In this document: in pieces, positions 1 through 64,000 of the stretch
Layout: each line of letters begins with the position of its first letter
How positions within the stretch are numbered: position 1 is the first letter of the stretch
Source of the DNA: Escherichia phage T2
Strand: one strand, 5' to 3'
Sequence record: NC_054931.1
DNA length: 64,000 nt
Program-made: the position numbers and the translations under genes
The notes under the pieces: generated by a model
The model's database searches: none
What the model saw: only the letters and a program-made list of their open reading frames with translations
Told to the model about the DNA's origin: nothing

Positions 1-11
1 AATTTTCCTTA

Positions 12-2189
12 TTAGGCCGCAAGGGCCTTCATAGTTTTAGCGATTTGAGAAACTTCATCATCACTTAAAGAGTTGCGATATCCGATGAAGTCGGAAACAA
101 TACGGAATTTCTTGGTAAACTCAGCAACCATTTTATCACTGTTTTTTGAAGCATTATTTGATAATACATCAAAAAGATTAGTTACTGTCCAGATGTCATG
201 ACCAATGGTATCTTTTCCACCATTAAAATATACACCCTGTAATGAACTAACCATATTAGCGAGTCGTGTATATTCTTCAGAAACTTCATCTACACTGAAG
301 TACTTCATCATAAAATCTAGCTCAGGATACTTGATAATTTTATCAATATATCGTTTAGCTGAACTTGAATAACCTACATACTTATCATAATCTACATCAT
401 CAAAAGCATCTACATATAAATCGCGTAGAGTTTCAAAAATACATTGGCACTGACCGAGTTCTTTTACCTTTTTCTGTAAAAGCGGACGAATAACATAAAA
501 TTCATTAATGCCAATAAGATTAGCCATACGAATCAAAATATTCATAGATGGATTACAAAGAGATGTAGTACCATCCATAGAGAAAATATCAGAACGATGC
601 ATATACGCTACATAACCAGTAATTTCATCTGCTTCTGACGTAAGTGTAAATAGTTCCTCTTTTTCCCAGCGCCCGTCTTTAATTTCAAACTTAAATGCTG
701 TAGCAGCTTTAGGACGAGGAGCTTTACTTTTAACTACCTTTGGAATATAGCTTTTAACTAAAGCTTCGATTTCTGACAAATAATGAATGTTAACTTCATC
801 ACTTTCAAACATTGCCATAATATCAGGAAGCAAATCAATCTGCGATTCTACTTCTGGGTTAATAAACAGAAGACGCTCATTGTGATGAATATTCAAAGTG
901 TTATTAAATTCACTATCATCTAACGCACGTGCTAATCCACGGACAATATTAACACGATTTTTAATATTATCAATAACAATATTAATTTTTGTTGTATTAA
1001 TACCAAACAGACGATAACTTGATGCAACGGCTGAAGTTTCATGACTTTGCTTAATGCGCTTCAGTCGAGGGTCAAGATTTACTTCATACACAACTCCTGC
1101 ATTGCATAACTTACTATCAGGTTCAAACATACTCTGCATCTTCTTATATGACAGATTTTTAGTCGTGAATTTGACTGAATTACTAATCATATAATCTCGA
1201 GCAGAATACCCCATCTTCATCAATTCACGATATGTGTGACGAGGAGATGTAGATTCTTTAAATCGTTTTACATCTTCATTAAATGCTTGCTCACTGAGTT
1301 CTTTAACTCGCTCAATAATATTTTTACGAGTACGATCATCAAGTGAAAGAGCCTCGCGAGATGGAGCAATATCAAGTGAACCCATTGGAAACTTAATGTA
1401 ATTCACTTCATTGCGAATGCTTAACCAGTTGCGGTCTCTAATAACACCATCAATAGGATAAACAATACCGCCATAGATAGCATATAATCCACCACGATCA
1501 GGCCAGTATCTTTCTGGATTTACGCCGTAATAATCATCAAAATCCGGAAAATAGTCAATTTCACGGTCAAGACTATTAATGATAGCCAAATCTTTGAACG
1601 GCCGCATGATATAAGAAACTTCATAAGCAAAGTTTCTAAAGTCTTTTTCTTCAACTGGAACTACGATTTCAATGCCAGTTTTATCATCTGGACCCATTTC
1701 TTTTACGAATGTAGGTTTAATCTGTGGGCCATCACCATCCATGTAAGCTACATAACCACGAATTTCACCTTTATGGTATGAAGTAATACTAAACGTATCA
1801 GTATAACTAAACGGAGATTTAGAACCTAAACCAAATCCACCAATGAAATCATTAGATTCAGCTTTAGATGAACTGAAGTATGAATTATACAGCCCAGGAG
1901 AATTATCATCACCCTGAATATCAAAATCACTCATACCCGGACCAAAATCTCGACAAACAAATCGCGGATCTAATCGTCCTGGAACTTGAATGATAAATTT
2001 TTCAGGATTTCCATTGAGAGCATGGGCATCAATCATGTTAGTAATCAATTCACGGACTACTGCGCGAATTTTGTTTGTATACAAATCAGATGACAGAATT
2101 TTAAATACTTTAGGAGATGCTGTGATGCTAAATGCTTTTGATTTAGAACCATTACCAAGAATTGTTTCTTTTTCAGTGGTGATAATCAT
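12..2189 (-). CDS. rIIA: rIIA protein (GHKL/HATPase-like N-terminal domain)
   Basis: 725-aa ORF; N-terminal ATPase-like motif [15 protein letters not shown]; length and position match T-even rIIA. Confidence 0.9.
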
Positions 2190-2199
2190 AATTTCCTCA

Positions 2200-2403
2200 T
2201 TAATTCATATTACGCTTAATAACTTCAGCAACTTCTAGTAATTCATCTTTAGTTGCGGTGTCGGATTGAATTTTATCTCTAATATCCTTAAAGCGGTTTT
2301 TAAATTCTTCGGCTTCTCCCATATCGAAAAAGCGTTGAATGATTCTATATTCTCGATGAACTGCTTTATCAAAAAGTTCTAAATTTACTCTATATGATTT
2401 CAT
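2200..2403 (-). CDS. hypothetical small protein between rIIA and topoisomerase gene
   Basis: 67-aa ORF, tightly packed upstream of rIIA, preceded by early promoter. Confidence 0.5.
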
Positions 2404-2428
2404 TTCAATATCCTCATTTGCCCAATTA

Positions 2429-2458
2429 ATTATACCACATCCTTGTGGTAAAGTAAAC
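2429..2458 (-). promoter_or_regulatory. T4-type early promoter (-35 GTTTAC, -10 TATAAT) for rIIA.1/rIIA
   Basis: plus strand shows attata (2429-2434), 18-bp spacer, gtaaac (2453-2458). Confidence 0.6.
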
Positions 2459-4278
2459 TACTGGCTCATCCATTCTTTACGAAGGTCAGCATTATCTCCC
2501 ATGAGCATTTCAAAAAGCTCTTTCCAGTTCTCAGGAAGTTTAACAACATCATATACTGGATTTTGAATCATTTCACGATATTCAGATTTTTCCAAAGAGC
2601 CAAGTCCTTTAATATAACGGATGCTATGTTTAGGTAGAGCATCTTTGGCACTCTCATATTCAGCGACTGTATAAAACCATTCTTGTTTTTTACCGACCTG
2701 AGCGATGATTACAGGAGTTTTGACAAAGCGAATTCGTCCTTGCTCAAACAATTCTGGCCAATTACTAAAAAATCCGAGCAGAGAAGGATAAATGCTTCCT
2801 AGACCATCATGGTCAGCATCAGTCATAATAGCAATATTATGATAATTCAAGTTTTCAGCTTTTTCACCAAGAACTAGACCAGTGATTGCGCAAATATCAA
2901 ATAGTTCTTTGTTTTTAAGCATATCGGCATATGACATACCCCAGCTATTAAGAACTTTACCACGCAATGGATAACCACCATGAAGTTCTTTATCACGAAC
3001 ATCAATAAGATATCCGATAGCAGAATCACCCTCAGTCAAGAAAAGAGTAGTATCAGCATCTTTACCACAAAGATTCGCTTTGATATGTTTATGAACCTTA
3101 GCTTTAGAAGCTTTTTTAGCTGCCTTTGTCTCTGCTGCTTTTTCCGCCGCCAATTTACGAGCTAATGCTGCTTCAATAATTGGCATTAAAATTGCTTCAT
3201 TATTTAGAATAGCGCGTGAAATCTTTTTAGCATCAAGTTGAATATGACTACGAATTTCACCAAAAGGAGAAGTAAGTCGTTCTTTAGTTTGAGAGTCAAA
3301 TCGCATGTTTTTCATATCGCGAACAAACATAACGATAGTCAAACATTCTTTAACACGTGCTTTAGTTACATCAATTTTGAATTTACGTTTGATTTGTGGA
3401 ATAAGGTCTTCACAAATATCATCCATAACACAGTCAATATGATGGCCACCATTCTTAGTATGAATGTTATTGACGTACGTCAACTGACGAAAACCATCCG
3501 GTGAACGACCAACCGCAATAGAACAATTTTCTTGTTCTTGAACAATAGCATGTTCATCATACTGTCGTGCATATTTCTTAAAATTGCCCTGAACCTTTTT
3601 ACCATTAAAGGTAAATTGAATATCAGGATAAACTACAGCAAGCGTCTGGAGACGATCAAGTGTAATGTCAAGATAAACTTGGGACAGCTCATTAGTTTCA
3701 AATGACATAAAATCAGGAATGAAAGTAACACGAGTTCCTTTCCATTTTCCAGGAATATCTTCCCATGATTTATTTTCCATGCCATTTGAACAACGAACTA
3801 CAATATTATTTTGACCATCGCCAGTTTCACCGACAAACATCACAGAAAAAATGTTTGTCAAACTAGAACCAACACCATTCATACCACCGGTGACGCGTTC
3901 TTTATCATCACCAAAGTTACCACCTGCTTTTGGAATAGTCCATGCAGCAACTGGACCAGGAATTTCTTCACCAGTAGGTGTTTTAACCATCGCTTGTGGA
4001 ATACCACGACCGTTATCTTCAACTGTTACTTGATTGTTTTTAATAGTAACATTAATTTTATTTGCTAATTTAAACTTAGTACGAATACCTTCATCTACTG
4101 AGTTATCGATAATTTCATCAATAAGCTTAACAAGACCAGGTACATACTGAACACTTTCCCATTTACCAAACAGAAAGCGCTCATGCATTTCATTAGCAGA
4201 AGAGCCAATATACATGCCACTACGCTTTTTGATGTGTTCAATATCGCTCAGAATTTTAATTTCATTCTTAATCATCAC
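2458..4278 (-). CDS. 39: DNA topoisomerase II large subunit (GyrB-like ATPase), gene 39 with gene-60-equivalent C-terminus in one continuous ORF
   Basis: 606-aa ORF; N-terminus KKRSGMYIGSS typical of GyrB family; no interruption. Confidence 0.9.
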   Translation of the reverse strand: MMIKNEIKILSDIEHIKKRSGMYIGSSANEMHERFLFGKWESVQYVPGLVKLIDEIIDNSVDEGIRTKFKLANKINVTIKNNQVTVEDNGRGIPQAMVKTPTGEEIPGPVAAWTIPKAGGNFGDDKERVTGGMNGVGSSLTNIFSVMFVGETGDGQNNIVVRCSNGMENKSWEDIPGKWKGTRVTFIPDFMSFETNELSQVYLDITLDRLQTLAVVYPDIQFTFNGKKVQGNFKKYARQYDEHAIVQEQENCSIAVGRSPDGFRQLTYVNNIHTKNGGHHIDCVMDDICEDLIPQIKRKFKIDVTKARVKECLTIVMFVRDMKNMRFDSQTKERLTSPFGEIRSHIQLDAKKISRAILNNEAILMPIIEAALARKLAAEKAAETKAAKKASKAKVHKHIKANLCGKDADTTLFLTEGDSAIGYLIDVRDKELHGGYPLRGKVLNSWGMSYADMLKNKELFDICAITGLVLGEKAENLNYHNIAIMTDADHDGLGSIYPSLLGFFSNWPELFEQGRIRFVKTPVIIAQVGKKQEWFYTVAEYESAKDALPKHSIRYIKGLGSLEKSEYREMIQNPVYDVVKLPENWKELFEMLMGDNADLRKEWMSQ

Positions 4279-4327
4279 TTATCCTCGTTTGGTTTCGGGA
4301 ATATTATACTCCAATAATCATAAAGCT

Positions 4328-4345
4328 AAAGGCCCGAAGGCCTTT
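4328..4345 (-). terminator. C(UUCG)G-type stable hairpin (terminator or RNA-stability element) upstream of gene 39
   Basis: aaaggcc-cgaa-ggccttt inverted repeat; loop reads UUCG on minus transcript. Confidence 0.45.
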
Positions 4346-4614
4346 TATTTAAAACGGATAGTCGAATCTTTGAAGAATAAACCAGAACATACTGTTCCTT
4401 CTACTTTCTGCCCGGTAGGTCCAATAGCACGAAATCCAGTATGCTGGAAATCATTTTCAGAGCAACCAAACCAATTATATCCAGTGATTTCAATATTAGT
4501 AAAACCACTTGAAGACAAAACTTTTGTTGCATTATCAGCATCAGTACATCCTACTAAAGACACTGCTAATACTAATGCTGCGATAGAACGATTAATATAT
4601 TTCATAATTTTCAC
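4345..4614 (-). CDS. putative lipoprotein
   Basis: 89-aa ORF with signal peptide and lipobox-like LVGC. Confidence 0.45.
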   Translation of the reverse strand: MKIMKYINRSIAALVLAVSLVGCTDADNATKVLSSSGFTNIEITGYNWFGCSENDFQHTGFRAIGPTGQKVEGTVCSGLFFKDSTIRFK

Positions 4615-4662
4615 TTAAATTTAATGGCTTGAAGAAGACTAATAATTCTCAAGCGACTTCTT

Positions 4663-4980
4663 TCATCTAACTGTAAAAGAAAGAGGGTCACCAGATTTCA
4701 TAGTAATAGTACATTCAAAATCAAAATCTTCGGAAACTTCTTTGAAGAAGTCAAATTCTTCATCATAAATTAGAACATTACTCTGACAACTATGAAGAAT
4801 TTTTCCATCATTTCCAGATGCTGTACTAATCATTGTAACATTATGACCTTTCATATCTTCAACGATAAATTCACTAGTCAATATTACAGCATTAATAGAA
4901 CTATTCCTATTACTAGCAGAAAGTAGATATTTCTGTTCTTCACCTTCACGAATGCAATATTTCTTACCGATTTTAAACAT
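4663..4980 (-). CDS. hypothetical protein
   Basis: 105-aa ORF in minus-strand gene train. Confidence 0.4.
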   Translation of the reverse strand: MFKIGKKYCIREGEEQKYLLSASNRNSSINAVILTSEFIVEDMKGHNVTMISTASGNDGKILHSCQSNVLIYDEEFDFFKEVSEDFDFECTITMKSGDPLSFTVR

Positions 4981-4982
4981 AA

Positions 4983-5159
4983 TTACCCTTTAAGTAAGTC
5001 GTAAAAACCACCATTCACATGCTTAGGAGCAGAAGGCCGACGAGTAGACAAACGATGACATTTAGGGCAAACATCATTTTCTCGTTCAGAAATCTTTTTA
5101 ATTTTTTCATATTCATGCCCGCAATCTTCGGATTGGCATTTATAATCATACATTGGCAT
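4983..5159 (-). CDS. small zinc-ribbon protein (58 aa, CxxC...CxxC), below ORF-track cutoff
   Basis: manual translation MPMYDYKCQSEDCGHEYEKIKKISERENDVCPKCHRL...; SD aagga before ATG at 5159. Confidence 0.45.
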   Translation of the reverse strand: MPMYDYKCQSEDCGHEYEKIKKISERENDVCPKCHRLSTRRPSAPKHVNGGFYDLLKG

Positions 5160-5161
5160 AA

Positions 5162-5587
5162 TTATTCCTTAAAGTGTGCTTTCAGCATTTGATACAAGGA
5201 CCATGCCTGTTCATTATTTTCAATAGTAACTTTCATTACTGGGAATTCTGTGAAATCTTCTATTTGTTCTTGCTCTTTCTCTTCCTGCTCTTGCTCTTCA
5301 ACTGCCTGATATGGATTTTCCACTTCATCAAAGAACCCAGCTTCGTTAGTAGAAAGCCAGATAAAGTTTTCGTCAAGGATATCACCGTGTGTTGCATATC
5401 CAACTGTGCCAGTAGATGTCACAATTTTAGTAGGACGCCAAAGATAATCAACATCTAAAATTTTAAAAGGATGCATACCTAAACGGCGTGCATAGATTCC
5501 GTTATCAGTATGGTCTTTAATAAAATTTTCTTGAGCTTGTTTATTTTTAAATTGATACCATTTATTAACTTCAAATTTAATAGCCAT
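5162..5587 (-). CDS. hypothetical acidic protein (141 aa; matches goF position and length in T4 order)
   Basis: ORF; Glu-rich segment [12 protein letters not shown]; assignment by position only. Confidence 0.35.
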
Positions 5588-5802
5588 TAATAAATTTCCT
5601 TCCAGTAAGTTGTGCCATCTTCAGTAATTTCACGAAATACACCGTAAATTGGTTGTTTATCACCGACTTTCTCATACACATAAACCGAAGTCAAGTGAGT
5701 AAACTTGATGGTGTGTTCCTTTTGAACTACTACCAAATCTGGATCGAATAATACATCTTCAAATTCATCATTAGTGCAGTTCTGAACAATTTTACGTTTC
5801 AT
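5587..5802 (-). CDS. hypothetical protein (71 aa; cef-like position)
   Basis: ORF with ATGA overlap to downstream gene. Confidence 0.35.
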
Positions 5803-5815
5803 TATAATTTCCTCA

Positions 5816-6085
5816 TTAATTGAACAGTGGAGCGATACGTTTCAGAAGAGTAGCAGCACCTTTAGCGAATTTTACATCATGAAAAACAGTTTCTTCTTCT
5901 GTAACAATTCGAACTTTAATATTTTCACAATCCCAATTTTTGCGAACAATCTTCAAAAGCTGCAGTAAATCTTTACATTCAGCAATATCGATAACACATC
6001 CACGAGAATCTTCCATTATCGCACGATAACCATAAGCCATACCATAATCGTTGAAAGATTGCTCGATGATAATTAAGTTTTCCAT
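5816..6085 (-). CDS. hypothetical protein
   Basis: ORF; likely ATG at 6085 with SD ggag inside a conserved leader shared with the gene at 51677. Confidence 0.4.
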   Translation of the reverse strand: MENLIIIEQSFNDYGMAYGYRAIMEDSRGCVIDIAECKDLLQLLKIVRKNWDCENIKVRIVTEEETVFHDVKFAKGAATLLKRIAPLFN

Positions 6086-6183
6086 TTTATTCTCCAAGTT
6101 GTTTTCTGTATCAGTAGTTGATATTGATATAGTACCATAATCAACTACTGATGTATATAGTTTTATGAAAAAATTTTTAAACT

Positions 6184-6675
6184 TTATGCATAGCGAGCTT
6201 TGCTATAGTGTTTAATCCAGCTTTCAGGAATGACTTTGTATGTTCCTAAAAATACCGCGTTATATAACTTAACGCCATCTTCTACCCATTGATCAGTAAT
6301 GTATGCACACATAGCGCGAGTACGGTTAACAACCCCTTCCTCACCTTCAGTAAATTCAAACTCATAAGGAGCAACGAACTTAATGGCCTGACCGAGTTTC
6401 CACTTAAAGTCTACACCTACATGCGAAGTATCAATCGTTTCAATTCCTTTAGCGGGAACAGCTTTCAAAAACGCAGGCTCAAGAAATTTCCATCGAACAT
6501 AACCAAACTGAGGTTTAGACATTCCATCTTTAGGAATGATACGCACTTTTACTTCAGAATCTTCATCTTTAACACCATGTTTAAGCTGAATGCTTACAAC
6601 TTCAACCAATTTTCCTGCTGCTTTAGAACGGGATTTATCAGATACACGAGCAATTTCACCGATATTAATATTCAT
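6184..6675 (-). CDS. motB: MotB-like protein (by length and position)
   Basis: 163-aa ORF immediately before dexA in transcription order. Confidence 0.4.
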   Translation of the reverse strand: MNINIGEIARVSDKSRSKAAGKLVEVVSIQLKHGVKDEDSEVKVRIIPKDGMSKPQFGYVRWKFLEPAFLKAVPAKGIETIDTSHVGVDFKWKLGQAIKFVAPYEFEFTEGEEGVVNRTRAMCAYITDQWVEDGVKLYNAVFLGTYKVIPESWIKHYSKARYA

Positions 6676-6821
6676 AATTATCTCTCACTTGTTAAAAAGA
6701 TTTTATACTCCGCGGGACCATTATACTCTGGTCCCAAGAGTTTGTAAACTTAATTTAATTCACTAAACGATGAATTCAACACGATAAATTTTCATTTTAT
6801 TATCCTCAGTAGCTATGGTGT

Positions 6822-6852
6822 TATAATACCACAACTAACCGAGGAAGTAAAC
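6822..6852 (-). promoter_or_regulatory. T4-type early promoter
   Basis: gtaaac at 6847-6852 with -10-like ttataata 18 bp away. Confidence 0.5.
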
Positions 6853-6858
6853 AACTTT

Positions 6859-7542
6859 TTATCGTTTTGTTGGAAGAGATAGAGGATCGCATTCTTCCTC
6901 TGATGGAGCATCTTCAAGACCCATAGCATATCGCAAAGCATACTTCATCATCAGGATGTCTTTCGCACAGTCATGAATAGAATCATGCGCAACGAATCCA
7001 TCTAAAGTTCCTTTTGGAAGAGGACACGTGGTCATATCACGAACAAGCAGAAGTGCTTCAATTCTGGTACGAATATCACGCTGATTCCAGAATTTACATG
7101 GTTCTAACTTAAATGTGTCAAGCTCATTCTCAGATACACCATTAAGGCGTTGAATATCACGAATGAGATCGACTAAAATTGGAAAATCAAATGACATTCC
7201 ACGACACCAGCCTTGAGATTTCCAAGGATCGATATTATGTGCATTGATGTAATCATTAAATTTTGCAATACCATCGATAGTGCTTACATCTTCATCTGAT
7301 GGTGCAATATTTTTTCGAGCTTCAGGAGATTGATTTTTCCACCATTCGATAGTGCTTTTAGTAAAAAGACGATGTCCTTTTTGGCTTTTTAAATCAAATT
7401 TGATTTTAATGCCACGTGAAACTAATTCATCGAATGTTTCAACGACTTCTGGATTAGGGTCAAAAGCAATTACAGCCAAATCAATAACAGCTGCTTTTTC
7501 ACCACTTCCCATTGTTTCAAAATCTATAATAAAATCAAACAT
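6859..7542 (-). CDS. dexA: exonuclease A (DEDDh 3'-5' exonuclease)
   Basis: 227-aa ORF; N-terminal FDFIIDFETMG exonuclease motif; length equals T4 DexA. Confidence 0.85.
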   Translation of the reverse strand: MFDFIIDFETMGSGEKAAVIDLAVIAFDPNPEVVETFDELVSRGIKIKFDLKSQKGHRLFTKSTIEWWKNQSPEARKNIAPSDEDVSTIDGIAKFNDYINAHNIDPWKSQGWCRGMSFDFPILVDLIRDIQRLNGVSENELDTFKLEPCKFWNQRDIRTRIEALLLVRDMTTCPLPKGTLDGFVAHDSIHDCAKDILMMKYALRYAMGLEDAPSEEECDPLSLPTKR

Positions 7543-7799
7543 TAAACTTTCCTCGCTAAATCGCGAATTTGACCTACAGTATAGTCTTGAATATAAACTT
7601 TATTAATAGGCTCATCAATAAATTTTGCCATAGATTCAATATCTTTTTGTATTTCTTCAAGACTGTATACTATCTTTAAAGCTTTTTCGCGAATAGTAAT
7701 ATTTTCAGGACCCTGATTTTCTTCAATGACAGCTTTAACATTTGTCATAAGAGATTTAAACTGGCACCAACTTAATTCAATCATTAATAATCGCCTCAT
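7542..7799 (-). CDS. hypothetical protein
   Basis: 85-aa ORF. Confidence 0.35.
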   Translation of the reverse strand: MRRLLMIELSWCQFKSLMTNVKAVIEENQGPENITIREKALKIVYSLEEIQKDIESMAKFIDEPINKVYIQDYTVGQIRDLARKV

Positions 7800-8037
7800 A
7801 AAGATAGCTAATTTCGCCTAAAACATAATCATTAATTGTAACAGTTTTCACTTCGCCACAAAAGAATTCTAACGCAATTAAATCTCGTTCAATTTCTTCT
7901 AATTGAAGCATCAACTTACTAGATTCAATTTTTACAGTTTCACGATTTTTACCATGAGCAATTTCATAAATTTCGCTTACTTTATCTTGAAGAAGATAAA
8001 ACTGATCTTTAGTTATTTCCACGAATAGCTTCCTCAA
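7777..8037 (-). CDS. hypothetical protein
   Basis: 86-aa ORF. Confidence 0.35.
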   Translation of the reverse strand: MRKLFVEITKDQFYLLQDKVSEIYEIAHGKNRETVKIESSKLMLQLEEIERDLIALEFFCGEVKTVTINDYVLGEISYLYEAIIND

Positions 8038-8043
8038 ATTTAA

Positions 8044-9363
8044 TCATACATAAAATACATCATAACGACCACGGGTAACACCAACATAAAGAAGTTGTTG
8101 AGCCAATTCAGCATCTGCATAATGAATACAAGGTGTATAAATGAAAGCACGGTCTACAGACATACCTTGCGCTTTATGGAATGTTGATGCAGGAAGTGCT
8201 TTCACTTTACTGAACTGTGATTTAGCATCCCAAAAATCACTCCATGGAGCTTTTCCACCTTTGTTCCAATTTTTATAAGTTTCTGCTGTTTTACCTAAAA
8301 ATAGGTTAAACTTATATAGTTCTTCATCAGATGAAATTATTTTAATCTTTTCACGATAATATTCATCATCGCCGTAAGTTTCTACTGTTAAATCCCAATG
8401 ACGAATTAAGTATTCTCCAGGAACACCACGAGCTTTAACAAACGTTGATGTATACTCTGCTTCTATAATACGAACTAATTGTCCGTTATTAAAAATAATT
8501 TCTGACACAGGCTTTCCATCAATTTTATATGTTTTAATTAATGGTTCCTGCATTACAATAATTTCACCAACAATAAAATCTTTATCAGTTTCAAAAATCT
8601 TTTTACGAATAATGCTATTTAACTTATCAACAGATTTATTCGTAAATGCCATTACGCGATTTTCAAACAAATCATCTAAAGATTTGACGATTGAAAAATA
8701 ATTTACCATAAAATCGCGTAAAGCGGTATCACCAGTAAATCCACGTACTCCATGCCCGTCAACAACTTTATCATAAATCCACTTACCGTTACGAACGTCA
8801 GTAGCTACATCAATAATAGGAGCATTACTGCGTTTAACTTCAGTGAGTTCACACTGATAAAAATCTTTGTGTGTAAAGAATGGACTGATATAAGCAGTAT
8901 TTTCTCCTGGGTCAACAGGTCTAATTTGCTTATTATCGCCTATTCCAATTATAGTACACCACGGCGGGATAGTTGAAAGCAGAATTTTAAATAGCTTTCT
9001 ATCATACATTGACACTTCATCGCAGATTAATACCCTGCATTTAGCTAAATCTGGTACTTCTTTTTGTTCAAAAAGAACGTTTTCTTCGTATGTTACTGGG
9101 TTAATTTTAAGAATACTATGAATAGTACTCGCTTCTTTCCATGATAGTTTTGAAAGAATCTTTTTAGCTGCATGAGTAGGAGCTGCTAAAATAATACCAG
9201 TTTCACCCGTAGATATTAAAGCTTCAATGATGAACTTAGTAAGAGTAGTCTTACCGGTACCAGCAGGTCCATTAATAGTTACATGATGTTTCTTTTCTTT
9301 AATAGCCTTCATAACAATGTTAAAGGCATTTTTTTGACCTTCGGTCAAATCATCAAATGTCAT
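8044..9363 (-). CDS. dda: Dda DNA helicase (SF1)
   Basis: 439-aa ORF; Walker A GPAGTGKTT; length equals T4 Dda. Confidence 0.9.
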   Translation of the reverse strand: MTFDDLTEGQKNAFNIVMKAIKEKKHHVTINGPAGTGKTTLTKFIIEALISTGETGIILAAPTHAAKKILSKLSWKEASTIHSILKINPVTYEENVLFEQKEVPDLAKCRVLICDEVSMYDRKLFKILLSTIPPWCTIIGIGDNKQIRPVDPGENTAYISPFFTHKDFYQCELTEVKRSNAPIIDVATDVRNGKWIYDKVVDGHGVRGFTGDTALRDFMVNYFSIVKSLDDLFENRVMAFTNKSVDKLNSIIRKKIFETDKDFIVGEIIVMQEPLIKTYKIDGKPVSEIIFNNGQLVRIIEAEYTSTFVKARGVPGEYLIRHWDLTVETYGDDEYYREKIKIISSDEELYKFNLFLGKTAETYKNWNKGGKAPWSDFWDAKSQFSKVKALPASTFHKAQGMSVDRAFIYTPCIHYADAELAQQLLYVGVTRGRYDVFYV

Positions 9364-9671
9364 CGTAAATTCCCTGCAATTGGTATACTAACAATACGCC
9401 CAGTATCTAAAATTCGCCGATATAATCTTTGTGTGTCTACATCAGGCTTAACATGTTTAACTTCTATTTTATTAAACCAAAACTTGCGTGGAGTCTCAAC
9501 TAATCTTGGAATTCCCTTACCTAAAGCTAGTTGATACTGCTCTTTAAGAGTGGTAAATACTTTATCAGCAATCTTCCATTCAAAAAATACAGCAGGACGA
9601 TGTTCATCAAGCGGAACTGGCGCCGTAAATCCGTCTTTGTCTCGGTAAACTATCGCATATACATAAACCAT
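9360..9671 (-). CDS. hypothetical protein
   Basis: 103-aa ORF overlapping dda start. Confidence 0.35.
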   Translation of the reverse strand: MVYVYAIVYRDKDGFTAPVPLDEHRPAVFFEWKIADKVFTTLKEQYQLALGKGIPRLVETPRKFWFNKIEVKHVKPDVDTQRLYRRILDTGRIVSIPIAGNLR

Positions 9672-9672
9672 A

Positions 9673-10428
9673 TTATCCTCGGATAAGTTTAAAAATTGAA
9701 CAATTTAGCGGATATCCTCTTTTCAGTTTAAGTTTATCAATAAAAGACAAGTTTTGATACCGCTCTACACCTTGAATAATTTTATCACACATATCATATT
9801 GCATTTCTGCTTCTGACAACTTTTTCACAGTTTTCCAATCCGAGCCTTTAAGAAGAACGTTCAATTTAACAACTTCAGCGCCTTCTGCTATACGAGAACC
9901 ATCAATACGAGCTTTAAGTGCTATAATTCTTAGCTTAATGTCAGAGGTCTGTTTTGATTTAGAAAGCTGAGAAATGTGTTCAATTCGGTTTTCACGTTTT
10001 TTCTGTATAGCTTTAATTTGATTATAAGTCTTTTTGATTTTAGCCCATTTCTTTTCATCTAAATTTAGTTTATGAACTTTTTTCGCAGATGAACGACCAA
10101 TTCGCAAAGCAAACAAATCACGTTTTTCAATTAACTCCTCTAAAGTATAATCAGAACGAAATGTATTATACTTTTTCTTTACTGCAATAACATTCCCTTT
10201 AATGTATCCAACGTTATTATCAAAACGTTCTAATGATAATTTCTCTCCTTCAATACGATTATCAAAAGGTTCTCCCGAGTAAGCGCAAACTTTTTGGTCT
10301 AAAATGTTCTTAATGTAATTGAAGTCTAAGTTAAAATCTTTAGAACGTCTTTTAGCAGATGCCTGAGTATGCTCTAAACGACGTTTAATTTTACGAATTT
10401 GATTATTAGACATATTATGCAGCTTCAT
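9673..10428 (-). CDS. Srd-like protein (candidate by position and size)
   Basis: 251-aa basic ORF between dda.1 and modA; partial HNH-like segment ERFDNNVGYIKGNV. Confidence 0.35.
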   Translation of the reverse strand: MKLHNMSNNQIRKIKRRLEHTQASAKRRSKDFNLDFNYIKNILDQKVCAYSGEPFDNRIEGEKLSLERFDNNVGYIKGNVIAVKKKYNTFRSDYTLEELIEKRDLFALRIGRSSAKKVHKLNLDEKKWAKIKKTYNQIKAIQKKRENRIEHISQLSKSKQTSDIKLRIIALKARIDGSRIAEGAEVVKLNVLLKGSDWKTVKKLSEAEMQYDMCDKIIQGVERYQNLSFIDKLKLKRGYPLNCSIFKLIRG

Positions 10429-10464
10429 ATTTTTCTCACATCTTACGGACGGTTAACTACTTAT

Positions 10465-10494
10465 ACTATAACATTTTTACTTTAACTTGTAAAC
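10465..10494 (-). promoter_or_regulatory. T4-type early promoter upstream of Srd-like gene
   Basis: gtaaac 10489-10494, 18-bp spacer, -10 TATAGT. Confidence 0.45.
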
Positions 10495-10506
10495 AACTTT
10501 ATGTAA

Positions 10507-10534
10507 AAATGCTTTAAAACTTTCGTGGTATAAT
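10507..10534 (+). promoter_or_regulatory. candidate MotA-dependent middle promoter on plus strand (antisense to modA)
   Basis: aaaTGCTTTA (10510-10516), 12-bp spacer, TATAAT (10529-10534) with TGg upstream. Confidence 0.3.
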
Positions 10535-10551
10535 GAATCTAAGTCCTTCCA

Positions 10552-11154
10552 TTATAGATTAAATCTTTCAAAATCAAGAGTATAGATAGTGTATGTTGAA
10601 CACTTTTTGTACTCATATCTATCTGCAATTCTAAATACACTTCCAGCTGGTATCATTACTTCTTGTTCATCTGAAACTAATTCCATATTACGATAACGAT
10701 GACTATCCGGAAACTTAAAGTTTGGATTGTATTCTTTACAGCGTAGAGCTTTTATAGCATACTCCTGGAAATTGAATACCATAGGAGCTTTGAATTCAAA
10801 AATAACTTGTGTGTTATACTCTAAACCGGAAGCAAAATGTAGAGCTATATTTTTATCATATGAAGCTGATACTACTTTATCAAATGTAATAATATCAATT
10901 CCTTGATTTAATAATTGTTTAGTCTCAACTGGAACACCTCTCCAAAGAGGTTTATCGTTTGGTTCCAAACGAGATTTGATTATTTCATTTAACCAAGTAT
11001 GGTCATCTGGTTTGTTGGTAATACAATGAATTAAAAGTTCAATTTCAGATAAATTAAACCCTTCAGAAAGTAATTCTTCACGAATAGAAGCACGCACCGA
11101 TGCATCCATTGATTTTATTTTAAAATCTTTTAGTTGCATTACTGAGTATTTCAT
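10552..11154 (-). CDS. modA: ModA-type mono-ADP-ribosyltransferase
   Basis: 200-aa ORF; R-S-E triad LWRG / SAS / EQE; length equals T4 ModA. Confidence 0.8.
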   Translation of the reverse strand: MKYSVMQLKDFKIKSMDASVRASIREELLSEGFNLSEIELLIHCITNKPDDHTWLNEIIKSRLEPNDKPLWRGVPVETKQLLNQGIDIITFDKVVSASYDKNIALHFASGLEYNTQVIFEFKAPMVFNFQEYAIKALRCKEYNPNFKFPDSHRYRNMELVSDEQEVMIPAGSVFRIADRYEYKKCSTYTIYTLDFERFNL

Positions 11155-11772
11155 TCAACTACCTCAATATCATAAACTTTAAGTGTTCCAAATGAATCGT
11201 GTAATTTTTCTTTTGAAATAGAAGTTATTCTATACTTTCCAATTGGAATCATCCATTCTTGTTCACGCACAATCATCATTAAGTTATCAGTACGCTCTGA
11301 ATCTAGCCCATCAGTATCTTCATACGTGTACTTAAACTCAGTATTAGGAGAAGAAAGTATAATATCGCATATGGTCAGAATAATTAAAAGCTTTATCAGT
11401 TTTTAAGCGAAATATTATTTCAGTGAAATACTCAACATAAGAAAAACCACATGCTGTGTGCAAACTGGTAGTAAATGAATCTACTCTGTTCGTTGAAAAC
11501 ACTTCTCCAACTTGTAAATCTTTAATAAGTTCTTTTGTTGATTTTGATATACCACGATATAACTGATAAGGTGATTTAGTTAAATGCTTTTTAATGATTT
11601 TATTCAATTGCCGATGAAGAGCTTCATTCTTTTTGGCTTCCATACATTGCCAAAGAACTGACTGTTCAAAGTCAGTAAATTTTTCACAAACCTTTTTATA
11701 CATATCATATTGAAAATCAACGCTTTCAGCTTTTATAGATAACTGTTCAACATCTGCAAGATTAATAATCAT
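11151..11772 (-). pseudogene. modB: ModB-like ADP-ribosyltransferase interrupted by a +1 frameshift
   Basis: N-terminal 142-aa ORF has LYRG and SFTTS; catalytic EQEWMIP lies in shifted frame ending in ATGA overlap with modA; span is 3n+1. Confidence 0.55.
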
Positions 11773-11798
11773 GATAGCCTCCGTATACTTCAGAAGCT

Positions 11799-11828
11799 AT
11801 CATATCATCGTTAGAAAGGAAAGTAAAC
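11799..11828 (-). promoter_or_regulatory. T4-type early promoter upstream of modB-like gene
   Basis: gtaaac 11823-11828 with -10 TATGAT-like 18 bp away; UP-like aaagttgtttac context. Confidence 0.5.
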
Positions 11829-11839
11829 AACTTTTTGAA

Positions 11840-12022
11840 TTATTTTGCCCAGGGAGCCCAGGGCGGAGGGTCAAGATGGTATGAAGCTAGTTCTTCTAGA
11901 AGAGCATCTGGGGCTTCAATTCCATAATTCTGTAATACTATACGGTACTCTTTCTTATAATCACTAGAATCATTCTGGATATTCGTAGAATGATTATCTT
12001 CTAACATCTCAAATAAATCCAT
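11840..12022 (-). CDS. hypothetical protein
   Basis: 60-aa ORF. Confidence 0.3.
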   Translation of the reverse strand: MDLFEMLEDNHSTNIQNDSSDYKKEYRIVLQNYGIEAPDALLEELASYHLDPPPWAPWAK

Positions 12023-12030
12023 ATTAATTC

Positions 12031-12501
12031 CTAGCGATAAAAACCAAAATGACGATTAGCTTCAGCAATCTTTCTTTCTTCTTCGGACATTCTCCAGCGT
12101 AGTCCAACATCAAAATGAGCCCAGACCATTTTAACAAATGCGTGTATGTCTTTAATATCTTCAATAATGAATGTTTTACTTTTCGAAGGTTGACTCACTA
12201 ATTTAACCTTATCATCTTCAAACAAGTCAAAAAGACCATATTCATGAGCTCTTTTATAGCCTTTAATAGTTAAAGCTTCAGAAGAAGAAAACGGTGAATC
12301 AGTATTTTGCAAAATATCTTCAGTATGCTTTATAATTAGAATAATATTTTCTGGATATTTTCTTTCTTTTATATCTTTAATTAAAAAATCCGGATTTTCT
12401 GCTAAAGGAATAATTAATGAGCATTTTTTATCAAGTGTATTTACTGATTTACCTTCTTTAGACATAAATTCTATTGAATAGTGTTTTGCTACTTCAATCA
12501 T
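12031..12501 (-). CDS. hypothetical protein
   Basis: 156-aa ORF. Confidence 0.4.
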
Positions 12502-12654
12502 GTGATTTCCTTTTGCCTACTAATGGACCGTCGGGAATTTTGTTTTCCTGGATATATTTCTCATTTTCTTCCATCATTTTACTGCCAATTTTAAGAAGCA
12601 AATCCAGTGCTTCATTTGCTTTTGCTTTAGCCTCTTCTAACGTCATATCTTTGT

Positions 12655-12855
12655 TCACGATTTATCCCCATAGATGTCTCTCATCAATTTAAGCGCTGAG
12701 CGTTCTAATTTCTTTTCTTTCTCAGCACTAATCATTGATTTCATCCATTCTTCCGATTCGTTCTGCATTTCTTTATTTGCTTGTTCAACCCAACCATCAA
12801 TGTACATTGAGTTTGGTCTATTGAACCATTCAAGTATTTTCTTCAGAACTTTCAT
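12655..12855 (-). CDS. hypothetical protein
   Basis: 66-aa ORF. Confidence 0.3.
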
Positions 12856-13327
12856 TTGTTTTGCCTAAAACAATAGTAGGATTATCATCAAATTCATGAA
12901 TTTTGAGTAAATTTGGATTTAAACTATTCCATACAGAAGAAATAAAGTATGATAAAGCATCTTCACTCACAATTATAAACTTATTTCCTTTATCTATTTT
13001 CCAACTATATACTGAATCATATGAATAGAAAGATAAAGGTTTATCATTATATTTTTCTGCGCTAACATTAATGTATTCTGATTTAATAAATGCTTCAATT
13101 GCTCTAAATGGAATATTTTGTACAGTTTCAATAATACCAATCTTTTTAAGTTTTATTTCAGCATCTTCTGGAACTGGCATTGAAACGAAATTTTTTACGA
13201 GATACATTGGGTCACAATAACCCTTATCAATCATTACAGCTACAGTAATTGGAACATCTTTAGCAAATGACATACTATTACTGCTAATATACATTTCAAA
13301 CAAAATCGCTTCCATAATTTTCCTCAA
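12830..13327 (-). CDS. hypothetical protein
   Basis: 165-aa ORF. Confidence 0.4.
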
Positions 13328-13656
13328 TCACAAGATGTAGATGAACAACTAGAATCACAAGAACTTCCACATGAATCACCTGCCCATACATGAACAGGAA
13401 CATTAGTATCATATGAATCAGAACTAGACTGTGTATTAGATGATGCAGTAGGTACTGACCAGCGCCAAGGATTTTTATAATATTCTTGGGCTTCTTCATA
13501 AGTCATAGTGACTGCTTCTACTGTTCCATCTCCCATATAAACATACTCAACTACAGTTAAAGGAAGGTAGTCATTTGAAATAGGAACTACACCTTCCCCA
13601 GGAGTCGTAGAGAAAAAATCCGTAAAGAAACTTTTAAACCAATTAAAGATAAACAT
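13324..13656 (-). CDS. hypothetical protein with Cys/Ser-rich C-terminal tail
   Basis: 110-aa ORF ending [19 protein letters not shown]. Confidence 0.4.
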
Positions 13657-13862
13657 TACAAAAAGCCTCTCTTGAATTCGACTTGCTTCTCGCCATAATC
13701 ATATCGAATTTCTGCATTAAATTCGACAGAACCATCTGCGTACATCATAAATGAATGCACAACAACTTCTGTAGACCATGGTTGTAGTTCATATTTCTTC
13801 ATTACATGCCGTGAAATGATAATATCTAAATCTTCATTTGGTTTAATCCAACGATTTAACAT
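13656..13862 (-). CDS. hypothetical protein
   Basis: 68-aa ORF. Confidence 0.3.
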   Translation of the reverse strand: MLNRWIKPNEDLDIIISRHVMKKYELQPWSTEVVVHSFMMYADGSVEFNAEIRYDYGEKQVEFKRGFL

Positions 13863-13959
13863 AGTGCTCTCCTCTATAAGATAATTCTATTATACTATAC
13901 TCATTTTGATATGTAAACTGCAAAAACGAAAAAATGAACCCCGAAGGATTCCTTAAATT

Positions 13960-14217
13960 TTAACCACCAATACCTGGAGTTGGCGTAACAGTCCAAAGAC
14001 CTTCATTTGCAGTAATCCAATCAGCACGCTGATTTTCTTCATATACTGTTGAATATGCTGCTTTTTCTGAATGAAATGTCTGATAATGAGCCCCAGAAAT
14101 TTTGTGAACATCAGAATAAAGAGGGAAAGCTACAGAAATTTCTTTACCCTGAATTGTACCACCGTCAACTGCTTGGTCAAATGTTTTAATATTAACATAA
14201 CCGCGAGTACTAGCCAT
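13960..14217 (-). CDS. soc: small outer capsid protein Soc
   Basis: 85-aa ORF starting MASTRGYVNIKTF with ISVAFPLYSDVHKISGAHYQTF as in Soc. Confidence 0.85.
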   Translation of the reverse strand: MASTRGYVNIKTFDQAVDGGTIQGKEISVAFPLYSDVHKISGAHYQTFHSEKAAYSTVYEENQRADWITANEGLWTVTPTPGIGG

Positions 14218-14233
14218 GTAATTCTCCTTTTAT

Positions 14234-14443
14234 TTAAATTACATGACTATTTATAATAAATTCTCGCGGAACGTTAAAATACCCAATTTTAGTTAATATA
14301 ACAACATCACCATTAATAATTACCGGAGAATAATCTTCTGGAGCATTAAATTTCCAATGGGCTCTAATATTATATCCATCAGAACCAAATGCTCGACTAG
14401 CCGGTCTCCCGGCTTTTTGCCATGCATAAAAATCAAATTTCAT
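14234..14443 (-). CDS. hypothetical small protein (soc.1-like position)
   Basis: 69-aa ORF. Confidence 0.35.
   Translation of the reverse strand: MKFDFYAWQKAGRPASRAFGSDGYNIRAHWKFNAPEDYSPVIINGDVVILTKIGYFNVPREFIINSHVI
14248..14255 (-). promoter_or_regulatory. late promoter TATAAATA upstream of soc
   Basis: plus strand tatttata about 30 nt upstream of soc ATG, followed by SD aaggag. Confidence 0.55.
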
Positions 14444-14634
14444 TTTGAATGCTCTATAATTAATTTTAAAGCTTCTTCACTGACAAAAATTTCGTCAGGA
14501 CCTTCTATAATTTCAACCATACGAAGTTGATTAGTTAAGAGCTCACACACGAGCTCTTTGTTATAATCTTTAAATAGCTGGTCAATACGTTTCTTATGGG
14601 CTTTCTTAAGCTGACGTTTATTTAAACGAGCCAT
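14440..14634 (-). CDS. hypothetical small protein (soc.2-like position)
   Basis: 64-aa ORF with ATGA overlaps. Confidence 0.35.
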   Translation of the reverse strand: MARLNKRQLKKAHKKRIDQLFKDYNKELVCELLTNQLRMVEIIEGPDEIFVSEEALKLIIEHSK

Positions 14635-15152
14635 TAATAGCCTCGGTCTTGACGAGCGAAGTTTTCGGCATTTTTCAGATAATAAAGTTTAAAGATTTCT
14701 TCAGCTGACATTCCAAGAGCAATGAATTTATTCATAAAAAAGTGAAACTGGTCAATCAGTTCAAATTTAATTTCAAGCTGATCTTCAGGAGATAAATCTT
14801 GAATTTTCTTGGATTGCATTTCAGAATAACGTTTCTTCCAAGGTTTCCATACAGCAGAAGCTTCTTTTTCACCATTACTCATACCACCAAGAGAAGTATA
14901 TAGCTCGCGAGTTTCGTCTGCGATATAATCGTCTTGGTTTCGCAGCCAAGCAAGAACTTCTCCTGCAGTTTCAAGTGAATCAGGATGACGATTTGTTTCT
15001 GGTTTATCATTAGCCAAACGAATCTGTAAATGCCGCTGCATATCAAGCATAACCTGCAGTGGGTCAATATTGTGCATAATATTCTCAGCATATGCACGAG
15101 TTGCTTTATCAACACCTTCGATCAAATGAGCGCATTCATTAAAGTGAGCCAT
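14634..15152 (-). CDS. 56: dCTP pyrophosphatase gp56 (MazG-like)
   Basis: ORF; start at MAHFNE gives 171 aa as in T4 gp56. Confidence 0.8.
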   Translation of the reverse strand: MAHFNECAHLIEGVDKATRAYAENIMHNIDPLQVMLDMQRHLQIRLANDKPETNRHPDSLETAGEVLAWLRNQDDYIADETRELYTSLGGMSNGEKEASAVWKPWKKRYSEMQSKKIQDLSPEDQLEIKFELIDQFHFFMNKFIALGMSAEEIFKLYYLKNAENFARQDRGY

Positions 15153-15212
15153 TATTTTTCCTTTCAATTCATTAATAAGTTAAATAATTATATCATTTGA
15201 ATATGTAAGCAA

Positions 15213-16001
<789 letters not shown>

Positions 16002-16005
16002 TCAT

Positions 16006-16551
16006 TTATTGCAGCAAAAATGAATTATACAATTCTTCATCATATGTATTTGATAATAATACTAACACGTTTTGTGATTTAGCATATTCATTAAACCTTG
16101 CTTGGATGGTTGGATTATCAGTAAATGATTCTCTTTTTGTCCATTTATTACGTGGATAATATCCGCATGGCAAAAAATCTAATATCATCAATGACACAGG
16201 GTTTTCAGTTTTTGTGTATTCTTTTAATTTCTCTTTATCTTCTAAATATATTCCAACCGAATCAATAGCTGTACCTCCACCAACTTGGTGTTTAATTTCA
16301 ATTATATGCTTTTTACCGTTGCGAGAAATAACAATATCAAATCTTCTAGTACGCTTTTTAGTTATAAAATTAGAGCAAAACAAATTATTTGATTTTTCAG
16401 TATCATCAATTAAAACCATTTTTTCTTGATAACTAACTGAACAATCAGTGAAATATTCTTTTACTTTATTAAGTATGAAATTTTCAACTACGGCAGATAT
16501 TTTATATGAATCTCCGTTTAAAGCCATTTCATGCACAATTTTATTAATCAT
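16006..16551 (-). CDS. hypothetical protein with PD-(D/E)xK nuclease-like motif, directly upstream of dam
   Basis: 181-aa ORF; RFDIVISRNGKKHIIEIKH (D83...E96-x-K98); SD gaggatga; 13-nt gap to dam. Confidence 0.4.
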   Translation of the reverse strand: MINKIVHEMALNGDSYKISAVVENFILNKVKEYFTDCSVSYQEKMVLIDDTEKSNNLFCSNFITKKRTRRFDIVISRNGKKHIIEIKHQVGGGTAIDSVGIYLEDKEKLKEYTKTENPVSLMILDFLPCGYYPRNKWTKRESFTDNPTIQARFNEYAKSQNVLVLLSNTYDEELYNSFLLQ

Positions 16552-16576
16552 TATATCATCCTCAGCAATTTATTTT

Positions 16577-16606
16577 ATAATACCACAACAAGCTGAGAAA
16601 GTAAAC
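16577..16606 (-). promoter_or_regulatory. T4-type early promoter for the 16006-16551 / dam / 56 transcription unit
   Basis: gtaaac 16601-16606, 18-bp spacer, -10 TATTAT. Confidence 0.5.
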
Positions 16607-16641
16607 AAATTTATGATAAATATTAATTTAAAGGAGGACAT

Positions 16642-16842
16642 ATGGTACAAAAATTAATGGCACTTGTTAATGCCATCAAAGGTAATAAAAAGCGTATAGC
16701 TTTTACTATTTCTGCTATGGTAGGAATTTTACTCTGGAACTTTATTTTATCACCTGTTGCAATTGCACATGGTATTAATATTCCAATAGTTACTCTTGAT
16801 ACATTCGTAGATTTAGCATTTGCTTTAGTTGGGTTAATTTAA
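16642..16842 (+). CDS. small hydrophobic membrane protein on the plus strand
   Basis: 66-aa ORF in an otherwise ORF-free gap; strong SD aggagg 5 nt before ATG; two predicted hydrophobic segments; convergent with gene 61. Confidence 0.45.
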   Translation: MVQKLMALVNAIKGNKKRIAFTISAMVGILLWNFILSPVAIAHGINIPIVTLDTFVDLAFALVGLI

Positions 16843-17867
16843 ATCTTAGCATATTTAGATAACCGCATTTTAGCCATCAACCCCTGGGCAATATTATTTT
16901 TCATATATTCCATAATTTGTTCATGGGATGCACCTTCCTTTCTAATCATATCATTAACATCTTTTGATTTCCAGGGAGATTTATCCCAAAACATAACCCT
17001 TTCTCCTGCATCAACTAATTTAGTCATTCGTTTGATAGTGTCAGGGTGACGAGGTTCATTATCTAAGACCCACACTCGTCTATCTTTAAATGGAACAATT
17101 TCTAGGTCTAATTGACCACCCGTAATAGCTATACCATTTTCAATAAAAAGTGAATCTATAGGTCCTTCTAGAACATATACATCACCATCTTTAACTCGTT
17201 CGACTCCATAGATTTTTGTTGCCTCAGGATAAGCTTTGATGGTGATATATTTTTGAGGAGCATCTTTCTTTAATGCACGTCCTTGAAAAGACTCAGCTTT
17301 TCCACTAGCATTATAAATTGGAATAACAAGACGAGGCTCAGGTATTTCCTTTTTATATGTTCCCGGTGCTATGCTATTAACCAATTTAGGCCATTCGGTT
17401 GTAAACCAAAGATATTTCCATTTATCCTTTGGAATACAACGAGCTTTTACATATTTTATAATTGGATTGTCTTCCGCCAGTTTATCTAATCTAACGCATG
17501 ACGGAAGAGATTTAATTATTTTCTTTTCAGGTTGTTTAGGAAGTTCTTTAGGTTTTTCTACTGGACGACTTTTACCTTTTTCTTTTCTTATTTCAAAGAT
17601 ATACTCACGATATAAATCAGGTTCAAACTCCTTTAAATATATTCCGATTGGTGCATGATAGTTACAGTTATAACAATGAATGTTTCCTTCATTATTATCA
17701 CCATAATACCATCCACGGGCTTTATTTTGGTCGGTTTTTGAATCTCCACACACTGGGCATCTAAACCGCAATTTAAAAGTTGAACTATTATTTACTTGTG
17801 TGAATTTAGGTAAATGAGCTAATGCACGATACGCAAACTCATTATCAATCCAAGGTATTGATGACAT
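16839..17867 (-). CDS. 61: DNA primase gp61
   Basis: 342-aa ORF; zinc ribbon CPVCGD...CYNC near N-terminus; length equals T4 gp61. Confidence 0.9.
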   Translation of the reverse strand: MSSIPWIDNEFAYRALAHLPKFTQVNNSSTFKLRFRCPVCGDSKTDQNKARGWYYGDNNEGNIHCYNCNYHAPIGIYLKEFEPDLYREYIFEIRKEKGKSRPVEKPKELPKQPEKKIIKSLPSCVRLDKLAEDNPIIKYVKARCIPKDKWKYLWFTTEWPKLVNSIAPGTYKKEIPEPRLVIPIYNASGKAESFQGRALKKDAPQKYITIKAYPEATKIYGVERVKDGDVYVLEGPIDSLFIENGIAITGGQLDLEIVPFKDRRVWVLDNEPRHPDTIKRMTKLVDAGERVMFWDKSPWKSKDVNDMIRKEGASHEQIMEYMKNNIAQGLMAKMRLSKYAKI

Positions 17868-18035
17868 TTTTACTCTTCTTTTTCTTTAGATTCCTCTTTT
17901 TTCTTTTTAGGAATCTGTTCAGGACCTTTATTTACTACAGCGCCTGACGTTGTTCCAGTAGAGATATTTTCAGGATTACCACCTGAATCTCCAGCGACCA
18001 TATCTTCTTTGATAAATTCTTTATATGTTTTCATA

Positions 18036-18392
18036 TTAACCTCTATTCATAAAAGCATTAAAAATTTGGTCATCAATAGATGGTGCAGTAATATTTTCTG
18101 TATCATTTAGCAAATCATTAATTTCATCAGATAGCATAACACATGTACCTTTATTTCCTGTAATTGTTACTGCACAATTACGAACGTTTTCTTTATTAAA
18201 TTTTAGGTTAATATTTTCGTAATGAAAATCCTTTAATGCTGAATATATTTTTAAAATAAAATTATCTTTTACTACAATAAACCCAACCTCACTATTAAAA
18301 CGTGGTTCATGGAAACTGTAATAAACCTTTTCATCTATAAAATCGTATGAAATTTTTTCCATTTTTAAATATGAAAATTCAGAACTATGCAT
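18036..18392 (-). CDS. hypothetical protein
   Basis: 118-aa ORF. Confidence 0.4.
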   Translation of the reverse strand: MHSSEFSYLKMEKISYDFIDEKVYYSFHEPRFNSEVGFIVVKDNFILKIYSALKDFHYENINLKFNKENVRNCAVTITGNKGTCVMLSDEINDLLNDTENITAPSIDDQIFNAFMNRG

Positions 18393-18420
18393 ACTAACCT
18401 CTAATTATTCACCTACCACT

Positions 18421-18699
18421 TCAGCGATGATTATTTTTATTATTAAAGTTTTTATCGCAATACAGAACATAATTATACTGCATTACACCACCAGACTTAA
18501 GCTGTTTTTGCACTTCAGCTTTCATTTCAGGACGATCACGCTCAACGATATTCATAATATCTGCTTCAATTTGGGTTTCAACTTCAGTCTGATCCGCAGT
18601 CATAGACCATTCACACAAATCTTTATCATAGCCTGCCATAGCAGGCTGAGCAGCACAAGAAGCTAAAGCAAAAATTGTAGCAAAGATAAATTTTTTCAT
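18421..18699 (-). CDS. sp: secreted protein, Spackle (Sp)-like by position
   Basis: start at MKKFIFATIFALA with SD gaggag; cleavable signal peptide; position between 61 and dmd. Confidence 0.45.
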   Translation of the reverse strand: MKKFIFATIFALASCAAQPAMAGYDKDLCEWSMTADQTEVETQIEADIMNIVERDRPEMKAEVQKQLKSGGVMQYNYVLYCDKNFNNKNNHR

Positions 18700-18728
18700 G
18701 ATTAATCTCCTCAGTAGTTTATGTTTAT

Positions 18729-18758
18729 ATAGTATCTCAATTTCCAATAAAAGTAAAC
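18729..18758 (-). promoter_or_regulatory. T4-type early promoter
   Basis: gtaaac 18753-18758 with -10 TACTAT-like 18 bp away. Confidence 0.4.
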
Positions 18759-18760
18759 AG

Positions 18761-19018
18761 TTATTTTAAAACTTTTGCGTAATCACATGTTACAAACTGT
18801 TTCTCTAGCTTAACGATCTTACGAAAGTATCTTTTGCATTGGCGAATCTGCCGCTTCGTAGGGCGAACAGCAAACTTAATAAATTCCACTCGACCAAATG
18901 GAGGACTTTCTTCTGCTGGAATATCTAACACCAATTCCCACGTATCTGCAATAAGTGCTTTGAATTGCGTATTTTTCCTGACGTTATACGGAGTAGGTTT
19001 AAATAAAACAATATGCAT
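18761..19018 (-). CDS. hypothetical protein
   Basis: ORF; likely start MHIVLFKP at 19018 with SD gaggat. Confidence 0.4.
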   Translation of the reverse strand: MHIVLFKPTPYNVRKNTQFKALIADTWELVLDIPAEESPPFGRVEFIKFAVRPTKRQIRQCKRYFRKIVKLEKQFVTCDYAKVLK

Positions 19019-19019
19019 A

Positions 19020-19202
19020 TTATCCTCGGCAATCCACTTCACACACTTTCTTATCATCAATGAAAGCTTTAACTAATGCTTTATTAACTTCAGCATATTG
19101 AGTAGTAGCCCATTGAACGTCATCTTTCATCATTGTGGTTTCTTTAGTAAACATGCTTTCATTCTTAAACCACCCCATAAAAACTACCTTTACCAATTCC
19201 AT
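19020..19202 (-). CDS. dmd: Dmd, antitoxin against host RnlA/LsoA RNases
   Basis: 60-aa ORF MELVKVVFMGWFKNESMF... matching recalled T4 Dmd length and sequence. Confidence 0.75.
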   Translation of the reverse strand: MELVKVVFMGWFKNESMFTKETTMMKDDVQWATTQYAEVNKALVKAFIDDKKVCEVDCRG

Positions 19203-19231
19203 AACAATCTCCTCATTTAACCAACAAGACT

Positions 19232-19261
19232 ACTATACCATAATCTTGTCAGCTTGTAAAC
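19232..19261 (-). promoter_or_regulatory. T4-type early promoter upstream of dmd
   Basis: gtaaac 19256-19261, 18-bp spacer, -10 TATAGT. Confidence 0.45.
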
Positions 19262-20688
19262 TAAAATTTTAATTCATTCGCCAAAGCATCTAACTGAGCT
19301 CGAGTGGATTCATTTCTTTGATAGCGATTCTGCTCAGCCTGAATCTGTTGTGAACCTGCTACTTCGTTCACTTCAGTTGGAGTAGAATCTTGTTCAATTT
19401 CTACCCATTTCTGATTTCCTTTTTGAACACCCATCAAAAACTTATTCCATTTGTTTTTATCACCATATCGTGATTTGATTTGCTTAATGAGTTGTTGTTC
19501 AGCAGCTGCTAGCTCCTCGGTTTCAATGACTGCAAGCATAAAATCGGCTGTTGCTGGAAGACCGGCAGATTCTGCAATATCGCTCATGTTAACATCGGAA
19601 GAGTCCCAAGCTTGTTTACCAACCTGTGCTGCAGTCCAAAGAACAGTTTCGGTTTCAACAGCCAGAGCACGCAATTCCTCTGCAATAGCTTTAACAGTTG
19701 TGTAACTATTTTCTGAATAAACTCTAATGCGGCAAGATTTACAAATACCTAGATAGTCGACAATAATGATTGTTGGAACAAAATTCTTTTTGAGCTTCAA
19801 TTCATTTAAAAGCGATCGAAATGTATTAGCATCTGCTCCACCGGTAGGATACTGTTTAACGATTAAACGACCGAGAGTAGATTTCTCACGCCATTTTTCC
19901 ATTTTTCCTTTATACTCAGCGTAAGAAATATGCCCATCATCAATGTCATCAAGAGAAACATCAAGCATATTAGCATCAATACGTTTAGCACAGACTTCTT
20001 CTGCCATTTCCATTGAAATGTAAAGAACATTATGTCCGAGCTGTAAATAATCTGCTGCCAATGAACACAATCCTAATGACTTACCGACGTTAACGCCAGC
20101 CATTAAAACGTTCAGTGTTCCAGTCTCAGCTCCGCCTTTAGTAATTTTGTTTAGAATTCTGAGTTTAAATGGAACCTTACGAGCTTTATTCATATAAGAT
20201 AGCCAACGTGCTTCGTAGTCATCCATCCAATCATGACCAACGTAGCTATCAAATGAAATTGATAATGCTTGGCGCATGATGTCAGGAATAGCACCAACAT
20301 CCGGCATTTTCTTATTTCGTTTTTCCGGAGGAAGCTCAGCATTAGTTTGAATTTCGATTATTTTAGACGTAGCATTAAACATCGCCCTTTGCTGAACATA
20401 TTTTTCTGTTTCTTTTACTAACCAGCTGTGGTCTTCCGGAGAATCAGCTAGTTTTGAAATAAGTGTTTTTACACCAGAATATTCTGTTTCAGTAAATGAA
20501 CTATTTTCTAATGCAACATTTAACGCATTAATAGATGGAACGCTATGGTACTCATTAACATGAGATTTAATTAATTTGAATGTATTTTTAGCTGGACCAC
20601 TTTCAAAATATTCTGAATCCATATATGGCCAAACTTTTGAAAAATAAGCTTGATCAAATATGAGATGAGAAAGAATAATTTCTACCAC
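19261..20688 (-). CDS. 41: replicative DNA helicase gp41 (DnaB-like)
   Basis: 475-aa ORF; Walker A GVNVGKS; length equals T4 gp41. Confidence 0.9.
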   Translation of the reverse strand: MVEIILSHLIFDQAYFSKVWPYMDSEYFESGPAKNTFKLIKSHVNEYHSVPSINALNVALENSSFTETEYSGVKTLISKLADSPEDHSWLVKETEKYVQQRAMFNATSKIIEIQTNAELPPEKRNKKMPDVGAIPDIMRQALSISFDSYVGHDWMDDYEARWLSYMNKARKVPFKLRILNKITKGGAETGTLNVLMAGVNVGKSLGLCSLAADYLQLGHNVLYISMEMAEEVCAKRIDANMLDVSLDDIDDGHISYAEYKGKMEKWREKSTLGRLIVKQYPTGGADANTFRSLLNELKLKKNFVPTIIIVDYLGICKSCRIRVYSENSYTTVKAIAEELRALAVETETVLWTAAQVGKQAWDSSDVNMSDIAESAGLPATADFMLAVIETEELAAAEQQLIKQIKSRYGDKNKWNKFLMGVQKGNQKWVEIEQDSTPTEVNEVAGSQQIQAEQNRYQRNESTRAQLDALANELKF

Positions 20689-20697
20689 ACTTACTCC

Positions 20698-21060
20698 TTA
20701 AAAGAATTTAAATTTTTTCTTTGACCTTTTATTAAATGCATCTTGTAATTGCATTGTAATACATTTTTCTACATGAGGAGCTAACTCAGCTTTTCTTTCT
20801 TGGTCAAGAACAGCAAAGTCCATTACAACCTTTCCATCAACCCAATCCAGTTTTGTTACATACACTATATGTGTAGAACCATCTTCTAGTTTAATGACAA
20901 TCTCCTGGATAACATTTTCCATAGCGGATTTAATTATCTTAAGAGACTCATTAAAAAGACGTTCTTTTCTTTCTTCTTCCCCCTCCGAAGAGGGGGATTC
21001 ATCGATAATTTCTAGATCTAAATCTAAATCATCTTTATTCATTAAATTCTTCCATATCAC
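20698..21060 (-). CDS. 40: gp40-like head-assembly protein (by position)
   Basis: 120-aa ORF between 41 and uvsX. Confidence 0.5.
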   Translation of the reverse strand: MIWKNLMNKDDLDLDLEIIDESPSSEGEEERKERLFNESLKIIKSAMENVIQEIVIKLEDGSTHIVYVTKLDWVDGKVVMDFAVLDQERKAELAPHVEKCITMQLQDAFNKRSKKKFKFF

Positions 21061-22216
21061 TTAACTGTTCGAGGTCAGTTTCTAAATCAGCTGCTGATTT
21101 ACTTTTACTTTCTGGAGATTTAAATTTTTCAACCTTTGAGTTAATCAATTCATCAACTTCAGCTTCAACAATTTCATTACTATCAATAGCACCTAACTGA
21201 TAAGCACGTTTAATAGCATCTCGGAATGGTTGATGCTTAAATAAAGGACCCCAGAATGTAGTGCAGTTAGTATCTTTTGCACGCCAAGATTTTTCTTCGC
21301 GAATCATCTCGCCGGTTTCTTCGTCAAGAAATTCACGAGCATACCAACCATTCTTAGGTTTTACCACGAATCCTAATTCTAGAGCCATATCTAACAATCC
21401 AGAATAAGGATCGATACCACCGTCAAATTTAACATCAATAAAAAATTTACTTTTTTCTTTAACGGTACGAGATTTTTCTACATTTAGAACAAATTGATAC
21501 CCCTGAAGATCAGAACCATCTTTAATCTGACGTTTACCGATAATGAATACAGTATCAGCCGAATACATTACGCCTGTACCACCTGTCATCACGGTTTTAC
21601 TAAACATTTCAATTGTTTCAATTGTATGGTTAACCGCAACACACGGAATATTTTTAATGCTAAAATAAGGAGTAACAATACGGAATAATGACTTCAGTGA
21701 TTTAGCACGAGTCATATCTGCCACAGATTTTTCATTCAAGGCATCTTCCGTTTCTTTCTTAGAAGCCATATTACCGATTGAGTCGATGAATACAATAACC
21801 TTTTCACCACGCTCAATAGCTTCAAGCTGGTTCACCATATCAATTTTCAGCTGTTCAACTGACTGAATTGGCGTATGAATTACTCGTTCCGGGTCAACTC
21901 CCATGGATCGCAAATAAGCTGGAGTAATACCAAATTCGCTATCATAGAATAGACAAACCGCGTCAGGATATTTGTTCAAATATGCCGCAACCATAGTCAA
22001 AGACATATTTGATTTAAAGTGTTTAGAAGGCCCTGCGAAAATAGTTAAACCAGACTGCATACCACCATCAATCGCACCAGAAATAGCAATATTAAGCATT
22101 GGGATTTTTGTACGGATTACATCCTTTTCATTAAAGAATTTAGATGTAGTCAGCTCAGCAGTCATTTTAGAAGTGGAAGCTTTAATCAAACGGGATTTTA
22201 AATCTGCAATAGACAT
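21035..22216 (-). CDS. uvsX: UvsX recombinase (RecA-like)
   Basis: 393-aa ORF; Walker A GPSKHFKS; extensive match to recalled UvsX sequence. Confidence 0.9.
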   Translation of the reverse strand: MSIADLKSRLIKASTSKMTAELTTSKFFNEKDVIRTKIPMLNIAISGAIDGGMQSGLTIFAGPSKHFKSNMSLTMVAAYLNKYPDAVCLFYDSEFGITPAYLRSMGVDPERVIHTPIQSVEQLKIDMVNQLEAIERGEKVIVFIDSIGNMASKKETEDALNEKSVADMTRAKSLKSLFRIVTPYFSIKNIPCVAVNHTIETIEMFSKTVMTGGTGVMYSADTVFIIGKRQIKDGSDLQGYQFVLNVEKSRTVKEKSKFFIDVKFDGGIDPYSGLLDMALELGFVVKPKNGWYAREFLDEETGEMIREEKSWRAKDTNCTTFWGPLFKHQPFRDAIKRAYQLGAIDSNEIVEAEVDELINSKVEKFKSPESKSKSAADLETDLEQLSDMEEFNE

Positions 22217-22293
22217 TCATTTTTTCCATAGGCATCATTATATTTTCCTCACTGGTTAAAGATAGAGTAATTATAACACAATAAATTTAGGCA

Positions 22294-23142
22294 TTAATCA
22301 ACTGCTATTGGATGAATAGCATTAAACTTATGAAATGCTTCTGATTTTTCTTTACGCGAAACACACATGCGAAGAACCTTTAATGACTCGTCTTCTTCAC
22401 CCAACGATTTTCGTTTTTCAATATTAGAAGTTTTCCAACGAGCTTGCTCTGGAAACTCTCTATTGATTTGCTCAAGCGCTCTATTATGTTTAGAATTACT
22501 GCGAATTGAACTGCACCCGCCAGGAGCTTGTGCTTTTCCAGATACAACTAGATATTTGAACAAGGCCAAATGCGGATAACCTTGATTAATTAAATTGAGA
22601 AATGCATACATATCTTCGCATAAATCAATTTTTCCATACCCAATTTGTTCTGTAGTAAGTTTTCCGAGGTCATACCATGTATTCGTGAATCCATATGAAT
22701 TTTCACGATAATTACCCCAAGATGAAGTAATTTTAAAAATAGGTAGACGAGCATGGCCATGATAATACCCACAATCCATGGCATCCTCAACATATTGAAT
22801 CAATTCATAGAACTGTTCACGAGTCAATTGATTGACTTTATCTACGCAACGACGATCATCTCTTTTTCGCATTGAACTCATACGAATAGTAGTATCATCG
22901 TCAATCATCCAGATTCGTTGACCTGCATACATATCAGTAATTGCTTTACGAGTACCGGCAATTCCGTTTACATCATCAGGAATAGTTATAATTTTAGCTC
23001 TAGACCCATAGGCGTCATAATAAGCTTTTTCTTCATGTTCACGTACTACGATATGAGGTTCATAATCAGTCGGAAACATATCAAGGGCAGAAACTGCCCC
23101 TACATGTTGATAGCTCGGAATTACGAATTGAATCATTTCCAC
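22294..23142 (-). CDS. GT-A-fold glycosyltransferase at the beta-glucosyltransferase locus
   Basis: 282-aa ORF; VIPSY N-terminus and DxD motif RIWMIDDDTTI; not the 351-aa T4 beta-gt. Confidence 0.5.
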   Translation of the reverse strand: MEMIQFVIPSYQHVGAVSALDMFPTDYEPHIVVREHEEKAYYDAYGSRAKIITIPDDVNGIAGTRKAITDMYAGQRIWMIDDDTTIRMSSMRKRDDRRCVDKVNQLTREQFYELIQYVEDAMDCGYYHGHARLPIFKITSSWGNYRENSYGFTNTWYDLGKLTTEQIGYGKIDLCEDMYAFLNLINQGYPHLALFKYLVVSGKAQAPGGCSSIRSNSKHNRALEQINREFPEQARWKTSNIEKRKSLGEEDESLKVLRMCVSRKEKSEAFHKFNAIHPIAVD

Positions 23143-23873
23143 TCACCGTTATAATCTTTTTTCACAATATGAGTTTCGCCAGTATTCCACCAATGATCAA
23201 CCAAGTAAAAATGACGAGAATATACATGAAGACTTCCAACATTCCATATAATAGAACCTGCTTTATACTGACGAGTTGAATCGCCTGCATTCAAATCAGA
23301 TACTAATTTATCTAGTACGTATTTTTGCCATGCATAATCATTACGGAATCCGAAGACCACGTCATTTGAGCGCATGCTTACTACTGCATTGACTTTCTTA
23401 TCACGAATCAGGTATTGTACTGTATTCGTGCACATGAAATCTGACATGCCGTCTTTGTTGTAGTCAAACTGCATAGATGGACGAGTATAAATCATGATAC
23501 CACGTCGAGAATCAGGATTTTGACCAAGTTCAGCTAAACACATGTCATATTGAGCATAGTTATCTTCTGACCAGATAGCCCAACCATAATTCGAGTTAAT
23601 TTCACCTTTAGAAGATGCTACTTGTTGCCAAATCTTCGGTGTTTCACCCGGAATATCTTTAACGAACAAGCTCTTAGATTTATACCATTCAAGTTCACGC
23701 TGAATGTATTCATCATTAAGAGCGCCAAAAATAAACGGTTCATCTGCTACAAATGATGCGCCAATAATTTCAATAGTTTTAACACCAGTTTTATCAACTA
23801 CGAAATCTTTTTCTTTTAATGCAAGCCCCAAATGAAGACGGATTTCTTCAACTGTCATAGAGTCACTAATCAT
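23133..23873 (-). CDS. 42: dCMP hydroxymethylase gp42
   Basis: 246-aa ORF; thymidylate-synthase-like fold signatures; length equals T4 gp42. Confidence 0.9.
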   Translation of the reverse strand: MISDSMTVEEIRLHLGLALKEKDFVVDKTGVKTIEIIGASFVADEPFIFGALNDEYIQRELEWYKSKSLFVKDIPGETPKIWQQVASSKGEINSNYGWAIWSEDNYAQYDMCLAELGQNPDSRRGIMIYTRPSMQFDYNKDGMSDFMCTNTVQYLIRDKKVNAVVSMRSNDVVFGFRNDYAWQKYVLDKLVSDLNAGDSTRQYKAGSIIWNVGSLHVYSRHFYLVDHWWNTGETHIVKKDYNGEWK

Positions 23874-23880
23874 TTAAACC

Positions 23881-24030
23881 TCAATTGATGCATTCATATT
23901 TAAATTGTAACAGTAATAAACCCCACCCTATGATAAGAGTTGGAATCATAGCAGGAACTGTTACGCTATAGTATATACTTATTATAACCATCAAGATTAA
24001 AAGCAACACTGCTATAATTTTGCTTTTCAT
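23881..24030 (-). CDS. small hydrophobic peptide translationally coupled to imm (49 aa, below cutoff)
   Basis: manual translation MKSKIIAVLLLILMVIISIYY...; ATGA overlap with imm stop. Confidence 0.3.
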   Translation of the reverse strand: MKSKIIAVLLLILMVIISIYYSVTVPAMIPTLIIGWGLLLLQFKYECIN

Positions 24031-24278
24031 TCTTTCTCTCTGATGATAATTACCTGATTTGGCTGCGCAGACTTTTTAGTTTCACCAGCAATTGACCAAA
24101 TAAATGTAATAAACCAACCAATAATTGACCAGTTAAACAGTAAAGATGTGAAAAAGATTCCTACTGTCGATTTTGACCCACGCATCAAGGCGATAAACCA
24201 TGGAAGCATGTATATAATAATAGCCAACACACCTGAAACTAAAACCATAAAAATTGAACCTGCTACTAAAGTTTCCAT
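24027..24278 (-). CDS. imm: Imm superinfection immunity membrane protein
   Basis: 83-aa ORF with two hydrophobic helices; length and position match T4 Imm. Confidence 0.8.
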   Translation of the reverse strand: METLVAGSIFMVLVSGVLAIIIYMLPWFIALMRGSKSTVGIFFTSLLFNWSIIGWFITFIWSIAGETKKSAQPNQVIIIREKE

Positions 24279-24285
24279 GTTTTCC

Positions 24286-24666
24286 TCACTTAGTCAAATT
24301 TTTTACACATGAATTATAAGAATTCACTACATACTCCATCGGAGCATTTTTACCGGTACGCCACTGGTAATTATTAGCCCAATTTGCCCAAAGCACGGCG
24401 CAGTAGTTTTCAATTTTTTCTTCGCGCGTAATTACATCCGAATTACGATATGCTTGAGCAGATTCATCTGGACGAATAGCCTCGTCAAAATTCGCCTGCA
24501 TTTGTTCTACTGTCTGTTTTGGAGCTTCTTTATAACACTTGACATTAGGATTATAAAATTTGCTTGAACAGTTTACAATTTTTCCTACATCAGACTGATT
24601 TACTACCTGTCCTTGAGCTACACAACCAGTAAGACCTAATGCAATAACCAAAATAGCGATTTTCAT
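24286..24666 (-). CDS. secreted protein (signal peptide)
   Basis: 126-aa ORF MKIAILVIALGLTGCVAQG, lipobox-like. Confidence 0.4.
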   Translation of the reverse strand: MKIAILVIALGLTGCVAQGQVVNQSDVGKIVNCSSKFYNPNVKCYKEAPKQTVEQMQANFDEAIRPDESAQAYRNSDVITREEKIENYCAVLWANWANNYQWRTGKNAPMEYVVNSYNSCVKNLTK

Positions 24667-24678
24667 AATAATTTCCTC

Positions 24679-24930
24679 TTAAAACTTAACAAATAACTTT
24701 AAAGCATCTTCAGTTTTAATTCCTTTTCTTACACCCATAACAGAAATTGGCTGTGACTGAAATTTTCCTTTACCATTATAAATTTCTAATCCAGTCACCA
24801 TTCCATTTTGTTCTATAATACCGTAAGTGTTACCTTCATTTTCAAATTCTTTAACTTTAAAAAGTTTATTCGCTTTTTCTGCGTTAACAACTTTTAAATT
24901 TTGAATAAAATTAGTTTGAATATTTTTCAT
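24679..24930 (-). CDS. hypothetical protein
   Basis: 83-aa ORF with strong SD ggaggaa. Confidence 0.4.
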   Translation of the reverse strand: MKNIQTNFIQNLKVVNAEKANKLFKVKEFENEGNTYGIIEQNGMVTGLEIYNGKGKFQSQPISVMGVRKGIKTEDALKLFVKF

Positions 24931-24958
24931 TTTGTGTTCCTCCGTAGTTGATAGTTGT

Positions 24959-24988
24959 ATAGTACCACAGAGGAACAGTCTTGTAAAC
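24959..24988 (-). promoter_or_regulatory. T4-type early promoter inside a repeated promoter/leader cassette
   Basis: gtaaac 24983-24988; about 45 bp shared with copy at 50262-50305. Confidence 0.55.
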
Positions 24989-25076
24989 AGTTTTGTGAAA
25001 AAATTTTTAATGAATTCAAAGGGTCCAGAATCATCTGTTTTTCATAAGTATAGATTTATATTACTTGTATGAAAAG

Positions 25077-25092
25077 GGGACCCGGAGGTCCC
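25077..25092 (-). terminator. GC hairpin after gene 43
   Basis: gggacc-cgga-ggtccc perfect inverted repeat flanked by A/T runs. Confidence 0.45.
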
Positions 25093-25105
25093 TAGATTTA
25101 TTCTA

Positions 25106-27802
25106 TCAGCCAAACAGGAAGTCTAACGAAGCTTTTTCCTCATAGTCCATACCTGCCGATTCACACATACCCGCAAGCGGTTTAACAAACGATTTTTGGA
25201 ACAAAGTTGAGTAGTCAATCCAAGATAGTACATCAGAACGAATTTCTTTTGGAAGTTCTGTACCCGATGGCCAAGCAATGCACTTATCACCAAACGGATT
25301 TCCTTCACGTAATGGAAGAACCATTACTTTATTTCCATCCAAAATTGGAGCTACACCCAGACCACTAACAGCTCGACGATAAGTTAGCACACCACGAATA
25401 TGGAACGGACATTTAAATCCTGGCCAACCTTTATCATCATATTTCGCTATATCGTTCGCAGTTTTTACTTCAGCAATAACTTTATAGTCAAGTTGACGAT
25501 ATTCTTTCTCGAAGTTCTTGTAATATTCTTGGACAGACTCTTCGCCTTCCTGAAGAATACGACGAATACTTTCTTCGAGTGCTTCTTGCACTGCTTTTGG
25601 TGTTGAACTCTGCTGAGTTTCCATACCCATGATTTTTAGATGCGGTTCAGCAAATCGCTTATCTTCCATATCATAAACGTTCAGAGCATAACGTTTTTTC
25701 GCTTTCCAAAATCCACCAACACCCTTTGAACCAAGCGGAGGGCAAGAAATAGCTTCACGGTCCATATGCATCAGATGCTCGCGGTTATTCATATAATCAC
25801 ATAACTCACGATATGCAACATCAATCATAGGTTCCATCTTTTTCTTACCAAACTGATTCATGAATTCAACCAAATCGTTCTGCTCTTTGAATCGGTCAAG
25901 ACCAACTTTTTCAATAACTTTATCTACACAAACATATACCGAATCAGTATCACCTGCTGCGATGAAATCTTCATCATTAGTTCCGCATACTTTATTCAGA
26001 TATTCATTAATTTTACGAGCAATCCACTGAATACCAACTTGACCAAAAATTGTGATAGCAGTAGCATTTCGTAAATCATAGTAACGGAAATGAATATTAC
26101 CAAGAGCACCATAAAGACTGTTAATAAGAATTTTACGGTTCAGCTGATTTGTATTAGCAAGTGTAGCTGCTTTTTCACATTCTTCAATCAGACTATTAAG
26201 AACAGATTCAGTATAATTCGATAGTTCATTTAAGAAATCATCAGTGAACTTAACATATCGTTCAACTTCTGGTTTAGTTGAACAAGACCCTGCGCCTTTC
26301 ATAATAATCTTTTTAATAGCTTCGGCATTCATTTCTTCAGCGAACATTTTCTTTTTCCAATCTTTACGCTGGAAAAATACTTTAGCGATTTCCTTTGGAA
26401 TGATACCTTCTTGATGCTTATCATACATCCATCCATTCGGAGAACAAGAATATTCATCACTTGGTTTAGGAGCTGTTCCTGCGATATATTCATGAATTGG
26501 ATGAACTTTAAACTGACCACGAATAGTTTCAGGACTAATGTTAACCTGGCGAATAATGCTCGGATACAGAGACGTCAAGTCAAAACTCATAATGTATCGA
26601 CGAGCAATTGGTTTAGGTTCAAATACAAATGCACCCGGAAAACTCTGTTTAACGTGCGAACCTTGTTGAGGAATAACCTTGTGTTCACCTTTCAATGAGT
26701 TAAAAATAATAGCATCCCAAGTTTTAATAGGACTCATTACACCAGAAAAAGGCATTTTAGCATAATAAGACATACTTAAAACTAGATCGATAAACCCACG
26801 AATTTTATCAATTGCTTGAACTGATTCTACGTCAATGATGTTATAACTAATGTATCGTTGATGATTAGTCTCACGAAGTTTATTAATAGGACCGTCGTAT
26901 GGTAATTTACCTTTTTTGGTTTCATGTTGAGCAACTGATTCCAAAGAGAATGACGGCAAATTAGTAAAAGCGAATTTCTTGTACAAATCTAAATAATCAA
27001 GAATAGATACGCCATCAATAGAATAAATTTCTTTGCTACCGTACATATTTTGAATTAGTTTAGATTTTACCCGACCGATTGGAGAGAAACGTTTCATACT
27101 GCGTTCACCCAGAATCATTTTAACGCGATTCATGATATACGGAACGTCAAACCCCTCAATATTCCAACCAGTAAAAATAGCAGGTCGTTTCTGTTCCCAG
27201 AGATTAATATATTCCATGAGCATATCACGCTCATTATCAAATGGCATATAAATTACTCGGTCAAGAATTTCTTGAGGAACTTCATCACCACCTTCACAGT
27301 CAAGCTTAGCAGCTAACTTTGCATCCCATTTTGATACTGAACCGTACATTGAATTCAAAAGGTCGAAAACATAAAAACGGTCGTCAATTGAATCATAATG
27401 AGTGATAGCATCAATTTCATATTCTGCTTTCATTGGGTCAGGAAATTTATCACCAGTAACCTCAATGTCACAGTTAGCTACACGAACAAATTTTCGGTCA
27501 TAAACAATTTCTGAACCATACGTATCACTGATATAAGCGAGTTTAAAATCGTTCATACCGAGAGCTTCGAGACCGATGTCTTCCATTCGCTTCATCCAAT
27601 CTCGAGCATCTTTCATTGATGGAAATTTTTGAGGAGCACAGTTTTTACCATAGATGTCTTTGTATTTTGACTCTTCCTTACAATGCCTAAACATAGTCGG
27701 AAGATATTCTACTTCACGAGTACGTTCCTTTCCGTTTTCATCAATATAACGTTCAATAATATTATTTCCGACTGTTTCGATAGAGATATAAAATTCTTTC
27801 AT
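25106..27802 (-). CDS. 43: DNA polymerase gp43 (family B, with 3'-5' exonuclease)
   Basis: 898-aa ORF; polymerase motifs including YGDTDS-type region (AGDTDSVY); length equals T4 gp43. Confidence 0.95.
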   Translation of the reverse strand: MKEFYISIETVGNNIIERYIDENGKERTREVEYLPTMFRHCKEESKYKDIYGKNCAPQKFPSMKDARDWMKRMEDIGLEALGMNDFKLAYISDTYGSEIVYDRKFVRVANCDIEVTGDKFPDPMKAEYEIDAITHYDSIDDRFYVFDLLNSMYGSVSKWDAKLAAKLDCEGGDEVPQEILDRVIYMPFDNERDMLMEYINLWEQKRPAIFTGWNIEGFDVPYIMNRVKMILGERSMKRFSPIGRVKSKLIQNMYGSKEIYSIDGVSILDYLDLYKKFAFTNLPSFSLESVAQHETKKGKLPYDGPINKLRETNHQRYISYNIIDVESVQAIDKIRGFIDLVLSMSYYAKMPFSGVMSPIKTWDAIIFNSLKGEHKVIPQQGSHVKQSFPGAFVFEPKPIARRYIMSFDLTSLYPSIIRQVNISPETIRGQFKVHPIHEYIAGTAPKPSDEYSCSPNGWMYDKHQEGIIPKEIAKVFFQRKDWKKKMFAEEMNAEAIKKIIMKGAGSCSTKPEVERYVKFTDDFLNELSNYTESVLNSLIEECEKAATLANTNQLNRKILINSLYGALGNIHFRYYDLRNATAITIFGQVGIQWIARKINEYLNKVCGTNDEDFIAAGDTDSVYVCVDKVIEKVGLDRFKEQNDLVEFMNQFGKKKMEPMIDVAYRELCDYMNNREHLMHMDREAISCPPLGSKGVGGFWKAKKRYALNVYDMEDKRFAEPHLKIMGMETQQSSTPKAVQEALEESIRRILQEGEESVQEYYKNFEKEYRQLDYKVIAEVKTANDIAKYDDKGWPGFKCPFHIRGVLTYRRAVSGLGVAPILDGNKVMVLPLREGNPFGDKCIAWPSGTELPKEIRSDVLSWIDYSTLFQKSFVKPLAGMCESAGMDYEEKASLDFLFG

Positions 27803-27845
27803 AGATATTCCTTAGTTTATAGCCCGAGTTATTAGGCTCTTGATA
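27803..27845 (-). promoter_or_regulatory. gene 43 translational operator (hairpin plus SD)
   Basis: minus-strand sequence GAGCCUAAUAACUCGGGCU...AAGGAAUAUCU-AUG upstream of gp43 start. Confidence 0.55.
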
Positions 27846-27860
27846 TATTATACTCCAAAT

Positions 27861-27878
27861 AAGGGGCCGAAGCCCCTT
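27861..27878 (-). terminator. C(UUCG)G hairpin between regA and gene 43
   Basis: aaggggc-cgaa-gcccctt inverted repeat. Confidence 0.45.
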
Positions 27879-27880
27879 GC

Positions 27881-28249
27881 TTAATTACCAATCGTATATT
27901 TAGGAACGAGTTTCCATTCATGTTTTTGTTTAAAAGAAATAACTCGGAAGTTATTAGTTAAATCTTTCATAAAAGTTCTTTGACCAGGAACGATTTCAAT
28001 TAGTCCCCAATCTTCTAATAGCCATGCAATCGAATCACGACGAACTTCATCTTCTTCTGTCATTTCAACTTGGCGACCATCCATACGAAGCATTTCTTTA
28101 AAATGAACGATATAGTATAGTCCTTTTTTCTGAAGAATATGACAGGACTGATACAGAACTTTATCTTTATTATTAGCAATTCCCATACGAGTCAAAGTTT
28201 CTTTTACTTTCAGAAAATCTTCAGGTTTTTTAAGAGTAATTTCAATCAT
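27881..28249 (-). CDS. regA: RegA translational repressor
   Basis: 122-aa ORF; length and position match T4 RegA. Confidence 0.85.
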   Translation of the reverse strand: MIEITLKKPEDFLKVKETLTRMGIANNKDKVLYQSCHILQKKGLYYIVHFKEMLRMDGRQVEMTEEDEVRRDSIAWLLEDWGLIEIVPGQRTFMKDLTNNFRVISFKQKHEWKLVPKYTIGN

Positions 28250-28250
28250 T

Positions 28251-28814
28251 TTACCATTCCAATGCTAGTTTTTTGAGTTGTTTCTGTTCTTTTACGTTCT
28301 TAGTCACTTCTTTCAAAAAATCATCCGTGACTAAACCTTTTAGTTCTTTTAATACTAAAGGAAGTTTTCCGTTTTTAGTAAGAATTGATTTATAGTTAAT
28401 TGCATCATTTGTATTAACTTGATACCGTTTAGCAAGTAACTTAATAATCAATACTTCGGTGGAATCTTCAACCAGTTTTGCCCATTTACCATATCTTTTA
28501 CCACGAGGAACTGCAGCCATCAGATAATTAAAATGGGCTTCATCACTTAAGCCTGATCCAATTAAATTCATAGCATATACAGCTGGCATGCACTCTGGAA
28601 ATTGTGATAATGCATTTTCGACCATGAATTTTGAATAATCTTTTTGAGCAATAGAGCATTTAGTTTTATTATTAATAGCTCCAATTATTTCAAAAAATTC
28701 ATTTTCGGCTTTTTCTTTAAAAGAATCAGCAGCGGATTGGACAGCTGTCCAATCTTTTGAATACCAAGCAACTTGATGCTCGTTTAATTGAATATCATCT
28801 TCAAATAAGCTCAT
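28251..28814 (-). CDS. 62: clamp loader small subunit gp62
   Basis: 187-aa ORF, position between regA and 44. Confidence 0.85.
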
Positions 28815-28815
28815 A

Positions 28816-29775
28816 TCACTTCCACTGCATTTCGCATGCTAATTGAATGAAAAGATAAGCTAAATGTAATTCAGTGTTAGCTGCAATACCATGATACTGA
28901 TTATTTTCACCAACAATTTCGTACATACGAATAATGCTCTGTGGAGTTACACGTGAATAGATTTCTTCGGCAAGTTTACCCACGAACCACGAATAATCAG
29001 CCGCGTATTTTGGTGCTAAAGCTCTGAGTTGTTTAACATCTTTATTTTTGAGAGACTCAAGAACATCATCAATAGCACCACGATCGTTAGTAACCAGTGA
29101 TAAAATACCAGCATCCAAAACACCTTTAGATGAATAACTATCGAGCTCGCCAATAGTTTTACGAAAATCAGGAAAATTCTTTTTAACCAAAGCTGCTACA
29201 ACTTTCATATCAGCTATAGCAATTCCTTCGTGCTTGCAGATTTCAGTCAATCGACGAATCATCTGCTTCATCATTTCAATTTTATCTTCATCAGTTGGTT
29301 GACCGAATGTAATAACTCGGCAGCGTGACTGAAGCGGTTTAATAATACCATCAATATTGTTAGCAGTAATAATAATACTACAGTTTGAACTATAAGCTTC
29401 CATAAAGGAACGAAGATGTCGCTGAGACTCTGCTAACCCTGAGCGGTCAAATTCATCAATAACGATTACTTTTTGACGACCATCAAATGAAGCGGCGCTG
29501 GCAAAATTAGTCAAAGGACCACGAACGAAATCAATTTTACAATCTGATCCATTCACAAACATCATATCAGCATTTACATCATGACACAATGCTTTTGCTA
29601 CAGTTGTTTTACCTGTTCCTGGAGAAGGAGAATGAAGAATAATATGTGGAATCTTACCTTTACTTGTAATAGATTTAAAGGTTTCTTTATCAAAGGCGGG
29701 AAGAATACATTCATCGATAGTAGATGGACGATATTTCTGTTCAAGAATGTGTTCTTTTTCATTTACGGTAATCAT
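28816..29775 (-). CDS. 44: clamp loader ATPase gp44 (AAA+)
   Basis: Walker [10 protein letters not shown], Walker B VIVIDEFD; start at MITVNEKEH gives 319 aa. Confidence 0.9.
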
Positions 29776-29809
29776 AATTTCCTCATTCAAATTTTAGTGT
29801 AAATTATAA

Positions 29810-29823
29810 AGGGCCGAAGCCCT
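29810..29823 (-). terminator. C(UUCG)G hairpin between genes 45 and 44
   Basis: agggc-cgaa-gccct inverted repeat. Confidence 0.4.
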
Positions 29824-29826
29824 CTA

Positions 29827-30513
29827 TTAAAAATCGTGGGTAGAATCAGCTTCAAGAGCTACTACATAATTCGCGTGTTCACCTTCAAATTTAGCAGCAC
29901 CTTGTTTACCTTTTGCCCAGAGCAGAAGTTTATAATTTCCTGGTTGCATTTTCATATTTGCCATATTGATAATGAAATTAAATGTATTTTCACCATCATA
30001 ATCACCAAGAGTCAAAGAATATTTAACACGGGTCAGAGCAGAATCTTCTACTTTATTAAAACCGTTAATTACGATTTTACCTTCTTTTACCGTGATAGCA
30101 ATTGTATCAATTTGCAGACCACGAGATACACGCAACAGTTGTTGAAGGTCTTCAGCTTTAATTTCAGTAACAACAGATGCTACCGGGAATGGAATTGGTT
30201 TATTAGGAGCAACTACTGTACTCGGATCGGCTGCTGGCCAAAAAATTGTTGAACGAGCATCAGCAATTTTAATATTTCCATCTTCTGACTGGGAAATTTC
30301 TGCATCATCATTAACTAGAGACAGAATACCGAGAAAACCGTTCAAATCGTAAATCGCTACATCAAAATCAATAACGTCAGAAATATTTGCTTCCGCATAA
30401 GTTGTACCATTAACTGCGCGAGTCATAATAAATTGACCGGATTTAAGCATAATACCAGAGTTAATAGTAGCGAAATTTTTAAGCAGAGCAGTAGTATCTT
30501 TAGACAGTTTCAT
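29827..30513 (-). CDS. 45: sliding clamp gp45
   Basis: 228-aa ORF; length and position match T4 gp45. Confidence 0.9.
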   Translation of the reverse strand: MKLSKDTTALLKNFATINSGIMLKSGQFIMTRAVNGTTYAEANISDVIDFDVAIYDLNGFLGILSLVNDDAEISQSEDGNIKIADARSTIFWPAADPSTVVAPNKPIPFPVASVVTEIKAEDLQQLLRVSRGLQIDTIAITVKEGKIVINGFNKVEDSALTRVKYSLTLGDYDGENTFNFIINMANMKMQPGNYKLLLWAKGKQGAAKFEGEHANYVVALEADSTHDF

Positions 30514-30568
30514 GTAATTTCCTTCAATTCAAATGAGATTTAATTTTATAACTAATTTAATAAAGCAA

Positions 30569-30958
30569 TTAACGATTAAAATCAGCCGCAATTGTTTCCG
30601 CAACAATTTGAGCAGCAACAATTAGACGTTCATCTGCATTACCGCAATAATCATCTTCAAGGCGTTCACCACATGAAGTCATAATAAATTTAGCACCGGC
30701 GTTTAGGGATTCTGTAGTATGTTTGCGCATTAGTTCAATCCATTTATTACTTACTTCACGATCGATAGCTTCATAATACGCATGACGAGCAGGTGCAGAT
30801 TTAATTTTGTTCTGAATAACTTCCATTGCGTTATCAGAAAGAGACAAAACCCATGCTCGACGAATTTTATTTTGGTTTTGTGGATTTGATTCAGAACGCA
30901 CGTGTTTTGGCTGAATATCTTTTACATCAACAGTATAATTCACAGTAATTTTAGTCAT
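30569..30958 (-). CDS. rpbA: RNA polymerase binding protein RpbA
   Basis: 129-aa ORF in rpbA position. Confidence 0.65.
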
Positions 30959-30967
30959 AATACACCT

Positions 30968-31156
30968 TTAGTCATAATAATCAGTAACAGTCCAAGCTTC
31001 ATTTCTATTGGACATTATTTTTGTATATTCTGCTTTAAATGCATTCCTAAGCATAGATTCAGTAACTATATGCTCTTCATTAGAAAAATTATTTCTCAGA
31101 ATATATCGTTTTATTTCAGGAATAGTTAATAGATGCTGTCCAGTTGAATATTCCAT
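30968..31156 (-). CDS. hypothetical protein
   Basis: 62-aa ORF. Confidence 0.35.
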   Translation of the reverse strand: MEYSTGQHLLTIPEIKRYILRNNFSNEEHIVTESMLRNAFKAEYTKIMSNRNEAWTVTDYYD

Positions 31157-31211
31157 GTTTTTCCTCCATAGAGATTATACTCTAATAAATTAAAGCATAA
31201 TCTCTTATAAA

Positions 31212-32894
31212 TTAAACCATTACAGTAAATCGACCAACTTTCTTCATTTGAAGATGCTGACCATATGCTTGCGGGTCATGGTCTCTATGCGAAATAACAA
31301 AAACATTAGTATTTTTTAAACTATCCAAAATAGTTGAAATAGCTTTTACACCTTCAACGTCGGTCGCTGAATCAAAAACTTCATCAAGAATTAGTGTGTT
31401 TATTTTAACACCTGAAACTTTTTCAGCAATATCACGCCAAGTAAATAAAAGAGCAATATCAATTCGTGCTTTTTCACCTTGACTGAATGAAGCATAACTA
31501 AAATCTTCGCGACCACGGGATTTAATTGTCTCATTAAATTCTTCATCTAATGTAAACACATAATCCGCTTCCATTATTTTAAGATAATGGTTAATCTGCT
31601 TATTAAATAATGGAATGTACTTTTTAATAATAGCACCTTTAATACCAGAATCTTTGAGCATATCAGTCAAAATTCCTCGGTGGTATTTTTCCATTACTAA
31701 ATTAGTTTTTGTCTTAACAATTTTATCAAGTTCTTCTTGAAGCAGTGCTATTTCATCAGCATGGTCAATAAACTCAGAAGATGCTTTTTCTATAGCCGCT
31801 TTAACTTTTTTAGCTTTATCTACTGCTGCGATCAAAGATTGCTTTTTATTGCGAATATCATTTGCCAACGACTGCTGGGTTTTAATATTATCTCGGTATT
31901 CATCAACAAGAACTTTTAAATTATCACGATGTGTTGAAAGCTGTTCAAAAGAATGCGTACATTCAGAAACTTTATCTTTAATTTTAGAAACAACTTTATC
32001 ACCGGAACTCAATTGTGACAAACAGGTTGGACATAATCCACCTTCGTGATACATATTAATGACTTTATTATACGAGTCAATTTTTGATTTAATTAAAACT
32101 GCTTCTTGACCGATTTTATTAAATGCATCAGTCGGGTCTTCGTCTAAAACAATATTAACTAATCTTTCATTAGCTTCTTCTATTTCCGATTTTAGCGTTC
32201 TAGCTTCTTTTGCCAAATCATCATACATATTTTGTAGACGAGTAAGGTTGTCACCAGTTAATTTTTTCTGGCGTTCAACGTTATCATTATATATTTTAAT
32301 TTGTTGGATAATACTATCTTTTTTAACATCAAGCACTTGGTTTTGTGAATTTAATTCACGTATTAGTGCTTTATTAAGCTTATCCATTTCAGCTAATGTT
32401 CCTACCTCAAGCAGGTCTTCCACAAGCTTTCTTCGTGCAGGGGTCGACAAACCCATGAAAGGGGTATACCCTGCTGTACCAAGGACAACAATCTGCTTGA
32501 AACTGGCATATGACATTCCGATAAGCTGTTCAAATTCTGCTTGGAAATCTTTACTGCTGGCAGATTCATTAAGACGTGTACCGTTAACGGTGATTTCGAA
32601 AACGTTTGGTTTTTGTCCTCTTTTGATATAGTACTTTTTCTCATCATATTCCATCCACAGTTCAACTAAAAGTTCTTTCTTATTTGTGCTGTTTATTAAT
32701 TGACCTTTCTTTACATCACGGAATGGCTTGCCAAAAAGCCCAAATGTGATGGCTTCTAACATAGTAGACTTACCACCGCCATTTCGTCCAGTAATAAGAG
32801 TTTTTTGAACCTTATCTAATTGAATGTCAACTCCATTTTGACCAACTGACATTATATTTTTATATTTTACTCTATTAAGTTTAAATGATTTCAT
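31212..32894 (-). CDS. 46: recombination nuclease subunit gp46 (Rad50/SbcC-like ATPase)
   Basis: 560-aa ORF; Walker A GRNGGGKST, coiled-coil centre, CPTC zinc hook, signature and Walker B LILDEVFD. Confidence 0.9.
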   Translation of the reverse strand: MKSFKLNRVKYKNIMSVGQNGVDIQLDKVQKTLITGRNGGGKSTMLEAITFGLFGKPFRDVKKGQLINSTNKKELLVELWMEYDEKKYYIKRGQKPNVFEITVNGTRLNESASSKDFQAEFEQLIGMSYASFKQIVVLGTAGYTPFMGLSTPARRKLVEDLLEVGTLAEMDKLNKALIRELNSQNQVLDVKKDSIIQQIKIYNDNVERQKKLTGDNLTRLQNMYDDLAKEARTLKSEIEEANERLVNIVLDEDPTDAFNKIGQEAVLIKSKIDSYNKVINMYHEGGLCPTCLSQLSSGDKVVSKIKDKVSECTHSFEQLSTHRDNLKVLVDEYRDNIKTQQSLANDIRNKKQSLIAAVDKAKKVKAAIEKASSEFIDHADEIALLQEELDKIVKTKTNLVMEKYHRGILTDMLKDSGIKGAIIKKYIPLFNKQINHYLKIMEADYVFTLDEEFNETIKSRGREDFSYASFSQGEKARIDIALLFTWRDIAEKVSGVKINTLILDEVFDSATDVEGVKAISTILDSLKNTNVFVISHRDHDPQAYGQHLQMKKVGRFTVMV

Positions 32895-32909
32895 TTTGTA
32901 TCCAATTGT

Positions 32910-33762
32910 TCACAATGAAGAAAATTCTTTAACTAAAGCCTGTAATGAAGCCTCTATTGGATATCCATTCTTAACTAACATTTTCCTAAACATCACATGT
33001 TTAGGACGATTATATGATATCCACAATTCATACAATTTATCTTTATTATCCCAATGATAGCCTTTTCGTCTAGATGCTATATGAGCTTTTCTAATCTCCG
33101 GATTTTTCCAACTAGCAGCTACTGAATTTGATATAGCTATTTTATATTCAGGTTGATAAAGCAGCACGAACAGCCTTTTGGTGTTTAATTTTATTTTCTT
33201 CGTTATTAAACCATTCCATTGAAGCCATTGAAATTTTTTGTTTTGTTTTAAAATTATTTAATCTTTCTTTGTTATCTTTCCTATTTTTTGCTACTGAAAA
33301 ATATTTTAATGCCCTTTCTCTAGCAGCATTTCTATTTTGTGGATTTGAATAATACTGTTGAAGCCTTTTTGATATTATGTCACTTACATCCTGTCTTATA
33401 AAACTATATTCAGCAGCTATTAAATCAACTTCGGCTAAAGATAAATTTTTATATGTTTTTCCTGACATCATTCTATTTAAAGCATTTAGCATTTTTCCAT
33501 TTTTACCTTTTGCTAATAAGAAATGTGCTTTGAAATGATTAAAATGACTTAAATTAACTAAATTCCATGTAGATTTTAAATATTCAGGAAATATTGATTT
33601 AGGAAGCACGTGGTGTGCTTCCGTTTTACCTGGAGTTTTAACAGTTGAATTCATAGAAATAAAATTAATGTAAGACTTGGCGTCTTCTTCACTCAACGCT
33701 AATTTTTCAACTAATTCCTTTATTAAAAATTCATCATTAATATCAAGTTTAAAATTCTTCAC
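32910..33762 (-). pseudogene. free-standing HNH homing endonuclease gene split by +1 frameshift
   Basis: 204-aa ORF with HH...N...H motif (EAHHVLPKS...WNLVNLSHFNHFKAH) plus overlapping 85-aa ORF carrying a repeat of the C-terminal motif; span is 3n+1. Confidence 0.5.
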
Positions 33763-34022
33763 AAAAGATTCCTTTTAATGTATCTTTTAGACCATTCTAT
33801 CATATCATCATAATCTAAAAAGTATTCATCAAATTCAGCCATGCAAACAACGCCTTGTGCTGTTTTTGATGTAATATAAATTATTCCAACATATCTAGAA
33901 TCTTCTTCGGTATAATCAATGTTTGCTATGAATTCATCATTAATGTCAAATGTCGAAAACTTCACAGTATGCATCCTTAATACAAGATACAGCCATATCT
34001 CGCAATGATTTAGGTGTGTCAT
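33759..34022 (-). CDS. hypothetical protein
   Basis: 87-aa ORF. Confidence 0.35.
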   Translation of the reverse strand: MTHLNHCEIWLYLVLRMHTVKFSTFDINDEFIANIDYTEEDSRYVGIIYITSKTAQGVVCMAEFDEYFLDYDDMIEWSKRYIKRNLL

Positions 34023-34209
34023 TATCTAAAATGTTGAAGTTAAAGGATACAGCCCAGTCAGTGCAGACCGTAACCTTTTTAATACAATTATCTTCAACCT
34101 CTAGCGGTTCAAACCAATATTCAATAATTTCTTTATGCCCAATATCATCTTTTACTTCACATTCAAAGTGCTGACTCATCATAACATTTTTAAATTCATC
34201 AAAAGTCAT
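33946..34209 (-). CDS. hypothetical protein
   Basis: 87-aa ORF. Confidence 0.35.
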   Translation of the reverse strand: MTFDEFKNVMMSQHFECEVKDDIGHKEIIEYWFEPLEVEDNCIKKVTVCTDWAVSFNFNILDNDTPKSLRDMAVSCIKDAYCEVFDI

Positions 34210-35225
34210 TGTGTTGCCTCTACATATAGCTGATTTGCATATTGAATAAGTGCTTCACGGTCAGAATCAGTGATGTCTGGAATTGCATTAATGTATTCTT
34301 CCATCAATGTCTGAAGCGATTGAACTTCAACTTCTTCACTGTCATCTGACTCGACAGAGTTATCAATCTTTGACACAACTCGTAATGAATGCACAACTTT
34401 CTCTAGTTCAGATTCGAACTTCGTCAGATTTTTGTCTACTTCAGTTACTATAACACGTACTGATAGATTTGTAAAATCTTTATAGTCAATTTTTCCTTTA
34501 AATGGATAATGAATTCTACGATGCCAGGTAGTATTGTTTGGAATAAATTCCATTCGTTCTGTTTCTGTATCAAACATCCAGAACCCACGAGGGTCATTCT
34601 CGTCACCTGCAGTTAGTGTCCATGGTGTCCCAATATATCTGACGTTTGCAGCCTCAGAAATAGTATGGAAGTGACCAGACCACACTTCTTTATAAGTCTT
34701 AAGGAAATCAGGTTCAAGACCATGAGATTTCATTCCTTTATAAAAATAAAATCCATTCAGTTCCCAGTGACCGACGCAAAAAGAAGCAGATGAAGTTTTG
34801 ATGTGTTCAAGAATTTCACCAGTATTTTCTTCGCACATCCAAGGAATCAAATCAATCAAACATCCGTCAAAATCTACTGTAGTAGGCTTATCATATACTT
34901 TAACATTAGGATATTTAGCCAAAAGCTCAGTAGAGGCATTTGGATGCATTACATTTTTATAGTGGAGATCGTGATTTCCTACAATAGTATGTAATGTAAT
35001 TCCAGCATCATCAAGCGTTTGAACTATTTCACGGGCGAACTCCATAGTTTTGTGTGTGATTGCTTTTCGCACATCAAAAATATCACCGTATTGAATCCAT
35101 GTAGTAATTCCATTTTTCTTAGAATATTCTATTGCTTGTTTAATTCCATCAATTTGAATACCGCGAATCCACTCATCATCAGCTTTAACGCCTAAATGCC
35201 AATCACCTAAATTTAAAATTTTCAT
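34206..35225 (-). CDS. 47: recombination nuclease subunit gp47 (Mre11/SbcD-like phosphoesterase)
   Basis: 339-aa ORF; metallophosphatase motifs DWHLG, GDIFD, GNHD. Confidence 0.9.
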   Translation of the reverse strand: MKILNLGDWHLGVKADDEWIRGIQIDGIKQAIEYSKKNGITTWIQYGDIFDVRKAITHKTMEFAREIVQTLDDAGITLHTIVGNHDLHYKNVMHPNASTELLAKYPNVKVYDKPTTVDFDGCLIDLIPWMCEENTGEILEHIKTSSASFCVGHWELNGFYFYKGMKSHGLEPDFLKTYKEVWSGHFHTISEAANVRYIGTPWTLTAGDENDPRGFWMFDTETERMEFIPNNTTWHRRIHYPFKGKIDYKDFTNLSVRVIVTEVDKNLTKFESELEKVVHSLRVVSKIDNSVESDDSEEVEVQSLQTLMEEYINAIPDITDSDREALIQYANQLYVEATQ

Positions 35226-35385
35226 ATATCAAGAACCGTCATTGAAATGCAAAATAAAATTATTGAAATAAATCCATCTGGAGTACTAAAGAACCCAATC
35301 CAACATGCTCTAGTGAATAGATAAAATGCAAGAAAAAGTATCACATATCCAAGAAATATCATTATATCAAACTCCGTATAAAGCT

Positions 35386-35403
35386 AAAGGGCCGAAGCCC
35401 TTT
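35386..35403 (-). terminator. C(UUCG)G hairpin after alpha-gt
   Basis: aaagggc-cgaa-gcccttt inverted repeat. Confidence 0.45.
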
Positions 35404-36604
35404 ATTTTGTAATAATGTCAAACTGTTCTTTAAAGCAGAAGCTTGAATCTTGATGCTGATACAAAAATTCATATGCTTTTTCACGTTCGCGGTCATAAAG
35501 AGTTCGGTCAGATGACAGTTCTTTAATACGCTCGAATGTTGATTCCATGTCATTTTCATCAAACCAAATGATACCGCTATCATGCGAGGTCAAAGGAGTA
35601 TTATCAACACGGAATTTTAAATTATCACCCGTTGATTTCCAGAAAACAGGAATTGTTCCACATGCACCAAGCTCGAGATGAGTATATTCTAAAGAACGTT
35701 GTAGATATTTTTTGTCCAACTTACTCAACTGATAACCAAATCCGGATTTACTCATGCGTTCAAGCATTTCGCTATTTACATAACGGTCAAGAATTTGCGT
35801 TGGTAAATTAGGAGCAATTTTAATTTGGTCTACTTGATGAAGACGATAATACTCGTATGGAATTCCTTTTTCTTTAATAGGAATGAACGCTGGAGAACGT
35901 TCCAGACCTTCCATAATAGTACTTAGTCCTGCAGGTTTAAGATGTTTTTCGTGAAAATCAAACATCTGATAAAAACCTTTCCATGTAGTCGTACGACCAA
36001 TCCAACGGTTGATATTCATGTTAATTTCAGAAACATCTTTCCAGTAGGTTGACCGAACCTTCGCAATATCCATAGGAGGCTGAAAGTTATATACTGTCGG
36101 CGCTTCTTCAATATCATCAAACAGAGAAACAGTTTCTGGATACCATTCTTTCATCAGAACTTTATTAAAATCACCATTATCAGAATGGCTAAAAATAACA
36201 TCAGCTCGACGAACAGTTTCTTCTAATCCCAAATTTCGACGCAAAGAAAGAGAAGAATGGTCATGTTGATAAACTACAACACGAACCGAAGGTTTAATGT
36301 TATCAATAATTTTTTTATAGTTATTAATAGTGTCTTCTTCAACTGAAGTAGCAGGAACTGAATTGATAATTAGAATATCACAATCATTTACCAGCTTAAG
36401 TGTTTTATCGTATTCTTTTGCCAATAAAACCGGAATTGAAAATGATTTATAATCATGCGCACAGTTACGAGTAAATGATTTATCTTTAGCATAAACCAAA
36501 GTTACTTCATGACCATTTTTAATAAACCAATCACGTTGCTCAAGAGAAAATTTAGTTACACCGCAACCTTCAAGACCTCGAGCCATAAAAATACATACTT
36601 TCAT
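35402..36604 (-). CDS. agt: DNA alpha-glucosyltransferase
   Basis: 400-aa ORF; length and position equal T4 alpha-gt. Confidence 0.8.
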   Translation of the reverse strand: MKVCIFMARGLEGCGVTKFSLEQRDWFIKNGHEVTLVYAKDKSFTRNCAHDYKSFSIPVLLAKEYDKTLKLVNDCDILIINSVPATSVEEDTINNYKKIIDNIKPSVRVVVYQHDHSSLSLRRNLGLEETVRRADVIFSHSDNGDFNKVLMKEWYPETVSLFDDIEEAPTVYNFQPPMDIAKVRSTYWKDVSEINMNINRWIGRTTTWKGFYQMFDFHEKHLKPAGLSTIMEGLERSPAFIPIKEKGIPYEYYRLHQVDQIKIAPNLPTQILDRYVNSEMLERMSKSGFGYQLSKLDKKYLQRSLEYTHLELGACGTIPVFWKSTGDNLKFRVDNTPLTSHDSGIIWFDENDMESTFERIKELSSDRTLYDREREKAYEFLYQHQDSSFCFKEQFDIITK

Positions 36605-36655
36605 TTAATATCCTCATTGTTTTGGTTTATTTTACCAAAAATTTATAAAGCAATA

Positions 36656-36673
36656 TAGGAGCCGAAGCTCCTA
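36656..36673 (-). terminator. C(UUCG)G hairpin upstream of alpha-gt
   Basis: taggagc-cgaa-gctccta inverted repeat. Confidence 0.4.
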
Positions 36674-36847
36674 TCCGCATAATACGCCATACAAAGGCTC
36701 ATTAGAGCTTCTAAATTTTATGCGCTTATATGTTATAGTTCCTTCTGCTTTAGCTTTATCATGAGACTCTTTAAAGCGTCTCATCATTTCCTCTTTAGAG
36801 GAACGAATTTTATTATAATCTATTTCAGAAGTCTGGATGTTCATCTT

Positions 36848-37054
36848 TCATAACTGCCACCATTTTTTAACTTGATAAGAATCAACCCACACTTTCATAT
36901 TAGGGTCTGCTCTTACAATAGGAGGATTAACTTCTTTAATTGAACTATCACGGTATTCTTTTTCAGAAATTTTCACACAAAGATGACCATTCAAAGATTC
37001 AGTAAATCCTGCATTAATTTTAAGACGCTTGAATTTTACGCGTGTAAGCATCAA
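36848..37054 (-). CDS. hypothetical protein
   Basis: 68-aa ORF. Confidence 0.3.
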   Translation of the reverse strand: MMLTRVKFKRLKINAGFTESLNGHLCVKISEKEYRDSSIKEVNPPIVRADPNMKVWVDSYQVKKWWQL

Positions 37055-37337
37055 TCATATCCTCAATCTGCGATCTAGTAGTCTTCCAAAGAATACTAAT
37101 GAGTTCATCTTTATATGGCTGTTTTAGAATATCCCGACTTTTCTTGATAGCATATTCGTATTGAGCAAAATTATTATTTTCAGCTGCAATCTGAGCGTGC
37201 TTATAAAGACGATTCAGTTCGCGTTTGTTTTTAGACAATAACTTATTTGCTTTTCTTTCTGCTTCAAGACGGTTCTTTTCTTCAATAGAAGAAATAAGCT
37301 TTTCCACTTCATCATTAATTTCGGGTTTATCAGTCAT
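37020..37337 (-). CDS. hypothetical protein
   Basis: 105-aa ORF. Confidence 0.35.
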   Translation of the reverse strand: MTDKPEINDEVEKLISSIEEKNRLEAERKANKLLSKNKRELNRLYKHAQIAAENNNFAQYEYAIKKSRDILKQPYKDELISILWKTTRSQIEDMIDAYTRKIQAS

Positions 37338-37338
37338 A

Positions 37339-37557
37339 TTATTTCTCTAATATAAAATAAAAATCATCATCTGTTAAATGATACCGATAGTTTAATTCTA
37401 CACCATTAGATTTAAAAGCGGTATCATACGGATTTTCTGGATCAATATCAATGTCAAGAGATAAAACTTCCCTGAGATACATTTTAAGTAAATAGGGAAT
37501 AGCTTCAACTTCAGGTATTTCTTCCAAGAATCCGGAGAGGTTAATCGTTAGCCTCAT
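37339..37557 (-). CDS. hypothetical protein
   Basis: 72-aa ORF. Confidence 0.35.
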
Positions 37558-38098
37558 ATAAAAAATCCAAACTAGGAGAATCGTCTACAACACTTTTCTT
37601 TTCAGCCCCCGGTGTTCTATAGGTTGATTCTTCGTAATGCGTCATTTTATCATAGATGTCTTGAATAAAAGTTTCATCTACTAACGCAACCATATCGTCG
37701 TCACGACTGTCATAGACATTGTGAACGAAGTAACTATATTTCTTTGCAACTTCCTTACGTTCTTTTTTAATACGTTGGACGAATGCATTAAAACAAGCTT
37801 GAGTTATATACGCATGTGGGTTTTTATATTTCGTTTCATCAAAATTGTGAAGCCCCTTAATAGAAGCTTCTATACCATCTGCAATCATTTCTTGTTTCCA
37901 AGACTGGGTGTATCCTGAAAAGTTGAAACGTTTAGATAAGCCTTCTGCAATAAGCATAATGGCTAATCCGATAGTATCATTTTGACGAACTACTTTATTT
38001 GGGTCTTTATTATTTGCTAATTCTGTTTTCCAATCAATAATAGCTTGTAAAAGCTCTTTATTGTTTACGTAATTATATTTAGGCTTAGTTTCTGACAT
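37541..38098 (-). CDS. 55: late-transcription sigma factor gp55
   Basis: ATG at 38098 with SD gaggtga gives 185 aa as in T4 gp55. Confidence 0.85.
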
Positions 38099-38180
38099 TT
38101 TCACCTCTTAGCTCAATTCATAGATCTATTATATCATAATATTTGAAGATCTATCTTAAAGCATAGAGGATGAATCAATT

Positions 38181-38396
38181 TCAAGAATTCATCAGCTTAG
38201 CCGCTCCAAGAGCTGCATCTAGTGAATCAAATTGGTCAACATATTCAATTAATTCACCGTAATTAGCGTATAACCACCATTGGCTAAATTCATACTCAAG
38301 GATGAATCCGTTTCCTTCAATTTGAATTAAACCAATGCCATTTGTATTTACTTCATATCCAGCAAGACGCAAATCGTTAATAAGAGCTTCGTTCAT
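38181..38396 (-). CDS. hypothetical protein
   Basis: 71-aa ORF. Confidence 0.35.
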   Translation of the reverse strand: MNEALINDLRLAGYEVNTNGIGLIQIEGNGFILEYEFSQWWLYANYGELIEYVDQFDSLDAALGAAKLMNS

Positions 38397-38398
38397 AA

Positions 38399-38725
38399 TT
38401 ATACCTTAGTAATTTTCAGGTCTGCAAATTTTTTCTTGCGTTGATTTTTCATGCGACGAATAGTTTTATCGGAAATTTCATGCTTTTGATAAGCTTTAGA
38501 TTCTACACCAAAAGCTTTAACATCAAATTCTGACAAGATATATTGAACCAACAATTCACGGACAGTATTGCGTCCAATCTTCTGATCATTCTGTTTCATC
38601 GTCTGATGAAGCTCTTTTTCCCATTTATCCAAAATTTGAGGAGTTACAATATCGCCTTTTTCTAACAAAGAAACTACTTTATCATATGCGTAAGAATTGA
38701 TGGCGTTTTTAATTTGAATAGTCAT
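38399..38725 (-). CDS. hypothetical protein
   Basis: 108-aa ORF. Confidence 0.35.
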   Translation of the reverse strand: MTIQIKNAINSYAYDKVVSLLEKGDIVTPQILDKWEKELHQTMKQNDQKIGRNTVRELLVQYILSEFDVKAFGVESKAYQKHEISDKTIRRMKNQRKKKFADLKITKV

Positions 38726-38763
38726 ACATTATCCTCAATTACGTTAAAATTTTATTATCCAAA

Positions 38764-38779
38764 AAGGGCCGAAGCCCTT
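38764..38779 (-). terminator. C(UUCG)G hairpin
   Basis: aagggc-cgaa-gccctt inverted repeat. Confidence 0.4.
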
Positions 38780-38978
38780 AGCTAAACTTTTTGGCACCCT
38801 TCCAGCCTTCATACATCATTGCGGCTGATATTAATATTGCTCCTGAGCAACTTGAATATTTGTGATTCCAAAACCAGTTTAGAAAAACTTCGTCATCAAT
38901 ACCTTGGGCTATCATATTTTCAAAGAACTGACGACGAGCTTCGGCAATTCGCTGCGATAATTTAGATTCAGGATTCAT
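38778..38978 (-). CDS. hypothetical protein
   Basis: 66-aa ORF. Confidence 0.3.
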   Translation of the reverse strand: MNPESKLSQRIAEARRQFFENMIAQGIDDEVFLNWFWNHKYSSCSGAILISAAMMYEGWKGAKKFS

Positions 38979-39194
38979 TTAAATTTCCCAATTTCCATTT
39001 TCATCAATAAATTTAATCCAGTCATTTACTGACCACTTGGTCGTATCACCCTTTGGAGTAACATTTAAAGTGTATAGCCCTTGCTTAAAAAGCATGCGTT
39101 TGATATTCATATTTTCCTCAGCTGTAACGATAACACTCGTTTGATTTACGTTTAGCAACTCGTTGAGAAGTATTATAATCAAAATCATCGTCAA
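38979..39194 (-). CDS. hypothetical protein
   Basis: 71-aa ORF. Confidence 0.3.
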   Translation of the reverse strand: MTMILIIILLNELLNVNQTSVIVTAEENMNIKRMLFKQGLYTLNVTPKGDTTKWSVNDWIKFIDENGNWEI

Positions 39195-39456
39195 TGTAAA
39201 CTGATTTTTTCAACTTTCTTACTTCACCGCGTAATTGACGATTTAGCTCATCTTTAACTTCTGAATCAATACCTTTCATTCTACGCCATTTATCTGAGCG
39301 AAAAATGTTTTCAACCATATCTTTATGACTTACACCATCAGGAGCTTTACGCTTTCCAAAATAGTCATAATCACGCACTTTTAAGTCTTTACGACGATAC
39401 GTTTTACCCATGGAGTTTAATTTCCTTAGCAACTGAACTAAATACAGCACGATCAC
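39118..39456 (-). CDS. hypothetical basic protein
   Basis: 112-aa ORF. Confidence 0.3.
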   Translation of the reverse strand: MIVLYLVQLLRKLNSMGKTYRRKDLKVRDYDYFGKRKAPDGVSHKDMVENIFRSDKWRRMKGIDSEVKDELNRQLRGEVRKLKKSVYIDDDFDYNTSQRVAKRKSNECYRYS

Positions 39457-39610
39457 AAATCATACGTTTGTTCCATTTAATCACAGTATAATGAACATCT
39501 AAATCATCGACTGCTGTAACGATAACGATATGTCCGTTAACACGATAATACTGGTCAATTTTAATCTCTTTATCAACCATATCAATTCCTCAAAGGTAAT
39601 TCATATGTTA

Positions 39611-39640
39611 ATAATACCATAGTTTGAACTTGTTGTAAAC
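39611..39640 (-). promoter_or_regulatory. T4-type early promoter
   Basis: gtaaac 39635-39640, -10 TATTAT, UP-like aaaatatttttcacaaagttgtttac context. Confidence 0.5.
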
Positions 39641-39738
39641 AACTTTGTGAAAAATATTTTAGGGAATGATAAGAAAGGAACGATAGCTTAGAATGGTAAT
39701 ATACAGAATGTGAGAAAGAAAGGCCCAGAGGGCCCGTC

Positions 39739-40047
39739 TTAATCTTCTATGATATCTCTATCATATCCAAGTGAAATGAGAGTTTCTTTGAAGTGTTTAA
39801 TGTTCTTTTGTCTAGAATCATTAATGAAAATGACTGGATAACGAATGTTAAGAGATGTGAATCCAGCGCGTTTAGCAAGAGATACAATCAGTGGACGATC
39901 ATACTCAATCTTACCATTATTTGTAAGAACTTTATAGAAAGTAAAAGGAGCATTGAGCTCCTTTAGAAGTTTTGTAACTGATTGACATCCAGGACAACGA
40001 CCTACTTCATCTGGAATTCCATAGACTTCAATCTTATTTTGTTTCAC
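39739..40047 (-). CDS. nrdH: NrdH-like glutaredoxin
   Basis: 102-aa ORF with CPGC redox motif. Confidence 0.7.
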   Translation of the reverse strand: MKQNKIEVYGIPDEVGRCPGCQSVTKLLKELNAPFTFYKVLTNNGKIEYDRPLIVSLAKRAGFTSLNIRYPVIFINDSRQKNIKHFKETLISLGYDRDIIED

Positions 40048-40049
40048 AA

Positions 40050-40262
40050 CTATTCCTTACTAAGAGCAGCATTCAGCTTGTTAGTAATTTTATCCAGGCG
40101 CTCATTGAACTCACTGGAAGATAAGCCCTTTTCTGGAGAAATTAAACTAATCACGAAAAATATAGCAATAAAAGGAATAAGGAAAATAGCTCCAACTGCC
40201 ATAAACAGAAAGAATGTTACAGTTGTAAGAAAATCAGCTAAACCTTTACGAAATTTATACAT
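40050..40262 (-). CDS. small membrane protein
   Basis: 70-aa ORF with a long hydrophobic segment. Confidence 0.35.
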   Translation of the reverse strand: MYKFRKGLADFLTTVTFFLFMAVGAIFLIPFIAIFFVISLISPEKGLSSSEFNERLDKITNKLNAALSKE

Positions 40263-40377
40263 ATTTTACCCTTAATTAATTAACCAAGCATTGATAAGCA
40301 CTAAACTATATTGGGAATAAAATTCTGGACCAAAATGAAAAATCATATCATTTATAGTATCCATAATGTAATTCAAT

Positions 40378-40848
40378 TTAATCATGTTTCCACACCCCAT
40401 CGGTATTTGACCAAAGTCGCTGATTATCTGATCCTCGCCACAGCTTTTTAGTCGGAAGATTTTTCTCATACTTCCCATCAATAATAACATCAACATATTT
40501 AAGCATTTCTAGTTGTTTAATATCTTCAAACTTATATCCTGTCCACAACCAAATGCTTTTATTGGGATAAAGATTTTTTACTGTTTGAACAATGCAATGA
40601 ATGACATCTCGATTATCCGGATAGAGAGGGTCTCCTCCAGTTATAGTCAATCCTTCTATATAATCATTATTCAAACATTCAATTAATTGTTCTAGTGTTT
40701 CACCAGTGAATGGAATACCATTTCTAGCATTCCATGTTGATTTATTATAACACCCTTCACATTTATGCAAACAACCTGTAACGAAAAGAACGACCCTGCA
40801 ACCAGGGCCATTCACAAAATCGCAAGGATAAAATCTATCATAATTCAT
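40378..40848 (-). CDS. nrdG: anaerobic ribonucleotide reductase activating protein NrdG (radical SAM)
   Basis: 156-aa ORF; CxxxCxxC cluster motif CLHKCEGC. Confidence 0.85.
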   Translation of the reverse strand: MNYDRFYPCDFVNGPGCRVVLFVTGCLHKCEGCYNKSTWNARNGIPFTGETLEQLIECLNNDYIEGLTITGGDPLYPDNRDVIHCIVQTVKNLYPNKSIWLWTGYKFEDIKQLEMLKYVDVIIDGKYEKNLPTKKLWRGSDNQRLWSNTDGVWKHD

Positions 40849-42662
40849 TGATGCTTAACCCTATGCATGATTTCTTTATTTTTGCCGAGATTAAATCCAC
40901 GTTCGTTCGGATTTCCCAAATAACCACACGTTCTTCTTATTGTGTTCATCTTTTTAGGATCAGTTTCTCCACAAATAGAACAAACAAATCCGTTTTCAGT
41001 AGGAGTCATTTCATGGGTACTTCCACATGTAAAACATTTATCTACCGGCATGTTAACACCAAAATAATCTAAATGTTGTGCAGCATAATCCCATACGGCC
41101 TCAAGACCCTTTAAGTTATTTTTCATATCAGGAAGTTCAACATAAGAAATGTGACCACCTGTCGCAATGAAATGATATGGCGCTTCACGAGAAATCTTTT
41201 CAAACGGAGTAATATTTTCTTCTACTGAAACATGGAAACTGTTAGTGTACCAGCCTTTATCGGTAACATCTTTTACGCTTCCATATTTTTCTGTATCGAG
41301 TTTACAGAAGCGATAACAAAGGTTTTCAGCAGGAGTAGAATATAAACTAAAAGCAAATCCGGTTCTTTCAGTCCACTGTTTAAGATGAGCATTCATTTTA
41401 GTTAAAATTTCTCGTCCAATATCACGACCGACAAGAATATTCAATTCGTGAATACCAATGTATCCTAAAGACACTGAACTTCTACCGTTTTTAAATAACT
41501 CAATTATGTCGTCATCAGGTTTAAGACGAACCCCGAATGCACCTTCTTGGTAAAGAATAGGAGCAACAGTAGCTTTAACTCCTTTTAAGGAACTAATTCT
41601 ACACATCAAAGCTTCAAAACATAAATCCATTCGTTCATTGAACAATTCAACAAATTTCTGTTCATTGAACTGTGTTCCAATATAAGAATCTAACGCGATG
41701 CGAGGAAGATTCAGTGTTACAACACCAAGATTATTACGTCCATCAAGAATTTCATTGCCAGTCGAATCTTTCCATACGCCCAAGAAACTACGGCAACCCA
41801 TTGGAGAAACAGGAACAGATGAACCAGTGATAGCTTTATTGTTCTTAGCTGAAATAATATCAGGATACATCCTTTTGCTTGCACACTCTAAAGCAAGCTG
41901 CTTAATATCATAGTTCGGATCGTCTTTATAAAGATTAACACCTTCTTCAACGAACATAACAAGCTTAGGGAAAATAGGAGTTATCCCATCACGGCCAAGA
42001 CCTTTAATGCGATTTTTCAGAATTGCTTTCTGAATCATTCGTTCAGTCCAGTCAGTTCCCGTACCAAATGTAATTGTTACAAAAGGCGTTTGTCCGTTTG
42101 AACTAAAGAGAGTATTTACTTCATATTCATAAGCTTGGAATGCATCGTATACGTCTTTTTCTGTTTTAGATTGAGCATAATTCAACGCATCAGCGATTTG
42201 CCATTTTTCTGCATCCTCAATATGTTTTGCATATGTGCGTTTAACATAAGGAGAAAGTACTTTATCTACATTGGCAAAAGTCGTTCCGCCGTATTGGTGA
42301 GAAGCAACCTGTGCAGTAATTTGTGCCATAATTGCAGTAGCAACGCCAATTGATTTAGGAGTTTCAATCTGTGCATTACCAAGCTTAAATCCGTTTTCAA
42401 GCATTCCTTTTAAATCTACTAAACAGCAATTAGTAAATGGAAGAGCAGGGGAATAATCAATATCATGGAAATGAATAATTCCGCTTTCATGCGCTTTCAT
42501 AATAAAAGACGGGACCATATTTTTGGCAATGTGTTTAGACACAATACCAGCCATAAGGTCCCGTTGAGTTGGAAAAACACGAGAATCTTTATTAGCATTC
42601 TCGTTTAAAAGGTCTTTATTAGTTTTATGAATCAATCCTTCAATTTCTTTTTCAATTGTCAT
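40845..42662 (-). CDS. nrdD: anaerobic ribonucleotide reductase NrdD, intronless
   Basis: 605-aa continuous ORF; C-terminal glycyl-radical motif RTCGYLG and zinc site CFTCGS...CSICG. Confidence 0.9.
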   Translation of the reverse strand: MTIEKEIEGLIHKTNKDLLNENANKDSRVFPTQRDLMAGIVSKHIAKNMVPSFIMKAHESGIIHFHDIDYSPALPFTNCCLVDLKGMLENGFKLGNAQIETPKSIGVATAIMAQITAQVASHQYGGTTFANVDKVLSPYVKRTYAKHIEDAEKWQIADALNYAQSKTEKDVYDAFQAYEYEVNTLFSSNGQTPFVTITFGTGTDWTERMIQKAILKNRIKGLGRDGITPIFPKLVMFVEEGVNLYKDDPNYDIKQLALECASKRMYPDIISAKNNKAITGSSVPVSPMGCRSFLGVWKDSTGNEILDGRNNLGVVTLNLPRIALDSYIGTQFNEQKFVELFNERMDLCFEALMCRISSLKGVKATVAPILYQEGAFGVRLKPDDDIIELFKNGRSSVSLGYIGIHELNILVGRDIGREILTKMNAHLKQWTERTGFAFSLYSTPAENLCYRFCKLDTEKYGSVKDVTDKGWYTNSFHVSVEENITPFEKISREAPYHFIATGGHISYVELPDMKNNLKGLEAVWDYAAQHLDYFGVNMPVDKCFTCGSTHEMTPTENGFVCSICGETDPKKMNTIRRTCGYLGNPNERGFNLGKNKEIMHRVKHQ

Positions 42663-43132
42663 TTTAAACTCTTTCTAAGCTGCTTCTTGAATGAAGCTAT
42701 TAACTGTGTTTTGGTGTCAGATTCATTATATTCAAATCCTCTTTGAAGCATCTCGGCCATCATTTCCTCTTTTCCTAAACGAGAAAATTCCTTTGATTTA
42801 TCTCCAACAAAGTTAGGGTGAATATTATTTTGGGTGTAATCGGATTTTAAGTAAGTAAGTAAATTTTCTAACCATTCAAGATAATCAACCCCTTGTCCCT
42901 TTAAGCCAGAACGATTAAATTTGTGCTTCATTTGACCTTCTGCGGCATTGCAGAGATTACAAAGCAATCCACGCACCTTTCCTGCTTTTGGTCCATTTAA
43001 TTCATGGTCATGGTCGAGGTGATTAGCTTGAACATCAGGATTTAGTTCTCGTTGGCAAATTAAGCATTTACCGTTTTGTGCATTATAAAATTTTTGTTTT
43101 TCTTCTTTGTATAATTTGCCAGTCAATAACAT
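42659..43132 (-). CDS. 49: endonuclease VII (Holliday junction resolvase) gp49
   Basis: 157-aa ORF matching recalled endo VII sequence (MLLTGKLYKEEKQKFY...HLDHDHELNGPKAGKVRGLLCNLCN). Confidence 0.95.
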   Translation of the reverse strand: MLLTGKLYKEEKQKFYNAQNGKCLICQRELNPDVQANHLDHDHELNGPKAGKVRGLLCNLCNAAEGQMKHKFNRSGLKGQGVDYLEWLENLLTYLKSDYTQNNIHPNFVGDKSKEFSRLGKEEMMAEMLQRGFEYNESDTKTQLIASFKKQLRKSLK

Positions 43133-43173
43133 AATAAACCCTTACCTTAAATAGATAAGGGTATTTATTATTT

Positions 43174-43659
43174 TCAAGTATTGTAAAACATTTGATGCAA
43201 TCGCTTATATTGCTGAATCATTCGGTCAGAAAAAGAAATTTGAGTTTCAAGCCATTCAATGTACTCTGCGGCAGCTTGCATTAAATTTCCTTCATAGCCA
43301 TCGTTATTTTCTTGTGCAGCTAATTTAGCTAATGCGTATGAAATACGTTCACCTTGAAAATCGGCTTTAGGCTTCTGAACAACTTGATTAGTTCGCTCTA
43401 CAACTTCTTCAATTTCGCCATTTTCGACTGATTCAGTATTCCACAAACACCAGTATGTAATTGGCTTATCGTAGATGTTAATAATCTTTCCATCAGAAAG
43501 TTCAATTTCAATAATTCCAGTATCAGGTTCTATATCATCTTCACATTCTTTTGCAAGTTCACGAACTTTAAAGACAGTACCTGCACTAAGTTCCGGCCAG
43601 TAATTACATAGCCCTGTATCAGCACGATTAATTCTAAACCACTTATCTACTGTAATCAT
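43174..43659 (-). CDS. pin: Pin-like protein (protease inhibitor) by position and length
   Basis: ATG at 43659 gives 161 aa, matching T4 Pin length. Confidence 0.45.
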   Translation of the reverse strand: MITVDKWFRINRADTGLCNYWPELSAGTVFKVRELAKECEDDIEPDTGIIEIELSDGKIINIYDKPITYWCLWNTESVENGEIEEVVERTNQVVQKPKADFQGERISYALAKLAAQENNDGYEGNLMQAAAEYIEWLETQISFSDRMIQQYKRLHQMFYNT

Positions 43660-43782
43660 GTCCCATCTCCATATCAATTAAGTCATTTATCGTTGGTTCA
43701 TTATATACTGTTTCTTCATCAGTGTAAACCGGTTCTTCCGGCTCTGGCTCTACAGTTTCCCATCTAGCCGCCCACCAAGGTT

Positions 43783-43965
43783 TTATAGCGTAATCCATTC
43801 TCGTACTGTCTGAGTTACTACACGTTCTCGAAGCTCAACCAGTTCAACGGTAGGAACTGCATAATACCAGTCAGAATGGTAAGAACCTGAGCGAGATTCA
43901 TTTACAGCCATGTACATTATGTTTTGGACTAAAATAAACACACTGACGATATTGGCATTTACCAT
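43783..43965 (-). CDS. hypothetical protein
   Basis: 60-aa ORF. Confidence 0.3.
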   Translation of the reverse strand: MVNANIVSVFILVQNIMYMAVNESRSGSYHSDWYYAVPTVELVELRERVVTQTVREWITL

Positions 43966-44101
43966 CTTGCACCCAGTCTTCTATTTCGATAGGTTTAAGA
44001 TAGTCGGAAAAATCGAAATCATAGTTTTCCGAAAATGCATCATGGTCTTCGATGATTTCGCTCAGAACTGCATCAACATCTAATTTATTTTCAATAGTCA
44101 T
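43898..44101 (-). CDS. hypothetical protein
   Basis: 67-aa ORF. Confidence 0.3.
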   Translation of the reverse strand: MTIENKLDVDAVLSEIIEDHDAFSENYDFDFSDYLKPIEIEDWVQDGKCQYRQCVYFSPKHNVHGCK

Positions 44102-44112
44102 TTTTTCACCAA

Positions 44113-44322
44113 TTAATTTCGCAATTTATTAAGTTCTTCATAATCAATCCAGGATTCTAATCCTGATGGCAAATCAGATTCAATTTCCCAAAGAAGTTCT
44201 TCAATTTTATGAAGACGATCTAATTCTTCAGCTGGAATAGTAACCATTGATGGAGTTCTTGATACACTAATATCGTAAATCATATTTACCCCAGTTTGAC
44301 CATACAATCGCCGTATTTCCAC
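44113..44322 (-). CDS. hypothetical protein
   Basis: 69-aa ORF. Confidence 0.3.
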   Translation of the reverse strand: MEIRRLYGQTGVNMIYDISVSRTPSMVTIPAEELDRLHKIEELLWEIESDLPSGLESWIDYEELNKLRN

Positions 44323-44501
44323 TTAGAAATAGACTTTTCACCGTTAGAATAATAAACTTCGAGTTTAGCACGATTATTTTTAATTTGAATAACCTTGGCT
44401 GTCATCAAAGTTCCATACCCATAGTAAACTGCAACTTCATCACCTACATATACCGCGCTTCCGCGGTAATCATGGATATAATCAGTTCCTTCGAGAATCA
44501 T
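44286..44501 (-). CDS. hypothetical protein
   Basis: 71-aa ORF. Confidence 0.3.
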   Translation of the reverse strand: MILEGTDYIHDYRGSAVYVGDEVAVYYGYGTLMTAKVIQIKNNRAKLEVYYSNGEKSISKWKYGDCMVKLG

Positions 44502-44761
44502 TTAAAGTATTCCCGCAATTGGTCAAATCCACCAATATGACTTCCATCAGGAGCAAATACCTGAGGCATTGTTAAGCCGATTTGAGTATCACGACCTAGT
44601 TTAGTCAGAAGCTCAGCAATTTTCTCATCGTCAAAAACACCTTTTTCCGGCATAATGTTGATAAATTCAAACGGCTGTTTCTTCACAGCCAAAAGACGTT
44701 TTGCATTATCGCAATACACACATTTATGGATGTTGCTATCATAACCATATACTTTAAACAT
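44498..44761 (-). CDS. nrdC: NrdC thioredoxin/glutaredoxin
   Basis: 87-aa ORF with CVYC redox motif; matches recalled T4 NrdC. Confidence 0.9.
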   Translation of the reverse strand: MFKVYGYDSNIHKCVYCDNAKRLLAVKKQPFEFINIMPEKGVFDDEKIAELLTKLGRDTQIGLTMPQVFAPDGSHIGGFDQLREYFK

Positions 44762-44762
44762 A

Positions 44763-45146
44763 TTATTCCTTAATTCCTAGTACTTGTTTAAAAGTCTCAT
44801 CGTAATCAAGACTTTGGCCCGTTTGTTCTTTATGTTTGTATATAATATCACTTACTTCTGATAGCATATTTTTATATGAACGAGTTAAAGCTGATTTAAG
44901 CACGCTGTATCTATCAGGAAATTTACCATGTTCATTATAATAAGCTATTGCTAATTCACGGACTGCCTTTTCAGCAGTCTCCATATATTCTTTACGCTTT
45001 GTCATTTTCTTCTCGGTCAAATCGGTGTTTACAATGGCGACATTTATAACGAAGATTACTAGTCTGCCAATGGACCAATTGCACCTGTTCAGTTCCACAT
45101 TCAGGGCAATTAGGAACGTTTTTAGAAGCCCTTTCGCGGCGTTCAA
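44763..45146 (-). CDS. hypothetical protein
   Basis: 127-aa ORF. Confidence 0.35.
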
Positions 45147-45296
45147 CCATGACCATTACAGAATCCCAATTAACAGGAGGGCTAATCATCGCAACCATGA
45201 ATCTTTCCACGCACTTTCAGATCGTCTTCTTCACCAGCCATAATAATTTTAATTACTGGAATTACTAGAAGCTGCAATATCTTCTAATAGACGCTT

Positions 45297-46223
45297 TCAT
45301 TTCAACACCTCAATAGCATTACGTAAACCATTTGCTTTGGCGGTTAAAGCCTTAAGAACTTTAGTATGCTCTTCAATTTGTTTTTCAACTTCAATCAAAC
45401 GAGCATTGAGATATTCACGTTCTTCTTTCATAGTATCATTCCCATGATTGGGTTTTGGTGCAGATTTAAATTCACTAGGGTCCTTTAACTTAATAACAAA
45501 TTTAGTTTCAAACAGTGAAAGACCATAATTCGTATTATCATCAAAGGATTTGACTACATCCATATCAGATAATAACACGCGCAAATTATAAGCCAAAGAA
45601 CTAATAGTTTCATTATGTTTATTAGCTTCGCGTGGTTTCATATACGGAAGATTTTTATATATCTCGTGCGGAGCACAAACAATAATTGACAATTCAAATT
45701 GTCCATTCTGGGACGATGGAGTGAATTTAGCCGTAACCCAGTCTTTTACATTCACATTAATAGTACGGTTATCACCATGACAAAACAGTCTACGAGAATG
45801 CTTAAAAAGCATATTCACGTTATTATTGAATTCGTGTGAAAATTCACTAGCAAATTTTTCTTTACTATCTTTAGAAAACCATTCTTCTAAATAAGTTCTT
45901 TTCACGTCGTTAATAATATTAAATGTAACAACACTAGCATTTGATACATTAGTCTCAATGTAGCTTGGATACATAAATTTTTTAACATTATTAACAGCTA
46001 TCACAGAAGATAGTAATCGGGAACGTTTGAACCACTCGAGCAAAGAACCAAGAGAATGTGAATACGCATTTTGTGTATCTTTACAAATATGGTTTTCCCA
46101 TCCAATATAATCTAAAAAATCACGAAGAATATTATTGATTACTGCTCTGTGTCCAATCTGATAATTACGGTGTTTAGTAATAAGACTGCCAAAATAATCA
46201 ATATAATGTTTACGAGTTTTCAT
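45297..46223 (-). CDS. hypothetical protein, MKTR-family paralog with coiled-coil C-terminus
   Basis: 308-aa ORF; shares N-terminal MKTR and C-terminal coiled-coil tail with ORF 47334-48356. Confidence 0.4.
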   Translation of the reverse strand: MKTRKHYIDYFGSLITKHRNYQIGHRAVINNILRDFLDYIGWENHICKDTQNAYSHSLGSLLEWFKRSRLLSSVIAVNNVKKFMYPSYIETNVSNASVVTFNIINDVKRTYLEEWFSKDSKEKFASEFSHEFNNNVNMLFKHSRRLFCHGDNRTINVNVKDWVTAKFTPSSQNGQFELSIIVCAPHEIYKNLPYMKPREANKHNETISSLAYNLRVLLSDMDVVKSFDDNTNYGLSLFETKFVIKLKDPSEFKSAPKPNHGNDTMKEEREYLNARLIEVEKQIEEHTKVLKALTAKANGLRNAIEVLK

Positions 46224-46277
46224 GTTCTTCTCACTTGGTTAATGATTTATACTCCGAGCCATCCTTGGCTTTAAATT

Positions 46278-46790
46278 TTACTTAATTAACTGTAAAGCTT
46301 GTTCAAGACGATCCAGGCGATTAACAGATTCTTCCCAAATCCTTTTAGCCTGCTCATATTCTTTCTGCGCTTTATTAGAAATTTCTAGAACTTCTTTATA
46401 AGCTTTTTCTAGTGCAATAACTTCTGGACGAATTTCTACCGGTTCAGGTGAATCGTCAAGACATTCCATTAGTTCCTCAAGGGTAGTTTCTTCTTTAGGA
46501 GTATTCACAATTTCATCACATTTTTGTTGGTAAATTTCTTTATCAGTCGGTGAGTACGCACACTTTACTTCACGAAGACTAACTACAATTTTATATCCTT
46601 CCCAACCGCATATATTCTTAAAAGGATATGTATGAATATTTTCTACTGTTTCCATACAAAGTAATGCGGTCTCTAATTGACGAGTTATAGTGCTAGCAAT
46701 TGAGAAAAATTTATTAATATTCTTTTGGTTAGTTTCTGGTGTAAAAAATTCATAATTCACAAAAAGCTGCTTTATTTTTATCAAGTTCAT
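46278..46790 (-). CDS. hypothetical protein
   Basis: 170-aa ORF. Confidence 0.35.
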   Translation of the reverse strand: MNLIKIKQLFVNYEFFTPETNQKNINKFFSIASTITRQLETALLCMETVENIHTYPFKNICGWEGYKIVVSLREVKCAYSPTDKEIYQQKCDEIVNTPKEETTLEELMECLDDSPEPVEIRPEVIALEKAYKEVLEISNKAQKEYEQAKRIWEESVNRLDRLEQALQLIK

Positions 46791-47217
46791 ATTCTTTTAT
46801 GATAATCATATCAGAAGCCAAAGGATGAATTTGACGATAATCACCATAACATAATTTAGAAGCTGATTTTAGAATTTGCTTCTTAAAAAGTCTGAAATTA
46901 CTAATCCAACGACGAGTAAAAATATTCTCAGGGTCTTCTTTGACATTAAGATGATAAGAATTAACATCACCGAACCAATTATATCCTACTACATCTTTGG
47001 TTCGTTTAATTTCTTTCCCAAAATTACCAAGAATATCCCGATTAACCAAATATGAAAGAAGACGAGACTCTTTAAAGGTTTTCTTGATAACATCTTTATC
47101 TACACGGCTAGAAATTTTACGAATTTCATGAATAAATTTAGCAGAAGAAACAATACCTGCATCAACACTATTGAGCCATTGATTGATAATAGAAAGAACA
47201 CTATTTTGGCCAAACAT
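46750..47217 (-). CDS. hypothetical protein
   Basis: 155-aa ORF; weak SD; overlapped upstream by a short hydrophobic ORF with strong SD. Confidence 0.35.
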   Translation of the reverse strand: MFGQNSVLSIINQWLNSVDAGIVSSAKFIHEIRKISSRVDKDVIKKTFKESRLLSYLVNRDILGNFGKEIKRTKDVVGYNWFGDVNSYHLNVKEDPENIFTRRWISNFRLFKKQILKSASKLCYGDYRQIHPLASDMIIIKEYELDKNKAAFCEL

Positions 47218-47304
47218 CGGTATAGCTTTATCATCAATACACTATTGAATGATTTGATATATTCGTTACGAGTCATAATAATCTCCTCAGTAGAAAGTAA
47301 GAAC

Positions 47305-47334
47305 ATTATACCACATCCTTGTGGCAAAGTAAAC
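47305..47334 (-). promoter_or_regulatory. T4-type early promoter (near-identical to the rIIA promoter copy)
   Basis: attataccacatccttgtggcaaagtaaac versus attataccacatccttgtggtaaagtaaac at 2429-2458. Confidence 0.55.
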
Positions 47335-48356
47335 TAGTTCAGTGCATTTAGTGCATTGTTCAGTTTAGAACGTTGCTTCGTGAGATTTTTGACTTTTTCT
47401 TGTGCTTTTTCTAGCATCTTTTCAGCTTCTAACACTTCATTAGTTGCTTTAACGAGTTCATCATCTACTGCCTTGATAGACTTCTCAATCGCATCCGCGT
47501 GCCATTTTTCAACAGGTTTAAGACTCGGATTTTCAATAGGAAGAAAATTCACTTTATTGAATTTCCATGCATCTTTATTACCTGAACTATACATCCAAAA
47601 TTTAGGATCGTTTGATAAGTAATTAGATAAATTTAAGTTATCTTGCACTTCCTGCTTTTTCTCTTGTACAACTTCGTCCTTTCTCAAAAAATCGTATTTA
47701 AATAAAACGACCATATCAAGTTCATACGTTGTTGTGCCTAATTTAAATCGTTCGAAATGCTGTGAAATCTTAGACTGAACACTAGCAACAACATCCATAT
47801 ACTTAAATGCTTCTATCAACTGTGATTTAAGGCATTCACAAATTGAAAGAGAATTTTTTGTATTAGGTTTAAAGCTAATTCGTGCAGTTCTATTATTTTC
47901 TTTTAATGGTCTTACTTCCATCTGAAGAGTATAACCATCAAATTTCAGATTCTTTAAGTTAATATCAGAACCTTTTAATCGACTAGCAGTCGACAAAATT
48001 TGCTTTAATTGTTTACGGAATAGAGCAATAAATCTCCATTCAAGACGATAATGATTTGGATTAAAAAATCCTGTTGATAAATCAACCTTACTCTGACCAA
48101 CGCCTTGAACAAATAGAGGATTTTTATAATCAATAGTTTTACAGAAATCAACGAGCTGCTCACGAGCAGTCATTTGTGTAATATACCCTGCTTCATTAAA
48201 ATTACGCACCCATTCACTGCTGTTCAGATGTTTAAAGGCGTGAATGGAACAATTAACTTTATTAAGGTCTAAATTATTTTCACACAAAAATGTCATAGCA
48301 TCACGAGTATAGCTGGCATTACGAACCATATCTTCAATTTGAGAACGAGTTTTCAT
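47334..48356 (-). CDS. hypothetical protein, MKTR-family paralog
   Basis: 340-aa ORF. Confidence 0.4.
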   Translation of the reverse strand: MKTRSQIEDMVRNASYTRDAMTFLCENNLDLNKVNCSIHAFKHLNSSEWVRNFNEAGYITQMTAREQLVDFCKTIDYKNPLFVQGVGQSKVDLSTGFFNPNHYRLEWRFIALFRKQLKQILSTASRLKGSDINLKNLKFDGYTLQMEVRPLKENNRTARISFKPNTKNSLSICECLKSQLIEAFKYMDVVASVQSKISQHFERFKLGTTTYELDMVVLFKYDFLRKDEVVQEKKQEVQDNLNLSNYLSNDPKFWMYSSGNKDAWKFNKVNFLPIENPSLKPVEKWHADAIEKSIKAVDDELVKATNEVLEAEKMLEKAQEKVKNLTKQRSKLNNALNALN

Positions 48357-48364
48357 GGTGTTCC

Positions 48365-48562
48365 TTAAGATTTAAGTAAATCAACAATTTTAATTAATTT
48401 TTCACGTTCAGATTTAGCTTTACTACTCAATCCAGATAGTCTAAAGATTTCATCGTCATATTGTTGAATAGAAATATTCAGCTCTTCAATCTGTTTATTA
48501 AAATAATCAATTTGTTCAGAATGTTTTTCGTTACTACGAACTGGTACAGGTTTTGTAGGCAA
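48365..48562 (-). CDS. hypothetical protein
   Basis: 65-aa ORF. Confidence 0.3.
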   Translation of the reverse strand: MPTKPVPVRSNEKHSEQIDYFNKQIEELNISIQQYDDEIFRLSGLSSKAKSEREKLIKIVDLLKS

Positions 48563-48649
48563 TTTAGTTGAACTGGATTCATTCGGGCGATAAATTAAAA
48601 TGCAATTTGAACCAATCGGGCATTTAGCACCAGATGAATATTCTAACGT

Positions 48650-49198
48650 TCAAGCTTCTTTTAAAACTTCAAAAGCTAAACAGAGATGATGCCCCATATT
48701 GACATAATCTGTAGAGCGAGCTCTGACGTAATAATCATCTCCACGAGTACTAAATTTAAAGCATTTAAGGTCTTCTGTATTATTAGTTTTAAAAATCATT
48801 TGTTTATCTAGACCTTTAGCTAATCGAGCGCCTAATGCTAATAATCGTCGTTGATTTTCCCACAAATCCGCAATCATTTGATCGAATGATAATTTCGGCA
48901 TTAGTCGGCCATAAAGGTCATATCCTTTATTATAATTACGAAGGATTTCACTCGCGTTAATACGAGACAATGCTCCAATTTTATTAAGGGCTTTCATGAT
49001 GCGATTAGATAAACTCATTCCAGACCCGTTTGTTCGCTGTAAATGTTTTTCTAATCCAAATCCAATATCAACTTTAAATTTATCTAAAATTTCAGCATGA
49101 ACATCTCTGTCAATAACATTCAAATCCAAAGTTGGGTTAAATCTATGAAAAAATTTATCTGGCTCTCCACGACGAAGTACAGTCCATTCATTCATCAT
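48650..49198 (-). CDS. hypothetical protein
   Basis: 182-aa ORF. Confidence 0.35.
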   Translation of the reverse strand: MMNEWTVLRRGEPDKFFHRFNPTLDLNVIDRDVHAEILDKFKVDIGFGLEKHLQRTNGSGMSLSNRIMKALNKIGALSRINASEILRNYNKGYDLYGRLMPKLSFDQMIADLWENQRRLLALGARLAKGLDKQMIFKTNNTEDLKCFKFSTRGDDYYVRARSTDYVNMGHHLCLAFEVLKEA

Positions 49199-49361
49199 TT
49201 TTTATTAACTAAAGATTTAATTACTGCATTGACATTATTAATTACTACTGACATATTTTCCTCACTCAATTTTACTAATTACGCGGAATAAGATTGAACA
49301 GACTATATAAGTACCACATATAGATTGAACTAATACCATTCCAAAGAACCAAACAATATTA

Positions 49362-49661
49362 TCAAACAATGTCTGTTTTACGTCGAAAGGACGTAAACTT
49401 ACAGTAATTATCGCCTTTTTCTATTGATGAATACATCTCTGGCGAAATATATTCGCTAAATCTATAACCGTCTTTGAGTTCATATACGGCAATAAACGAT
49501 AAACTAGACCCCTTTCCTTGAGTTCCTGTAAGGGTATTAACTACAGTAACATCATAATCTTTATAATGCATATAATCATTAATTGCGTAATAACCATATG
49601 CAATTACTATACATAAACAACATATCAATAAATTCAATCTTTTAATTATCAACTGTTTCAT
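49362..49661 (-). CDS. hypothetical membrane-anchored protein
   Basis: 99-aa ORF with N-terminal hydrophobic segment. Confidence 0.35.
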   Translation of the reverse strand: MKQLIIKRLNLLICCLCIVIAYGYYAINDYMHYKDYDVTVVNTLTGTQGKGSSLSFIAVYELKDGYRFSEYISPEMYSSIEKGDNYCKFTSFRRKTDIV

Positions 49662-49716
49662 AATAATCTCAATTAAAAGGGCTTAGAACCATTATACCAT
49701 CCTTGGTATAAAGCGG

Positions 49717-50244
49717 TTATGCGAGTACCGTCTTTAACCGTTCTTCAAACTTCCGAAGAGTATTTTGGCGTTCAGCTCTTTGCTTTTTGTAAGTTTCAAT
49801 ACGCTCTGAAATGAGAGTGTATCGTTCATTTACTGATTCTTTCATAAAATCAGGAATTTCACGAGAAGCTTTAATCTCGTCAAATTTATCAATAACAGCT
49901 TGCTCTTCAGCAATTAAGTTATCATACATCAAAATATCTTTCTTGATGAACTCAATATCTTCTTGAGTTACACGAGATAACTTAGATGCTTTATCCTTTT
50001 TGTACTGTTCGTTAGTATCACGAGACCAGTGTAATGTACGATTTTTATTCGTATTTTTGTAAATTTCTACAATACCAATCTCATCGATAATAACGATCCA
50101 ATTCCAACGGGATTTGTAAATTTGTCCTCCATCAACTGTGATTTCACCTCCGATTGAGATGTCATTAAAGAACTTGCTTTGTGCTTCAGATTTAAATTTA
50201 CCATCGTTGTAATTTACCAGGTTGAAAATATCTTTAGCGTTCAT
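49717..50244 (-). CDS. hypothetical protein
   Basis: ORF; track start lies inside promoter cassette, so ATG at 50244 (MNAKDIF) preferred. Confidence 0.4.
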   Translation of the reverse strand: MNAKDIFNLVNYNDGKFKSEAQSKFFNDISIGGEITVDGGQIYKSRWNWIVIIDEIGIVEIYKNTNKNRTLHWSRDTNEQYKKDKASKLSRVTQEDIEFIKKDILMYDNLIAEEQAVIDKFDEIKASREIPDFMKESVNERYTLISERIETYKKQRAERQNTLRKFEERLKTVLA

Positions 50245-50272
50245 TTTCTGTTCATCCGTAGTTGATAGTTGT

Positions 50273-50302
50273 ATAGTACCACAGAGGAACGGTCTTGTAA
50301 AC
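50273..50302 (-). promoter_or_regulatory. T4-type early promoter in repeated cassette
   Basis: gtaaac 50297-50302; cassette shared with 24943-24990. Confidence 0.55.
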
Positions 50303-50304
50303 AA

Positions 50305-50619
50305 CTAAAAGAAACTTCTTTCACAATTTTTTCCACTGAACCACGCGCTCACTGCTTTCTTAGTCTCAGGAGCAGTGTTATCCATAAACCATTCAAAGGC
50401 AGCCTTTTTATGATTCTGGAGGGCTTCTCGGGCTTTAATCTGCTCACGGTCTATTAACACTAACATATGAGCCTTTCTTGTCACCAGGGGCTTCTTATGA
50501 TTTTTTGAATATTCCCAATCATTTGTCCATCGCATCGTTGTTGCGAATTGAAATACAGCTTCTTTAATCTTAGTTTCGTAAATTTCACGAGCCTTTGAGT
50601 ATAACATCATTACCTCCAT
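50305..50619 (-). CDS. hypothetical protein
   Basis: 104-aa ORF. Confidence 0.35.
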   Translation of the reverse strand: MEVMMLYSKAREIYETKIKEAVFQFATTMRWTNDWEYSKNHKKPLVTRKAHMLVLIDREQIKAREALQNHKKAAFEWFMDNTAPETKKAVSAWFSGKNCERSFF

Positions 50620-50708
50620 TTACCAGTTTAATTCTAGTCATCTTTTTGATGGCAGTCCATATAATCTATTTCTGAACTGCCTTTTTGTCATAGAAGGCCT
50701 CTTATGAA

Positions 50709-51677
50709 TTATTTCAGAAGAGTAACCTCAGCGATTTCTTCCCAACCGTTTTTGTCGGTCATAATAAAGTCAGCAAGATAAAGAGCAGTACGCAGTGAAA
50801 CATTGCGTAAACGGTTAACATTGACTTTCATCCATGATAATGCTTTATAAGTTTCTTCATCAGAAAGACCGCGCTTTTGCATCATGTCAGTTGAAAGAAT
50901 AACATCTTCAACCCTGACCATAATTTCTTCATTAGTGTGAACACCCAAATCCAAATAAACTGAGCGGGACACTAATGCTTGTAAATGTGGAGCAAGTTTA
51001 GTACCACGGTCTAATTCGCGGTCAATGTCAACGTTTGTGATAAAAACAATCGTTCCTTTAAATTCAAACTCACGCTCAATGCCTTTTTCTTCTAAGTAAG
51101 AAGATGCAGTGCTCCAGCAGACTTTACGGGTCTCTCCAGTGTCCAGAGCAGCTTTCAGAAGATTAAGAATATCCATATCAGAGAAAACATCCACATCATC
51201 AATCAAAAGGACAGAATTCTCTTCACGATTATTCCAGAGCTGTTCATAAAGACCGATACCAGAGATTTTACCGTTAATGCTTTTATATTCAATGTATCCA
51301 ATATCATTTGCTTTATTTAAAGCTTTATCTAAAGAATACGTTTTACCAATACCTGCTGCTCCCGAGATAATTAATGAACGAATGTTTCCGTTAATAATAC
51401 CATTCGTCATCATTCCCATAACATTAAATCTTTTATTAATGCGGGTTTTCATATCTTCATATGATTCTTTAACTTCTTCAACTTTTACACCATCATATGA
51501 AATGTCTGATTTGTAAACCCAAACACCGCGACGTTTACCGTCAATTTCAACAAAAACTTTACCATCTCCTTGTGCATCTACCGGAGCATTATCTGGGAAC
51601 CATTCACCTAAGAGCTCAAAAGTTCCAGAGATTTCTTTACCGAAGTAGATACCCTTATTGATAGTTACAGTTTTCAT
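50709..51677 (-). CDS. AAA+-type ATPase with about 95-aa N-terminal extension
   Basis: Walker A ISGAAGIGKT, Walker B VLLIDDVD, sensor-1-like FITN; ATG at 51677 with SD ggag. Confidence 0.5.
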   Translation of the reverse strand: MKTVTINKGIYFGKEISGTFELLGEWFPDNAPVDAQGDGKVFVEIDGKRRGVWVYKSDISYDGVKVEEVKESYEDMKTRINKRFNVMGMMTNGIINGNIRSLIISGAAGIGKTYSLDKALNKANDIGYIEYKSINGKISGIGLYEQLWNNREENSVLLIDDVDVFSDMDILNLLKAALDTGETRKVCWSTASSYLEEKGIEREFEFKGTIVFITNVDIDRELDRGTKLAPHLQALVSRSVYLDLGVHTNEEIMVRVEDVILSTDMMQKRGLSDEETYKALSWMKVNVNRLRNVSLRTALYLADFIMTDKNGWEEIAEVTLLK

Positions 51678-51711
51678 TTTATTCTCCAAATCCGTATCAG
51701 TTGATAGTTGT

Positions 51712-51741
51712 ATAGTACCATAAAGCTTTATGCTTGTAAAC
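51712..51741 (-). promoter_or_regulatory. T4-type early promoter in repeated cassette
   Basis: gtaaac 51736-51741 with UP-like element; conserved leader ggagaataaaatg. Confidence 0.55.
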
Positions 51742-51770
51742 CATTTTGTGAAAAATTTTTGAAATAAAAA

Positions 51771-51791
51771 AGGGGACCTCTAGGGCCCCCT
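51771..51791 (-). terminator. GC hairpin flanked by A and T runs (bidirectional terminator-like)
   Basis: aggggacc-tctag-ggccccct followed by ttt on plus and preceded by aaaaaa. Confidence 0.45.
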
Positions 51792-51799
51792 TTATGCTT

Positions 51800-52285
51800 T
51801 TATTCCATTTCTATTATATGCATGCTCTTTTTGCTATCAAAATATATGTTTTTAACTGTTAACTCCGAATTAATTGGCAATAAAAACTCTCTTTCATAAT
51901 CCACCATACAAAGATTATCATAAAGCTTATTAAGCTTATTATCATCAGTCTGGCTAGATTCTTCAATTGCGATTAAATTTTCTAAAATTTCAATCATAGC
52001 AGTTGAATAGTCAAAAACGTTTGCATTTTTTAACACTATTAAAACATTAGTCATATAGCGTTCTGCTGCAAATGTTTCAGCTATATGAGATTCACTACTA
52101 AAGGAAGTTATTCTTTTAAATTTGATTCTCCTATTAACTTCAAACTTATAAGATAGTACTTCCTCTATTGTAAGTCCTCTAAAAAGTACGTCTTTAATCT
52201 CAAGTTTGTCTTTAATGTAATCATTAACACGCTTATGATTAAAATCATTAATTTTGTTGCCAAGGCATTTCATTAAAATATGCAT
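51800..52285 (-). CDS. ModA/ModB-family mono-ADP-ribosyltransferase-like protein (third copy)
   Basis: R41 (VLFRG), SFSS at 66-68, E-R-E at 136-138; spacing R-to-S 25 residues as in ModA; aligns with ModA and ModB-like ORFs. Confidence 0.6.
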   Translation of the reverse strand: MHILMKCLGNKINDFNHKRVNDYIKDKLEIKDVLFRGLTIEEVLSYKFEVNRRIKFKRITSFSSESHIAETFAAERYMTNVLIVLKNANVFDYSTAMIEILENLIAIEESSQTDDNKLNKLYDNLCMVDYEREFLLPINSELTVKNIYFDSKKSMHIIEME

Positions 52286-52332
52286 TGTGTTTCTCTTCAA
52301 TTTTTAAAGAACAATTAATTAACTACAAATAT

Positions 52333-52362
52333 ATTATAATATGCTTTATGATAGAAGTAAAC
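52333..52362 (-). promoter_or_regulatory. T4-type early promoter for the ADP-ribosyltransferase-like gene
   Basis: attata 52333-52338, 18-bp spacer, gtaaac 52357-52362, UP-like aaaaatttttcacaaagttgtttac. Confidence 0.55.
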
Positions 52363-52392
52363 AACTTTGTGAAAAAATTTTTGAAATAAAAG

Positions 52393-52410
52393 GGGAGCCC
52401 GAAGGCTCCC
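52393..52410 (-). terminator. C(UUCG)G hairpin terminator
   Basis: gggagcc-cgaa-ggctccc perfect repeat; minus transcript has U-run after stem. Confidence 0.5.
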
Positions 52411-52412
52411 TA

Positions 52413-53426
52413 TCATTTATAATAACTTCGGTGGTTTTCAAGATAAACCTTCTCAAGGAAGTCATCCCAGAAACCCATGTCTACTTTTTGCTGCATACCG
52501 TTCTTAGAAGCTTCAGTAGATGCTGCTTCTACTTGATCGACCACATCTTCCAAAAACTCTTGAACCGTTTTAAATGGATGTTTACCCAACTTCACGTCGA
52601 GAATAAATGGAGCGTCTTGAAGTGGATAAACCAAGTCACCAGTTTTGTAAATTTCCAATAGTTGAAGTCCACCACGACAAGCATGGCTCAGAGCTTTCCA
52701 GTCAATGCCTTCGTTGGCTTCGGCCTTACGGGCACGTTCACCATATTCAGCATCTAATTTGTTCAGTGACTGCTTAAGCTCAATAAGAGAAAGCGTTGTC
52801 TGATATTTACGACCCAATACAGTGTAGAACGTTTGTGGGCCTGTTTTCTCATGATTATGGAACACCCATTCACAGAATTCGTTTTCTGGAAGACGATGCT
52901 TAATATCTTCAACTTTAGTACGACGCTGCTTAATAGAACCATCTTCTTGGTAATCAACCCATTGCTCGGGGATTTGATTAACTACTTTCAATACATCACG
53001 TAATGCAGCCAAACGAGAACCCTTGACACCGTATTTAGAAGCTTGCTTACGGACATATCCTAAATATGATTTCATGTTAGTCGTATAAAAACGAGAACGG
53101 TTGTCTTGAATAAACTTCCACACATCAGGCAAATCAGATTTAACCACTAGTTCAGGTTGAGTGTGAAGCATATCTAACGCTACAGTTTCACCATCTGCTG
53201 CTAATTTAAAGAAATATTTAAGACTGTATAGTTCATGGTCAATATCATCTTTAGTGTTTTTAGATGATGTGTTGTTAGTGTTTTTGCTCATGTGCTCTTT
53301 GACATTTCCGATAAGAATATCGCGAGCAGGAGGAACAAAAATTTCTTTAAAATCTACATCAGATTCTGGGGTAGAAGTTCCATAAAGATGACTACCAAAA
53401 TAGCTTTTCATTACTGTTTTCATCAT
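52413..53426 (-). CDS. Pol-beta superfamily nucleotidyltransferase
   Basis: 337-aa ORF; N-terminal GS-x9-SDVD motif (YFGSHLYGTSTPESDVDF) and downstream acidic DDIDHE. Confidence 0.55.
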   Translation of the reverse strand: MMKTVMKSYFGSHLYGTSTPESDVDFKEIFVPPARDILIGNVKEHMSKNTNNTSSKNTKDDIDHELYSLKYFFKLAADGETVALDMLHTQPELVVKSDLPDVWKFIQDNRSRFYTTNMKSYLGYVRKQASKYGVKGSRLAALRDVLKVVNQIPEQWVDYQEDGSIKQRRTKVEDIKHRLPENEFCEWVFHNHEKTGPQTFYTVLGRKYQTTLSLIELKQSLNKLDAEYGERARKAEANEGIDWKALSHACRGGLQLLEIYKTGDLVYPLQDAPFILDVKLGKHPFKTVQEFLEDVVDQVEAASTEASKNGMQQKVDMGFWDDFLEKVYLENHRSYYK

Positions 53427-53872
53427 TCAGCCTTATATTCAATAACAGGACATACTTTAGCTTTACGAACTTTTAAAAATTCAACGATAATCGATTTCTT
53501 AGGTTGAATAGGAGGTAAACCTTTATACGCCCTATCAATATTTTCTACGTGTAAAGCATAATCCTTTTTCCATTTATAATCTTTATATTTTTCACGCAAA
53601 TGTGCAGGAATAACAAATGAACCGATAATAAGTAAAACAACCAAAAGCGCAAGTATAAATGCCGATGGAAGAAGAGTCCATAAACTACCGAAAATAAGCC
53701 AACGTTGTAGGCTTTCTGCACAAATAATTGTTAGCCCTACGAGTATAGCACACCCAAAAATAGAAACGAAAAATGTAGGAGGCAATAGACCAAAAATATG
53801 CGCATAGTGTCTTAGGTCGTTGCCATTCATCGTTAAACAGTTTGAATAATTTATAGTGCCAAGAGTTTTCAT
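53423..53872 (-). CDS. membrane protein (2 predicted TM helices) translationally coupled to the nucleotidyltransferase
   Basis: 149-aa ORF; hydrophobic stretches IFGLLPPTFFVSIFGCAILVGLTIICA and LIFGSLWTLLPSAFILALLVVLLIIGSFVI; 4-nt overlap with NTase start. Confidence 0.5.
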   Translation of the reverse strand: MKTLGTINYSNCLTMNGNDLRHYAHIFGLLPPTFFVSIFGCAILVGLTIICAESLQRWLIFGSLWTLLPSAFILALLVVLLIIGSFVIPAHLREKYKDYKWKKDYALHVENIDRAYKGLPPIQPKKSIIVEFLKVRKAKVCPVIEYKAE

Positions 53873-53884
53873 TAATAATCATAA

Positions 53885-54403
53885 TTATCCTTTCATTGAA
53901 GGCGTAACGGTTGTTAAATACTTAATCATAGCTTCAGCTTCTGATTTTGATAATGAAATTTCTCCATTGTTTTGACGAATAGAAATAAAATCCGGATGAC
54001 GGTCACCACCAGCTTTTAAAACACATATAAGTATCAACTTCGCCTTCAATATTTGAAATGATTGAAGCAGTTCCACATGAATGCGGTTTTTGATAAATCA
54101 ATACAGCTTTTCTTCCACCGTTTGACTGTTCATAGGCTTTTAATACATCAAGCAAATCAGTTCTTTTATCAATAGCTAAAATGTTATTTTCATCTTCAAT
54201 GTTAAATCCTTCGGATACTTCATAAAGCGTTACCCATAAATCACCAATGTCAAAACAGCATTTACTTTTCCACGGCTTTCAAGAGTATGACAAATTTTCT
54301 TGATTTCGTCATAACTCATTTTAATAATATCATCTCCTTGACTAAGGAAGATGTCATTTTTAAATTCAACACGAATTAAACCACTTCCACTTGAAATAAA
54401 CAT
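53885..54403 (-). pseudogene. fragmented ORF (three frame segments), probable decayed gene
   Basis: good SD and ATG at 54403, then two frame switches before terminal 63-aa ORF; no intact ORF of 60 aa or more in 54077-54558. Confidence 0.35.
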
Positions 54404-54558
54404 ATTTCCTCACTTTGAAATCATAGTTGGAATAACAGAATCAAGATAAGTCTTTAGTGCAATAGCTTCGTCTTTGTTTAATGTAATGATATGCGATCGA
54501 AAATCGTCAATTTGACGAATAGATACTACATCTCCCTCTTCATAGCATTTTGAAACAT

Positions 54559-54852
54559 TTAAAATAGTTTCATCATTCTGATTACAGGAGTTAGTAATAA
54601 TAGCATTACATTTTTAAACCATTTTAAATTATGTTTTCTTTTAGTAGAATCATAAAAATATTTAATGTTAGTTATAAAATTATCCCAATTATTAATTGAT
54701 AAGCACATTGACTCGCTTTTAATATTAAATCCTGGGCATGAAGAATAAAAATGAATTTTATGCTCATCATTAATGCTTACAATTTTATCAGTGTAAGCAT
54801 ATTCAATTTGGGTTAAACGAACAATTTCACTAGGCGTAATATAACATATCAT
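54559..54852 (-). CDS. hypothetical protein, possibly 3' part of a frameshifted gene starting near 54960
   Basis: 97-aa ORF; upstream in-frame-shifted segment MSESKRINMKRL... Confidence 0.3.
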   Translation of the reverse strand: MICYITPSEIVRLTQIEYAYTDKIVSINDEHKIHFYSSCPGFNIKSESMCLSINNWDNFITNIKYFYDSTKRKHNLKWFKNVMLLLLTPVIRMMKLF

Positions 54853-55294
54853 CTTCTTGCGTCAAACGATACATGTTATTTACTTTTTCGATCGCTAATT
54901 CACCAAAAAGCACACTATCTTCTAATACTAATCGTTTCATATTGATTCTCTTCGACTCACTCATAATTACATACTCCTCTGAATCATATCAATAATGTTA
55001 TTCACCAAATTATAAGTAAACATTGGGTAATTATATTGAATCATCACATACACAACAAACAAAACTTTCATTCTCTTCTCCTTGGCAGTTGACAAGATTA
55101 CTATACCATAACCTTGCCAACTTGTAAACCATTAAATGACGTTTTCGATAAAATTCTGAAGCTTTGTATGAGCATCAACCATGATTTTCATTTCTTCTTT
55201 GGCGAAAGCTATACCTCTTTCACGAGAAGAACATTCATAGTCAGAAACTGCATTAGCATATTCTTCAATTAGCTTCATTAAAAACATCTGTTTT

Positions 55295-55489
55295 TCAGTT
55301 TTCATTATTCCACCTAATCATTTCAAGATATTGAACTAACTTAGCTTTAGATTTATCCAAATCCCTTTTAGCTGCTTCTATACCGTCGTATGAATATCCT
55401 TCACAATGCTCAACTGCTAATTGATATGAATCTATTTCAATATCACGTGCTAATTTAATGATTTTTTCAAACTGTTCACGTGTTAGCAT
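55295..55489 (-). CDS. hypothetical protein
   Basis: 64-aa ORF. Confidence 0.3.
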   Translation of the reverse strand: MLTREQFEKIIKLARDIEIDSYQLAVEHCEGYSYDGIEAAKRDLDKSKAKLVQYLEMIRWNNEN

Positions 55490-55491
55490 AA

Positions 55492-55710
55492 TTAAACTCT
55501 CGTATTATGATCGATAATTTCATCAAGAAACATATCTAACGCTTCTAAAGCATTATCAACTTTAGCTTCAAGTTCTTCAATACCTGATAAGGCAAAGTTA
55601 ATGCGTTCCTCATCTGCTTTACGAATTAAAGCTACCAATTCCTTAATTTTATCCGCTTGTTCGATACTAATCATTATTCCACCACATATGAAAGAGAGAA
55701 TATTGCACAC
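55492..55710 (-). CDS. hypothetical protein
   Basis: 72-aa ORF. Confidence 0.3.
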
Positions 55711-55862
55711 GCCATGTGAGTTGCAACTTCATCACACATATTATAACGTTTCTTGAGAAGTTCTACAAGTTCTTCACTAGTAACTTCATCCATGTCGACG
55801 AAAAAATCACCATTAATGATGACGTAGATATTTCCTTCTTGATTAAGTGCTTCAATTTTCAT
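55674..55862 (-). CDS. hypothetical protein
   Basis: ATG at 55862 with SD gaggag (MKIEALN...); track start lies in promoter. Confidence 0.35.
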
Positions 55863-55890
55863 GATGTTCTCCTCTTTATCCGATAGTTGT

Positions 55891-55920
55891 ATAGTACCAC
55901 AGCTCAAACGGAAAGTAAAC
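55891..55920 (-). promoter_or_regulatory. T4-type early promoter in repeated cassette
   Basis: gtaaac 55915-55920; shares gatagttgtatagtaccaca with other cassettes. Confidence 0.5.
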
Positions 55921-55936
55921 CGGTAAAATGAAAAAA

Positions 55937-55952
55937 GTCTCCCGAAGGAGAC
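55937..55952 (-). terminator. C(UUCG)G hairpin
   Basis: gtctcc-cgaa-ggagac perfect inverted repeat preceded by A-run. Confidence 0.45.
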
Positions 55953-55957
55953 TAATG

Positions 55958-56344
55958 TTATTCGAGGGAAAGAAGATACTTACTCTGGTAAAACATTCCA
56001 GTAATATCATCTATCGTGCTTTGGATGGCTGGAGGCATTTCTTTATAAATGCTGTTAGATTGGTCTAGTATGCGATCAATCATTTTAATTGTGTCGGTAG
56101 GAAGTTTACTGGCATCTGGAATTGAAGGTGTGTATTTTCTACCAGAATACCCCAAATATTGCTCACAAAATTTATCAATCAAATCTGGCAACTCGGAAAA
56201 AATAAAATCGTATGCTTTGTGTCTAGCATAACTTTTAGTTTCAAAATGTGCAGAATGAAAATAAGCTTGTGCAGCCATTAATAAACCTAAGTATTCATCT
56301 GCCTTTGAAGGTTTTCCACTTTGTGAAAAGTCGCTGAATTTCAT
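55958..56344 (-). CDS. hypothetical protein (rI.-1 position)
   Basis: 128-aa ORF overlapping rI stop. Confidence 0.4.
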
Positions 56345-56634
56345 TCAGTCTCCAATTTAATTTTCATAATTCTAGCGTATGATTGTGCCATCTCCGCGCC
56401 TCGCTCTATACATTCAAAATCAGAAGAGCACGGGTCATTTTTATAGGTCGTTCTCATAAAACTATAGAATTGTTCAGACGATTCTACGCTTTTATTTTCA
56501 AAAAGTGTATAAACGTGCCTAATACCAGATTCCATAAATTTATCAAAATGAGGATCGACATTCGCTTCAATTGATGGAGATAAAACAAATGACAATCCTA
56601 GCATGGCAAATAGTACCGTTGCTTTTAAGGCCAT
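56341..56634 (-). CDS. rI: rI lysis-inhibition regulator (periplasmic, signal anchor)
   Basis: 97-aa ORF MALKATVLFAMLGLSFVLSPS... matching recalled T4 RI. Confidence 0.9.
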   Translation of the reverse strand: MALKATVLFAMLGLSFVLSPSIEANVDPHFDKFMESGIRHVYTLFENKSVESSEQFYSFMRTTYKNDPCSSDFECIERGAEMAQSYARIMKIKLETE

Positions 56635-56646
56635 AAAGGCCTCCTA

Positions 56647-56859
56647 TCATTTTTGTCCTGTATTTACTTTATGCCGATGCACGGCCTTAACTTTATCAAG
56701 GTATTTTTCAAAATTTCGCAATCTAGTATAGTCTGCCGGAGATTGGTTAAGTGATACTTCTCGACGCAAAGCTGAAATGATATTTCCAACTTCCCTACGA
56801 ATTTCATCTAATTGAAGCACAGTAAGATTGCGAAGTTGCTTTTCAGTTAATTGTAGCAT
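56647..56859 (-). CDS. hypothetical protein (rI.1 position)
   Basis: 70-aa ORF. Confidence 0.35.
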
Positions 56860-56901
56860 ATATACCCCTTTAGTTAGATAAACCTATTTATAACTTTTGC
56901 A

Positions 56902-57483
56902 CTAACCGAGCTTTTTAGTTAATTCATTCCAATGTTTTCTACACAAAGAAACATAAATTTCATCACCAATACAGATTTGATTACCTTCTTTAACTGGTGT
57001 TCCATCTTCCATTAATCGAGCTGTCATAATCGCTTTTTTACCGCAATGACAAACTGCCTTTAGTTCAATAAGTTTATCTGCAATCGCTAAAAGTTCTTTA
57101 GAACCTTCAAACAATTTTCCAGCGAAATCAGTCCTTAATCCATAAGCCATAACAGGAACATTATATGTATCAACAATTCGGCTCAATTGATGCACCTGTT
57201 CAGTTTTTAAAAACTGAGCTTCATCTACAAATACGCAATGAATATCTTTTTGTGCTTCAGCCCATTTATAGAACTCGAAAATATCCATATCATCTGTAAT
57301 AATATTCGCTTCCTGCTTAATTCCAATGCGAGAAACGACTTCACAGACAGAATCGCGAGTATCAATAGCAGGCTTAAGAACTAATACACTCATTCCACGT
57401 TCTTTATAATTATGTGCAGCAGTCAAAAGAGAAGCAGATTTTCCAGCATTCATTGCTGCATAAGTAAAAATTAAACTCGCCAT
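56902..57483 (-). CDS. tk: thymidine kinase
   Basis: 193-aa ORF; P-loop AAMNAGKS and C-terminal zinc motif CHCG...C; length equals T4 Tk. Confidence 0.9.
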   Translation of the reverse strand: MASLIFTYAAMNAGKSASLLTAAHNYKERGMSVLVLKPAIDTRDSVCEVVSRIGIKQEANIITDDMDIFEFYKWAEAQKDIHCVFVDEAQFLKTEQVHQLSRIVDTYNVPVMAYGLRTDFAGKLFEGSKELLAIADKLIELKAVCHCGKKAIMTARLMEDGTPVKEGNQICIGDEIYVSLCRKHWNELTKKLG

Positions 57484-57484
57484 T

Positions 57485-57673
57485 TTAGTCCTTAGTTAAA
57501 TTTTCTAAATATGTTTCTAAATCATTTTCAGCTTTATCGATAGATTTTACTAATTCGTAATATGTTTCGGCATCTCCATAATCAGAAGATAATTCAAAAG
57601 ACAAATCCTTTTCTAAACTAATAATTTCACCAACTAAAAATAATATTTCGTTCTTTTGTTCGCGAGTAATCAT
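57485..57673 (-). CDS. hypothetical protein
   Basis: 62-aa ORF. Confidence 0.3.
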   Translation of the reverse strand: MITREQKNEILFLVGEIISLEKDLSFELSSDYGDAETYYELVKSIDKAENDLETYLENLTKD

Positions 57674-57855
57674 AAGGAATTTATATAATTAATAAGTTCT
57701 TGTTCTTTATTATCGAATTCTTTAGAAAGTTCTTCGTACTCGTTTGCGCTAAAAGGACCGCATTCATTACAAACTTTTTCCAATTCACTATTTTTATCCA
57801 TAACTTCGTGGATAAGAGAAAAGAGTTTGTCTTTTTGTTCTTTGCTTAAACTCAT
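57670..57855 (-). CDS. hypothetical protein
   Basis: 61-aa ORF. Confidence 0.3.
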   Translation of the reverse strand: MSLSKEQKDKLFSLIHEVMDKNSELEKVCNECGPFSANEYEELSKEFDNKEQELINYINSL

Positions 57856-58021
57856 ATATTAATTTCCAGAAGTTTTAAAATAATTCGCTTTTGCTTAAAT
57901 ATTTCCACAGTTAAATGATCAGTATCTTTTTGACCAATTCCAATGGCAAAACCTTTATTAACAGCGAGTTCAATTAAATTATCAAGTTCACGTAACACTT
58001 CATATTGTAACTCAGAACTAT

Positions 58022-58234
58022 TCATTTCGGTTTACCTTCTTTAACGAAATCTGGATAAGGATAAAATCCCGAATAAAATCCTTCACCTTTATGATTGATG
58101 CATCCTTTATTAGAACAATAGCACCAATAATCGAAATCACAAACCATTTCATCGTTGCATAAAGCAAAAACAACCGGCCATTTACACTTTTCGCAGTGGG
58201 CATTTTTAAGAATACTAGTTTGGCTCATAACCAT
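58022..58234 (-). CDS. small cysteine-rich protein (putative zinc binding)
   Basis: 70-aa ORF with CEKCKW...CNDEMVCDFDYWCYCSNKGC. Confidence 0.35.
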   Translation of the reverse strand: MVMSQTSILKNAHCEKCKWPVVFALCNDEMVCDFDYWCYCSNKGCINHKGEGFYSGFYPYPDFVKEGKPK

Positions 58235-58452
58235 GTCACCTTTAAGCAGTATTCTTCTACATGCTGTTTACGACCTTTCTTATCAATAAAGGTATATTCA
58301 ACGAATGTTCCAATGTAGTCTTTATCTACATCATGTGGACTATTAATTGGGCATTTAGTACGACAAATGCGTTCCCATTGACGAATAATTACTGCCTTAT
58401 TATTTGGGTCATATGGATGTGGATAATGTATATTCATAATAATGGTTCCCAA
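58225..58452 (-). CDS. hypothetical protein
   Basis: 75-aa ORF. Confidence 0.3.
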   Translation of the reverse strand: MGTIIMNIHYPHPYDPNNKAVIIRQWERICRTKCPINSPHDVDKDYIGTFVEYTFIDKKGRKQHVEEYCLKVTWL

Positions 58453-58901
58453 TCAACAATCACAATTTCTAATTTAGAGGAATATGTATCTAAAATCCCC
58501 TCAATAATATCCCAGTTCCCTTTACCTATGCCTGCGCCAATCCTAGGCATATAGATTGTAGGTTTAATCAGTTTATTTTCACCAAACTCATTTAATTCTA
58601 ACATACAATTCATTAAAGCGGAATACTCAAAATTTGGCCCTGGTTGAAATTGAGTATAAAGATTAAAGCAGTAAGCTTTATGAGTCCTAAAGTATTTTTC
58701 ATAGACTGAGTAAGAACCGAGTTTAGTTACATCACCCCATTCAGTCTGTAATTTATCAGCTTCCAAAATTTTAGGGAAAGCTTTGGTTAATTGACCCGCT
58801 ACGCCTGAACCCATAGTATGAAAACAATTACATCCATGCGCAATATTTTTACCTTCAGCGAAAAGGGCGACAATATCGCCCTTGATATATTTTACAATCA
58901 T
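58434..58901 (-). CDS. macro-domain protein (ADP-ribose binding/hydrolase fold)
   Basis: 155-aa ORF; N-terminal GDIVALFAEGKNIAHGCNCFHTMGSGVAGQL and later glycine-rich IGAGIGKG typical of macro domains. Confidence 0.55.
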   Translation of the reverse strand: MIVKYIKGDIVALFAEGKNIAHGCNCFHTMGSGVAGQLTKAFPKILEADKLQTEWGDVTKLGSYSVYEKYFRTHKAYCFNLYTQFQPGPNFEYSALMNCMLELNEFGENKLIKPTIYMPRIGAGIGKGNWDIIEGILDTYSSKLEIVIVDWEPLL

Positions 58902-59245
58902 CTAGTACTCAATCCTCGATTATAAGAATCTACCAAACGGTCAACCATTGAATGACAAGCGGCTTTATCTTTCTCCTCCGCAACTGAACATTCTAAGGTA
59001 TTCCACTTTTTAGCATATCGTTTTAATAATGTATCGTTTTTGTATCTGCTTGATTTATCTCTTTCTCCGTCTTTATATGCATATATTAATTTCTGAGCAA
59101 ATTCCGCCTGGCATGCTTTATTTTTCCCACAATAATCTGCCGCAGTGCGGTTTACATATTCTCTAATTTCAGTATATGATGTATCTGCTGACGCAGAAGC
59201 AGAAAATGAAATTAATCCTATACATAAAACCAAAATTTTAGTCAT
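58898..59245 (-). CDS. secreted protein (signal peptide)
   Basis: 115-aa ORF MTKILVLCIGLISFSASASA. Confidence 0.4.
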   Translation of the reverse strand: MTKILVLCIGLISFSASASADTSYTEIREYVNRTAADYCGKNKACQAEFAQKLIYAYKDGERDKSSRYKNDTLLKRYAKKWNTLECSVAEEKDKAACHSMVDRLVDSYNRGLSTR

Positions 59246-59783
59246 TTACTATTTCCAAAAGTTTATTATTTTTAAGGTAATTAGCCTTTTCTAGGACTTC
59301 AGAAGCATATTTAGAACCTGCTTTAACATTCCATCCCGAATTATAAGAGGATATTGCTTTTCTTATATCGCCCTTATGTATATTTAACCAATAAGAAAGT
59401 TCAATGTACGCCCAGGAAGCTGAATTGGATCGTTTATTCAACATTCTTTTTATTTCAGCATCGGTCATATTATAACCAAGTTCCTTAACTCTTGCTCGCA
59501 TAGTAGGCAAATAATTTTGGAACATTCCGTAGGCGTGATGATTTGGTTTAGATTTTAAATTAACTCCGCCAGAGCTTTCTTGCCATAAAATGGCTGCCAT
59601 TATATGACCTAATCCGCTCTTGTGGATGTTTTTGTGTGTTTTATATTTTCCATCCTTAGAAAATTGTTCCCCGAATTGATACGCGTAACGCATGTTATCG
59701 AGTTGGACATTACTGAAAGTATGCTCGGAGCTATGTGCCATCATTGAAATGGCCAATAGACCAGCGAGTAGTGCTTTTCTCAT
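59238..59783 (-). CDS. periplasmic lytic transglycosylase-like protein
   Basis: 181-aa ORF; signal peptide; catalytic-glutamate motif AAILWQESSGG and GMFQ. Confidence 0.5.
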   Translation of the reverse strand: MRKALLAGLLAISMMAHSSEHTFSNVQLDNMRYAYQFGEQFSKDGKYKTHKNIHKSGLGHIMAAILWQESSGGVNLKSKPNHHAYGMFQNYLPTMRARVKELGYNMTDAEIKRMLNKRSNSASWAYIELSYWLNIHKGDIRKAISSYNSGWNVKAGSKYASEVLEKANYLKNNKLLEIVND

Positions 59784-59790
59784 GCTTACC

Positions 59791-60252
59791 TCATTGAGTT
59801 TTAATTACTGCTTTAGAAGCCTTTCCTGGTAAACGACGACTGTTAATAATTGCCATTCTACATTGAAGTGACGGGTCTTTGAACTTCGCATTAGGTTTAC
59901 AAACTGTAAATCCAAGCCAAAGATTTCCATCTGTGATTTCTAAACGTCCAGGACGATATTCAATTCCATCAATAAAATCCTCGTCAATGTCAGGACGCGG
60001 AGGCATACTCAGGAATTCATTAACTTCTAAAACATGGTCTTTTATTTTATGGAATAATTCAAAAACGTATGTCTCATCAATCTCCCGTTGAATTGCGCGA
60101 TCAAGAAGATGTTGAGAATATTTTAGATGAAACGATGAGACCCCTGCTGCTTTTGATGCCTCACGAATCTCATTGTTAATTTGACGAAACTCCGACTCAA
60201 AGTGACGACGAAGCTTATTTCGACGGATAAAAACTTCTGTATTGATAGTCAT
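59791..60252 (-). CDS. regB: RegB site-specific endoribonuclease
   Basis: 153-aa ORF; length and position equal T4 RegB; SD before ATG. Confidence 0.85.
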   Translation of the reverse strand: MTINTEVFIRRNKLRRHFESEFRQINNEIREASKAAGVSSFHLKYSQHLLDRAIQREIDETYVFELFHKIKDHVLEVNEFLSMPPRPDIDEDFIDGIEYRPGRLEITDGNLWLGFTVCKPNAKFKDPSLQCRMAIINSRRLPGKASKAVIKTQ

Positions 60253-60279
60253 GTTGTTCTCCTCTTAACTGATAGAAAA

Positions 60280-60309
60280 ATTATACCACAGTCAAGAGGA
60301 AAAGTAAAC
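60280..60309 (-). promoter_or_regulatory. T4-type early promoter upstream of regB
   Basis: attata 60280-60285, 18-bp spacer, gtaaac 60304-60309. Confidence 0.5.
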
Positions 60310-60311
60310 AG

Positions 60312-60632
60312 TTATTCTTTAAATCTAATCAATTTATTCATAGACTTTGAAACTTCTGCACGAACCTCATGTAGATTTTTGAGCTGTTCAAGACGCTGCG
60401 TATAGTAAGCAATTTCATCTTCTTCGAGACAGTCCTGCGAATCTTCTTTAAGATACCGTGCATAGTCCTGGAAAGCGTTACGGACTACTTCCTGGAAGTC
60501 ATCAAGACTTTGAATTTTCTTAGGAGCAACAGATACACGACGAGGTGCAGTATAATACTCATAACCAAACCCTGCGCTTAATTGATCCATTAGTATTTTT
60601 CCTCTGGTTGGAACACTGCACGACAAGCCCAC
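60312..60632 (-). CDS. hypothetical protein
   Basis: 106-aa ORF. Confidence 0.35.
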
Positions 60633-60850
60633 ATACTGGCTTCTTTGAGTTTCGTTTTAGCAATAGTTAACTGATCGAGGCTTTCAGCATAATTCTTCGC
60701 GAATTCACAGTCTTCACAATTATCTAGTGCTTCCCAGAATTCATCATATAAAGCATCAAAGATAAGTCCTAAACGAACTTCAGCGTCTTTGATAGCATTC
60801 ACTTTACCGATTTTCTCTTCAGTATGTGGTTTATCCCTTAATATCTTCAA
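60590..60850 (-). CDS. hypothetical protein
   Basis: 86-aa ORF. Confidence 0.3.
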
Positions 60851-61068
60851 TCATATTTGACTTCCTCACCAGTACATAAATCATATTCAACTAAACGAAT
60901 AGGTTCATGAATGCCATATCCCTGAACAGAAACTTCTGTCGTAGGATAAATTCCATCAATATCACCCATATTCCAGGCTTCATTAAATTGCTGTTCGCCT
61001 GAATTACTAAACCACTCGGCGAAAGCATTTATCACATCTTTAGAACCTTCAATAATTATCTTTGCCAT
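60847..61068 (-). CDS. hypothetical protein
   Basis: 73-aa ORF. Confidence 0.3.
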   Translation of the reverse strand: MAKIIIEGSKDVINAFAEWFSNSGEQQFNEAWNMGDIDGIYPTTEVSVQGYGIHEPIRLVEYDLCTGEEVKYD

Positions 61069-61430
61069 TACAAACTCTCGGTAAAGGTACGAGCGATAAC
61101 GTCGCGCTGCTGTTCCGGAGTCAGAGAGTTAAAGCGAACTGCATAACCGGATACACGGATGGTCAGCTGCGGATATTTTTCCGGATGCTTAACTGCATCT
61201 TCCAGAGTTTCACGACGCAGAACGTTAACGTTCAGGTGTTGACCACCTTCAATTTTAACTGTAGGTTGTGGCTCAATTTCAATTTCACGGGCATGCAAAC
61301 CATAGAAAATTTCTGGGTCTACAAAAGAGTCCTCTTTAAAGGTTTTAGAGACAATAATTCGTGCTTGAATACCATCTTCAAAATAAATAGTACCTTTATG
61401 TGTGCCTTCAAGAATTTGATATGCTTTCAT
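61068..61430 (-). CDS. autonomous glycyl-radical cofactor (GrcA/YfiD-like)
   Basis: 120-aa ORF; C-terminus [59 protein letters not shown] equals PFL/GrcA glycyl-radical domain. Confidence 0.85.
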
Positions 61431-61437
61431 ATAAACC

Positions 61438-61818
61438 TCAATTAGAAAATAAATTTATCCAAGATTGTTCTTTAATTAAAAATGGCTCAGAATCATATGC
61501 CATTAAACTGTGGGTAATTAATCCTTTAAAAGGTCCATCAATAAATTCCATGGTAAAATATGGAATTTTATTCATTAGCCGTGCATTAGGAGCAGTACAC
61601 AAAACTCTGCATCCTTTGAATACGCCTTTTTGTAATTTGTATTGCTTAGGATAAAATTCGCTTAAAATGTTATTTTTTGCCAAAATTTCAAAATGATTCA
61701 CCAATTTATTTTTAATAGTTTTTGGCGAAAAATAAAGATATTCGAAAAGCTGAGTGTCTGTCATCATTGCATTCCGATTACGAAAAACTGTGGACGAGTA
61801 ATACCACCAATACAACAT
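61438..61818 (-). CDS. hypothetical protein
   Basis: 126-aa ORF. Confidence 0.35.
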
Positions 61819-62299
61819 TTAATATTACAGCAGCAGTGTACAGTGTCAATATGGACACTATAAATCTTATCCATATCAGGAGATTTGACAGGCTCATCAA
61901 TTATATACAAAATTCGCGAAAGCGATAAACCTCTGAACTTGCTTCCTTTATTACCAATAACTGCGCACAGAATCAGTAAATAAACGAAAACGTATATCAT
62001 CATTAGAATAACGCGAAAATTCCTTTTTGATGTTATTTGCAGAAATTTTAGCGTAAGCTGAAGTATTAGAAAGAACAATAACTGTTCCGCCATCATACAA
62101 CCAATTAGCAGCAAAGTTAGTCACAGCAATTGATTTACCAGATTGACGTCCACCATCTAGTCGAAGTGTGCAATACTGTTTAAGTAAGTCTTCAAATGGC
62201 GGGATATTCGTTTTTACAAATTTCTTCTACTCTAGCATCAGAATGGTGTGTAAAAGCATTCATCAGGGATAGATAAGGACCAGTTAAAAATGTTCTCAT
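61764..62299 (-). pseudogene. P-loop NTPase-like gene disrupted by two frameshifts
   Basis: three frame segments: MRTFLTGPYL..., ...LDGGRQSGKS... (Walker A), ...ILYIIDEP... (Walker B); span 3n+2; first break near a T5/A5 homopolymer. Confidence 0.4.
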
Positions 62300-62439
62300 T
62301 TCTTCTCTCTAAATTTGGGCCATTCCATGGCGCATGAATTGTCCATTTCTGTATTTACCCATTACCGCGCTTGGGCTCGACATTATTACAGGTTGGCGGG
62401 AATCCCTCACAGAATCATGAGGTCCAGGTTGTTCCCATG

Positions 62440-62913
62440 TTATTTGAACGATTTAACGTACTGAATAGAACCTTTACTATTCACAAAGGCAATTTTACCA
62501 TTTTTGTTATACATGGTAGCAGTACGTTGATAGCCATAAGTTTGTTTACCAGATTGATAACCAACTAATGCGAAATTATCTTCACCCATTTTATTCTGTT
62601 TAGCGCGAATGCGTTCATGACCATGTGCCATAAGAACCTTAGCATCACCAGTTGCAATGGATCGACGAGTTTTTTCATCTTCAACTGTATTAACAAAGTC
62701 GTCAAATGAATCAAATTTAGCATGAGATTTATTATACAGTTTTCCATCTACTGCATAATTATATCCCTGTACATCCATCTCAACTTCTGTACCATCATCC
62801 AATACAGCAGTGATTTTCTGACCTTTTTTAAATTTCAAAAGATCAGTAAAAGATTCAGCAATAATTTGAGAATTAATAGCTGCTTCAGTAATAAATTCTT
62901 GATAGGTTTTCAT
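62440..62913 (-). CDS. head internal protein (IP) with capsid-targeting sequence
   Basis: 157-aa ORF starting MKTYQEFITE followed by second I-A-E site; matches IP capsid-targeting-sequence consensus. Confidence 0.65.
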   Translation of the reverse strand: MKTYQEFITEAAINSQIIAESFTDLLKFKKGQKITAVLDDGTEVEMDVQGYNYAVDGKLYNKSHAKFDSFDDFVNTVEDEKTRRSIATGDAKVLMAHGHERIRAKQNKMGEDNFALVGYQSGKQTYGYQRTATMYNKNGKIAFVNSKGSIQYVKSFK

Positions 62914-62966
62914 GTGTTTCCTTTAAATATTTTAATTAGTAATTGTCTATTCAAGTAACTGTGAAT

Positions 62967-62996
62967 ATACTATCACAATTCCAAGAGAAAGTAGAC
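62967..62996 (-). promoter_or_regulatory. early-promoter-like element upstream of IP gene (variant -35 GTCTAC)
   Basis: gtagac 62991-62996 with -10-like tagtat 18 bp away. Confidence 0.35.
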
Positions 62997-63000
62997 AATT

Positions 63001-63987
<987 letters not shown>

Positions 63988-64000
63988 TCACTCACAAACT

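Follow-up and report, generated by a model that had tools for sequence, protein, structure and literature searches.

The modB gene of the mainstream laboratory line of phage T2 is very probably a pseudogene, the outcome of a genuine 2-bp deletion (CA) that had been fixed in that line by 1972. Translation from the normal modB start would run through 134 native residues, continue as MRYYTFFS, and stop. The predicted product would retain the NAD-binding Arg73 and the Ser motif and would be without the Glu-X-Glu element, and the T2 line would be a natural modB-null T-even phage in which modA is intact. The deletion is an ordinary lineage-specific gene loss and involves no new mechanism. The family of the gene and what it does are public knowledge, as is the split annotation; a search of the literature on modB together with T2 and frameshift returned no paper that remarks on the split gene.

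The lesion in modB and its predicted product

The window analyzed here is a stretch of 64,000 nucleotides of T2 DNA that corresponds to positions 1-64000 of the T2 record LC348380. Its modB region lies on the minus strand and reads as a 142-codon open reading frame (ORF) followed by the rest of a modB-like gene in the +1 frame (Table 1). This two-ORF layout, with the shifted remainder ending at modA, had been described in a first-pass annotation, and its coordinates held when we verified them again. The coding strand of T4, T6, and RB14 reads GAC CAT ATC AGC GAT ATT (His134-Ile-Ser-Asp-Ile), against GAC CAT AT--GC GAT ATT in the window, which places the CA deletion, with these three phages as the reference, between window positions 11369 and 11368 in codons 135/136. 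When the 624 nt of T4 modB are aligned end to end with the window DNA, this 2-bp gap is the sole indel, accompanied by 27 mismatches. The sequence around the lesion contains no homopolymer, and the resulting stop follows after about 25 nt. The first-pass annotation had located the frame break near 11344-11360; the break is real, but only the stop lies there, and the deletion itself is at 11368/11369. Similarly, its statement that the 142 N-terminal codons carry the Arg and Ser motifs was right about the motifs (the conserved Ser99 and Ser111 are both encoded within the truncated ORF, as judged by alignment), but 8 of the 142 codons are out of frame, which leaves 134 native ones.

Table 1. Features of the modB-modA region in the window, followed by modB lesions in other public assemblies (positions in modB nucleotides, nt)
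Feature	Position	Strand	Remark
Promoter-like site TTTACT-17-TATGAT with TG, upstream of modB	11799..11827	-	consensus match only
Truncated modB ORF	11344..11772	-	134 native codons, 8 out-of-frame codons, and TAA
Arg73-Gly74 codons	11556-11551	-	Arg73 = CGT, 11556-11554; inside truncated modB ORF
Out-of-frame tail MRYYTFFS, codons 135-142	11370-11347	-	
Deletion junction	11368..11369	-	CA of ancestral ATCAGC (Ile135-Ser136) absent
Premature TAA stop of modB	11346-11344	-	
modB remainder, ancestral frame	11151..11366	-	codons 137-207 and TGA; untranslated
42-codon ATG-initiated ORF inside modB remainder	11151..11279	-	"hypothetical protein" in T2 and SV76 records
GAA-CAA-GAA (Glu171-Gln-Glu173)	11264-11256	-	present only in shifted frame, downstream of stop
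ATGA overlap of ancestral modB stop and modA start	11151..11154	-	TGA, 11153-11151; ATG, 11154-11152
modA	10552..11154	-	intact, 200 aa; 195/200 identical to T4 ModA
L014, L017, L018 (three runs, SRR2197754x/56x)	nt 405-413; nt 439		9-bp deletion and 1-bp deletion
L015 (SRR32236283)	nt 461		TG insertion
L016 (ENA metagenome scaffold)	nt 178-408		replaced
L019			modB reduced to last 152 nt

Both pieces are recognized by the same protein family profile. In a PHROGs search, phrog_832 (RNA polymerase ADP-ribosylase) matched fragment 1 at profile positions 1248-1377 (E = 2e-29) and fragment 2 at positions 1379-1438 (E = 4e-06), and because these positions are contiguous the two pieces are halves of one gene. 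PF26816 (Mod_ADP_RT) is recorded for the 142-amino-acid product and its homologues; a Pfam-A scan of both modB fragments, intact ModB, and ModA gave no match. The gene lies between modA.2 and modA, and its ancestral stop overlaps the modA start. Other claims of the first-pass annotation stand: the catalytic E-Q-E is encoded in the +1 frame, that frame, with its ATGA overlap with modA, is the ancestral one, and modA is intact. Since modA has kept its own GAGG, 7 nt 5' of its ATG, it should still be made, and we expect translation from this ribosome-binding site to lose only the translational coupling to modB. Since nothing resembling a Shine-Dalgarno sequence lies in the 15 nt or so before its start, the 42-codon ORF in the modB remainder is probably not expressed. 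Upstream of modB, the promoter-like site is consistent with a T4-type early promoter for modB-modA. In a 14-bp hairpin (TATGATAGCTTC...GGAGGCTATCATG; minus strand, 11770-11804), the transcript of the promoter's -10 region is paired with the Shine-Dalgarno sequence and the start codon of modB, and this hairpin could limit the translation of a toxic modB.

The Glu-X-Glu motif is catalytic in ADP-ribosyltransferases of the R-S-EXE class. E171 and E173 are invariant across homologues of ModB and ModA, and the catalytic residues of ModB were assigned from this alignment and from the R73A mutant of T4 ModB, a substitution that abolishes both ADP-ribosylation and RNAylation (PMC10468400). In the window these elements do not come together in one polypeptide: Arg73 and Ser are in the 142-amino-acid ORF and E-Q-E lies beyond its stop. 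Judged by sequence, the window modB DNA is a member of the family, and the product it would encode is an incomplete R-S-EXE member. The structural consequences were read from an AlphaFold2 model of P0001, an intact orthologue 95% identical to T2 ModB (pLDDT, 89; pTM, 0.83). The best Foldseek matches of this model are Iota toxin Ia, Plx2a, Vis, Certhrax, and C3 (E values of about 1e-6 to 1e-5; TM scores of about 0.5), and as modeled the intact orthologue has an ADP-ribosyltransferase fold of the R-S-E class; when T4 ModB was used to search the PDB by sequence, no match was returned. The elements that follow residue 134 in the model and are lost from the T2 product are helix 131-141, helix 159-171, and strands 173-176, 180-192, and 196-205, and the invariant Glu171-X-Glu173 is placed at strand 173-176, within the lost part. 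Because the ARTT/Glu171-X-Glu173 element and three C-terminal core strands are gone, truncated ModB is expected to have no activity as an ADP-ribosyl or RNA-chain transferase, deprived as it is of Glu-X-Glu and of a third of the core.

Recurrence of the deletion and other lesions in the T2 line

A 69-nt junction probe centred on the lesion matched 494 phage records, in a search that was exhaustive for the junction site only. The deleted junction is identical in exactly 5 of the 494, namely AP018813, PV958097, PV648363, and PV648364 (all T2) and OM339528 (SV76), which possibly derive from one distributed stock and so count as independent sequencings, not as independent mutations. The remaining probe matches listed each span 71 bases, two bases more. 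A 1701-bp stretch around the lesion matches the five T2/SV76 records at 100% identity and several hundred further Tequatrovirus genomes, T6 and RB14 among them, at 97-98%. In AP018813, PV958097, and SV76 the gene is annotated as two coding sequences, of 142 and 42 amino acids, and the 142-amino-acid product is the RefSeq T2 protein YP_010073667.1. The identical junction is also present, with 0 mismatches over the gene, in the Logan assemblies of SRR29929066 and SRR24085558, which are unrelated sequencing runs. Furthermore, when Illumina reads of a T2 stock from 1972 were mapped to LC348380, 12 variants were called, including 1-bp indels, and none of the 12 is in modB (Subedi and Barr, PMC8573959). 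Differences between the window and the T2 record MH751506 at 18431, 24427, 49198, and 63535 coincide with LC348380 variants published in that study (PMC8573959), and it is by this coincidence that the window was identified as LC348380. Since the junction recurs across laboratories and in assemblies of read runs, and since the reads of the 1972 stock gave no variant there, the modB deletion is, on these sequences, a fixed mutation of the mainstream T2 line and not an assembly error. Its inferred age is 50 years or more, with fixation no later than 1972.

According to its record, SV76 (OM339528) was isolated from sewage in France. It equals T2 across the modB locus, its genome of 163,826 bp is as long as that of AP018813, and it has all three 2-bp deletions described in this study in common with T2. 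This identity, the length, and the common deletions place SV76 in the laboratory T2 lineage.

Two further accessory genes of the T2 line carry lesions of the same kind. In 49.2 (window 43898-44101), a 2-bp deletion near 43909 converts ACATGTGGCT to ACATGGCT and leaves ORFs of 67 and 60 amino acids. The gene is intact in T4 and in MH751506, T6 is without it, and the deletion is found in the same five T2/SV76 records and in no others among 117. In nrdC.4 (window 46278-47217), a 2-bp deletion near 46765 converts GCAGCTATTTTT to GCAGCTTTTT and leaves ORFs of 155 and 170 amino acids; the gene is intact in T4, T6, and MH751506, and here too the deletion occurs only in those five T2/SV76 records. Over the 64 kb, mainstream T2 and MH751506 differ at six places (9329, 11368/9, 28768, 43909, 46765, and 48652), three of which are exact 2-bp deletions in accessory genes, an unusual mutation spectrum. 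These comparisons make the loss of modB look like one instance of a general decay that affects accessory genes of the T2 stock, with an odd preference for 2-bp deletions. We speculate that this spectrum may reflect historical exposure to a mutagen (e.g., acridines) or relaxed selection.

Several 1-bp differences were also noted. At 18431, in sp (spackle), the window has one base more than MH751506 and the T2-Hancock stock of 1972, an insertion that changes the C terminus from ...NKNIIAEVVGE to ...NKNNHR; this insertion is probably private to LC348380, as a stock mutation or a record error. A 1-bp deletion at 63535, at the 3' end of nudE, is private to LC348380 when compared with MH751506 and T2-Hancock, and it creates a 328-codon ORF (63001-63987) extending from nudE into e, the lysozyme gene. 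The start of nrdC.6 is affected by a similar 1-bp difference, at 49198. At the N terminus of dda, an additional A in an A7 run (L008:9318) truncates the annotated dda product of MH751506, which has 422 amino acids versus 439 in T4; the window reads DDLTEGQKNAFNIV at 9329 and is in frame, and MH751506 is the broken record here.

Alternatives to loss of function

The first-pass annotation had offered three options, a real pseudogene, a sequencing or assembly indel, and a frameshift-dependent product, and the recurrence of the junction in five records and two Logan assemblies favors the first. To the idea that modB of the phage is truly intact and that two bases were merely lost in the record we give almost no credence. 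A continuous ORF does exist in the T2 record MH751506, and the private 1-bp differences of LC348380 at 18431, 49198, and 63535 do resemble record-level errors or private mutations. However, an artefact of this kind is contradicted by the identical junction in five other records, which different laboratories produced with different assemblers, by the same junction in two independent read-run assemblies, by the 1972 stock reads, which yielded no variant call at the junction, and by the position of the lesion outside any homopolymer. Copying of the deletion among T2 records through reference-guided assembly was also considered, and it was ruled out by the differing lengths and permutations of the assemblies together with the agreement of the Logan assemblies.

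If the deletion is in the phage, the gene might still give rise to an active protein. Either a programmed +1 (or -2) frameshift or a bypass like that of gene 60 would give back a full-length ModB-like product some 206 residues long. In favor of this, about 17 codons are shared by the overlapping frames, an almost native protein would result from a +1 shift near CAT-A-TGC, and T4-type phages use translational bypassing in gene 60 (PMC3014915). Nevertheless, we consider recoding highly improbable. The break is private to one T2 lineage (5/494 records) and is not conserved among relatives, no slippery motif is present, and codons 129-142 offer, on inspection, no codon whose tRNA re-pairs in the +1 frame. 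Inspection likewise gave no landing codon downstream in the ancestral frame to match the UCC before the stop, and a gene-60-like bypass in modB was rejected on account of this absence of matched take-off and landing codons. Nor is there a stabilizing RNA structure, as the 121 nt around the break are less stably folded than their shuffled versions (z = +1.0); an Rfam scan of 10300-12100 detected no element, the only hit being a sub-threshold chance match to STnc130 (E = 0.78). It is somewhat easier to imagine, though still unlikely, that the fragments themselves are functional, with the 142-amino-acid piece binding NAD or targets or joining the product of the 42-codon ORF as a split enzyme. The N-terminal piece retains four helices, Arg73, and the Ser motif, and the 42-codon ORF begins with ATG and includes EQE, but any such reassembly would be without residues 135-165, including helix 131-141, the 42-codon ORF has no recognizable ribosome-binding site, and a break in the middle of the beta-sandwich core would usually give an unstable protein. 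The reading of modB as a pseudogene is thus preferred.

Other modB alleles and comparison with T4

The T2 record MH751506 (host, Escherichia coli B) is annotated with a continuous ModB of 207 amino acids (AYD82615.1), and its modB is identical to that of the window over the whole gene except for two extra bases at the lesion site. These bases sit one base upstream of the T4/T6 position, so that codons 135-136 (L002:1030-1040) read ACATGC (Thr135-Cys136) in MH751506 and ATCAGC (Ile-Ser) in T4 and T6. ACATGC is found in none of the 494 records besides MH751506, and in a collection of 15 billion proteins the MH751506 ModB is on no contig except that of its own record, while a T2 ModB "repaired" to Ile-Ser is absent. 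Because Ile135 does not vary among ModB homologues, even those with 32% identity, or in ModA, and because ACATGC is unique, the MH751506 allele is, by this comparison, derived; it is either a compensated allele or a local miscall. The first-pass annotation had held that a single continuous ORF of 206-207 codons would speak against a broken gene. MH751506 formally has one, but with its aberrant Thr-Cys and its origin in a different stock it does not rescue the LC348380 lineage. The shortest path to it would lead from ATCAGC through ATGC, the window state after the loss of CA, to ACATGC by a gain of 2 bp, that is, an intragenic second-site suppressor. Alternatively, a -1/+1 pair of changes could have been followed by the deletion in the main line, or a T4-like sequence could have been miscalled locally.

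Further modB lesions came to light through the cluster of the 42-amino-acid C-terminal ORF, in T4-like contigs from uncurated assemblies (Table 1). The 9-bp deletion in three of these contigs starts at nt 405, the same nucleotide as the T2 deletion, between ATAT repeats. The contig sequences suggest that modB has been lost repeatedly, and these further independent lesions imply that the gene is dispensable. A bolder proposal is that T-even phages repeatedly switch modB off, with at least five independent lesions, and occasionally on again, with ACATGC as a second-site +2 suppressor in the style of Crick and Brenner; we find this doubtful. If it were true, selection would alternate against ModB (for its toxicity or its recognition by host defences) and for ModB (for burst size).

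The lesion would make T2 a ready natural null for comparative work on RNAylation and ADP-ribosylation, and it is relevant to how important ModB is in T4, as reported. The state of modB should be weighed when T2 and T4 are found to differ in host takeover or in sensitivity to defence systems. T2 stocks are not equivalent, as those of the MH751506 type and the LC348380 type differ in modB, 49.2, and nrdC.4. In databases, the label "RNA polymerase ADP-ribosylase" on the 142-amino-acid fragment overstates its function.

T4 ModB is an ADP-ribosyltransferase and RNAylating enzyme that acts on the ribosomal proteins S1 and L2, on EF-Tu, and on trigger factor, and it has drawn recent attention by joining NAD-capped RNA chains to ribosomal proteins. 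ModA and ModB were reportedly characterized by Tiemann et al. in 1999 and 2004, and T4 ModA targets the alpha subunit of RNA polymerase. The window ModA is a paralogue of ModB that belongs to phrog_832 and PF26816 (Mod_ADP_RT) and has the same R, S, and E-X-E columns; unlike ModB it is intact, and the two are only about 27% identical. T4 modB, whose product (NP_049636.1) has 207 amino acids, and window modB occupy orthologous loci in the order modA.3, modA.2, modB, modA, srd, and the gene order around modB is the same in T2, T4, T6, and RB14. Both genes overlap modA in ATGA, and they agree in the codons for R73/G74 and E171-Q-E173, whereas window modB, unlike that of T4, is 2 bp shorter in codons 135/136 and has its catalytic half out of frame. 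Engineered T4 carrying ModB(R73A,G74A) shows a burst size reduced 4- to 12-fold and lysis delayed by about 20 min (Wolfram-Schauerte et al., Nature 2023, PMC10468400). Against the pseudogene reading, this mutant phenotype means that a null allele might be expected to be selected against. Like the T2 allele, the engineered T4 allele is expected to cost a T-even phage its ModB activity, but ModB(R73A,G74A) is a full-length, engineered missense protein, whereas the T2 allele is a natural truncation.

Follow-up and report, generated by a model that had tools for sequence, protein, structure and literature searches.

A candidate DpnII-like restriction endonuclease encoded next to dam in bacteriophage T2 and related phages

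In bacteriophage T2 the gene directly upstream of dam encodes a protein, T2_31, that we consider moderately likely to be the endonuclease half of a phage-borne, DpnII-like restriction-modification (R-M) cassette. This reading builds on the PD-(D/E)xK fold of a structural model, on invariant active-site residues and purifying selection, on the linkage of the gene to a methylase at three genomic loci and on the insertion and deletion states found among related phages. The Dam proteins of T2 and T4 have been model DNA methyltransferases for decades. A review from 2025 still describes the in vivo function of T4 Dam as unclear (PMC12707154), and our literature search found no paper on the T2_31 gene. 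In the proposed reading T-even Dam would become the protecting partner within a mobile R-M cassette, with T4 as a degenerate exception and T6 as an empty site. It thereby offers an evolutionary account of the orphan Dam of T4 that lends itself to simple genetic tests, with dam-plus and dam-minus hosts and with mixed infections.

Results

The R-dam locus of T2

The window analysed here is a stretch of 64,000 nucleotides of the T2 genome (NC_054931.1), and the coordinates of its relevant features are collected in Table 1. The nuclease gene, designated R below, is an ATG-to-TAA reading frame of 181 codons whose sole annotation in the T2 record MH751506.1, which like other T2 records is 100% identical in this region, is 'hypothetical protein T2_31'. 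Its stop codon occupies positions 16008-16006 and the ATG of dam (M) begins at 15992, so that the gap of 13 nt given in the first-pass annotation is exact. As had also been proposed there, R and dam form one transcription unit: they are adjacent on one strand behind a single upstream promoter, the arrangement of a co-expressed R-M pair. The promoter, which had likewise been predicted, was recovered by a consensus scan as a sigma-70/T4-early-like element with GTTTAC, a 17-nt spacer and TG-n-TATTAT at 16605-16577, and judging from these letters it probably functions as such. It lies inside the segment that is missing from T4 and T6. The motif GTTTAC(A/T)...TAnnAT also precedes the homologues in PE37, MX01, KPV15, where the cassette is relocated, and the P0007 contigs, and a near-match stands upstream of homologue P0013; an early-type promoter was found neither upstream of P0009 nor in the short flank of P0010. 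As such a promoter precedes R in most lineages, we regard promoter, R and M together as the unit.

In the translation of T2 Dam the catalytic motifs FxGxG (DLFCGG) and DPPY are intact. Its specificity for GATC is taken from the annotation of the T2 record and from established literature, and a note in that record states that the enzyme methylates GATC both in cytosine DNA and in hmC DNA. The T2 dam gene was reportedly sequenced by Miner and Hattman in 1988.

A 66-aa antisense ORF of hydrophobic sequence, dam.1 (RB69ORF029w, phrog_2024; 16642-16842, plus strand), marks the site of cassette insertion on its left side. It is convergent with gene 61, with a 4-nt overlap at the stop codon of that gene. 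The annotations of T2, T6, RB69, MX01 and PE37 show it at the junction of genes 61 (primase) and 56 (dCTPase); a small ORF occupies the position in KPV15, and in T4 the DNA is conserved there without annotation.

Table 1. Features of the R-dam region in the T2 window.
Feature	Position	Strand	Description
Whole promoter-R-dam cassette	15214..16630	(-)	1,417 bp; absent from phage T6
Predicted T4-early-type promoter of the cassette	16577..16606	(-)	-35 GTTTAC at 16606-16601; extended -10 TG-n-TATTAT, hexamer at 16582-16577
Shine-Dalgarno GAGGA	16559..16563	(-)	7 nt ahead of the R start codon; read from the sequence
R gene T2_31 (AYD82628.1, phrog_8706)	16006..16551	(-)	181-aa PD-(D/E)xK restriction-endonuclease-like protein
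E23 codon	16483-16485	(-)	On the preceding helix of the model
Codons D72...E85-I-K87 (FDIVISRNGKKHIIEIK)	16291..16338	(-)	Predicted catalytic strands beta2-beta3
Segment deleted in T4	16079..16614	(-)	536 bp: cassette promoter and R codons 1-158
Run of five T (six T in most alleles)	16016..16020	(-)	DNA alignment of T2, PE37, Shinka, T4 and MX01; protein alignment
dam	15213..15992	(-)	D12-class N6-adenine (GATC) DNA methyltransferase, M partner; Pfam PF02086, E 6.5e-51

Fold, active site and selection

The first-pass annotation had called attention to a D/E/K motif in T2_31. The peptide, FDIVISRNGKKHIIEIKH, is indeed present, but the numbering was too high by 11, and the residues are D72-x12-E85-x-K87 instead of D83, E96 and K98. 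Note that the motif alone does not rise above chance in this AT-rich window, where of the 67 ORFs with 100 aa or more 48 contain D-x(8,25)-[DE]-x-K and three the exact spacing D-x12-E-x-K. We take it as real on account of the fold, the invariance of its residues and the gene context, not of the motif by itself.

A model calculated with AlphaFold2 from seven homologues (mean pLDDT 78.7, pTM 0.77) consists of a helix (15-33), the strands 38-47, 67-77 and 80-87, and then helix, strand, helix, strand and helix in this order, and it contains the alpha-beta-beta-beta-alpha-beta core of the PD-(D/E)xK superfamily. In this model the second strand (67-77) carries D72 and the third (80-87) both E85 and K87, so that together with E23 the acidic residues and the lysine occupy the helix and the strands beta2 and beta3 where a PD-(D/E)xK enzyme is expected to carry them. 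A Foldseek search against the PDB returned nucleases of this superfamily, EcoRI among them, as all of its top matches, in agreement with the restriction-endonuclease-like core suggested earlier. The first-pass annotation had let this assignment stand or fall with fold prediction and with conservation of the D/E/K residues: the predicted fold is that of a nuclease, and the ten aligned homologues, down to 30% identity, share E23, D72, E85 and K87 without exception, together with an invariant HQxxGTAIDS loop that follows the active-site strands. Where synonymous sites are unsaturated, dN/dS ranges from 0.03 to 0.3 for R and from 0.07 to 0.1 for dam. Fold, invariant residues and low dN/dS together indicate that R is a real gene under selection, coding for a protein of nuclease fold whose active-site constellation is intact; metal-dependent cleavage would proceed via E23, D72, E85 and K87.

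A sequence search of the solved structures with the family profile gave no matches, and a scan of NCBIfam returned noise only. No reader domain fused to the nuclease, such as a winged helix, was found in Pfam, NCBIfam or PADLOC, and in the model the 181 aa make up one compact domain. Neither sequence nor structural similarity to the MutH/Sau3AI family of GATC nickases was detected.

Relation to DpnII

The Pfam family that collected the most homologue matches is DpnII (PF04556), with 5 of the 10 members at E values of up to 1. At 15.7 bits for the T2 protein and 22.5 bits for P0009, the best homologue, the scores stay below the gathering score of 23, and no family was matched above its curated threshold. 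The PADLOC model PDLC03548 matched 4 of the 10 members with a best E value of 5.3e-6, compared with 8.5e-127 for authentic DpnII. When the family was compared by hhalign with an alignment of 16 DpnII-family proteins from the database, the profiles of the catalytic cores were found to be similar with P values of 3-6e-4 over 78-94 columns, and with 200 column-shuffled DpnII templates as controls the real score of 33.8 was never reached (control mean 14.7, sd 2.7, maximum 24.1). In this alignment E23, D72 and E85 pair with E152, D201 and E214 of DpnII, and the column of K87 holds N216 (E214-x-N216). The T2 family motif VVE(N) on the helix is paired with AME(N), RRFDIVI with KRFDFVI, IIEIK with LIEVN and GGGT with GSGS. 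Given sub-threshold scores on the one hand and significant profile similarity on the other, we call the T2 protein DpnII-like and not a member of the DpnII family. An orthologue in phage Shinka (GenBank MZ502379) has independently been labelled 'putative DpnII restriction endonuclease'.

The resemblance to DpnII/MboI thus extends over the helix glutamate, the RFD(I/F)VI strand, the (I/L)IE(I/V)x strand and the GxG(T/S) loop, all of which align, and the neighbour is a D12 GATC methylase in both cases. In the C-terminal half of a predicted DpnII structure the secondary-structure elements follow the same order as in the T2 protein. The T2 protein matches DpnII only from about residue 125/140 (to about 226 and onward), so that some 140 N-terminal residues of DpnII have no counterpart in it, and the E-x-N of DpnII is E-x-K in the T2 protein. 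Its family is confined to T4-like phages, the scan of bacterial genomes having returned no member. With lengths of 181-190 aa, or 225-227 aa in the two most distant cases, the homologues do not show the full-length DpnII architecture of about 280 aa with its N-terminal helical region.

The PDB neighbour lists of the T2 protein and of DpnII overlap, with Can2, BstEII, VC1899, AF1548, NgoMIV and BsoBI in common. A structural tie to DpnII through MunI as a shared nearest neighbour was considered and discarded as not diagnostic, the top match of DpnII being BstEII, with MunI at rank 57. MunI, which recognises CAATTG, and EcoRI are of the small homodimeric type IIP kind; the T2 protein is only 12% identical and shows no family match at the level of sequence, and the structural neighbourhood that it has in common with these enzymes is common to many other PD-(D/E)xK nucleases.

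Occurrence of R and its association with dam

When 1.84 billion representative proteins were scanned in full by HMM, 11 matched. Two loci in IMG/VR and three in metagenomes added nothing new, and no match was obtained in 185,579 prokaryotic genomes (one per bacterial or archaeal species). With so few matches in such wide searches the family is tiny, and its alignment could not be deepened. All members with an identifiable context belong to T4-like phages, and in every homologue with downstream sequence, which covers the T2-type, MX01, the KPV15-type, P0007, P0009, P0010 and P0013, R lies directly upstream of a D12-class methylase gene or overlaps it (Table 2). The stop codon of R and the start of dam overlap or abut in all alleles except that of T2 (TAATG, ATGA, or 7-35 nt).

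Table 2. Lineages carrying R and the gene that follows it.
Lineage	Identity to T2 R	Gene downstream
T2-type Tequatroviruses	Reference	D12 methylase
MX01 (Dhakavirus)	64%	D12 methylase
P0007 contigs	55%	D12 methylase
P0009	49%	D12 methylase
KPV15-type Jiaodaviruses	45%	D12 methylase
P0010 and P0013	About 35%	D12 methylase

The pair was found at three genomic sites, namely 61/56 in T2, MX01 and P0007, denB/ndd in KPV15, whose 61/56 site is empty, and upstream of rIIA in P0013. R diverges faster than M. Among the R-bearing loci inspected R never occurs without M, and M without R was seen repeatedly, T4 being such an M-only case. About 502 records of the phage database contain matches to the cassette flanks: 182 carry a T2-type dam, 153 a full-length R and 179 the junction of the R 3' end with dam, about 26-29 have dam with R deleted as in T4, and about 320 have neither gene. 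Full-length R is kept in about 84% of the phages with a T2-type dam, and about 64% of the Tequatrovirus records, Dam-less like T6, are without the whole cassette; six Jiaodavirus records contain the cassette and about 140 are empty. An R that at the loci inspected is never without M and diverges faster than it, orphan copies of M and the presence or absence of the whole block are as expected of an R-M module and its decay.

Allelic states in T2, T4, T6 and RB69

T6 can be aligned with the window from 17000 down to 16631 and again from 15213 on, where the stop codon of dam has its last base; what is missing in between is exactly the unit of 1,417 bp. The T6 annotation accordingly lists gene 61, dam.1 and gene 56 and no dam, and the 61/56 site of RB69 is empty in the same way. 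In T4 the last 23 codons of R, 100% identical to T2, are retained and followed by dam, whose product is 97.7% identical to T2 Dam and encoded at the same locus; the orphan T4 Dam (M.EcoT4Dam) differs from that of T2 in having lost the cassette promoter and R codons 1-158. The homologue whose presence at this position in T2, T4 or T6 the first-pass annotation had wanted checked is therefore there in T2, reduced to a 23-codon remnant in T4 and missing from T6.

The T4 record X01416 of 1984 lists, at 613-641, a putative early promoter of dam named P(E)17.40. It spans the deletion junction and the 23-codon remnant and corresponds to window positions of about 16040-16078 plus the junction. As the annotated element lies across the junction, T4 dam may be driven by a promoter that the deletion created or exposed.

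The R allele of T2 is itself altered. A run of six T in most alleles is one nucleotide shorter here, and the resulting -1 frameshift at codon 179 replaces the last eight residues, FAAINERI, by LLQ and breaks the TAATG overlap of stop and start codons with dam. The same frameshift is found in the T4 remnant. Judged by its sequence, T2's own R allele may be weakened or dead. The six-nucleotide homopolymer that most alleles have at 16016-16020 is of the length, at least 6 bp, that has been used to define putative phage 'contingency loci' (bioRxiv 10.1101/2025.10.21.683753).

A further difference between the two phages is found at 14226-14626, where T2 has soc.1 and soc.2 and T4 (L002, 3931-4605) the homing endonuclease gene segF. 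With the cassette on one side and segF/soc on the other, the dam-56-soc neighbourhood is a hot spot of presence and absence on both sides of gene 56.

GATC depletion and cytosine modification

Relative to a Markov expectation, GATC is the most depleted tetramer in the T2 window (1-64000), with 61 occurrences observed and 201 expected (O/E 0.30); the corresponding ratios are 0.14 in KPV15 (1-45000) and 0.16 in RB69 (1-50000). We considered this depletion as evidence specific to the cassette and rejected it, as GATC is equally depleted in RB69, which has an empty 61/56 site and in its first 50 kb no match to Dam or R. The depletion is lineage-wide and does not single out the carriers. Host MutH or Dam, GATC restriction enzymes and conflict between phages are candidates for its cause.

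The phages KP15 and KP27, related to KPV15, have been described as containing unmodified cytosine and as lacking genes for dCMP hydroxymethyltransferase and glucosyltransferase (PMC3620542). That unmodified cytosine would make protection by Dam essential in Jiaodavirus carriers was considered and likewise rejected, since KPV15 is annotated with both functions. These annotations, at 29455-31021 and 41549-42745 of KPV15, comprise a dCMP hydroxymethyltransferase gene broken into two ORFs and genes for glucosyltransferases, and they conflict with the statement on KP15 and KP27.

Discussion

DpnII cuts GATC that does not contain m6A and is blocked by m6A (PMC12707154), and the reading that we favour transfers this behaviour to T2_31. 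The cassette, carried only by T4-like phages, would consist of an early promoter, R and dam. R would be a single-domain, type IIP-like PD-(D/E)xK nuclease, a distant relative of the catalytic C-terminal part of DpnII/MboI, and would cut double-stranded DNA at GATC sites without N6-methyladenine. Dam, presumably co-transcribed with R and in most alleles translationally coupled to it, would methylate the GATC sites of the phage and thereby protect them. Inside the infected cell the likely targets would be DNAs without Dam methylation, those of co-infecting phages in particular. The cassette comes and goes as a unit, being present in T2 and absent from T6 and RB69, and its decay strikes R first, as is typical of R-M systems, with the 3' frameshift seen in T2 and then the deletion seen in T4, which leaves an orphan dam. 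This course of events suggests that the orphan Dam of T4 is the remnant of a phage-borne restriction-modification system.

As a system, a type II R-M pair is nothing new, and R-M systems carried by viruses are known; what is uncharacterised is the phage-restricted lineage to which the nuclease belongs. Chlorella virus PBCV-1 encodes R.CviAI/M.CviAI, acting on GATC, and phage P1 EcoP1I; CviAI is blocked by m6A. Common to these systems and the T2 cassette is that the virus encodes a nuclease together with a protecting methylase, and the difference is that the hosts of the T2 cassette have DNA that is Dam-methylated already and that its carriers are virulent phages with hypermodified (glucosyl-hmC) DNA. 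If the reading is correct, the DpnII-like enzymes gain a compact branch confined to phages, and the cassette is an example of an R-M system in virulent phages with such DNA.

The weakest point is the target, as there is no obvious substrate for the nuclease: enterobacterial host DNA is already Dam-methylated, which makes degradation of host DNA an unlikely role for the cassette, and T-even phage DNA carries glucosyl-hmC. The order of the genes also speaks against an R-M system, since R precedes M in one operon and M has no head start. That abundant methylated host DNA, which T-even phages are known to degrade, is the very substrate that an enzyme making positive use of the Dam mark would require. 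Such an enzyme might nick hemimethylated GATC in the manner of MutH, in the service of phage repair or to initiate recombination, or cut G(m6A)TC in host DNA in the manner of DpnI, with the phage DNA shielded by glucosyl-hmC, and the strict linkage of the gene to a GATC methylase would suit it as well. We nevertheless regard a methyl-directed enzyme as distinctly unlikely. The first-pass annotation had named an R-M and a modification-dependent arrangement side by side, and of these the classical R-M pair fits better and the modification-dependent nuclease less well, because the protein is a single small domain without a methyl reader, because DpnII is its nearest family and because it was never seen without the methylase.

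The linkage to dam bears on a different possibility, that of a PD-(D/E)xK nuclease whose specificity, structure-specific or cytosine-DNA-specific for example, is unrelated to GATC and which is merely co-inherited with dam in a mobile cassette. This we hold to be unlikely, for the linkage persists down to about 35% identity, through three loci and with overlapping stop and start codons in most alleles, and such persistence through divergence and relocation is hard to explain without functional coupling; moreover, M without R but never R without M is the signature of a toxic R that is neutralised by M. It is quite improbable, in our view, that the protein is no longer a nuclease at all and persists as a decaying relic or as a DNA-binding regulator of dam; loss of function has to be taken seriously for the frameshifted T2 allele in particular. 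The frameshift in T2 and in the T4 remnant does remove the end of a conserved C-terminal helix, FxAIKERL, T4 has lost the gene without a known phenotype, and most Tequatrovirus records (about 64%) do without the whole cassette. Against this stand the invariance of all four catalytic residues, a dN/dS well below 1 across lineages, the integrity of the other 178 codons of the T2 allele and the retention of full-length R by about 84% of the phages with a T2-type dam.

Returning to R as the partner of a protective Dam, its invariant need for M suggests that it can cut DNA of the phage type. This leads to a more speculative proposal, which we rate as rather unlikely, namely that the cassette is a weapon of phage against phage within the T-even gene pool. 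R would then cut glucosyl-hmC DNA at unmethylated GATC, and a phage with both genes would destroy its Dam-less relatives, the T6-type phages that make up about 64% of Tequatrovirus records, in mixed infection. Dam would confer immunity, phages of the dam-only T4 type would be immune 'cheaters', and the depletion of GATC would be the scar of this conflict. If true, T-even Dam would at last have a function.

In the database proteins P0008 and P0016 the C-terminal part of R is fused to unrelated N-termini, that of P0008 being epimerase-like (PF01370); these are probably assembly chimeras, or remnants of R fused to neighbouring ORFs. At the denB-ndd site, where KPV15 has R followed by Dam, Klebsiella phage KP179 (MH729874, 967-3267) has a different PD-(D/E)xK-like ORF of 210 aa with the motif VDIVASKNGETLVIDVKS and weak matches to Hjc and Cas4. 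We rejected this ORF as a member of the family, the match not being significant (P 0.14). The gene that it overlaps encodes a second D12 methylase, with MjaIII-like as its annotation, and after this comes the same Dam as in KPV15; the locus looks like an alternative nuclease-methylase cassette, by analogy recalling the swapping of DpnI and DpnII at the pneumococcal locus.

Follow-up and report, generated by a model that had tools for sequence, protein, structure and literature searches.

A 66-codon open reading frame (ORF) on the plus strand of Escherichia phage T2 (NC_054931.1), within the 64,000-nucleotide stretch analyzed here (the window), is almost certainly a real, conserved gene, as judged by comparison of related phage genomes. 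Taken as a whole, we lean toward reading it as an accessory gene of T-even-type phages that would be expressed late and whose bitopic membrane product would tune the cell envelope. Its position is fixed: the ORF is convergent with gene 61 and usually overlaps the 3' end of that gene. The core features of the locus are as follows.

16632 to 16637, plus strand: Shine-Dalgarno sequence AGGAGG, read from the sequence, 4 nt (ACAT) ahead of the ATG
16642 to 16842, plus strand: 66-aa ORF with ATG start and TAA stop, "hypothetical protein" in the T2 record MH751506, matching the family phrog_2024
16839 to 17867, minus strand: gene 61, DNA primase (342 aa), convergent with the ORF, with a stop-stop overlap of 4 nt

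An earlier note, made from the sequence alone, had described this ORF as a small membrane gene convergent with the primase gene, and its coordinates, ATG start, and convergence (stops sharing 4 nt) agree with the sequence. The predicted product is hydrophobic, as that note had claimed (GRAVY 1.25). The consensus-like Shine-Dalgarno sequence is likewise present, but its spacing is 4 nt rather than the 5 nt given there. A 1.1-kb stretch around the ORF showed 100% identity to several T2 records. Gene order in T2 is mrh, soc, 56, dam, T2_31, the 66-aa ORF, 61, 61.1, 61.2, sp, 61.4, dmd, 41, and every gene in that stretch except the ORF lies on the minus strand. Plus-strand ORFs of at least 40 aa were surveyed across the whole window against minus-strand ORFs of at least 50 aa, the latter covering 93% of its length. 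The 66-aa ORF lies approximately 98% outside these minus-strand ORFs and is the sole plus-strand ORF of at least 50 aa so placed; its supposed uniqueness holds at this length, but two shorter plus-strand ORFs (40 aa at 54873 and 46 aa at 24932), both without a Shine-Dalgarno sequence, also occupy gaps. The term "non-coding gap" was apt with regard to minus-strand ORFs, but it overlooked a minus-strand terminator-like hairpin at 16679 to 16654.

Residues 2 to 66 of the product matched positions 1 to 65 of the 65-position profile of phrog_2024 (E = 6.3e-31), a PHROGs family without assigned function, and MH751506 annotates the hypothetical protein as similar to RB69ORF029w and RB32ORF030w. A tblastn search returned 695 phage records, including approximately 470 Tequatrovirus-type copies with 90 to 100% identity and approximately 190 with less than 60% identity; among the tblastn matches listed, the primase gene adjoins the ORF nearly always. 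At this same position, the family is present in some 700 or more genomes of T4-like phages, which represent at least five named genera of Tevenvirinae. Distant forms occupy this locus in T4-like phages of Klebsiella, Citrobacter, Salmonella, and Enterobacter and in metagenomic T4-like contigs, and are convergent with gene 61 in Karamvirus, Jiaodavirus, Kanagawavirus, and Gaprivervirus phages. Profile searches extended the family to forms with just 23 to 35% identity, and the distant relatives P0083, P0086, and P0068 also matched phrog_2024. Among 1.84 billion representative proteins searched with a profile, 14 matched, all of 45 to 70 aa and none informative on function, and a scan of IMG/VR added further T4-like loci and nothing else.

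Comparison across this family shows purifying selection on the ORF at the protein level, with dN/dS between genera of 0.12 to 0.42 at saturated synonymous sites (dS). The frame is open at 57 to 70 codons in all lineages examined, down to 23% identity, and a GGAG(G)-type Shine-Dalgarno sequence is present in all relatives examined. Ten residues (M1, G14, W32, N33, F34, P38, G44, P48, A61, and L65) are invariant in an alignment of 21 sequences, and all lineages have D or E, an acidic residue, at position 53. By our estimate from base composition, a random 66-codon frame would be open with a probability of approximately 0.008 in such AT-rich DNA, so chance is excluded over so many lineages. The frame, Shine-Dalgarno sequence, and promoter motif (see below) are kept across genera, and the frame is open and conserved in ten diverged lineages, bearing out the proposal of a genuine opposite-strand gene and clearly contradicting the absence of frame conservation that the note had named as refuting it. 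Gaprivervirus genomes carry tandem paralogs, at 1495 to 1692 and 1701 to 1901 of the TH44 locus (L006) and at 1495 to 1692 and about 1701 to 1895 of the VR20 locus (L004). Copy A resembles the T2 form, whereas copy B shares 59% identity with the Kanagawavirus form but only 23 to 26% with copy A, and it overlaps the gene 61 stop by 4 nt. In VR20, ATG TGA and a frameshift make copy B a pseudogene, and the RefSeq record has no annotation in that interval.

The timing of expression was approached through the sequence upstream of the ORF.

16615 to 16622, plus strand: candidate late promoter GATAAATA, identical to the T4 late promoter TATAAATA at 7 of 8 positions

The T2 motif ends 19 nt ahead of the ATG and differs from TATAAATA at position -13 alone. 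An ATAAATA core is found 12 to 22 nt upstream of the ATG in nine of ten lineages, within flanks that are otherwise unalignable: T2 and T4 carry GATAAATA, F2 and Mosigvirus-type copies AATAAATA, VR20 CATAAATA, and Q7622 TATAAATA, and the core is also present in L017, L020, KP1, and KLB31. CkP1 is the sole deviating lineage (ATTAAATA). Among Tequatrovirus variants, the sequence 5' of the motif changes completely, and motif, Shine-Dalgarno sequence, and ORF stay together. The core is depleted approximately fivefold in the T2 window (8 occurrences on both strands vs 42.8 +/- 5.8 in shuffled sequences), and TATAAATA is depleted approximately threefold (4 vs 11.5 expected). Six of the eight ATAAATA sites (14248, 16616, 43162, 56885, 61383, 63509, 63522, and 63917) lie directly upstream of an ORF with Shine-Dalgarno sequence and ATG, including soc, gene 49, and e, and these six include the two known promoters of e (PMC3014915). 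At 61383 and 63917, both on the plus strand, no ORF follows the site, and antisense late transcripts might start there.

In T4, the 8-bp box constitutes the whole late promoter, position -13 is the most frequent deviation, and early and middle transcripts are all of the opposite polarity, late transcripts being of either (PMC2988020). A gp55-type late promoter is the best reading of the motif given its conservation in nine of ten lineages, its depletion, the placement of six of eight sites before ORFs with Shine-Dalgarno sequence and ATG, and the known variability of position -13. Late expression of the ORF from this predicted promoter is accordingly probable. Scanning for sigma-70-type promoters on the plus strand upstream of the ORF gave no convincing candidate, the one match (9/12) being at shuffle expectation. 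The earlier note had placed the ORF among early-region functions, which is unlikely because the late-promoter core is conserved and T4 early and middle transcription uses the other strand (PMC2988020). Our literature search found no T4 Ribo-seq or transcription-start-site study covering the locus, and the sources searched contained no transcript, protein, or phenotype record for the ORF.

The minus strand of the same gap carries two further elements.

16645 to 16679, minus strand: terminator-like hairpin of 11 bp (16679 to 16654) followed by a TTTTTGT run, found by scan; the hairpin lies within codons 5 to 13 of the ORF
16577 to 16605, minus strand: sigma-70-like promoter TTTACT-17-TG-TATTAT for T2_31 and dam, a 9/12 match that is at chance level when taken alone

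In minus-strand RNA, the hairpin has a predicted stability of -12.7 kcal/mol (z = -3.0). No fold was found at this site in plus-strand RNA (z = +0.3), and structure in the plus-strand mRNA was rejected on this value; the hairpin would form in minus-strand RNA only, because it relies on G-U pairs. By its sequence, it looks like a terminator of gene 61 transcripts, and depositors of the Yersinia phage fPS-65 record annotated a terminator at the equivalent position. The hairpin is invariant among Tequatrovirus variants. No equivalent was found in F2 or VR20, and the hairpin was rejected as a family-wide feature. The sigma-70-like site stands back to back with the late-promoter motif and, in a by-eye comparison of record and alignment, roughly matches the "predicted early promoter" of fPS-65. 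The stops of the ORF and gene 61 overlap in eight of the 11 arrangements checked, by 4 nt in T2, T4, F2, CkP1, KLB31, L020, and TH44 copy B and by 24 nt in Q7622; a 4-nt overlap is also found in L028. Transcripts of the two genes must overlap, since the stops do so in most lineages, and no plus-strand terminator-like site was detected downstream of the ORF before 20775. A late antisense effect on gene 61 is thus conceivable, although such an effect cannot explain the protein-level constraint on the ORF.

The predicted product is divided as follows.

16642 to 16695, plus strand: codons 1 to 18, amphipathic helix (2 to 12) then basic patch KGNKKR, predicted cytoplasmic
16696 to 16767, plus strand: codons 19 to 42, single predicted transmembrane (TM) helix, in which W32-N33-F34 and P38, all invariant, lie toward the outer end
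16768 to 16839, plus strand: codons 43 to 66, C-terminal tail, predicted periplasmic or interfacial, with invariant G44 and P48 and an acidic residue 53

An AlphaFold2 model built with the family alignment (pLDDT 78.7) has helices at residues 2 to 12 and 16 to 42, a loop at 43 to 51, and a short helix at 52 to 63, and the hydrophobic stretch 19 to 42 has a mean Kyte-Doolittle value of 2.0. Lys/Arg residues number three to six in the N-terminal segment vs none or one in the C-terminal tail in each of ten lineages, a bias that argues for an N-in/C-out orientation. Together with the model, this suggests a single-pass, N-in/C-out inner-membrane protein, which we regard as likely. Two probable TM segments had been claimed in the earlier note; this is doubtful in view of the one long helix (16 to 42) and of the tails of relatives, which are too polar to span the membrane. 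Tails are about 22 to 29 aa long across the family (24 in T2), many contain LPPIPLEK, and their mean Kyte-Doolittle values range from 0.24 to 1.96 among lineages. A second TM span is not characteristic of the family, because tails with values down to 0.24 are too polar for one. The T2 tail, at 1.56, might sit in or on the membrane; it comprises 24 residues with a net charge of -2, lacks Lys/Arg, and terminates in AFALVGLI. For T2 and T4, with this fairly hydrophobic tail, a helical-hairpin topology stays in consideration. A cleavable Sec signal peptide was considered and rejected: A-I-A precedes H43 in T2, relatives have T or F at -1 (AAT, ALT, AAF), and cleavage is unlikely because the A-x-A site is not conserved; the hydrophobic region of approximately 21 to 24 residues itself carries the invariant WNF. 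Conserved residues are concentrated in two places, the outer end of the TM helix and the tail (W32, N33, F34, P38, G44, P48, and D/E53), a pattern that suggests contact with another envelope component.

We propose that GATAAATA acts as a gp55-type late promoter, from which an mRNA would start approximately 13 nt before the ATG and be translated into the 66-aa product by virtue of the strong Shine-Dalgarno sequence; both steps are strongly supported. Earlier in infection, the same DNA would be read in reverse, as the 3' untranslated tail and terminator of the gene 61 mRNA. The product is predicted to be a bitopic inner-membrane protein that keeps its basic N terminus and amphipathic helix in the cytoplasm and, beyond a TM helix at approximately residues 19 to 42, exposes a tail of approximately 24 residues at the periplasmic face. 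Because the conserved residues cluster at the outer TM end and in the tail, these could conceivably dock onto a membrane partner. The protein might then have an accessory part in adjusting the envelope at late times of infection, perhaps most plausibly in lysis timing or lysis inhibition with holin T, RI, and RIII, and would probably not form holes itself.

Searches for function retrieved no characterized homolog. The product had no match in Pfam, NCBIfam, or PADLOC, including their known toxin families; a PDB profile search returned noise only (E >= 0.5), and Foldseek comparison of the model with viral structures retrieved family members only. No paper on the ORF, RB69ORF029w / RB32ORF030w, or phrog_2024 was found in the literature search. 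Two names attached to single homologous records, "Holin" (UniProt/BFVD) and "Head morphogenesis protein," have no visible support. The phrog_2024 match (RB69ORF029w / RB32ORF030w) is full length, without any difference that would separate the T2 protein from this family. Among characterized proteins, the small T-even protein RI of T4 combines a membrane/SAR segment at its N terminus with a periplasmic domain through which it binds holin T. The ORF product resembles this antiholin as a small T-even envelope protein, predicted to be N-in/C-out with functional residues facing the periplasm, but no sequence similarity was found, and its periplasmic part is approximately 24 residues rather than a folded domain. 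Small size and envelope location are also features of T4 Imm and Sp, which come from the same phage group; the sp gene is found on the opposite strand at a distance of 1.6 kb. Both belong to the early genes and are encoded on the early strand, whereas the 66-aa ORF follows a late-promoter motif on the late strand and its product has no sequence similarity to either. With small holins and pinholins (class II, approximately 70 aa), the family has in common its size, membrane location, predicted late expression, and rare relatives in lysis or tail regions, but it has one TM helix, no charged C-terminal tail of the holin type, and no holin profile match, and the T2 ORF lies between T2_31/dam and gene 61 rather than beside an endolysin gene.

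Three more distant members of the family outside the usual T4-like setting, P0087 (L021), P0088 (L027), and an unannotated 57-aa ORF in the siphophage-like part of PQ671644, matched phrog_2024 with E = 6e-11 to 4e-4. They sit in a late region after a tail-fiber or tail-tip gene, near two conserved soluble genes in an order that varies among loci and near a TM-plus-coiled-coil protein with weak resemblance to Rz-type spanins (E = 1e-3).

L021, 4980 to 6213: small membrane gene and soluble genes
L027, 4001 to 5082: small membrane gene and soluble genes
L029, 6798 to 7844: small membrane gene and soluble genes
L029, 6798 to 6971: unannotated 57-aa phrog_2024-like ORF of phage DCP80

One soluble neighbor is basic, of approximately 180 to 196 aa, and matches phrog_1924 "minor tail protein" (E = 7e-8); the other is approximately 100 to 106 aa. 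The small membrane gene and the two soluble genes may constitute a functional module. An endolysin gene is located within approximately 1.3 to 1.5 kb of the family member in two of the three cases, and in temperate-phage relatives, the member is found at the end of the tail operon, near an attachment site or integrase. This context lends weak backing to a late role related to the envelope or lysis. Escherichia phage DCP80 (PQ671644.1, with L029 corresponding to 16614 to 31141) is a 141-kb record classified as Gaprivervirus, with a siphophage-like late region (J-like tail tip, endonuclease VII, endolysin, small terminase). It looks like a chimeric assembly, because this region is joined to T4-like early genes (motA).

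Several explanations other than a late envelope-tuning gene were weighed. If there were no gene at all, the gap would consist of the gene 61 3' untranslated region, a terminator, and a promoter spacer with a fortuitously open frame. The terminator-like hairpin and the minus-strand promoter-like site do share the gap, and the curated T4 record has no annotation there, but this reading is close to refuted by a frame that stays open at 57 to 70 codons throughout the lineages examined, even at 23% identity, by dN/dS well below 1, by conservation of Shine-Dalgarno sequence, ATG, and promoter motif alike, and by the low chance (approximately 0.008, our own estimate) of a random open frame of 66 codons. 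Alternatively, what is mainly conserved could be late antisense transcription into gene 61 that shuts off or processes primase mRNA, the peptide being secondary. The overlap of stops in eight of 11 arrangements leaves no room for a terminator, none resembling one appears on the plus strand before 20775, and promoter and ORF travel with gene 61 while upstream neighbors change. Nevertheless, protein-level purifying selection, residues invariant across paralogs of 23 to 55% identity, the conserved strong Shine-Dalgarno sequence, and family members without an adjoining primase gene make this improbable as the main function, and antisense transcription could coexist with a role of the protein. The two ideas can be joined, in that a late gene missed in T4 would encode an envelope-control component (e.g., a partner of T, RI, or RIII) and its late antisense transcript would help to shut off primase; we consider this combination unlikely. 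A type I toxin–antitoxin system, with a small hydrophobic toxin held in check by the antisense 3' untranslated region of gene 61, would account for the character of the peptide and for hairpin-ended gene 61 transcripts complementary to nearly the whole coding region, the sole antisense candidate. However, a strong Shine-Dalgarno sequence and a dedicated (predicted) late promoter in an obligately lytic phage, a conserved motif predicted to face the periplasm, a hairpin/antisense arrangement that is not conserved outside Tequatrovirus (not found in F2 or VR20), and the lack of a match to known toxin families make it very improbable.

A holin or pinholin would accumulate late in the inner membrane and form lesions that release or activate endolysin. 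The small membrane protein with at least one TM domain, its predicted late promoter, and the homolog named "Holin" in UniProt/BFVD fit this, and in DCP80, the family member is the sole small TM ORF seen on the late strand between the weakly spanin-like gene and a T4-lysozyme-type endolysin. Yet the C terminus combines hydrophobic with acidic character and contains no Lys/Arg residue in T2 and at most one in relatives, where holins are typically charged and hydrophilic; e is not adjacent in T2, its promoters lying at 63.5 kb; neither Pfam nor NCBIfam gave a holin-family match; and T-even phages lyse through holin T. We consider this alternative unlikely. The earlier suggestion of a "holin-like" protein retains weak support from context, namely the rare distant relatives near endolysin genes in siphophage-like late regions, but the protein lacks two defining features of holins, a charged C terminus and adjacency to an endolysin gene. 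Superinfection exclusion or envelope protection, as by Imm or Spackle, would block DNA entry or lysis from without or shield progeny from debris. It is in keeping with a small N-in/C-out inner-membrane protein whose conserved residues face the periplasm, with an accessory region that also holds sp, and with the temperate-phage relatives at the tail-operon end near an attachment site or integrase, a common site of exclusion genes. It is also rather unlikely, since exclusion needs early expression and the sole conserved promoter motif is a late one, T4 transcribes the other strand at early and middle times, the plus-strand sigma-70-like match is at chance level, and no similarity to Imm, Sp, or PADLOC models was found. 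Nothing tested supports the toxin or exclusion factor named in the earlier note, and a canonical holin is not supported either. For the late, bitopic protein that we favor, an accessory role in lysis or the envelope is our best guess, albeit a tentative one held at well below even confidence. The idea of a lysis accessory stems from the association seen in a few distant relatives and is weak; the two soluble genes separate the family member from the endolysin gene there, the T2 ORF is approximately 46 kb from the lysozyme gene e, and T-even phages already have a full lysis set, each of which we counted against it.

The ORF is intact in T4, at 17738 to 17938 on the plus strand of NC_000866.4 / AF158101.6 (L002 3739 to 3939), preceded by GATAAATA and AGGAGG, and the T4 product differs from that of T2 by three conservative changes (A25T, I45V, I48V). 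Neither AF158101.6 nor NC_000866.4 annotates it, the 309-bp interval between dam and 61 being blank in both, and in the protein collection searched, the exact T4 protein was represented solely by entries from Logan raw-read assemblies, without an NCBI accession. T4 and T2 are among the most studied genomes, yet the ORF is absent from the curated T4 records, and T4 transcriptomic, proteomic, and knock-down studies based on these annotations would not score it because of that absence. Mass spectrometry is also poorly suited to the product, since apart from LMALVNAIK a tryptic digest would give one hydrophobic peptide of 48 residues. Its entry in the T4 annotation would be a small, concrete correction. 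The product, though uncharacterized, belongs to a familiar general type, that of small membrane proteins, and does not amount to a new kind of system; as a conserved, predicted late inner-membrane protein, it is a reasonable candidate in studies of lysis timing, lysis inhibition, and host range.

On the other side of the gap, T2_31 (16006 to 16551, minus strand, 181 aa) lies directly upstream of dam, which encodes the GATC methylase. Its single-sequence AlphaFold2 model (pLDDT 40) was unusable. T2_31 has a weak match to type II restriction endonucleases (PADLOC REase_II, E = 1e-4), Pfam matches that are all below curated cut-offs (DpnII 0.0096, BanI 0.01, HSDR_N 0.019), and a PD-(D/E)XK-like motif, FD..(12)..EIK. 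A remnant of T2_31 comprising its last 20 codons only is present in T4 (L002 3640 to 3702).

Follow-up and report, generated by a model that had tools for sequence, protein, structure and literature searches.

The open reading frame (ORF) that lies between uvsX and gene 42 in phage T2 is almost certainly ggt (also called ba-gt or g-gt), which encodes beta-glucosyl-HMC-alpha-glucosyltransferase, the glucosyl-DNA beta-glucosyltransferase. The product is a GT2-like enzyme of the GT-A class that adds a second sugar to glucosylated hydroxymethylcytosine (hmC). The gene, the reaction, the GT-A fold, the synteny with T4 b-gt and the effect on host defence are all already known. The enzyme is EC 2.4.1.28, its biochemistry has been known since about 1960, and the gene is reported to have been originally cloned and sequenced by Winkler and Rueger in 1993 (in Nucleic Acids Res 21:1500). 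What may be new is that the T2 protein carries two substitutions, R11H and P251S, both of which are private to the T2 lineage among the sequences compared. The pattern of sugars on hmC decides which defences (Brig1, Brig3/BapA, GmrSD/BrxU, McrBC and CRISPR) can act on T-even DNA, and screens for defence systems use T2 as a standard test phage. The two substitutions give a long-standing curiosity a lead that can be tested cheaply.

The ggt gene and its product

The window, to which all positions refer unless another record is named, is the whole 64,000-nucleotide stretch of the T2 genome that was analyzed. A six-frame ORF list gave a 282-amino acid ORF that starts at a GTG and occupies 22294–23142 on the minus strand, with uvsX (RecA-like, 21035–22216, minus) and gene 42 (thymidylate-synthase-like, 23133–23873, minus) as its neighbours. 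When 50,697 phage records were searched by megablast, 849 of 849 nucleotides were identical in six records of the T2 lineage. Five of these are named T2 and the sixth is SV76; four of the six carry the annotation beta-glucosyl-HMC-alpha-glucosyltransferase. The protein is 98% identical to its T6 counterpart. The initial annotation had proposed, as an example, a second-sugar transferase of the T2/T6 type and had suggested a comparison with the T2 and T6 sequences, and that comparison bears out the proposal. Because 473 near-identical copies were found in the phage records, and 306 relatives at E ≤ 0.001 among 1.84 billion representative proteins (exhaustive phmmer), the ORF is judged from its recurrence to be a real gene and not a chance ORF. 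An 8.8-kb stretch of the window (18293–27142) is 99.98% identical to the T2 record MH751506.1, where the gene order is 41-40-uvsX-ggt-42-imm.

The position between uvsX and gene 42 given in the initial annotation is correct; the length of 282 residues probably is not. The start of ggt is probably the ATG at 23136, giving a coding sequence at 22294–23136 (minus) of 280 codons plus stop, identified from the T2 records, PHROG 842 and PF20691. This start is preferred because of its overlap with gene 42, the GenBank annotation and the N termini of homologues. The ATG (23136–23134) overlaps the TGA stop of gene 42 (23135–23133) within an ATGA at 23133–23136 (minus), as read from the sequence. In MH751506.1, ggt is annotated at 22285–23127, equivalent to 22294–23136 of the window, with a product of 280 amino acids and a 4-nt overlap with gene 42. 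Full-length homologues all begin M-IQFVIPSY. The GTG at 23142, which would yield the 282-residue product, was rejected; it lies two codons 5′ of the ATG and falls within a likely Shine-Dalgarno stretch, GGTGAGTGG. ggt and gene 42 share their direction of transcription, and the ATGA overlap suggests that the two are translationally coupled. Scans for a dedicated promoter or terminator around ggt gave none above shuffled sequences (promoters, 11 versus 8.7 ± 2.6; terminators, 2 versus 1.1). Inside the 5′ end of the gene (codons 12–18), directly after the codon for H11, there is a GC-rich hairpin, GGGGCAG-TTT-CTGCCC (23082–23102, minus), which the scan flagged as terminator-like. Its T tail is poor, and T6, EH2 and Solly have the same hairpin sequence.

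The protein matches PHROG 842, beta-glucosyl-HMC-alpha-glucosyltransferase, with E = 3.7e-87 and scores 35.7 bits against Pfam PF20691 (TAGT, TET-associated glycosyltransferase), for which the curated gathering cut-off is 27.5 bits. Conservation was assessed in an alignment of 140 family sequences that are 19–98% identical to the T2 protein; PF20691 was matched by all 140 of these full-length relatives. Positions I6, R11, R63, D79, D80, D81, D175, G186, G206, G207 and R212 are each more than 90% conserved. R63, D79–D81, D175, G186, G206–G207 and R212 are all present in T2, and R11 is replaced by His. The missing R11 leaves the membership of T2 ggt in the TAGT family unaffected but raises a question about activity. 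Across the same alignment, D79/D80/D81, E174/D175, G206/G207 and R212 are 83–100% conserved.

The sequences VIPSY and MIDDDTTI, on which the initial annotation had drawn, are both found in the ggt translation. VIPSY corresponds to residues 5–9 in the 280-residue numbering (23110–23124, minus) and is located at the end of strand β1 and the start of the β1-α1 loop (the strand covers residues 3–7 in the model); I6 is conserved in 94% and P7 in 89% of the 140 family sequences. GT-A enzymes have their N-terminal nucleotide-binding motif at this position. MIDDDTTI spans residues 77–84, and the DDD within it, residues 79–81 (22894–22902, minus; D79 99%, D80 100% and D81 94% conserved), is predicted to be the DxD motif that binds metal and nucleotide sugar. 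In the AlphaFold2 (AF2) model, DDD comes directly after the strand formed by residues 74–78; the classical DxD site, located after a central β-strand, binds a divalent metal and the pyrophosphate of the sugar nucleotide. A candidate for the catalytic base is found in the "ED" motif E174-D175 (22612–22617, minus; 83% and 100% conserved in the 140 sequences), which sits at the N terminus of the helix formed by residues 174–185 in the model. A comparably placed "ED" provides the catalytic base of inverting GT2 enzymes, and E174-D175 may have the same catalytic role here.

The AF2 model, calculated from a 10-sequence alignment, is of medium confidence (mean pLDDT 70.6, pTM 0.73), with the N-terminal 125 residues mostly above a pLDDT of 80 and residues 127–150 and 195–210 below 50. 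It consists of a single Rossmann-like α/β/α domain that resembles solved GT-A enzymes. Foldseek comparison with the Protein Data Bank (PDB) agrees with a GT-A fold, but the match is weak (E about 1e-3). In sequence searches of all PDB chains, neither the single protein nor the 140-sequence family profile produced a significant match to a solved relative. The GT-A class named in the initial annotation agrees both with the TAGT match, at 35.7 bits, and with an AF3 model published for the orthologue in T6; the study in question assigns the T2/T6 ba-GT to PF20691 with a GT-A fold and treats the TAGTs of phages as sister to GT2 (2026 NAR, PMC13216743).

T2 ggt shares the DDD, ED, GG and R212 motifs, and a length of about 270 amino acids, with the TAGT family. 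The T-even members differ from TAGT proteins generally in that they are paired with gp42 and alpha-gt instead of a TET/JBP dioxygenase and in that their acceptor is a sugar; T2 ggt differs further in lacking the family Arg11. The GT2-like inverting GT-A enzymes (TarP, 6H1J; TarS; BcsA; SpsA; WrtF) are more distant, with only 8–18% identity to ggt, and the acceptor of ggt, a sugar on DNA, sets it apart from them.

The ggt genes of the two public T6 genomes each have an apparent lesion, and the lesions differ. In MH550421.1 (locus L003, 2924–2976), codon 10 is TAG, and the annotated product of 261 amino acids starts at Met20 and is without the conserved IPSY strand. In AP018814.1/NC_054907.1 (locus L004, 911–1750), a 3-nt deletion turns DDD into DD and leaves 279 amino acids. 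As T6 is the classical high-gentiobiosyl phage, these lesions may be stock-specific mutations or sequencing errors.

Second-sugar transfer and the T4 locus

The initial annotation noted that T4 carries its 351-amino acid b-gt at this locus, and indeed segA and b-gt lie between collinear flanks at the position of ggt. Comparison of the T4 locus with the window by blastn aligned T4 positions 1–3056 with 19149–22204 and T4 positions 4998–6514 with 23151–24666. These flanks are 94–96.5% identical in T2 and T4. They enclose 1941 nt (segA and b-gt) in T4 and, in T2, a 946-nt cassette (22205–23150) that contains ggt and has no T4 counterpart. In these alignments, the exchange of segA and b-gt for ggt has the form of a clean cassette replacement. 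The synteny of TAGT genes with T4 b-gt has already been published (PMC13390438). Relocation of T4 b-gt to another part of the window was considered and rejected, as tblastn revealed no significant homologue within the 64 kb; T2 has been reported to lack b-gt (bioRxiv 10.64898/2026.02.25.707755). T4 b-gt and ggt occupy the same slot next to gene 42, use the same donor (UDP-glucose) and are both inverting, creating a beta linkage. They differ in fold (GT-B, PF09198, for T4 b-gt and GT-A for ggt) and in acceptor, which is hmC itself for T4 b-gt and alpha-glucosyl-hmC for ggt. The two proteins have no sequence similarity, which places ggt outside the T4 beta-glucosyltransferase family. The T4 cassette additionally has segA, whereas the T2 cassette does not.

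In the most likely pathway, gp42, the dCMP hydroxymethylase encoded directly upstream of ggt in the same orientation (23133–23873, minus), would supply hmC as hydroxymethyl-dCMP, which would then be polymerised into phage DNA. The window also contains a-gt (35402–36604, minus), the gene for the 400-amino acid DNA alpha-glucosyltransferase, recognized as an ORF and from a-gt at 35393–36595 in MH751506.1. Alpha-gt would make the alpha-glucosyl-hmC acceptor by adding an alpha-linked glucose to about 70–75% of the hmC. In the reaction described in the literature, ggt would then use UDP-glucose to add another glucose at the 6-OH of the first, with inversion, to give beta-1,6-linked gentiobiosyl-hmC. 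Because the product contains a beta-1,6-linked glucose derived from UDP-alpha-glucose, the reaction is an inverting one, and it fits a GT2-like mechanism. We infer that DDD (residues 79–81) would hold the divalent metal and the pyrophosphate of the UDP-sugar and that D175, within the ED motif, probably acts as the catalytic base.

The second sugar changes which modification-dependent defences can act on the phage DNA. The initial annotation had anticipated an altered sensitivity of this kind, and published work already documents it. In vitro, gentiobiosyl-hmC resists the alpha-glucosyl-hmC glycosylase Brig1 (PMC11078745), and the deglucosylase BapA cannot strip gentiobiose but releases glucose from the DNA of T6 with ba-gt deleted (bioRxiv 10.64898/2026.02.25.707755). 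The same deletion removes gentiobiosyl protection from T6 and makes the phage more sensitive to Brig1 (PMC11078745). Second-sugar activity is ascribed to the T2 protein from the literature, on the strength of these T6 deletion phenotypes and the presence of gentiobiosyl-hmC in ggt-bearing phages. T2 DNA is reported to contain about 70% alpha-glucosyl-hmC, 5% gentiobiosyl-hmC and 25% bare hmC; the values for T6 DNA are 3%, 72% and 25%, respectively (PMC11078745; bioRxiv 10.64898/2026.02.25.707755). By HPLC/MS, the DNA of EH2 and Solly has about one-third hmC and two-thirds gentiobiosyl-hmC, with alpha-glucosyl-hmC at background (PMC13390438).

Two other readings of ggt have to be set against a second-sugar transferase. 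The enzyme could act on hmC itself as a first-sugar transferase and functional stand-in for T4 beta-gt, whose slot it fills; several database records do call it "beta-glucosyltransferase" or "glucosyl transferase". Moreover, in many phages a TAGT homologue occurs alone, with neither alpha-gt nor beta-gt (PMC13216743), which makes it probable that the base itself is the acceptor for some members of the family. For T2 ggt, we regard this as very improbable. Neither T2 nor T6 DNA contains beta-glucosyl-hmC, and about 25% of their hmC is left unglucosylated (PMC11078745; bioRxiv 10.64898/2026.02.25.707755); wild relatives that carry ggt are likewise without beta-glucosyl-hmC (PMC13390438). T6 without ba-gt behaves as a phage whose glucosylated hmC is alpha-glucosyl only, being more sensitive to Brig1 in vivo and in vitro and yielding free glucose with BapA, and the absence of sequence similarity to T4 b-gt also counts against a shared role. 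The remaining reading, that ggt is not a glycosyltransferase and that the VIPSY and DxD matches are fortuitous, has a negligible probability and is effectively already refuted. Motifs as short as DxD often arise fortuitously, and the sequence searches of the PDB gave no match; but the Pfam TAGT score exceeds its curated threshold, DDD and ED are conserved (83–100%) across 140 diverse homologues, and there is genetic evidence from T6 (PMC11078745; bioRxiv 10.64898/2026.02.25.707755). No full-length alignment of the ORF to a non-glycosyltransferase family was found.

Substitutions at residues 11 and 251

Codon 11 of T2 ggt (23104–23106, minus) is CAT, encoding His, where all other aligned family members have Arg. 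The count is 137 of 139 family representatives, and as the other two have gaps, 137 of 137 where the position is aligned. Codon 251 (22384–22386, minus) is TCA, encoding Ser, where close relatives have Pro. The T2 protein differs from those of EH2, Solly and one IMG/VR contig (locus L005) at exactly these two residues. R11 is also present in the remaining six relatives compared, and P251 in all five full-length ones among them; R11 is found in EH2, Solly, teqskov and five IMG/VR relatives. T6 and all other relatives have Arg11 and Pro251 where T2 has His11 and Ser251. Because the related-locus scan of IMG/VR yielded five loci only, allele frequencies were estimated from tblastn counts of peptides in the phage collection. 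The exact H11 peptide (the first 36 residues) was found in six records only, all T2 or SV76, and the R11 version was found in 336; the identity bands of this 36-residue search leave no room for H11 plus one further change. The exact S251 peptide was again confined to the six T2/SV76 records among about 470, and 451 records differed by one residue. On either side of ggt, 100 nt are identical in T2, EH2 and Solly, and a local cis-regulatory cause of the low gentiobiosylation of T2 was excluded on this ground.

Gentiobiosyl-hmC makes up only about 5% in T2, so the ggt enzyme appears to do little in this phage. One possible explanation, to which we give slightly less than an even chance, is that T2 ggt is a hypomorph through R11H, P251S or both, which would account for about 5% gentiobiosyl-hmC in T2 versus 40–72% in T6 and most wild relatives. 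The changes H11R and S251P are all that separate the T2 protein from those of EH2, Solly and the IMG/VR contig, and yet the DNA of EH2 and Solly is about two-thirds gentiobiosyl with alpha-glucosyl-hmC at background (PMC13390438). The universal occurrence of Arg11 in the aligned family and the restriction of H11 and S251 to six of about 470 records point the same way, as do the shared 100-nt flanks. In vitro, Brig1 degrades the DNA of modern T2 but not that of T6 (PMC11078745); T2 DNA therefore behaves as alpha-glucosyl DNA. A 1965 study found that T2 × T6 hybrids have one parental glucosylation pattern or the other, that of T2 or that of T6 (PMC2137963), which implies a discrete heritable determinant. 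R11H is the prime suspect because residue 11 would lie in the β1-α1 loop beside IPSY, a loop that forms part of the nucleotide pocket wall of GT-A enzymes; this location is deduced from GT-A architecture.

The support for a hypomorphic allele is, however, correlative. These phages also differ at other loci, including alpha-gt, distant promoters and timing, and the comparison covered ggt with its 100-nt flanks. The Durham phages EL, BGP and Geo have an intermediate 1:2:2 pattern, which indicates that other determinants exist. Should T2 ggt prove to be hypomorphic, the "T2-type" glucosylation would be a mutant state and not a distinct natural pattern, and R11H, with P251S, would explain at the molecular level why T2 is low in gentiobiosyl-hmC, an observation made 65 years ago. 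A hypomorph would also explain why T2, although its ggt ORF is intact, behaves like a phage with alpha-glucosyl DNA. Arg11 would then be crucial to catalysis or UDP binding in the TAGT family, and H11R would be a one-codon handle for obtaining isogenic T2 with high or low gentiobiosylation.

Other features of the window

The 77-nt intergenic region between ggt and uvsX (22217–22293, minus) has the coding-strand sequence TGCCTAAATTTATTGTGTTATAAT... and does not differ in EH2 and Solly. It contains a TATAAT with a TGCCTAA element 11 nt upstream. The latter resembles a T4 MotA box, and together the two are likely a middle promoter for uvsX. On the other side of gene 42, between it and imm, a 49-amino acid ORF (23881–24030, minus; MKSKIIAVLLLILMVIISIYYSVTVPAMIPTLIIGWGLLLLQFKYECIN) has two hydrophobic stretches and a start that overlaps the stop codon of imm. 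T4 and T6 have it too, intact and conserved, yet none of the T2, T4 and T6 records examined annotates it; its product may be a small membrane protein that has escaped annotation.

Side matches from blastn revealed that a short sequence of about 50–100 nt upstream of gene 43 is repeated in the window with 76–95% identity. The copies are at about 24925–24988 and 50240–50303 and at 51671–51760 and 6079–6179, and they may represent a recombination hotspot, or else a promoter or regulatory element that these sites have in common. In the interval from gene 46 to gene 47, at about 32910–33760 (32901–33753 in the T2 record), there are ORFs annotated as a fragment of a mob-like homing endonuclease and as hypothetical proteins (T2_55 and T2_56). 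A weak tblastn match to T4 SegA lies at 32958–33053 (E = 0.007), and the region is possibly a decayed homing endonuclease cassette.

Follow-up and report, generated by a model that had tools for sequence, protein, structure and literature searches.

Short, nearly identical segments recur in the early region of Escherichia phage T2. A preliminary description of this DNA proposed that each combined a T4-type early promoter with a conserved 5' leader and Shine-Dalgarno (SD) sequence, often next to a GC hairpin, and that such repeats could mediate the modular shuffling of accessory genes. What are these segments, and is gene content in fact exchanged at them? We analyzed the first 64 kb of the T2 genome (64,000 nucleotides of NC_054931.1, referred to as the window), covering the early region from rIIA through nudE/e.3. 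A 10-kb slice of the window was 100% identical to several Escherichia phage T2 genomes, and gene annotation was taken from MH751506, to which the whole window aligned at 99.98%; annotated genes were on the minus strand throughout, save one small ORF. The repeats are real and the shuffling reading is correct, and the phenomenon is already known, since it matches the published model of the promoter-early stem-loop (PeSL) cassettes of T4-like phages (Arbiol et al. 2010, PMC2839356; Comeau et al. 2014, PMC4122927). The repeats are very probably sigma-70 early promoters of T2 (PeSL cassettes), at which recombination gains, loses, and swaps accessory genes.

The first family was best represented by a 49-mer, the two copies of which (24941-24989 and 50255-50303) differed at one position; an R-containing 49-mer pattern matched both sites with 0 mismatches, and 0 occurrences were expected by chance (100 shuffles). 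The segments of the preliminary description were recovered, with positions that had to be shifted by 2-7 nt. The repeat finder, which groups the looser family 1 copies as families D1 and D2, also returned the related copies (51694-51742 and 55873-55921) and the variant (6111-6160). The second family was found exactly where it had been placed, as a 30-mer at 2429-2458 and 47305-47334 with one difference and none expected in shuffles. A third near-identical pair, previously missed, was located at 19224-19261 (dmd) and 55092-55129 (mobD.2), with 90% identity over 30 nt and 82% in the spacer (repeat-finder family D6, 89%).

The repeats are read on the minus strand, i.e., with the early genes, in the order UP element, GTTTAC, N17, TGgTAnnAT, SD, and ATG. 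A typical T2 early promoter consisted of an A/T-rich tract (AAAAATTTTTTCACAAA), GTTTAC, a 17-nt spacer usually ending in TG, and GTA(c/t)(t/a)AT, with a GGAG/GAGG SD and the ATG of an annotated gene ~25-35 nt past the -10. The genes behind the named copies were RB51ORF048 (ORF048), nrdC.8, nrdC.10, mobD.5, T2_9, rIIA.1, and nrdC.4, and all of these copies carried GTTTAC-N17-(TG)GTAnnAT except that at 6158, with a deviating -35 (promoters are referred to by the first position of the -35; Table 1). The UP tract was of the AAAAATTTTTTCACAAA type at 24988, 51741, 52362, 39640, and 6158, and weaker at 50302, 2458, and 47334, where upstream coding sequence overlaps. Since a generic sigma-70 scan was too unspecific (113 sites found versus 88.5 expected), a T2-specific position matrix was trained on 18 T2 early promoters; with a threshold of 12 bits, it found 22 sites on the minus strand of the window and 0 on the plus strand. 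As judged by alignment, for which the T4 record was used without promoter features, the T2 promoters are positional orthologues of the T4 intergenic sequences 5' of rIIA.1, nrdC.4, nrdC.8, nrdC.10, mobD.5, and imm.1.

T4 early promoters possess UP/-35/TGn/-10 elements plus additional consensus regions, the strong type being termed "uber" (Hinton 2010, PMC2988021), and the T2 copies shared this organization. Right after infection, the sigma-70 RNA polymerase of the host transcribes from such promoters, and ADP-ribosylation of its alpha subunit by Alt stimulates some of them (PMC2988021). From their sequence and the knowledge of T4, we infer that the minus-strand sites are active as early promoters. 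T2 differed from T4 at the promoter after gene 43, which serves an additional gene, ORF048, and has a spacer and leader of the nrdC.8 type, and in the presence of a further promoter for T2_95. The proposed T4-type core was present in both families, and a common leader and SD in family 1, in which ACAACTATC(AACTAC) is followed by a GGAG-type SD and ATG; on the other hand, only the 30-nt core from -35 to -10 was common to both copies of family 2, the leaders and SD regions of which are unrelated.

Hairpins were often adjacent, as had been noted: terminator hairpins were found directly 5' of the nrdC.10 (51741), T2_95 (52362), and mobD.5 (55920) promoters and ~70 nt upstream of that of ORF048 (24988), and a hairpin with a T-tract also directly 5' of the mrh.2 promoter; a terminator hairpin was likewise counted at the promoter at 13918. 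Their free energies ranged between -7.2 and -16.4 kcal/mol, the loops being mostly UUCG, and they probably insulate the transcription units. No adjacent terminator hairpin was found at the nrdC.8, rIIA.1, and nrdC.4 promoters, and no convincing stem-loop upstream of, within, or overlapping that of nrdC.8 (50302). Inverted repeats internal to the promoter were present at 6158, 2458/47334, 19261/55129, and 6749, and resemble the PeSL subclasses with internal stem-loops (Arbiol et al., PMC2839356). The spacer of family 2 holds CCACA-AGGA-TGTGG (2429-2458 and 47305-47334), and ACAAGA/TCTTGT brackets the -10 box of the dmd and mobD.2 promoters. As separate observations, GGGACC/GGTCCC surrounds the -10 of the motB promoter (6720-6749, minus strand), and an 11-bp inverted repeat surrounds that of the T2_9 promoter (6110-6160, minus strand); the leader of the latter is ATCAACTACTG, and an 11-nt inverted copy, CAGTAGTTGAT, lies in the spacer of the same promoter.

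Table 1. Promoter cassettes, terminator hairpin, and cargo genes in the window
Feature	Position	Strand	Description
rIIA.1 early promoter	2401-2458	-	Family 2 30-mer 2429-2458; stable junction; the G of GTTTAC falls within the TAG stop of gene 39
Variant cassette 5' of T2_9	6083-6183	-	-35 ATATAC (6158); TGgTACTAT; ATG 6085; 28 bits
RB51ORF048	24679-24930	-	83 aa, phrog_18567; variable cargo between common leader and imm.1 SD
RB51ORF048 early promoter cassette	24928-25013	-	Contains repeat copy 24941-24989; UP element 25013-24989; -35 GTTTAC 24988-24983; 17-nt spacer; TGgTACTAT; leader CAACTATCAACTAC; SD GGAGGA; ATG 24930; 48.7 bits, highest matrix score in the window
Gene 43 terminator hairpin	25071-25092	-	GGGACC-UCCG-GGUCCC, then CUUUUC; -12.8 kcal/mol
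nrdC.4 early promoter	47274-47334	-	Family 2 30-mer 47305-47334; stable junction; the G of GTTTAC falls within the TAG stop of nrdC.5
nrdC.8 early promoter cassette	50242-50327	-	Contains repeat copy 50255-50303; -35 G 50302; ATG 50244
PeSL 5' of nrdC.10	51675-51793	-	Hairpin 51769-51793 (-16.4 kcal/mol); T-tract; UP element; -35 G 51741; TGgTACTAT; leader; SD; ATG 51677; downstream flank of T2_95
T2_95	51800-52285	-	161 aa; ADP-ribosyltransferase-like by PHROG; cargo between two PeSLs
PeSL 5' of T2_95	52283-52410	-	Hairpin 52393-52410 (GGGAGCC-UUCG-GGCUCCC); T-tract; UP element; -35 G 52362; TATAAT; ATG 52285; upstream flank of T2_95
PeSL 5' of mobD.5	55860-55953	-	Hairpin 55936-55953 with T-tract; -35 G 55920; TGgTACTAT; leader ACAACTATC; SD; ATG 55862; stable junction
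regB early promoter core	60280-60309	-	One endpoint of the 2.7-kb T6 deletion
ip4 early promoter core	62967-62996	-	GTCTAC as -35; other endpoint of the T6 deletion

Flanking gene content was compared with T4, T6, RB51, ~500 Tequatrovirus records, and two Moonvirus phages. The comparison bore out modular shuffling: breakpoints were found within two cassettes (24941-24989 and 51694-51742), at both edges of a third (6111-6160), and also at the promoters at 52362, 60309, 62996, 16606, and 6749, none of which had been listed before.

The clearest example was T2_95, which matched PHROG 832 ("RNA polymerase ADP-ribosylase") with E = 1.8e-23 and was present in only 42 phage records. The two PeSLs around this gene have ~45-49 nt in common, and the T4 alignment overlapped by 49-50 nt across its flanks. 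In place of T2_95 and both PeSLs, T4, T6, and RB51 possess one hybrid PeSL: its hairpin and UP tract are those of the upstream copy and its spacer, -10, and leader those of the downstream one, with the GTTTAC hexamer as the switch point in T6 and RB51. T2_95 DNA was 96-97% identical in Moonvirus phages CF1 and KM16, versus 67-74% for the flanking genes; in CF1, the cassette was 96% identical over 701 nt (nrdC.11, 67%; nrdC.10, 74%). The high-identity block started 5 nt upstream of the -35; its other end was the ATG that follows the next leader in CF1, and in KM16 the next -35. This DNA comparison indicates a probable recent transfer of T2_95, a ModA/ModB-like gene, between genera.

The site after gene 43 showed three alleles behind its promoter: no insert, ORF048, and ORF-Y. 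ORF048 was found in T2 and RB51, and not in T4 and T6, where the leader runs straight into imm.1; many relatives (T4-like contigs) have an unrelated ORF of 78-85 aa in its place, and only 29 of 521 phage records covered >=80% of the query at this site. The left boundary of the insert is the common leader after CAACTATCAACTAC, and the right boundary, common to both inserted alleles, is the imm.1 SD, GAGGAAATTATTATG; the repeat ATGAAAAT can explain the putative loss of the insert. The spacer of this promoter belonged to the nrdC.8 type in T2 and to the e.8 type in T6, and T4 and RB51 had a hybrid spacer, despite flanks that were ~97% identical among these four phages; each of the versions has a match in a promoter at some other site. 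Furthermore, positions 24926-24989 of T2 were 98.4% identical to the region upstream of nrdC.8 in T4, versus 90% to their own positional orthologue. These spacer differences probably arose by patchy ectopic conversion, with the nrdC.8 cassette as the apparent donor type for the copy at 24941.

In T6, 2.7 kb (vs.3 through ip4) is missing, and the ip4 and regB promoters are fused there into one hybrid at the -35; the ip4 promoter junction (62996) also carries denV and IP-gene differences in T4 and RB51. At T2_9, 212 of 522 records had an intact junction. The breakpoint of the T2_9 indel in T4 and T6 lay 10 nt from the cassette and suggested a promoter-mediated event, which was rejected: both phages keep the promoter, SD, and ATG in front of a remnant of 11 codons (MENSLKVLILF* in T4) made by an internal deletion at AAAAYT microhomology, which leaves an orphan expression cassette between cef and motB. 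Similarly, a full-strength early promoter of T2 with its -35 at 6852 (42.9 bits) drives only a 10-codon motB.2 remnant, MKIYRVEFIV* (6762-6852, minus strand); the corresponding site of T4, T6, and RB51 holds motB.2 and motB.1 (RB32ORF010c in its place in T6), and the T2 deletion ends just 5' of the motB promoter. Both remnants represent plain microhomology deletions inside an ORF beside cassettes.

In the mechanism that we propose, the T2 early promoters would fire from the minus strand once the DNA enters the cell, with the A/T-rich UP element as the presumed site for the C-terminal domains of the RNA polymerase alpha subunits, and the early gene downstream would often be small. Selection would maintain the consensus blocks, while the non-consensus spacer and leader would be copied between promoters by ectopic recombination, either homologous or at microhomology, and by gene conversion in patches. 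The conserved blocks would supply the homology or microhomology within the highly recombinogenic T-even replication cycle, and the same inter-cassette exchanges would delete, insert, or replace the genes in between. The exchange junctions clustered at two points: the -35 GTTTAC with the UP tract (T2_95 hybrids of T6 and RB51, T6 deletion, and edges of the Moonvirus block) and the leader/SD-ATG (ORF048, ORF-Y, and right edge in CF1). Since crossovers fall at either point, a gene that moves would bring along, or come to lie behind, a working promoter, ribosome-binding site, and terminator. This fits the accepted picture, in which T-even phages swap accessory genes at their own regulatory cassettes, such that new genes are expressed on arrival.

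One alternative is that family 1 (GGTACTATACAACTATCAACT...) forms a regulatory sub-class, the -10, initially transcribed region, and leader of which are conserved by a phage or host factor or an RNA feature (Alt-modified polymerase, RegB cleavage at GGAG, or some other binder), with recombination as a side effect; we regard this as unlikely. A 17-mer spanning the -10 and leader, GGTACTATACAACTATC, was found 5' of at least 13 unrelated first ORFs in T2, T4, and T4-like contigs of IMG/VR, a conservation across T4-like phages that a sub-class would account for; three IMG/VR matches within coding sequence were set aside as chance. The leaders also carry GGAG, the target motif of RegB according to gene annotation. 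Early promoters that share the same core elements respond to Alt to different extents, which is unexplained (Hinton, PMC2988021). However, no factor is known to act on family 1, spacer and leader types were mosaic among the carriers of the 17-mer, the leader was variable 3' of CAACTATC, no Rfam match to a structured RNA or known RNA family was obtained anywhere in the window, and the footprints of recombination were directly visible.

The differences between relatives may also have been driven by homing endonucleases together with random illegitimate recombination, promoters being found at breakpoints because both are intergenic; this account appears rather improbable. Junctions were counted by hand against three relatives (T4, T6, and RB51), which gave 30 indel or replacement events in the window, insertion and deletion not being told apart, and homing endonucleases (mob, seg) or an intron were involved in 9 of them. 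Indels were present at 8 of 19 promoter junctions versus 30 of 110 others (odds ratio 1.9, one-sided Fisher p = 0.15), such that 30 promoter-less junctions also carried breakpoints, as this account would have it. When the homing-endonuclease events were left out, the counts were 8 of 19 versus 20 of 110 (odds ratio 3.3, p = 0.026). Under a uniform-position null, which ignores the intergenic confinement of viable indels, 8 of 21 non-endonuclease events in a cassette gave p ~2e-5. The enrichment at the level of junctions was modest, and not significant with all events counted. Stronger evidence for exchange at the cassettes is provided by the hybrid promoters, conversion patches, and block edges: endonucleases and random recombination do not explain events with homologous promoter sequence at both ends (T2_95 and the T6 deletion), hybrid promoters, or spacer conversion. 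On the other hand, four of the seven named copies (2458, 47334, 50302, and 55920) were at junctions intact in ~95-99% of ~500 Tequatrovirus genomes (rIIA.1, 480 of 497; nrdC.4, 465 of 492; nrdC.8, 497 records; mobD.5, 497 of 501).

A reading that goes further is that the promoters are dedicated attachment points used by a targeted process, or that the -10 and leader of family 1 are a co-regulated plug-in slot for accessory genes, which we consider quite unlikely. In such a process, polymerase-bound or hairpin-stalled DNA, for example, might provoke template switching, and the cassettes may then be more than passive homology.

Functional convergence, in which selection for RNA polymerase binding pulls strong promoters to one optimum and recombination plays no role, is very improbable. 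It is consistent with the UP, GTTTAC, and TGgTAnnAT blocks common to all ~20 promoters and with the four named copies at invariant junctions. However, the identity reached the non-consensus spacer and leader. Among 171 pairs of early promoters in the window, identity in the 17-nt spacer showed a median of 41% and a 95th percentile of 65%, versus 94% for the two reported pairs, and, therefore, the similarity exceeded that of the shared promoter consensus alone. A chance or low-complexity origin was rejected, given the 0 expected in shuffles and spacer identity far above this distribution. Convergence is also at odds with the different paralogue-type spacers of the one orthologous promoter after gene 43, with hybrid promoters precisely where genes are missing, and with the edges at -35 and ATG of the 96% block shared between genera. 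Segmental duplication of promoter and gene together is hardly credible: the best family 1 pair extends to 64 nt at 95% (24926-24989 and 50240-50303) and takes in the SD and ATG, but ends within the second codon (ATGAA), its upstream flanks differ too, and it is not a gene duplication because the downstream proteins, ORF048 and nrdC.8, are unrelated (BLASTP E = 9.3).

The promoter and terminator activities of PeSLs and the formation of mini-circles were demonstrated experimentally for RB49 and phi1 (PMC2839356), and later work took the model to PST/T4, a T-even pair, with TTTACW-N17-TAYWAT as the consensus (PMC4122927), which the T2 copies fit. T2 cassettes shared with PeSLs the AT-rich region, sigma-70-like promoter, SD, and ATG, and some of them also the stem-loop, were repeated 5' of small ORFs in hyperplastic regions, and also contained an ORF between two cassettes in one phage versus one hybrid cassette in a close relative; T2_95 is the direct analogue of ORFan192 of RB49 (Arbiol et al., PMC2839356). 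They differed in that the nrdC.8, rIIA.1, and nrdC.4 copies have no terminator hairpin next to them and the upstream gene reaches into them with its 3' end. The association with indels expected of a PeSL was found at 24988, 51741, 52362, 60309, 62996, 16606, and 6749, but not at 50302, 55920, 2458, and 47334, where the junctions were essentially invariant among ~500 Tequatrovirus records. No catalogue of T2 PeSLs was found in PMC2839356 or PMC4122927, and the shuffling idea of the preliminary description closely mirrors the title of the former.

At the T-even IP locus, the regulatory sequences are conserved and different IP and denV genes are swapped in between them (Repoila et al. 1994, as cited in PMC4122927); as represented in that citation, the work dealt with one locus and proposed no mechanism, in contrast to the pattern at several loci of T2. 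The ip4|e junction of T2 at 62996 is similarly a breakpoint in T4, T6, and RB51.

Integron gene cassettes (attC/attI) are single ORFs inserted or excised at promoter-proximal slots, possibly as circles. The likeness is an analogy only: T2 cassettes have neither an integrase nor an attC-like structured site, and their junctions vary (-35, leader, and SD-ATG), as expected for exchange driven by homology or microhomology.

The T2 junctions are clean new examples resolved to the base, and leave the accepted picture unchanged. For annotation, they provide ~20 early promoters and several terminators in the window; further uses are the choice of safe insertion sites for T2/T4 engineering and the reading of breakpoints in pan-genomes.

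Several minor observations were made on genes in the window. The SD of nrdC.8 in T2 is GGATGA, versus GGAGGA in T4 and IMG/VR relatives (50250-50258, minus strand), a change that removes the GGAG (RegB-type) motif in T2. The ATG behind the nrdC.4 promoter of T2 opens a frame of only 58 aa (47100-47276, minus strand), versus 333 aa in T4, and the nrdC.4 CDS in the T2 record is shorter and begins at an internal start codon; this may reflect a frameshift, a sequencing error, or a pseudogene. A Pfam search of the cargo ORF048, T2_95, T2_9, and ORF-Y yielded no match. T2_31 (16006-16551, minus strand) adjoins the dam GATC methyltransferase gene and is missing in T4, and together with dam in T6 and RB51. 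Its match to the Pfam DpnII (GATC) restriction endonuclease was sub-threshold (E = 0.0096; 15.7 bits with a cut-off of 23), and T2_31 may be a remnant or distant relative of the cognate nuclease. Furthermore, nrdC.2, RB32ORF097c, mobD.1, and vs.8 are annotated in T2 as split N-/C-terminal fragments (MH751506; 44985-45270, 53881-54399, 54555-54960, and 61760-62120), suggesting the ongoing decay of accessory genes in the hyperplastic regions of T2, a laboratory phage.
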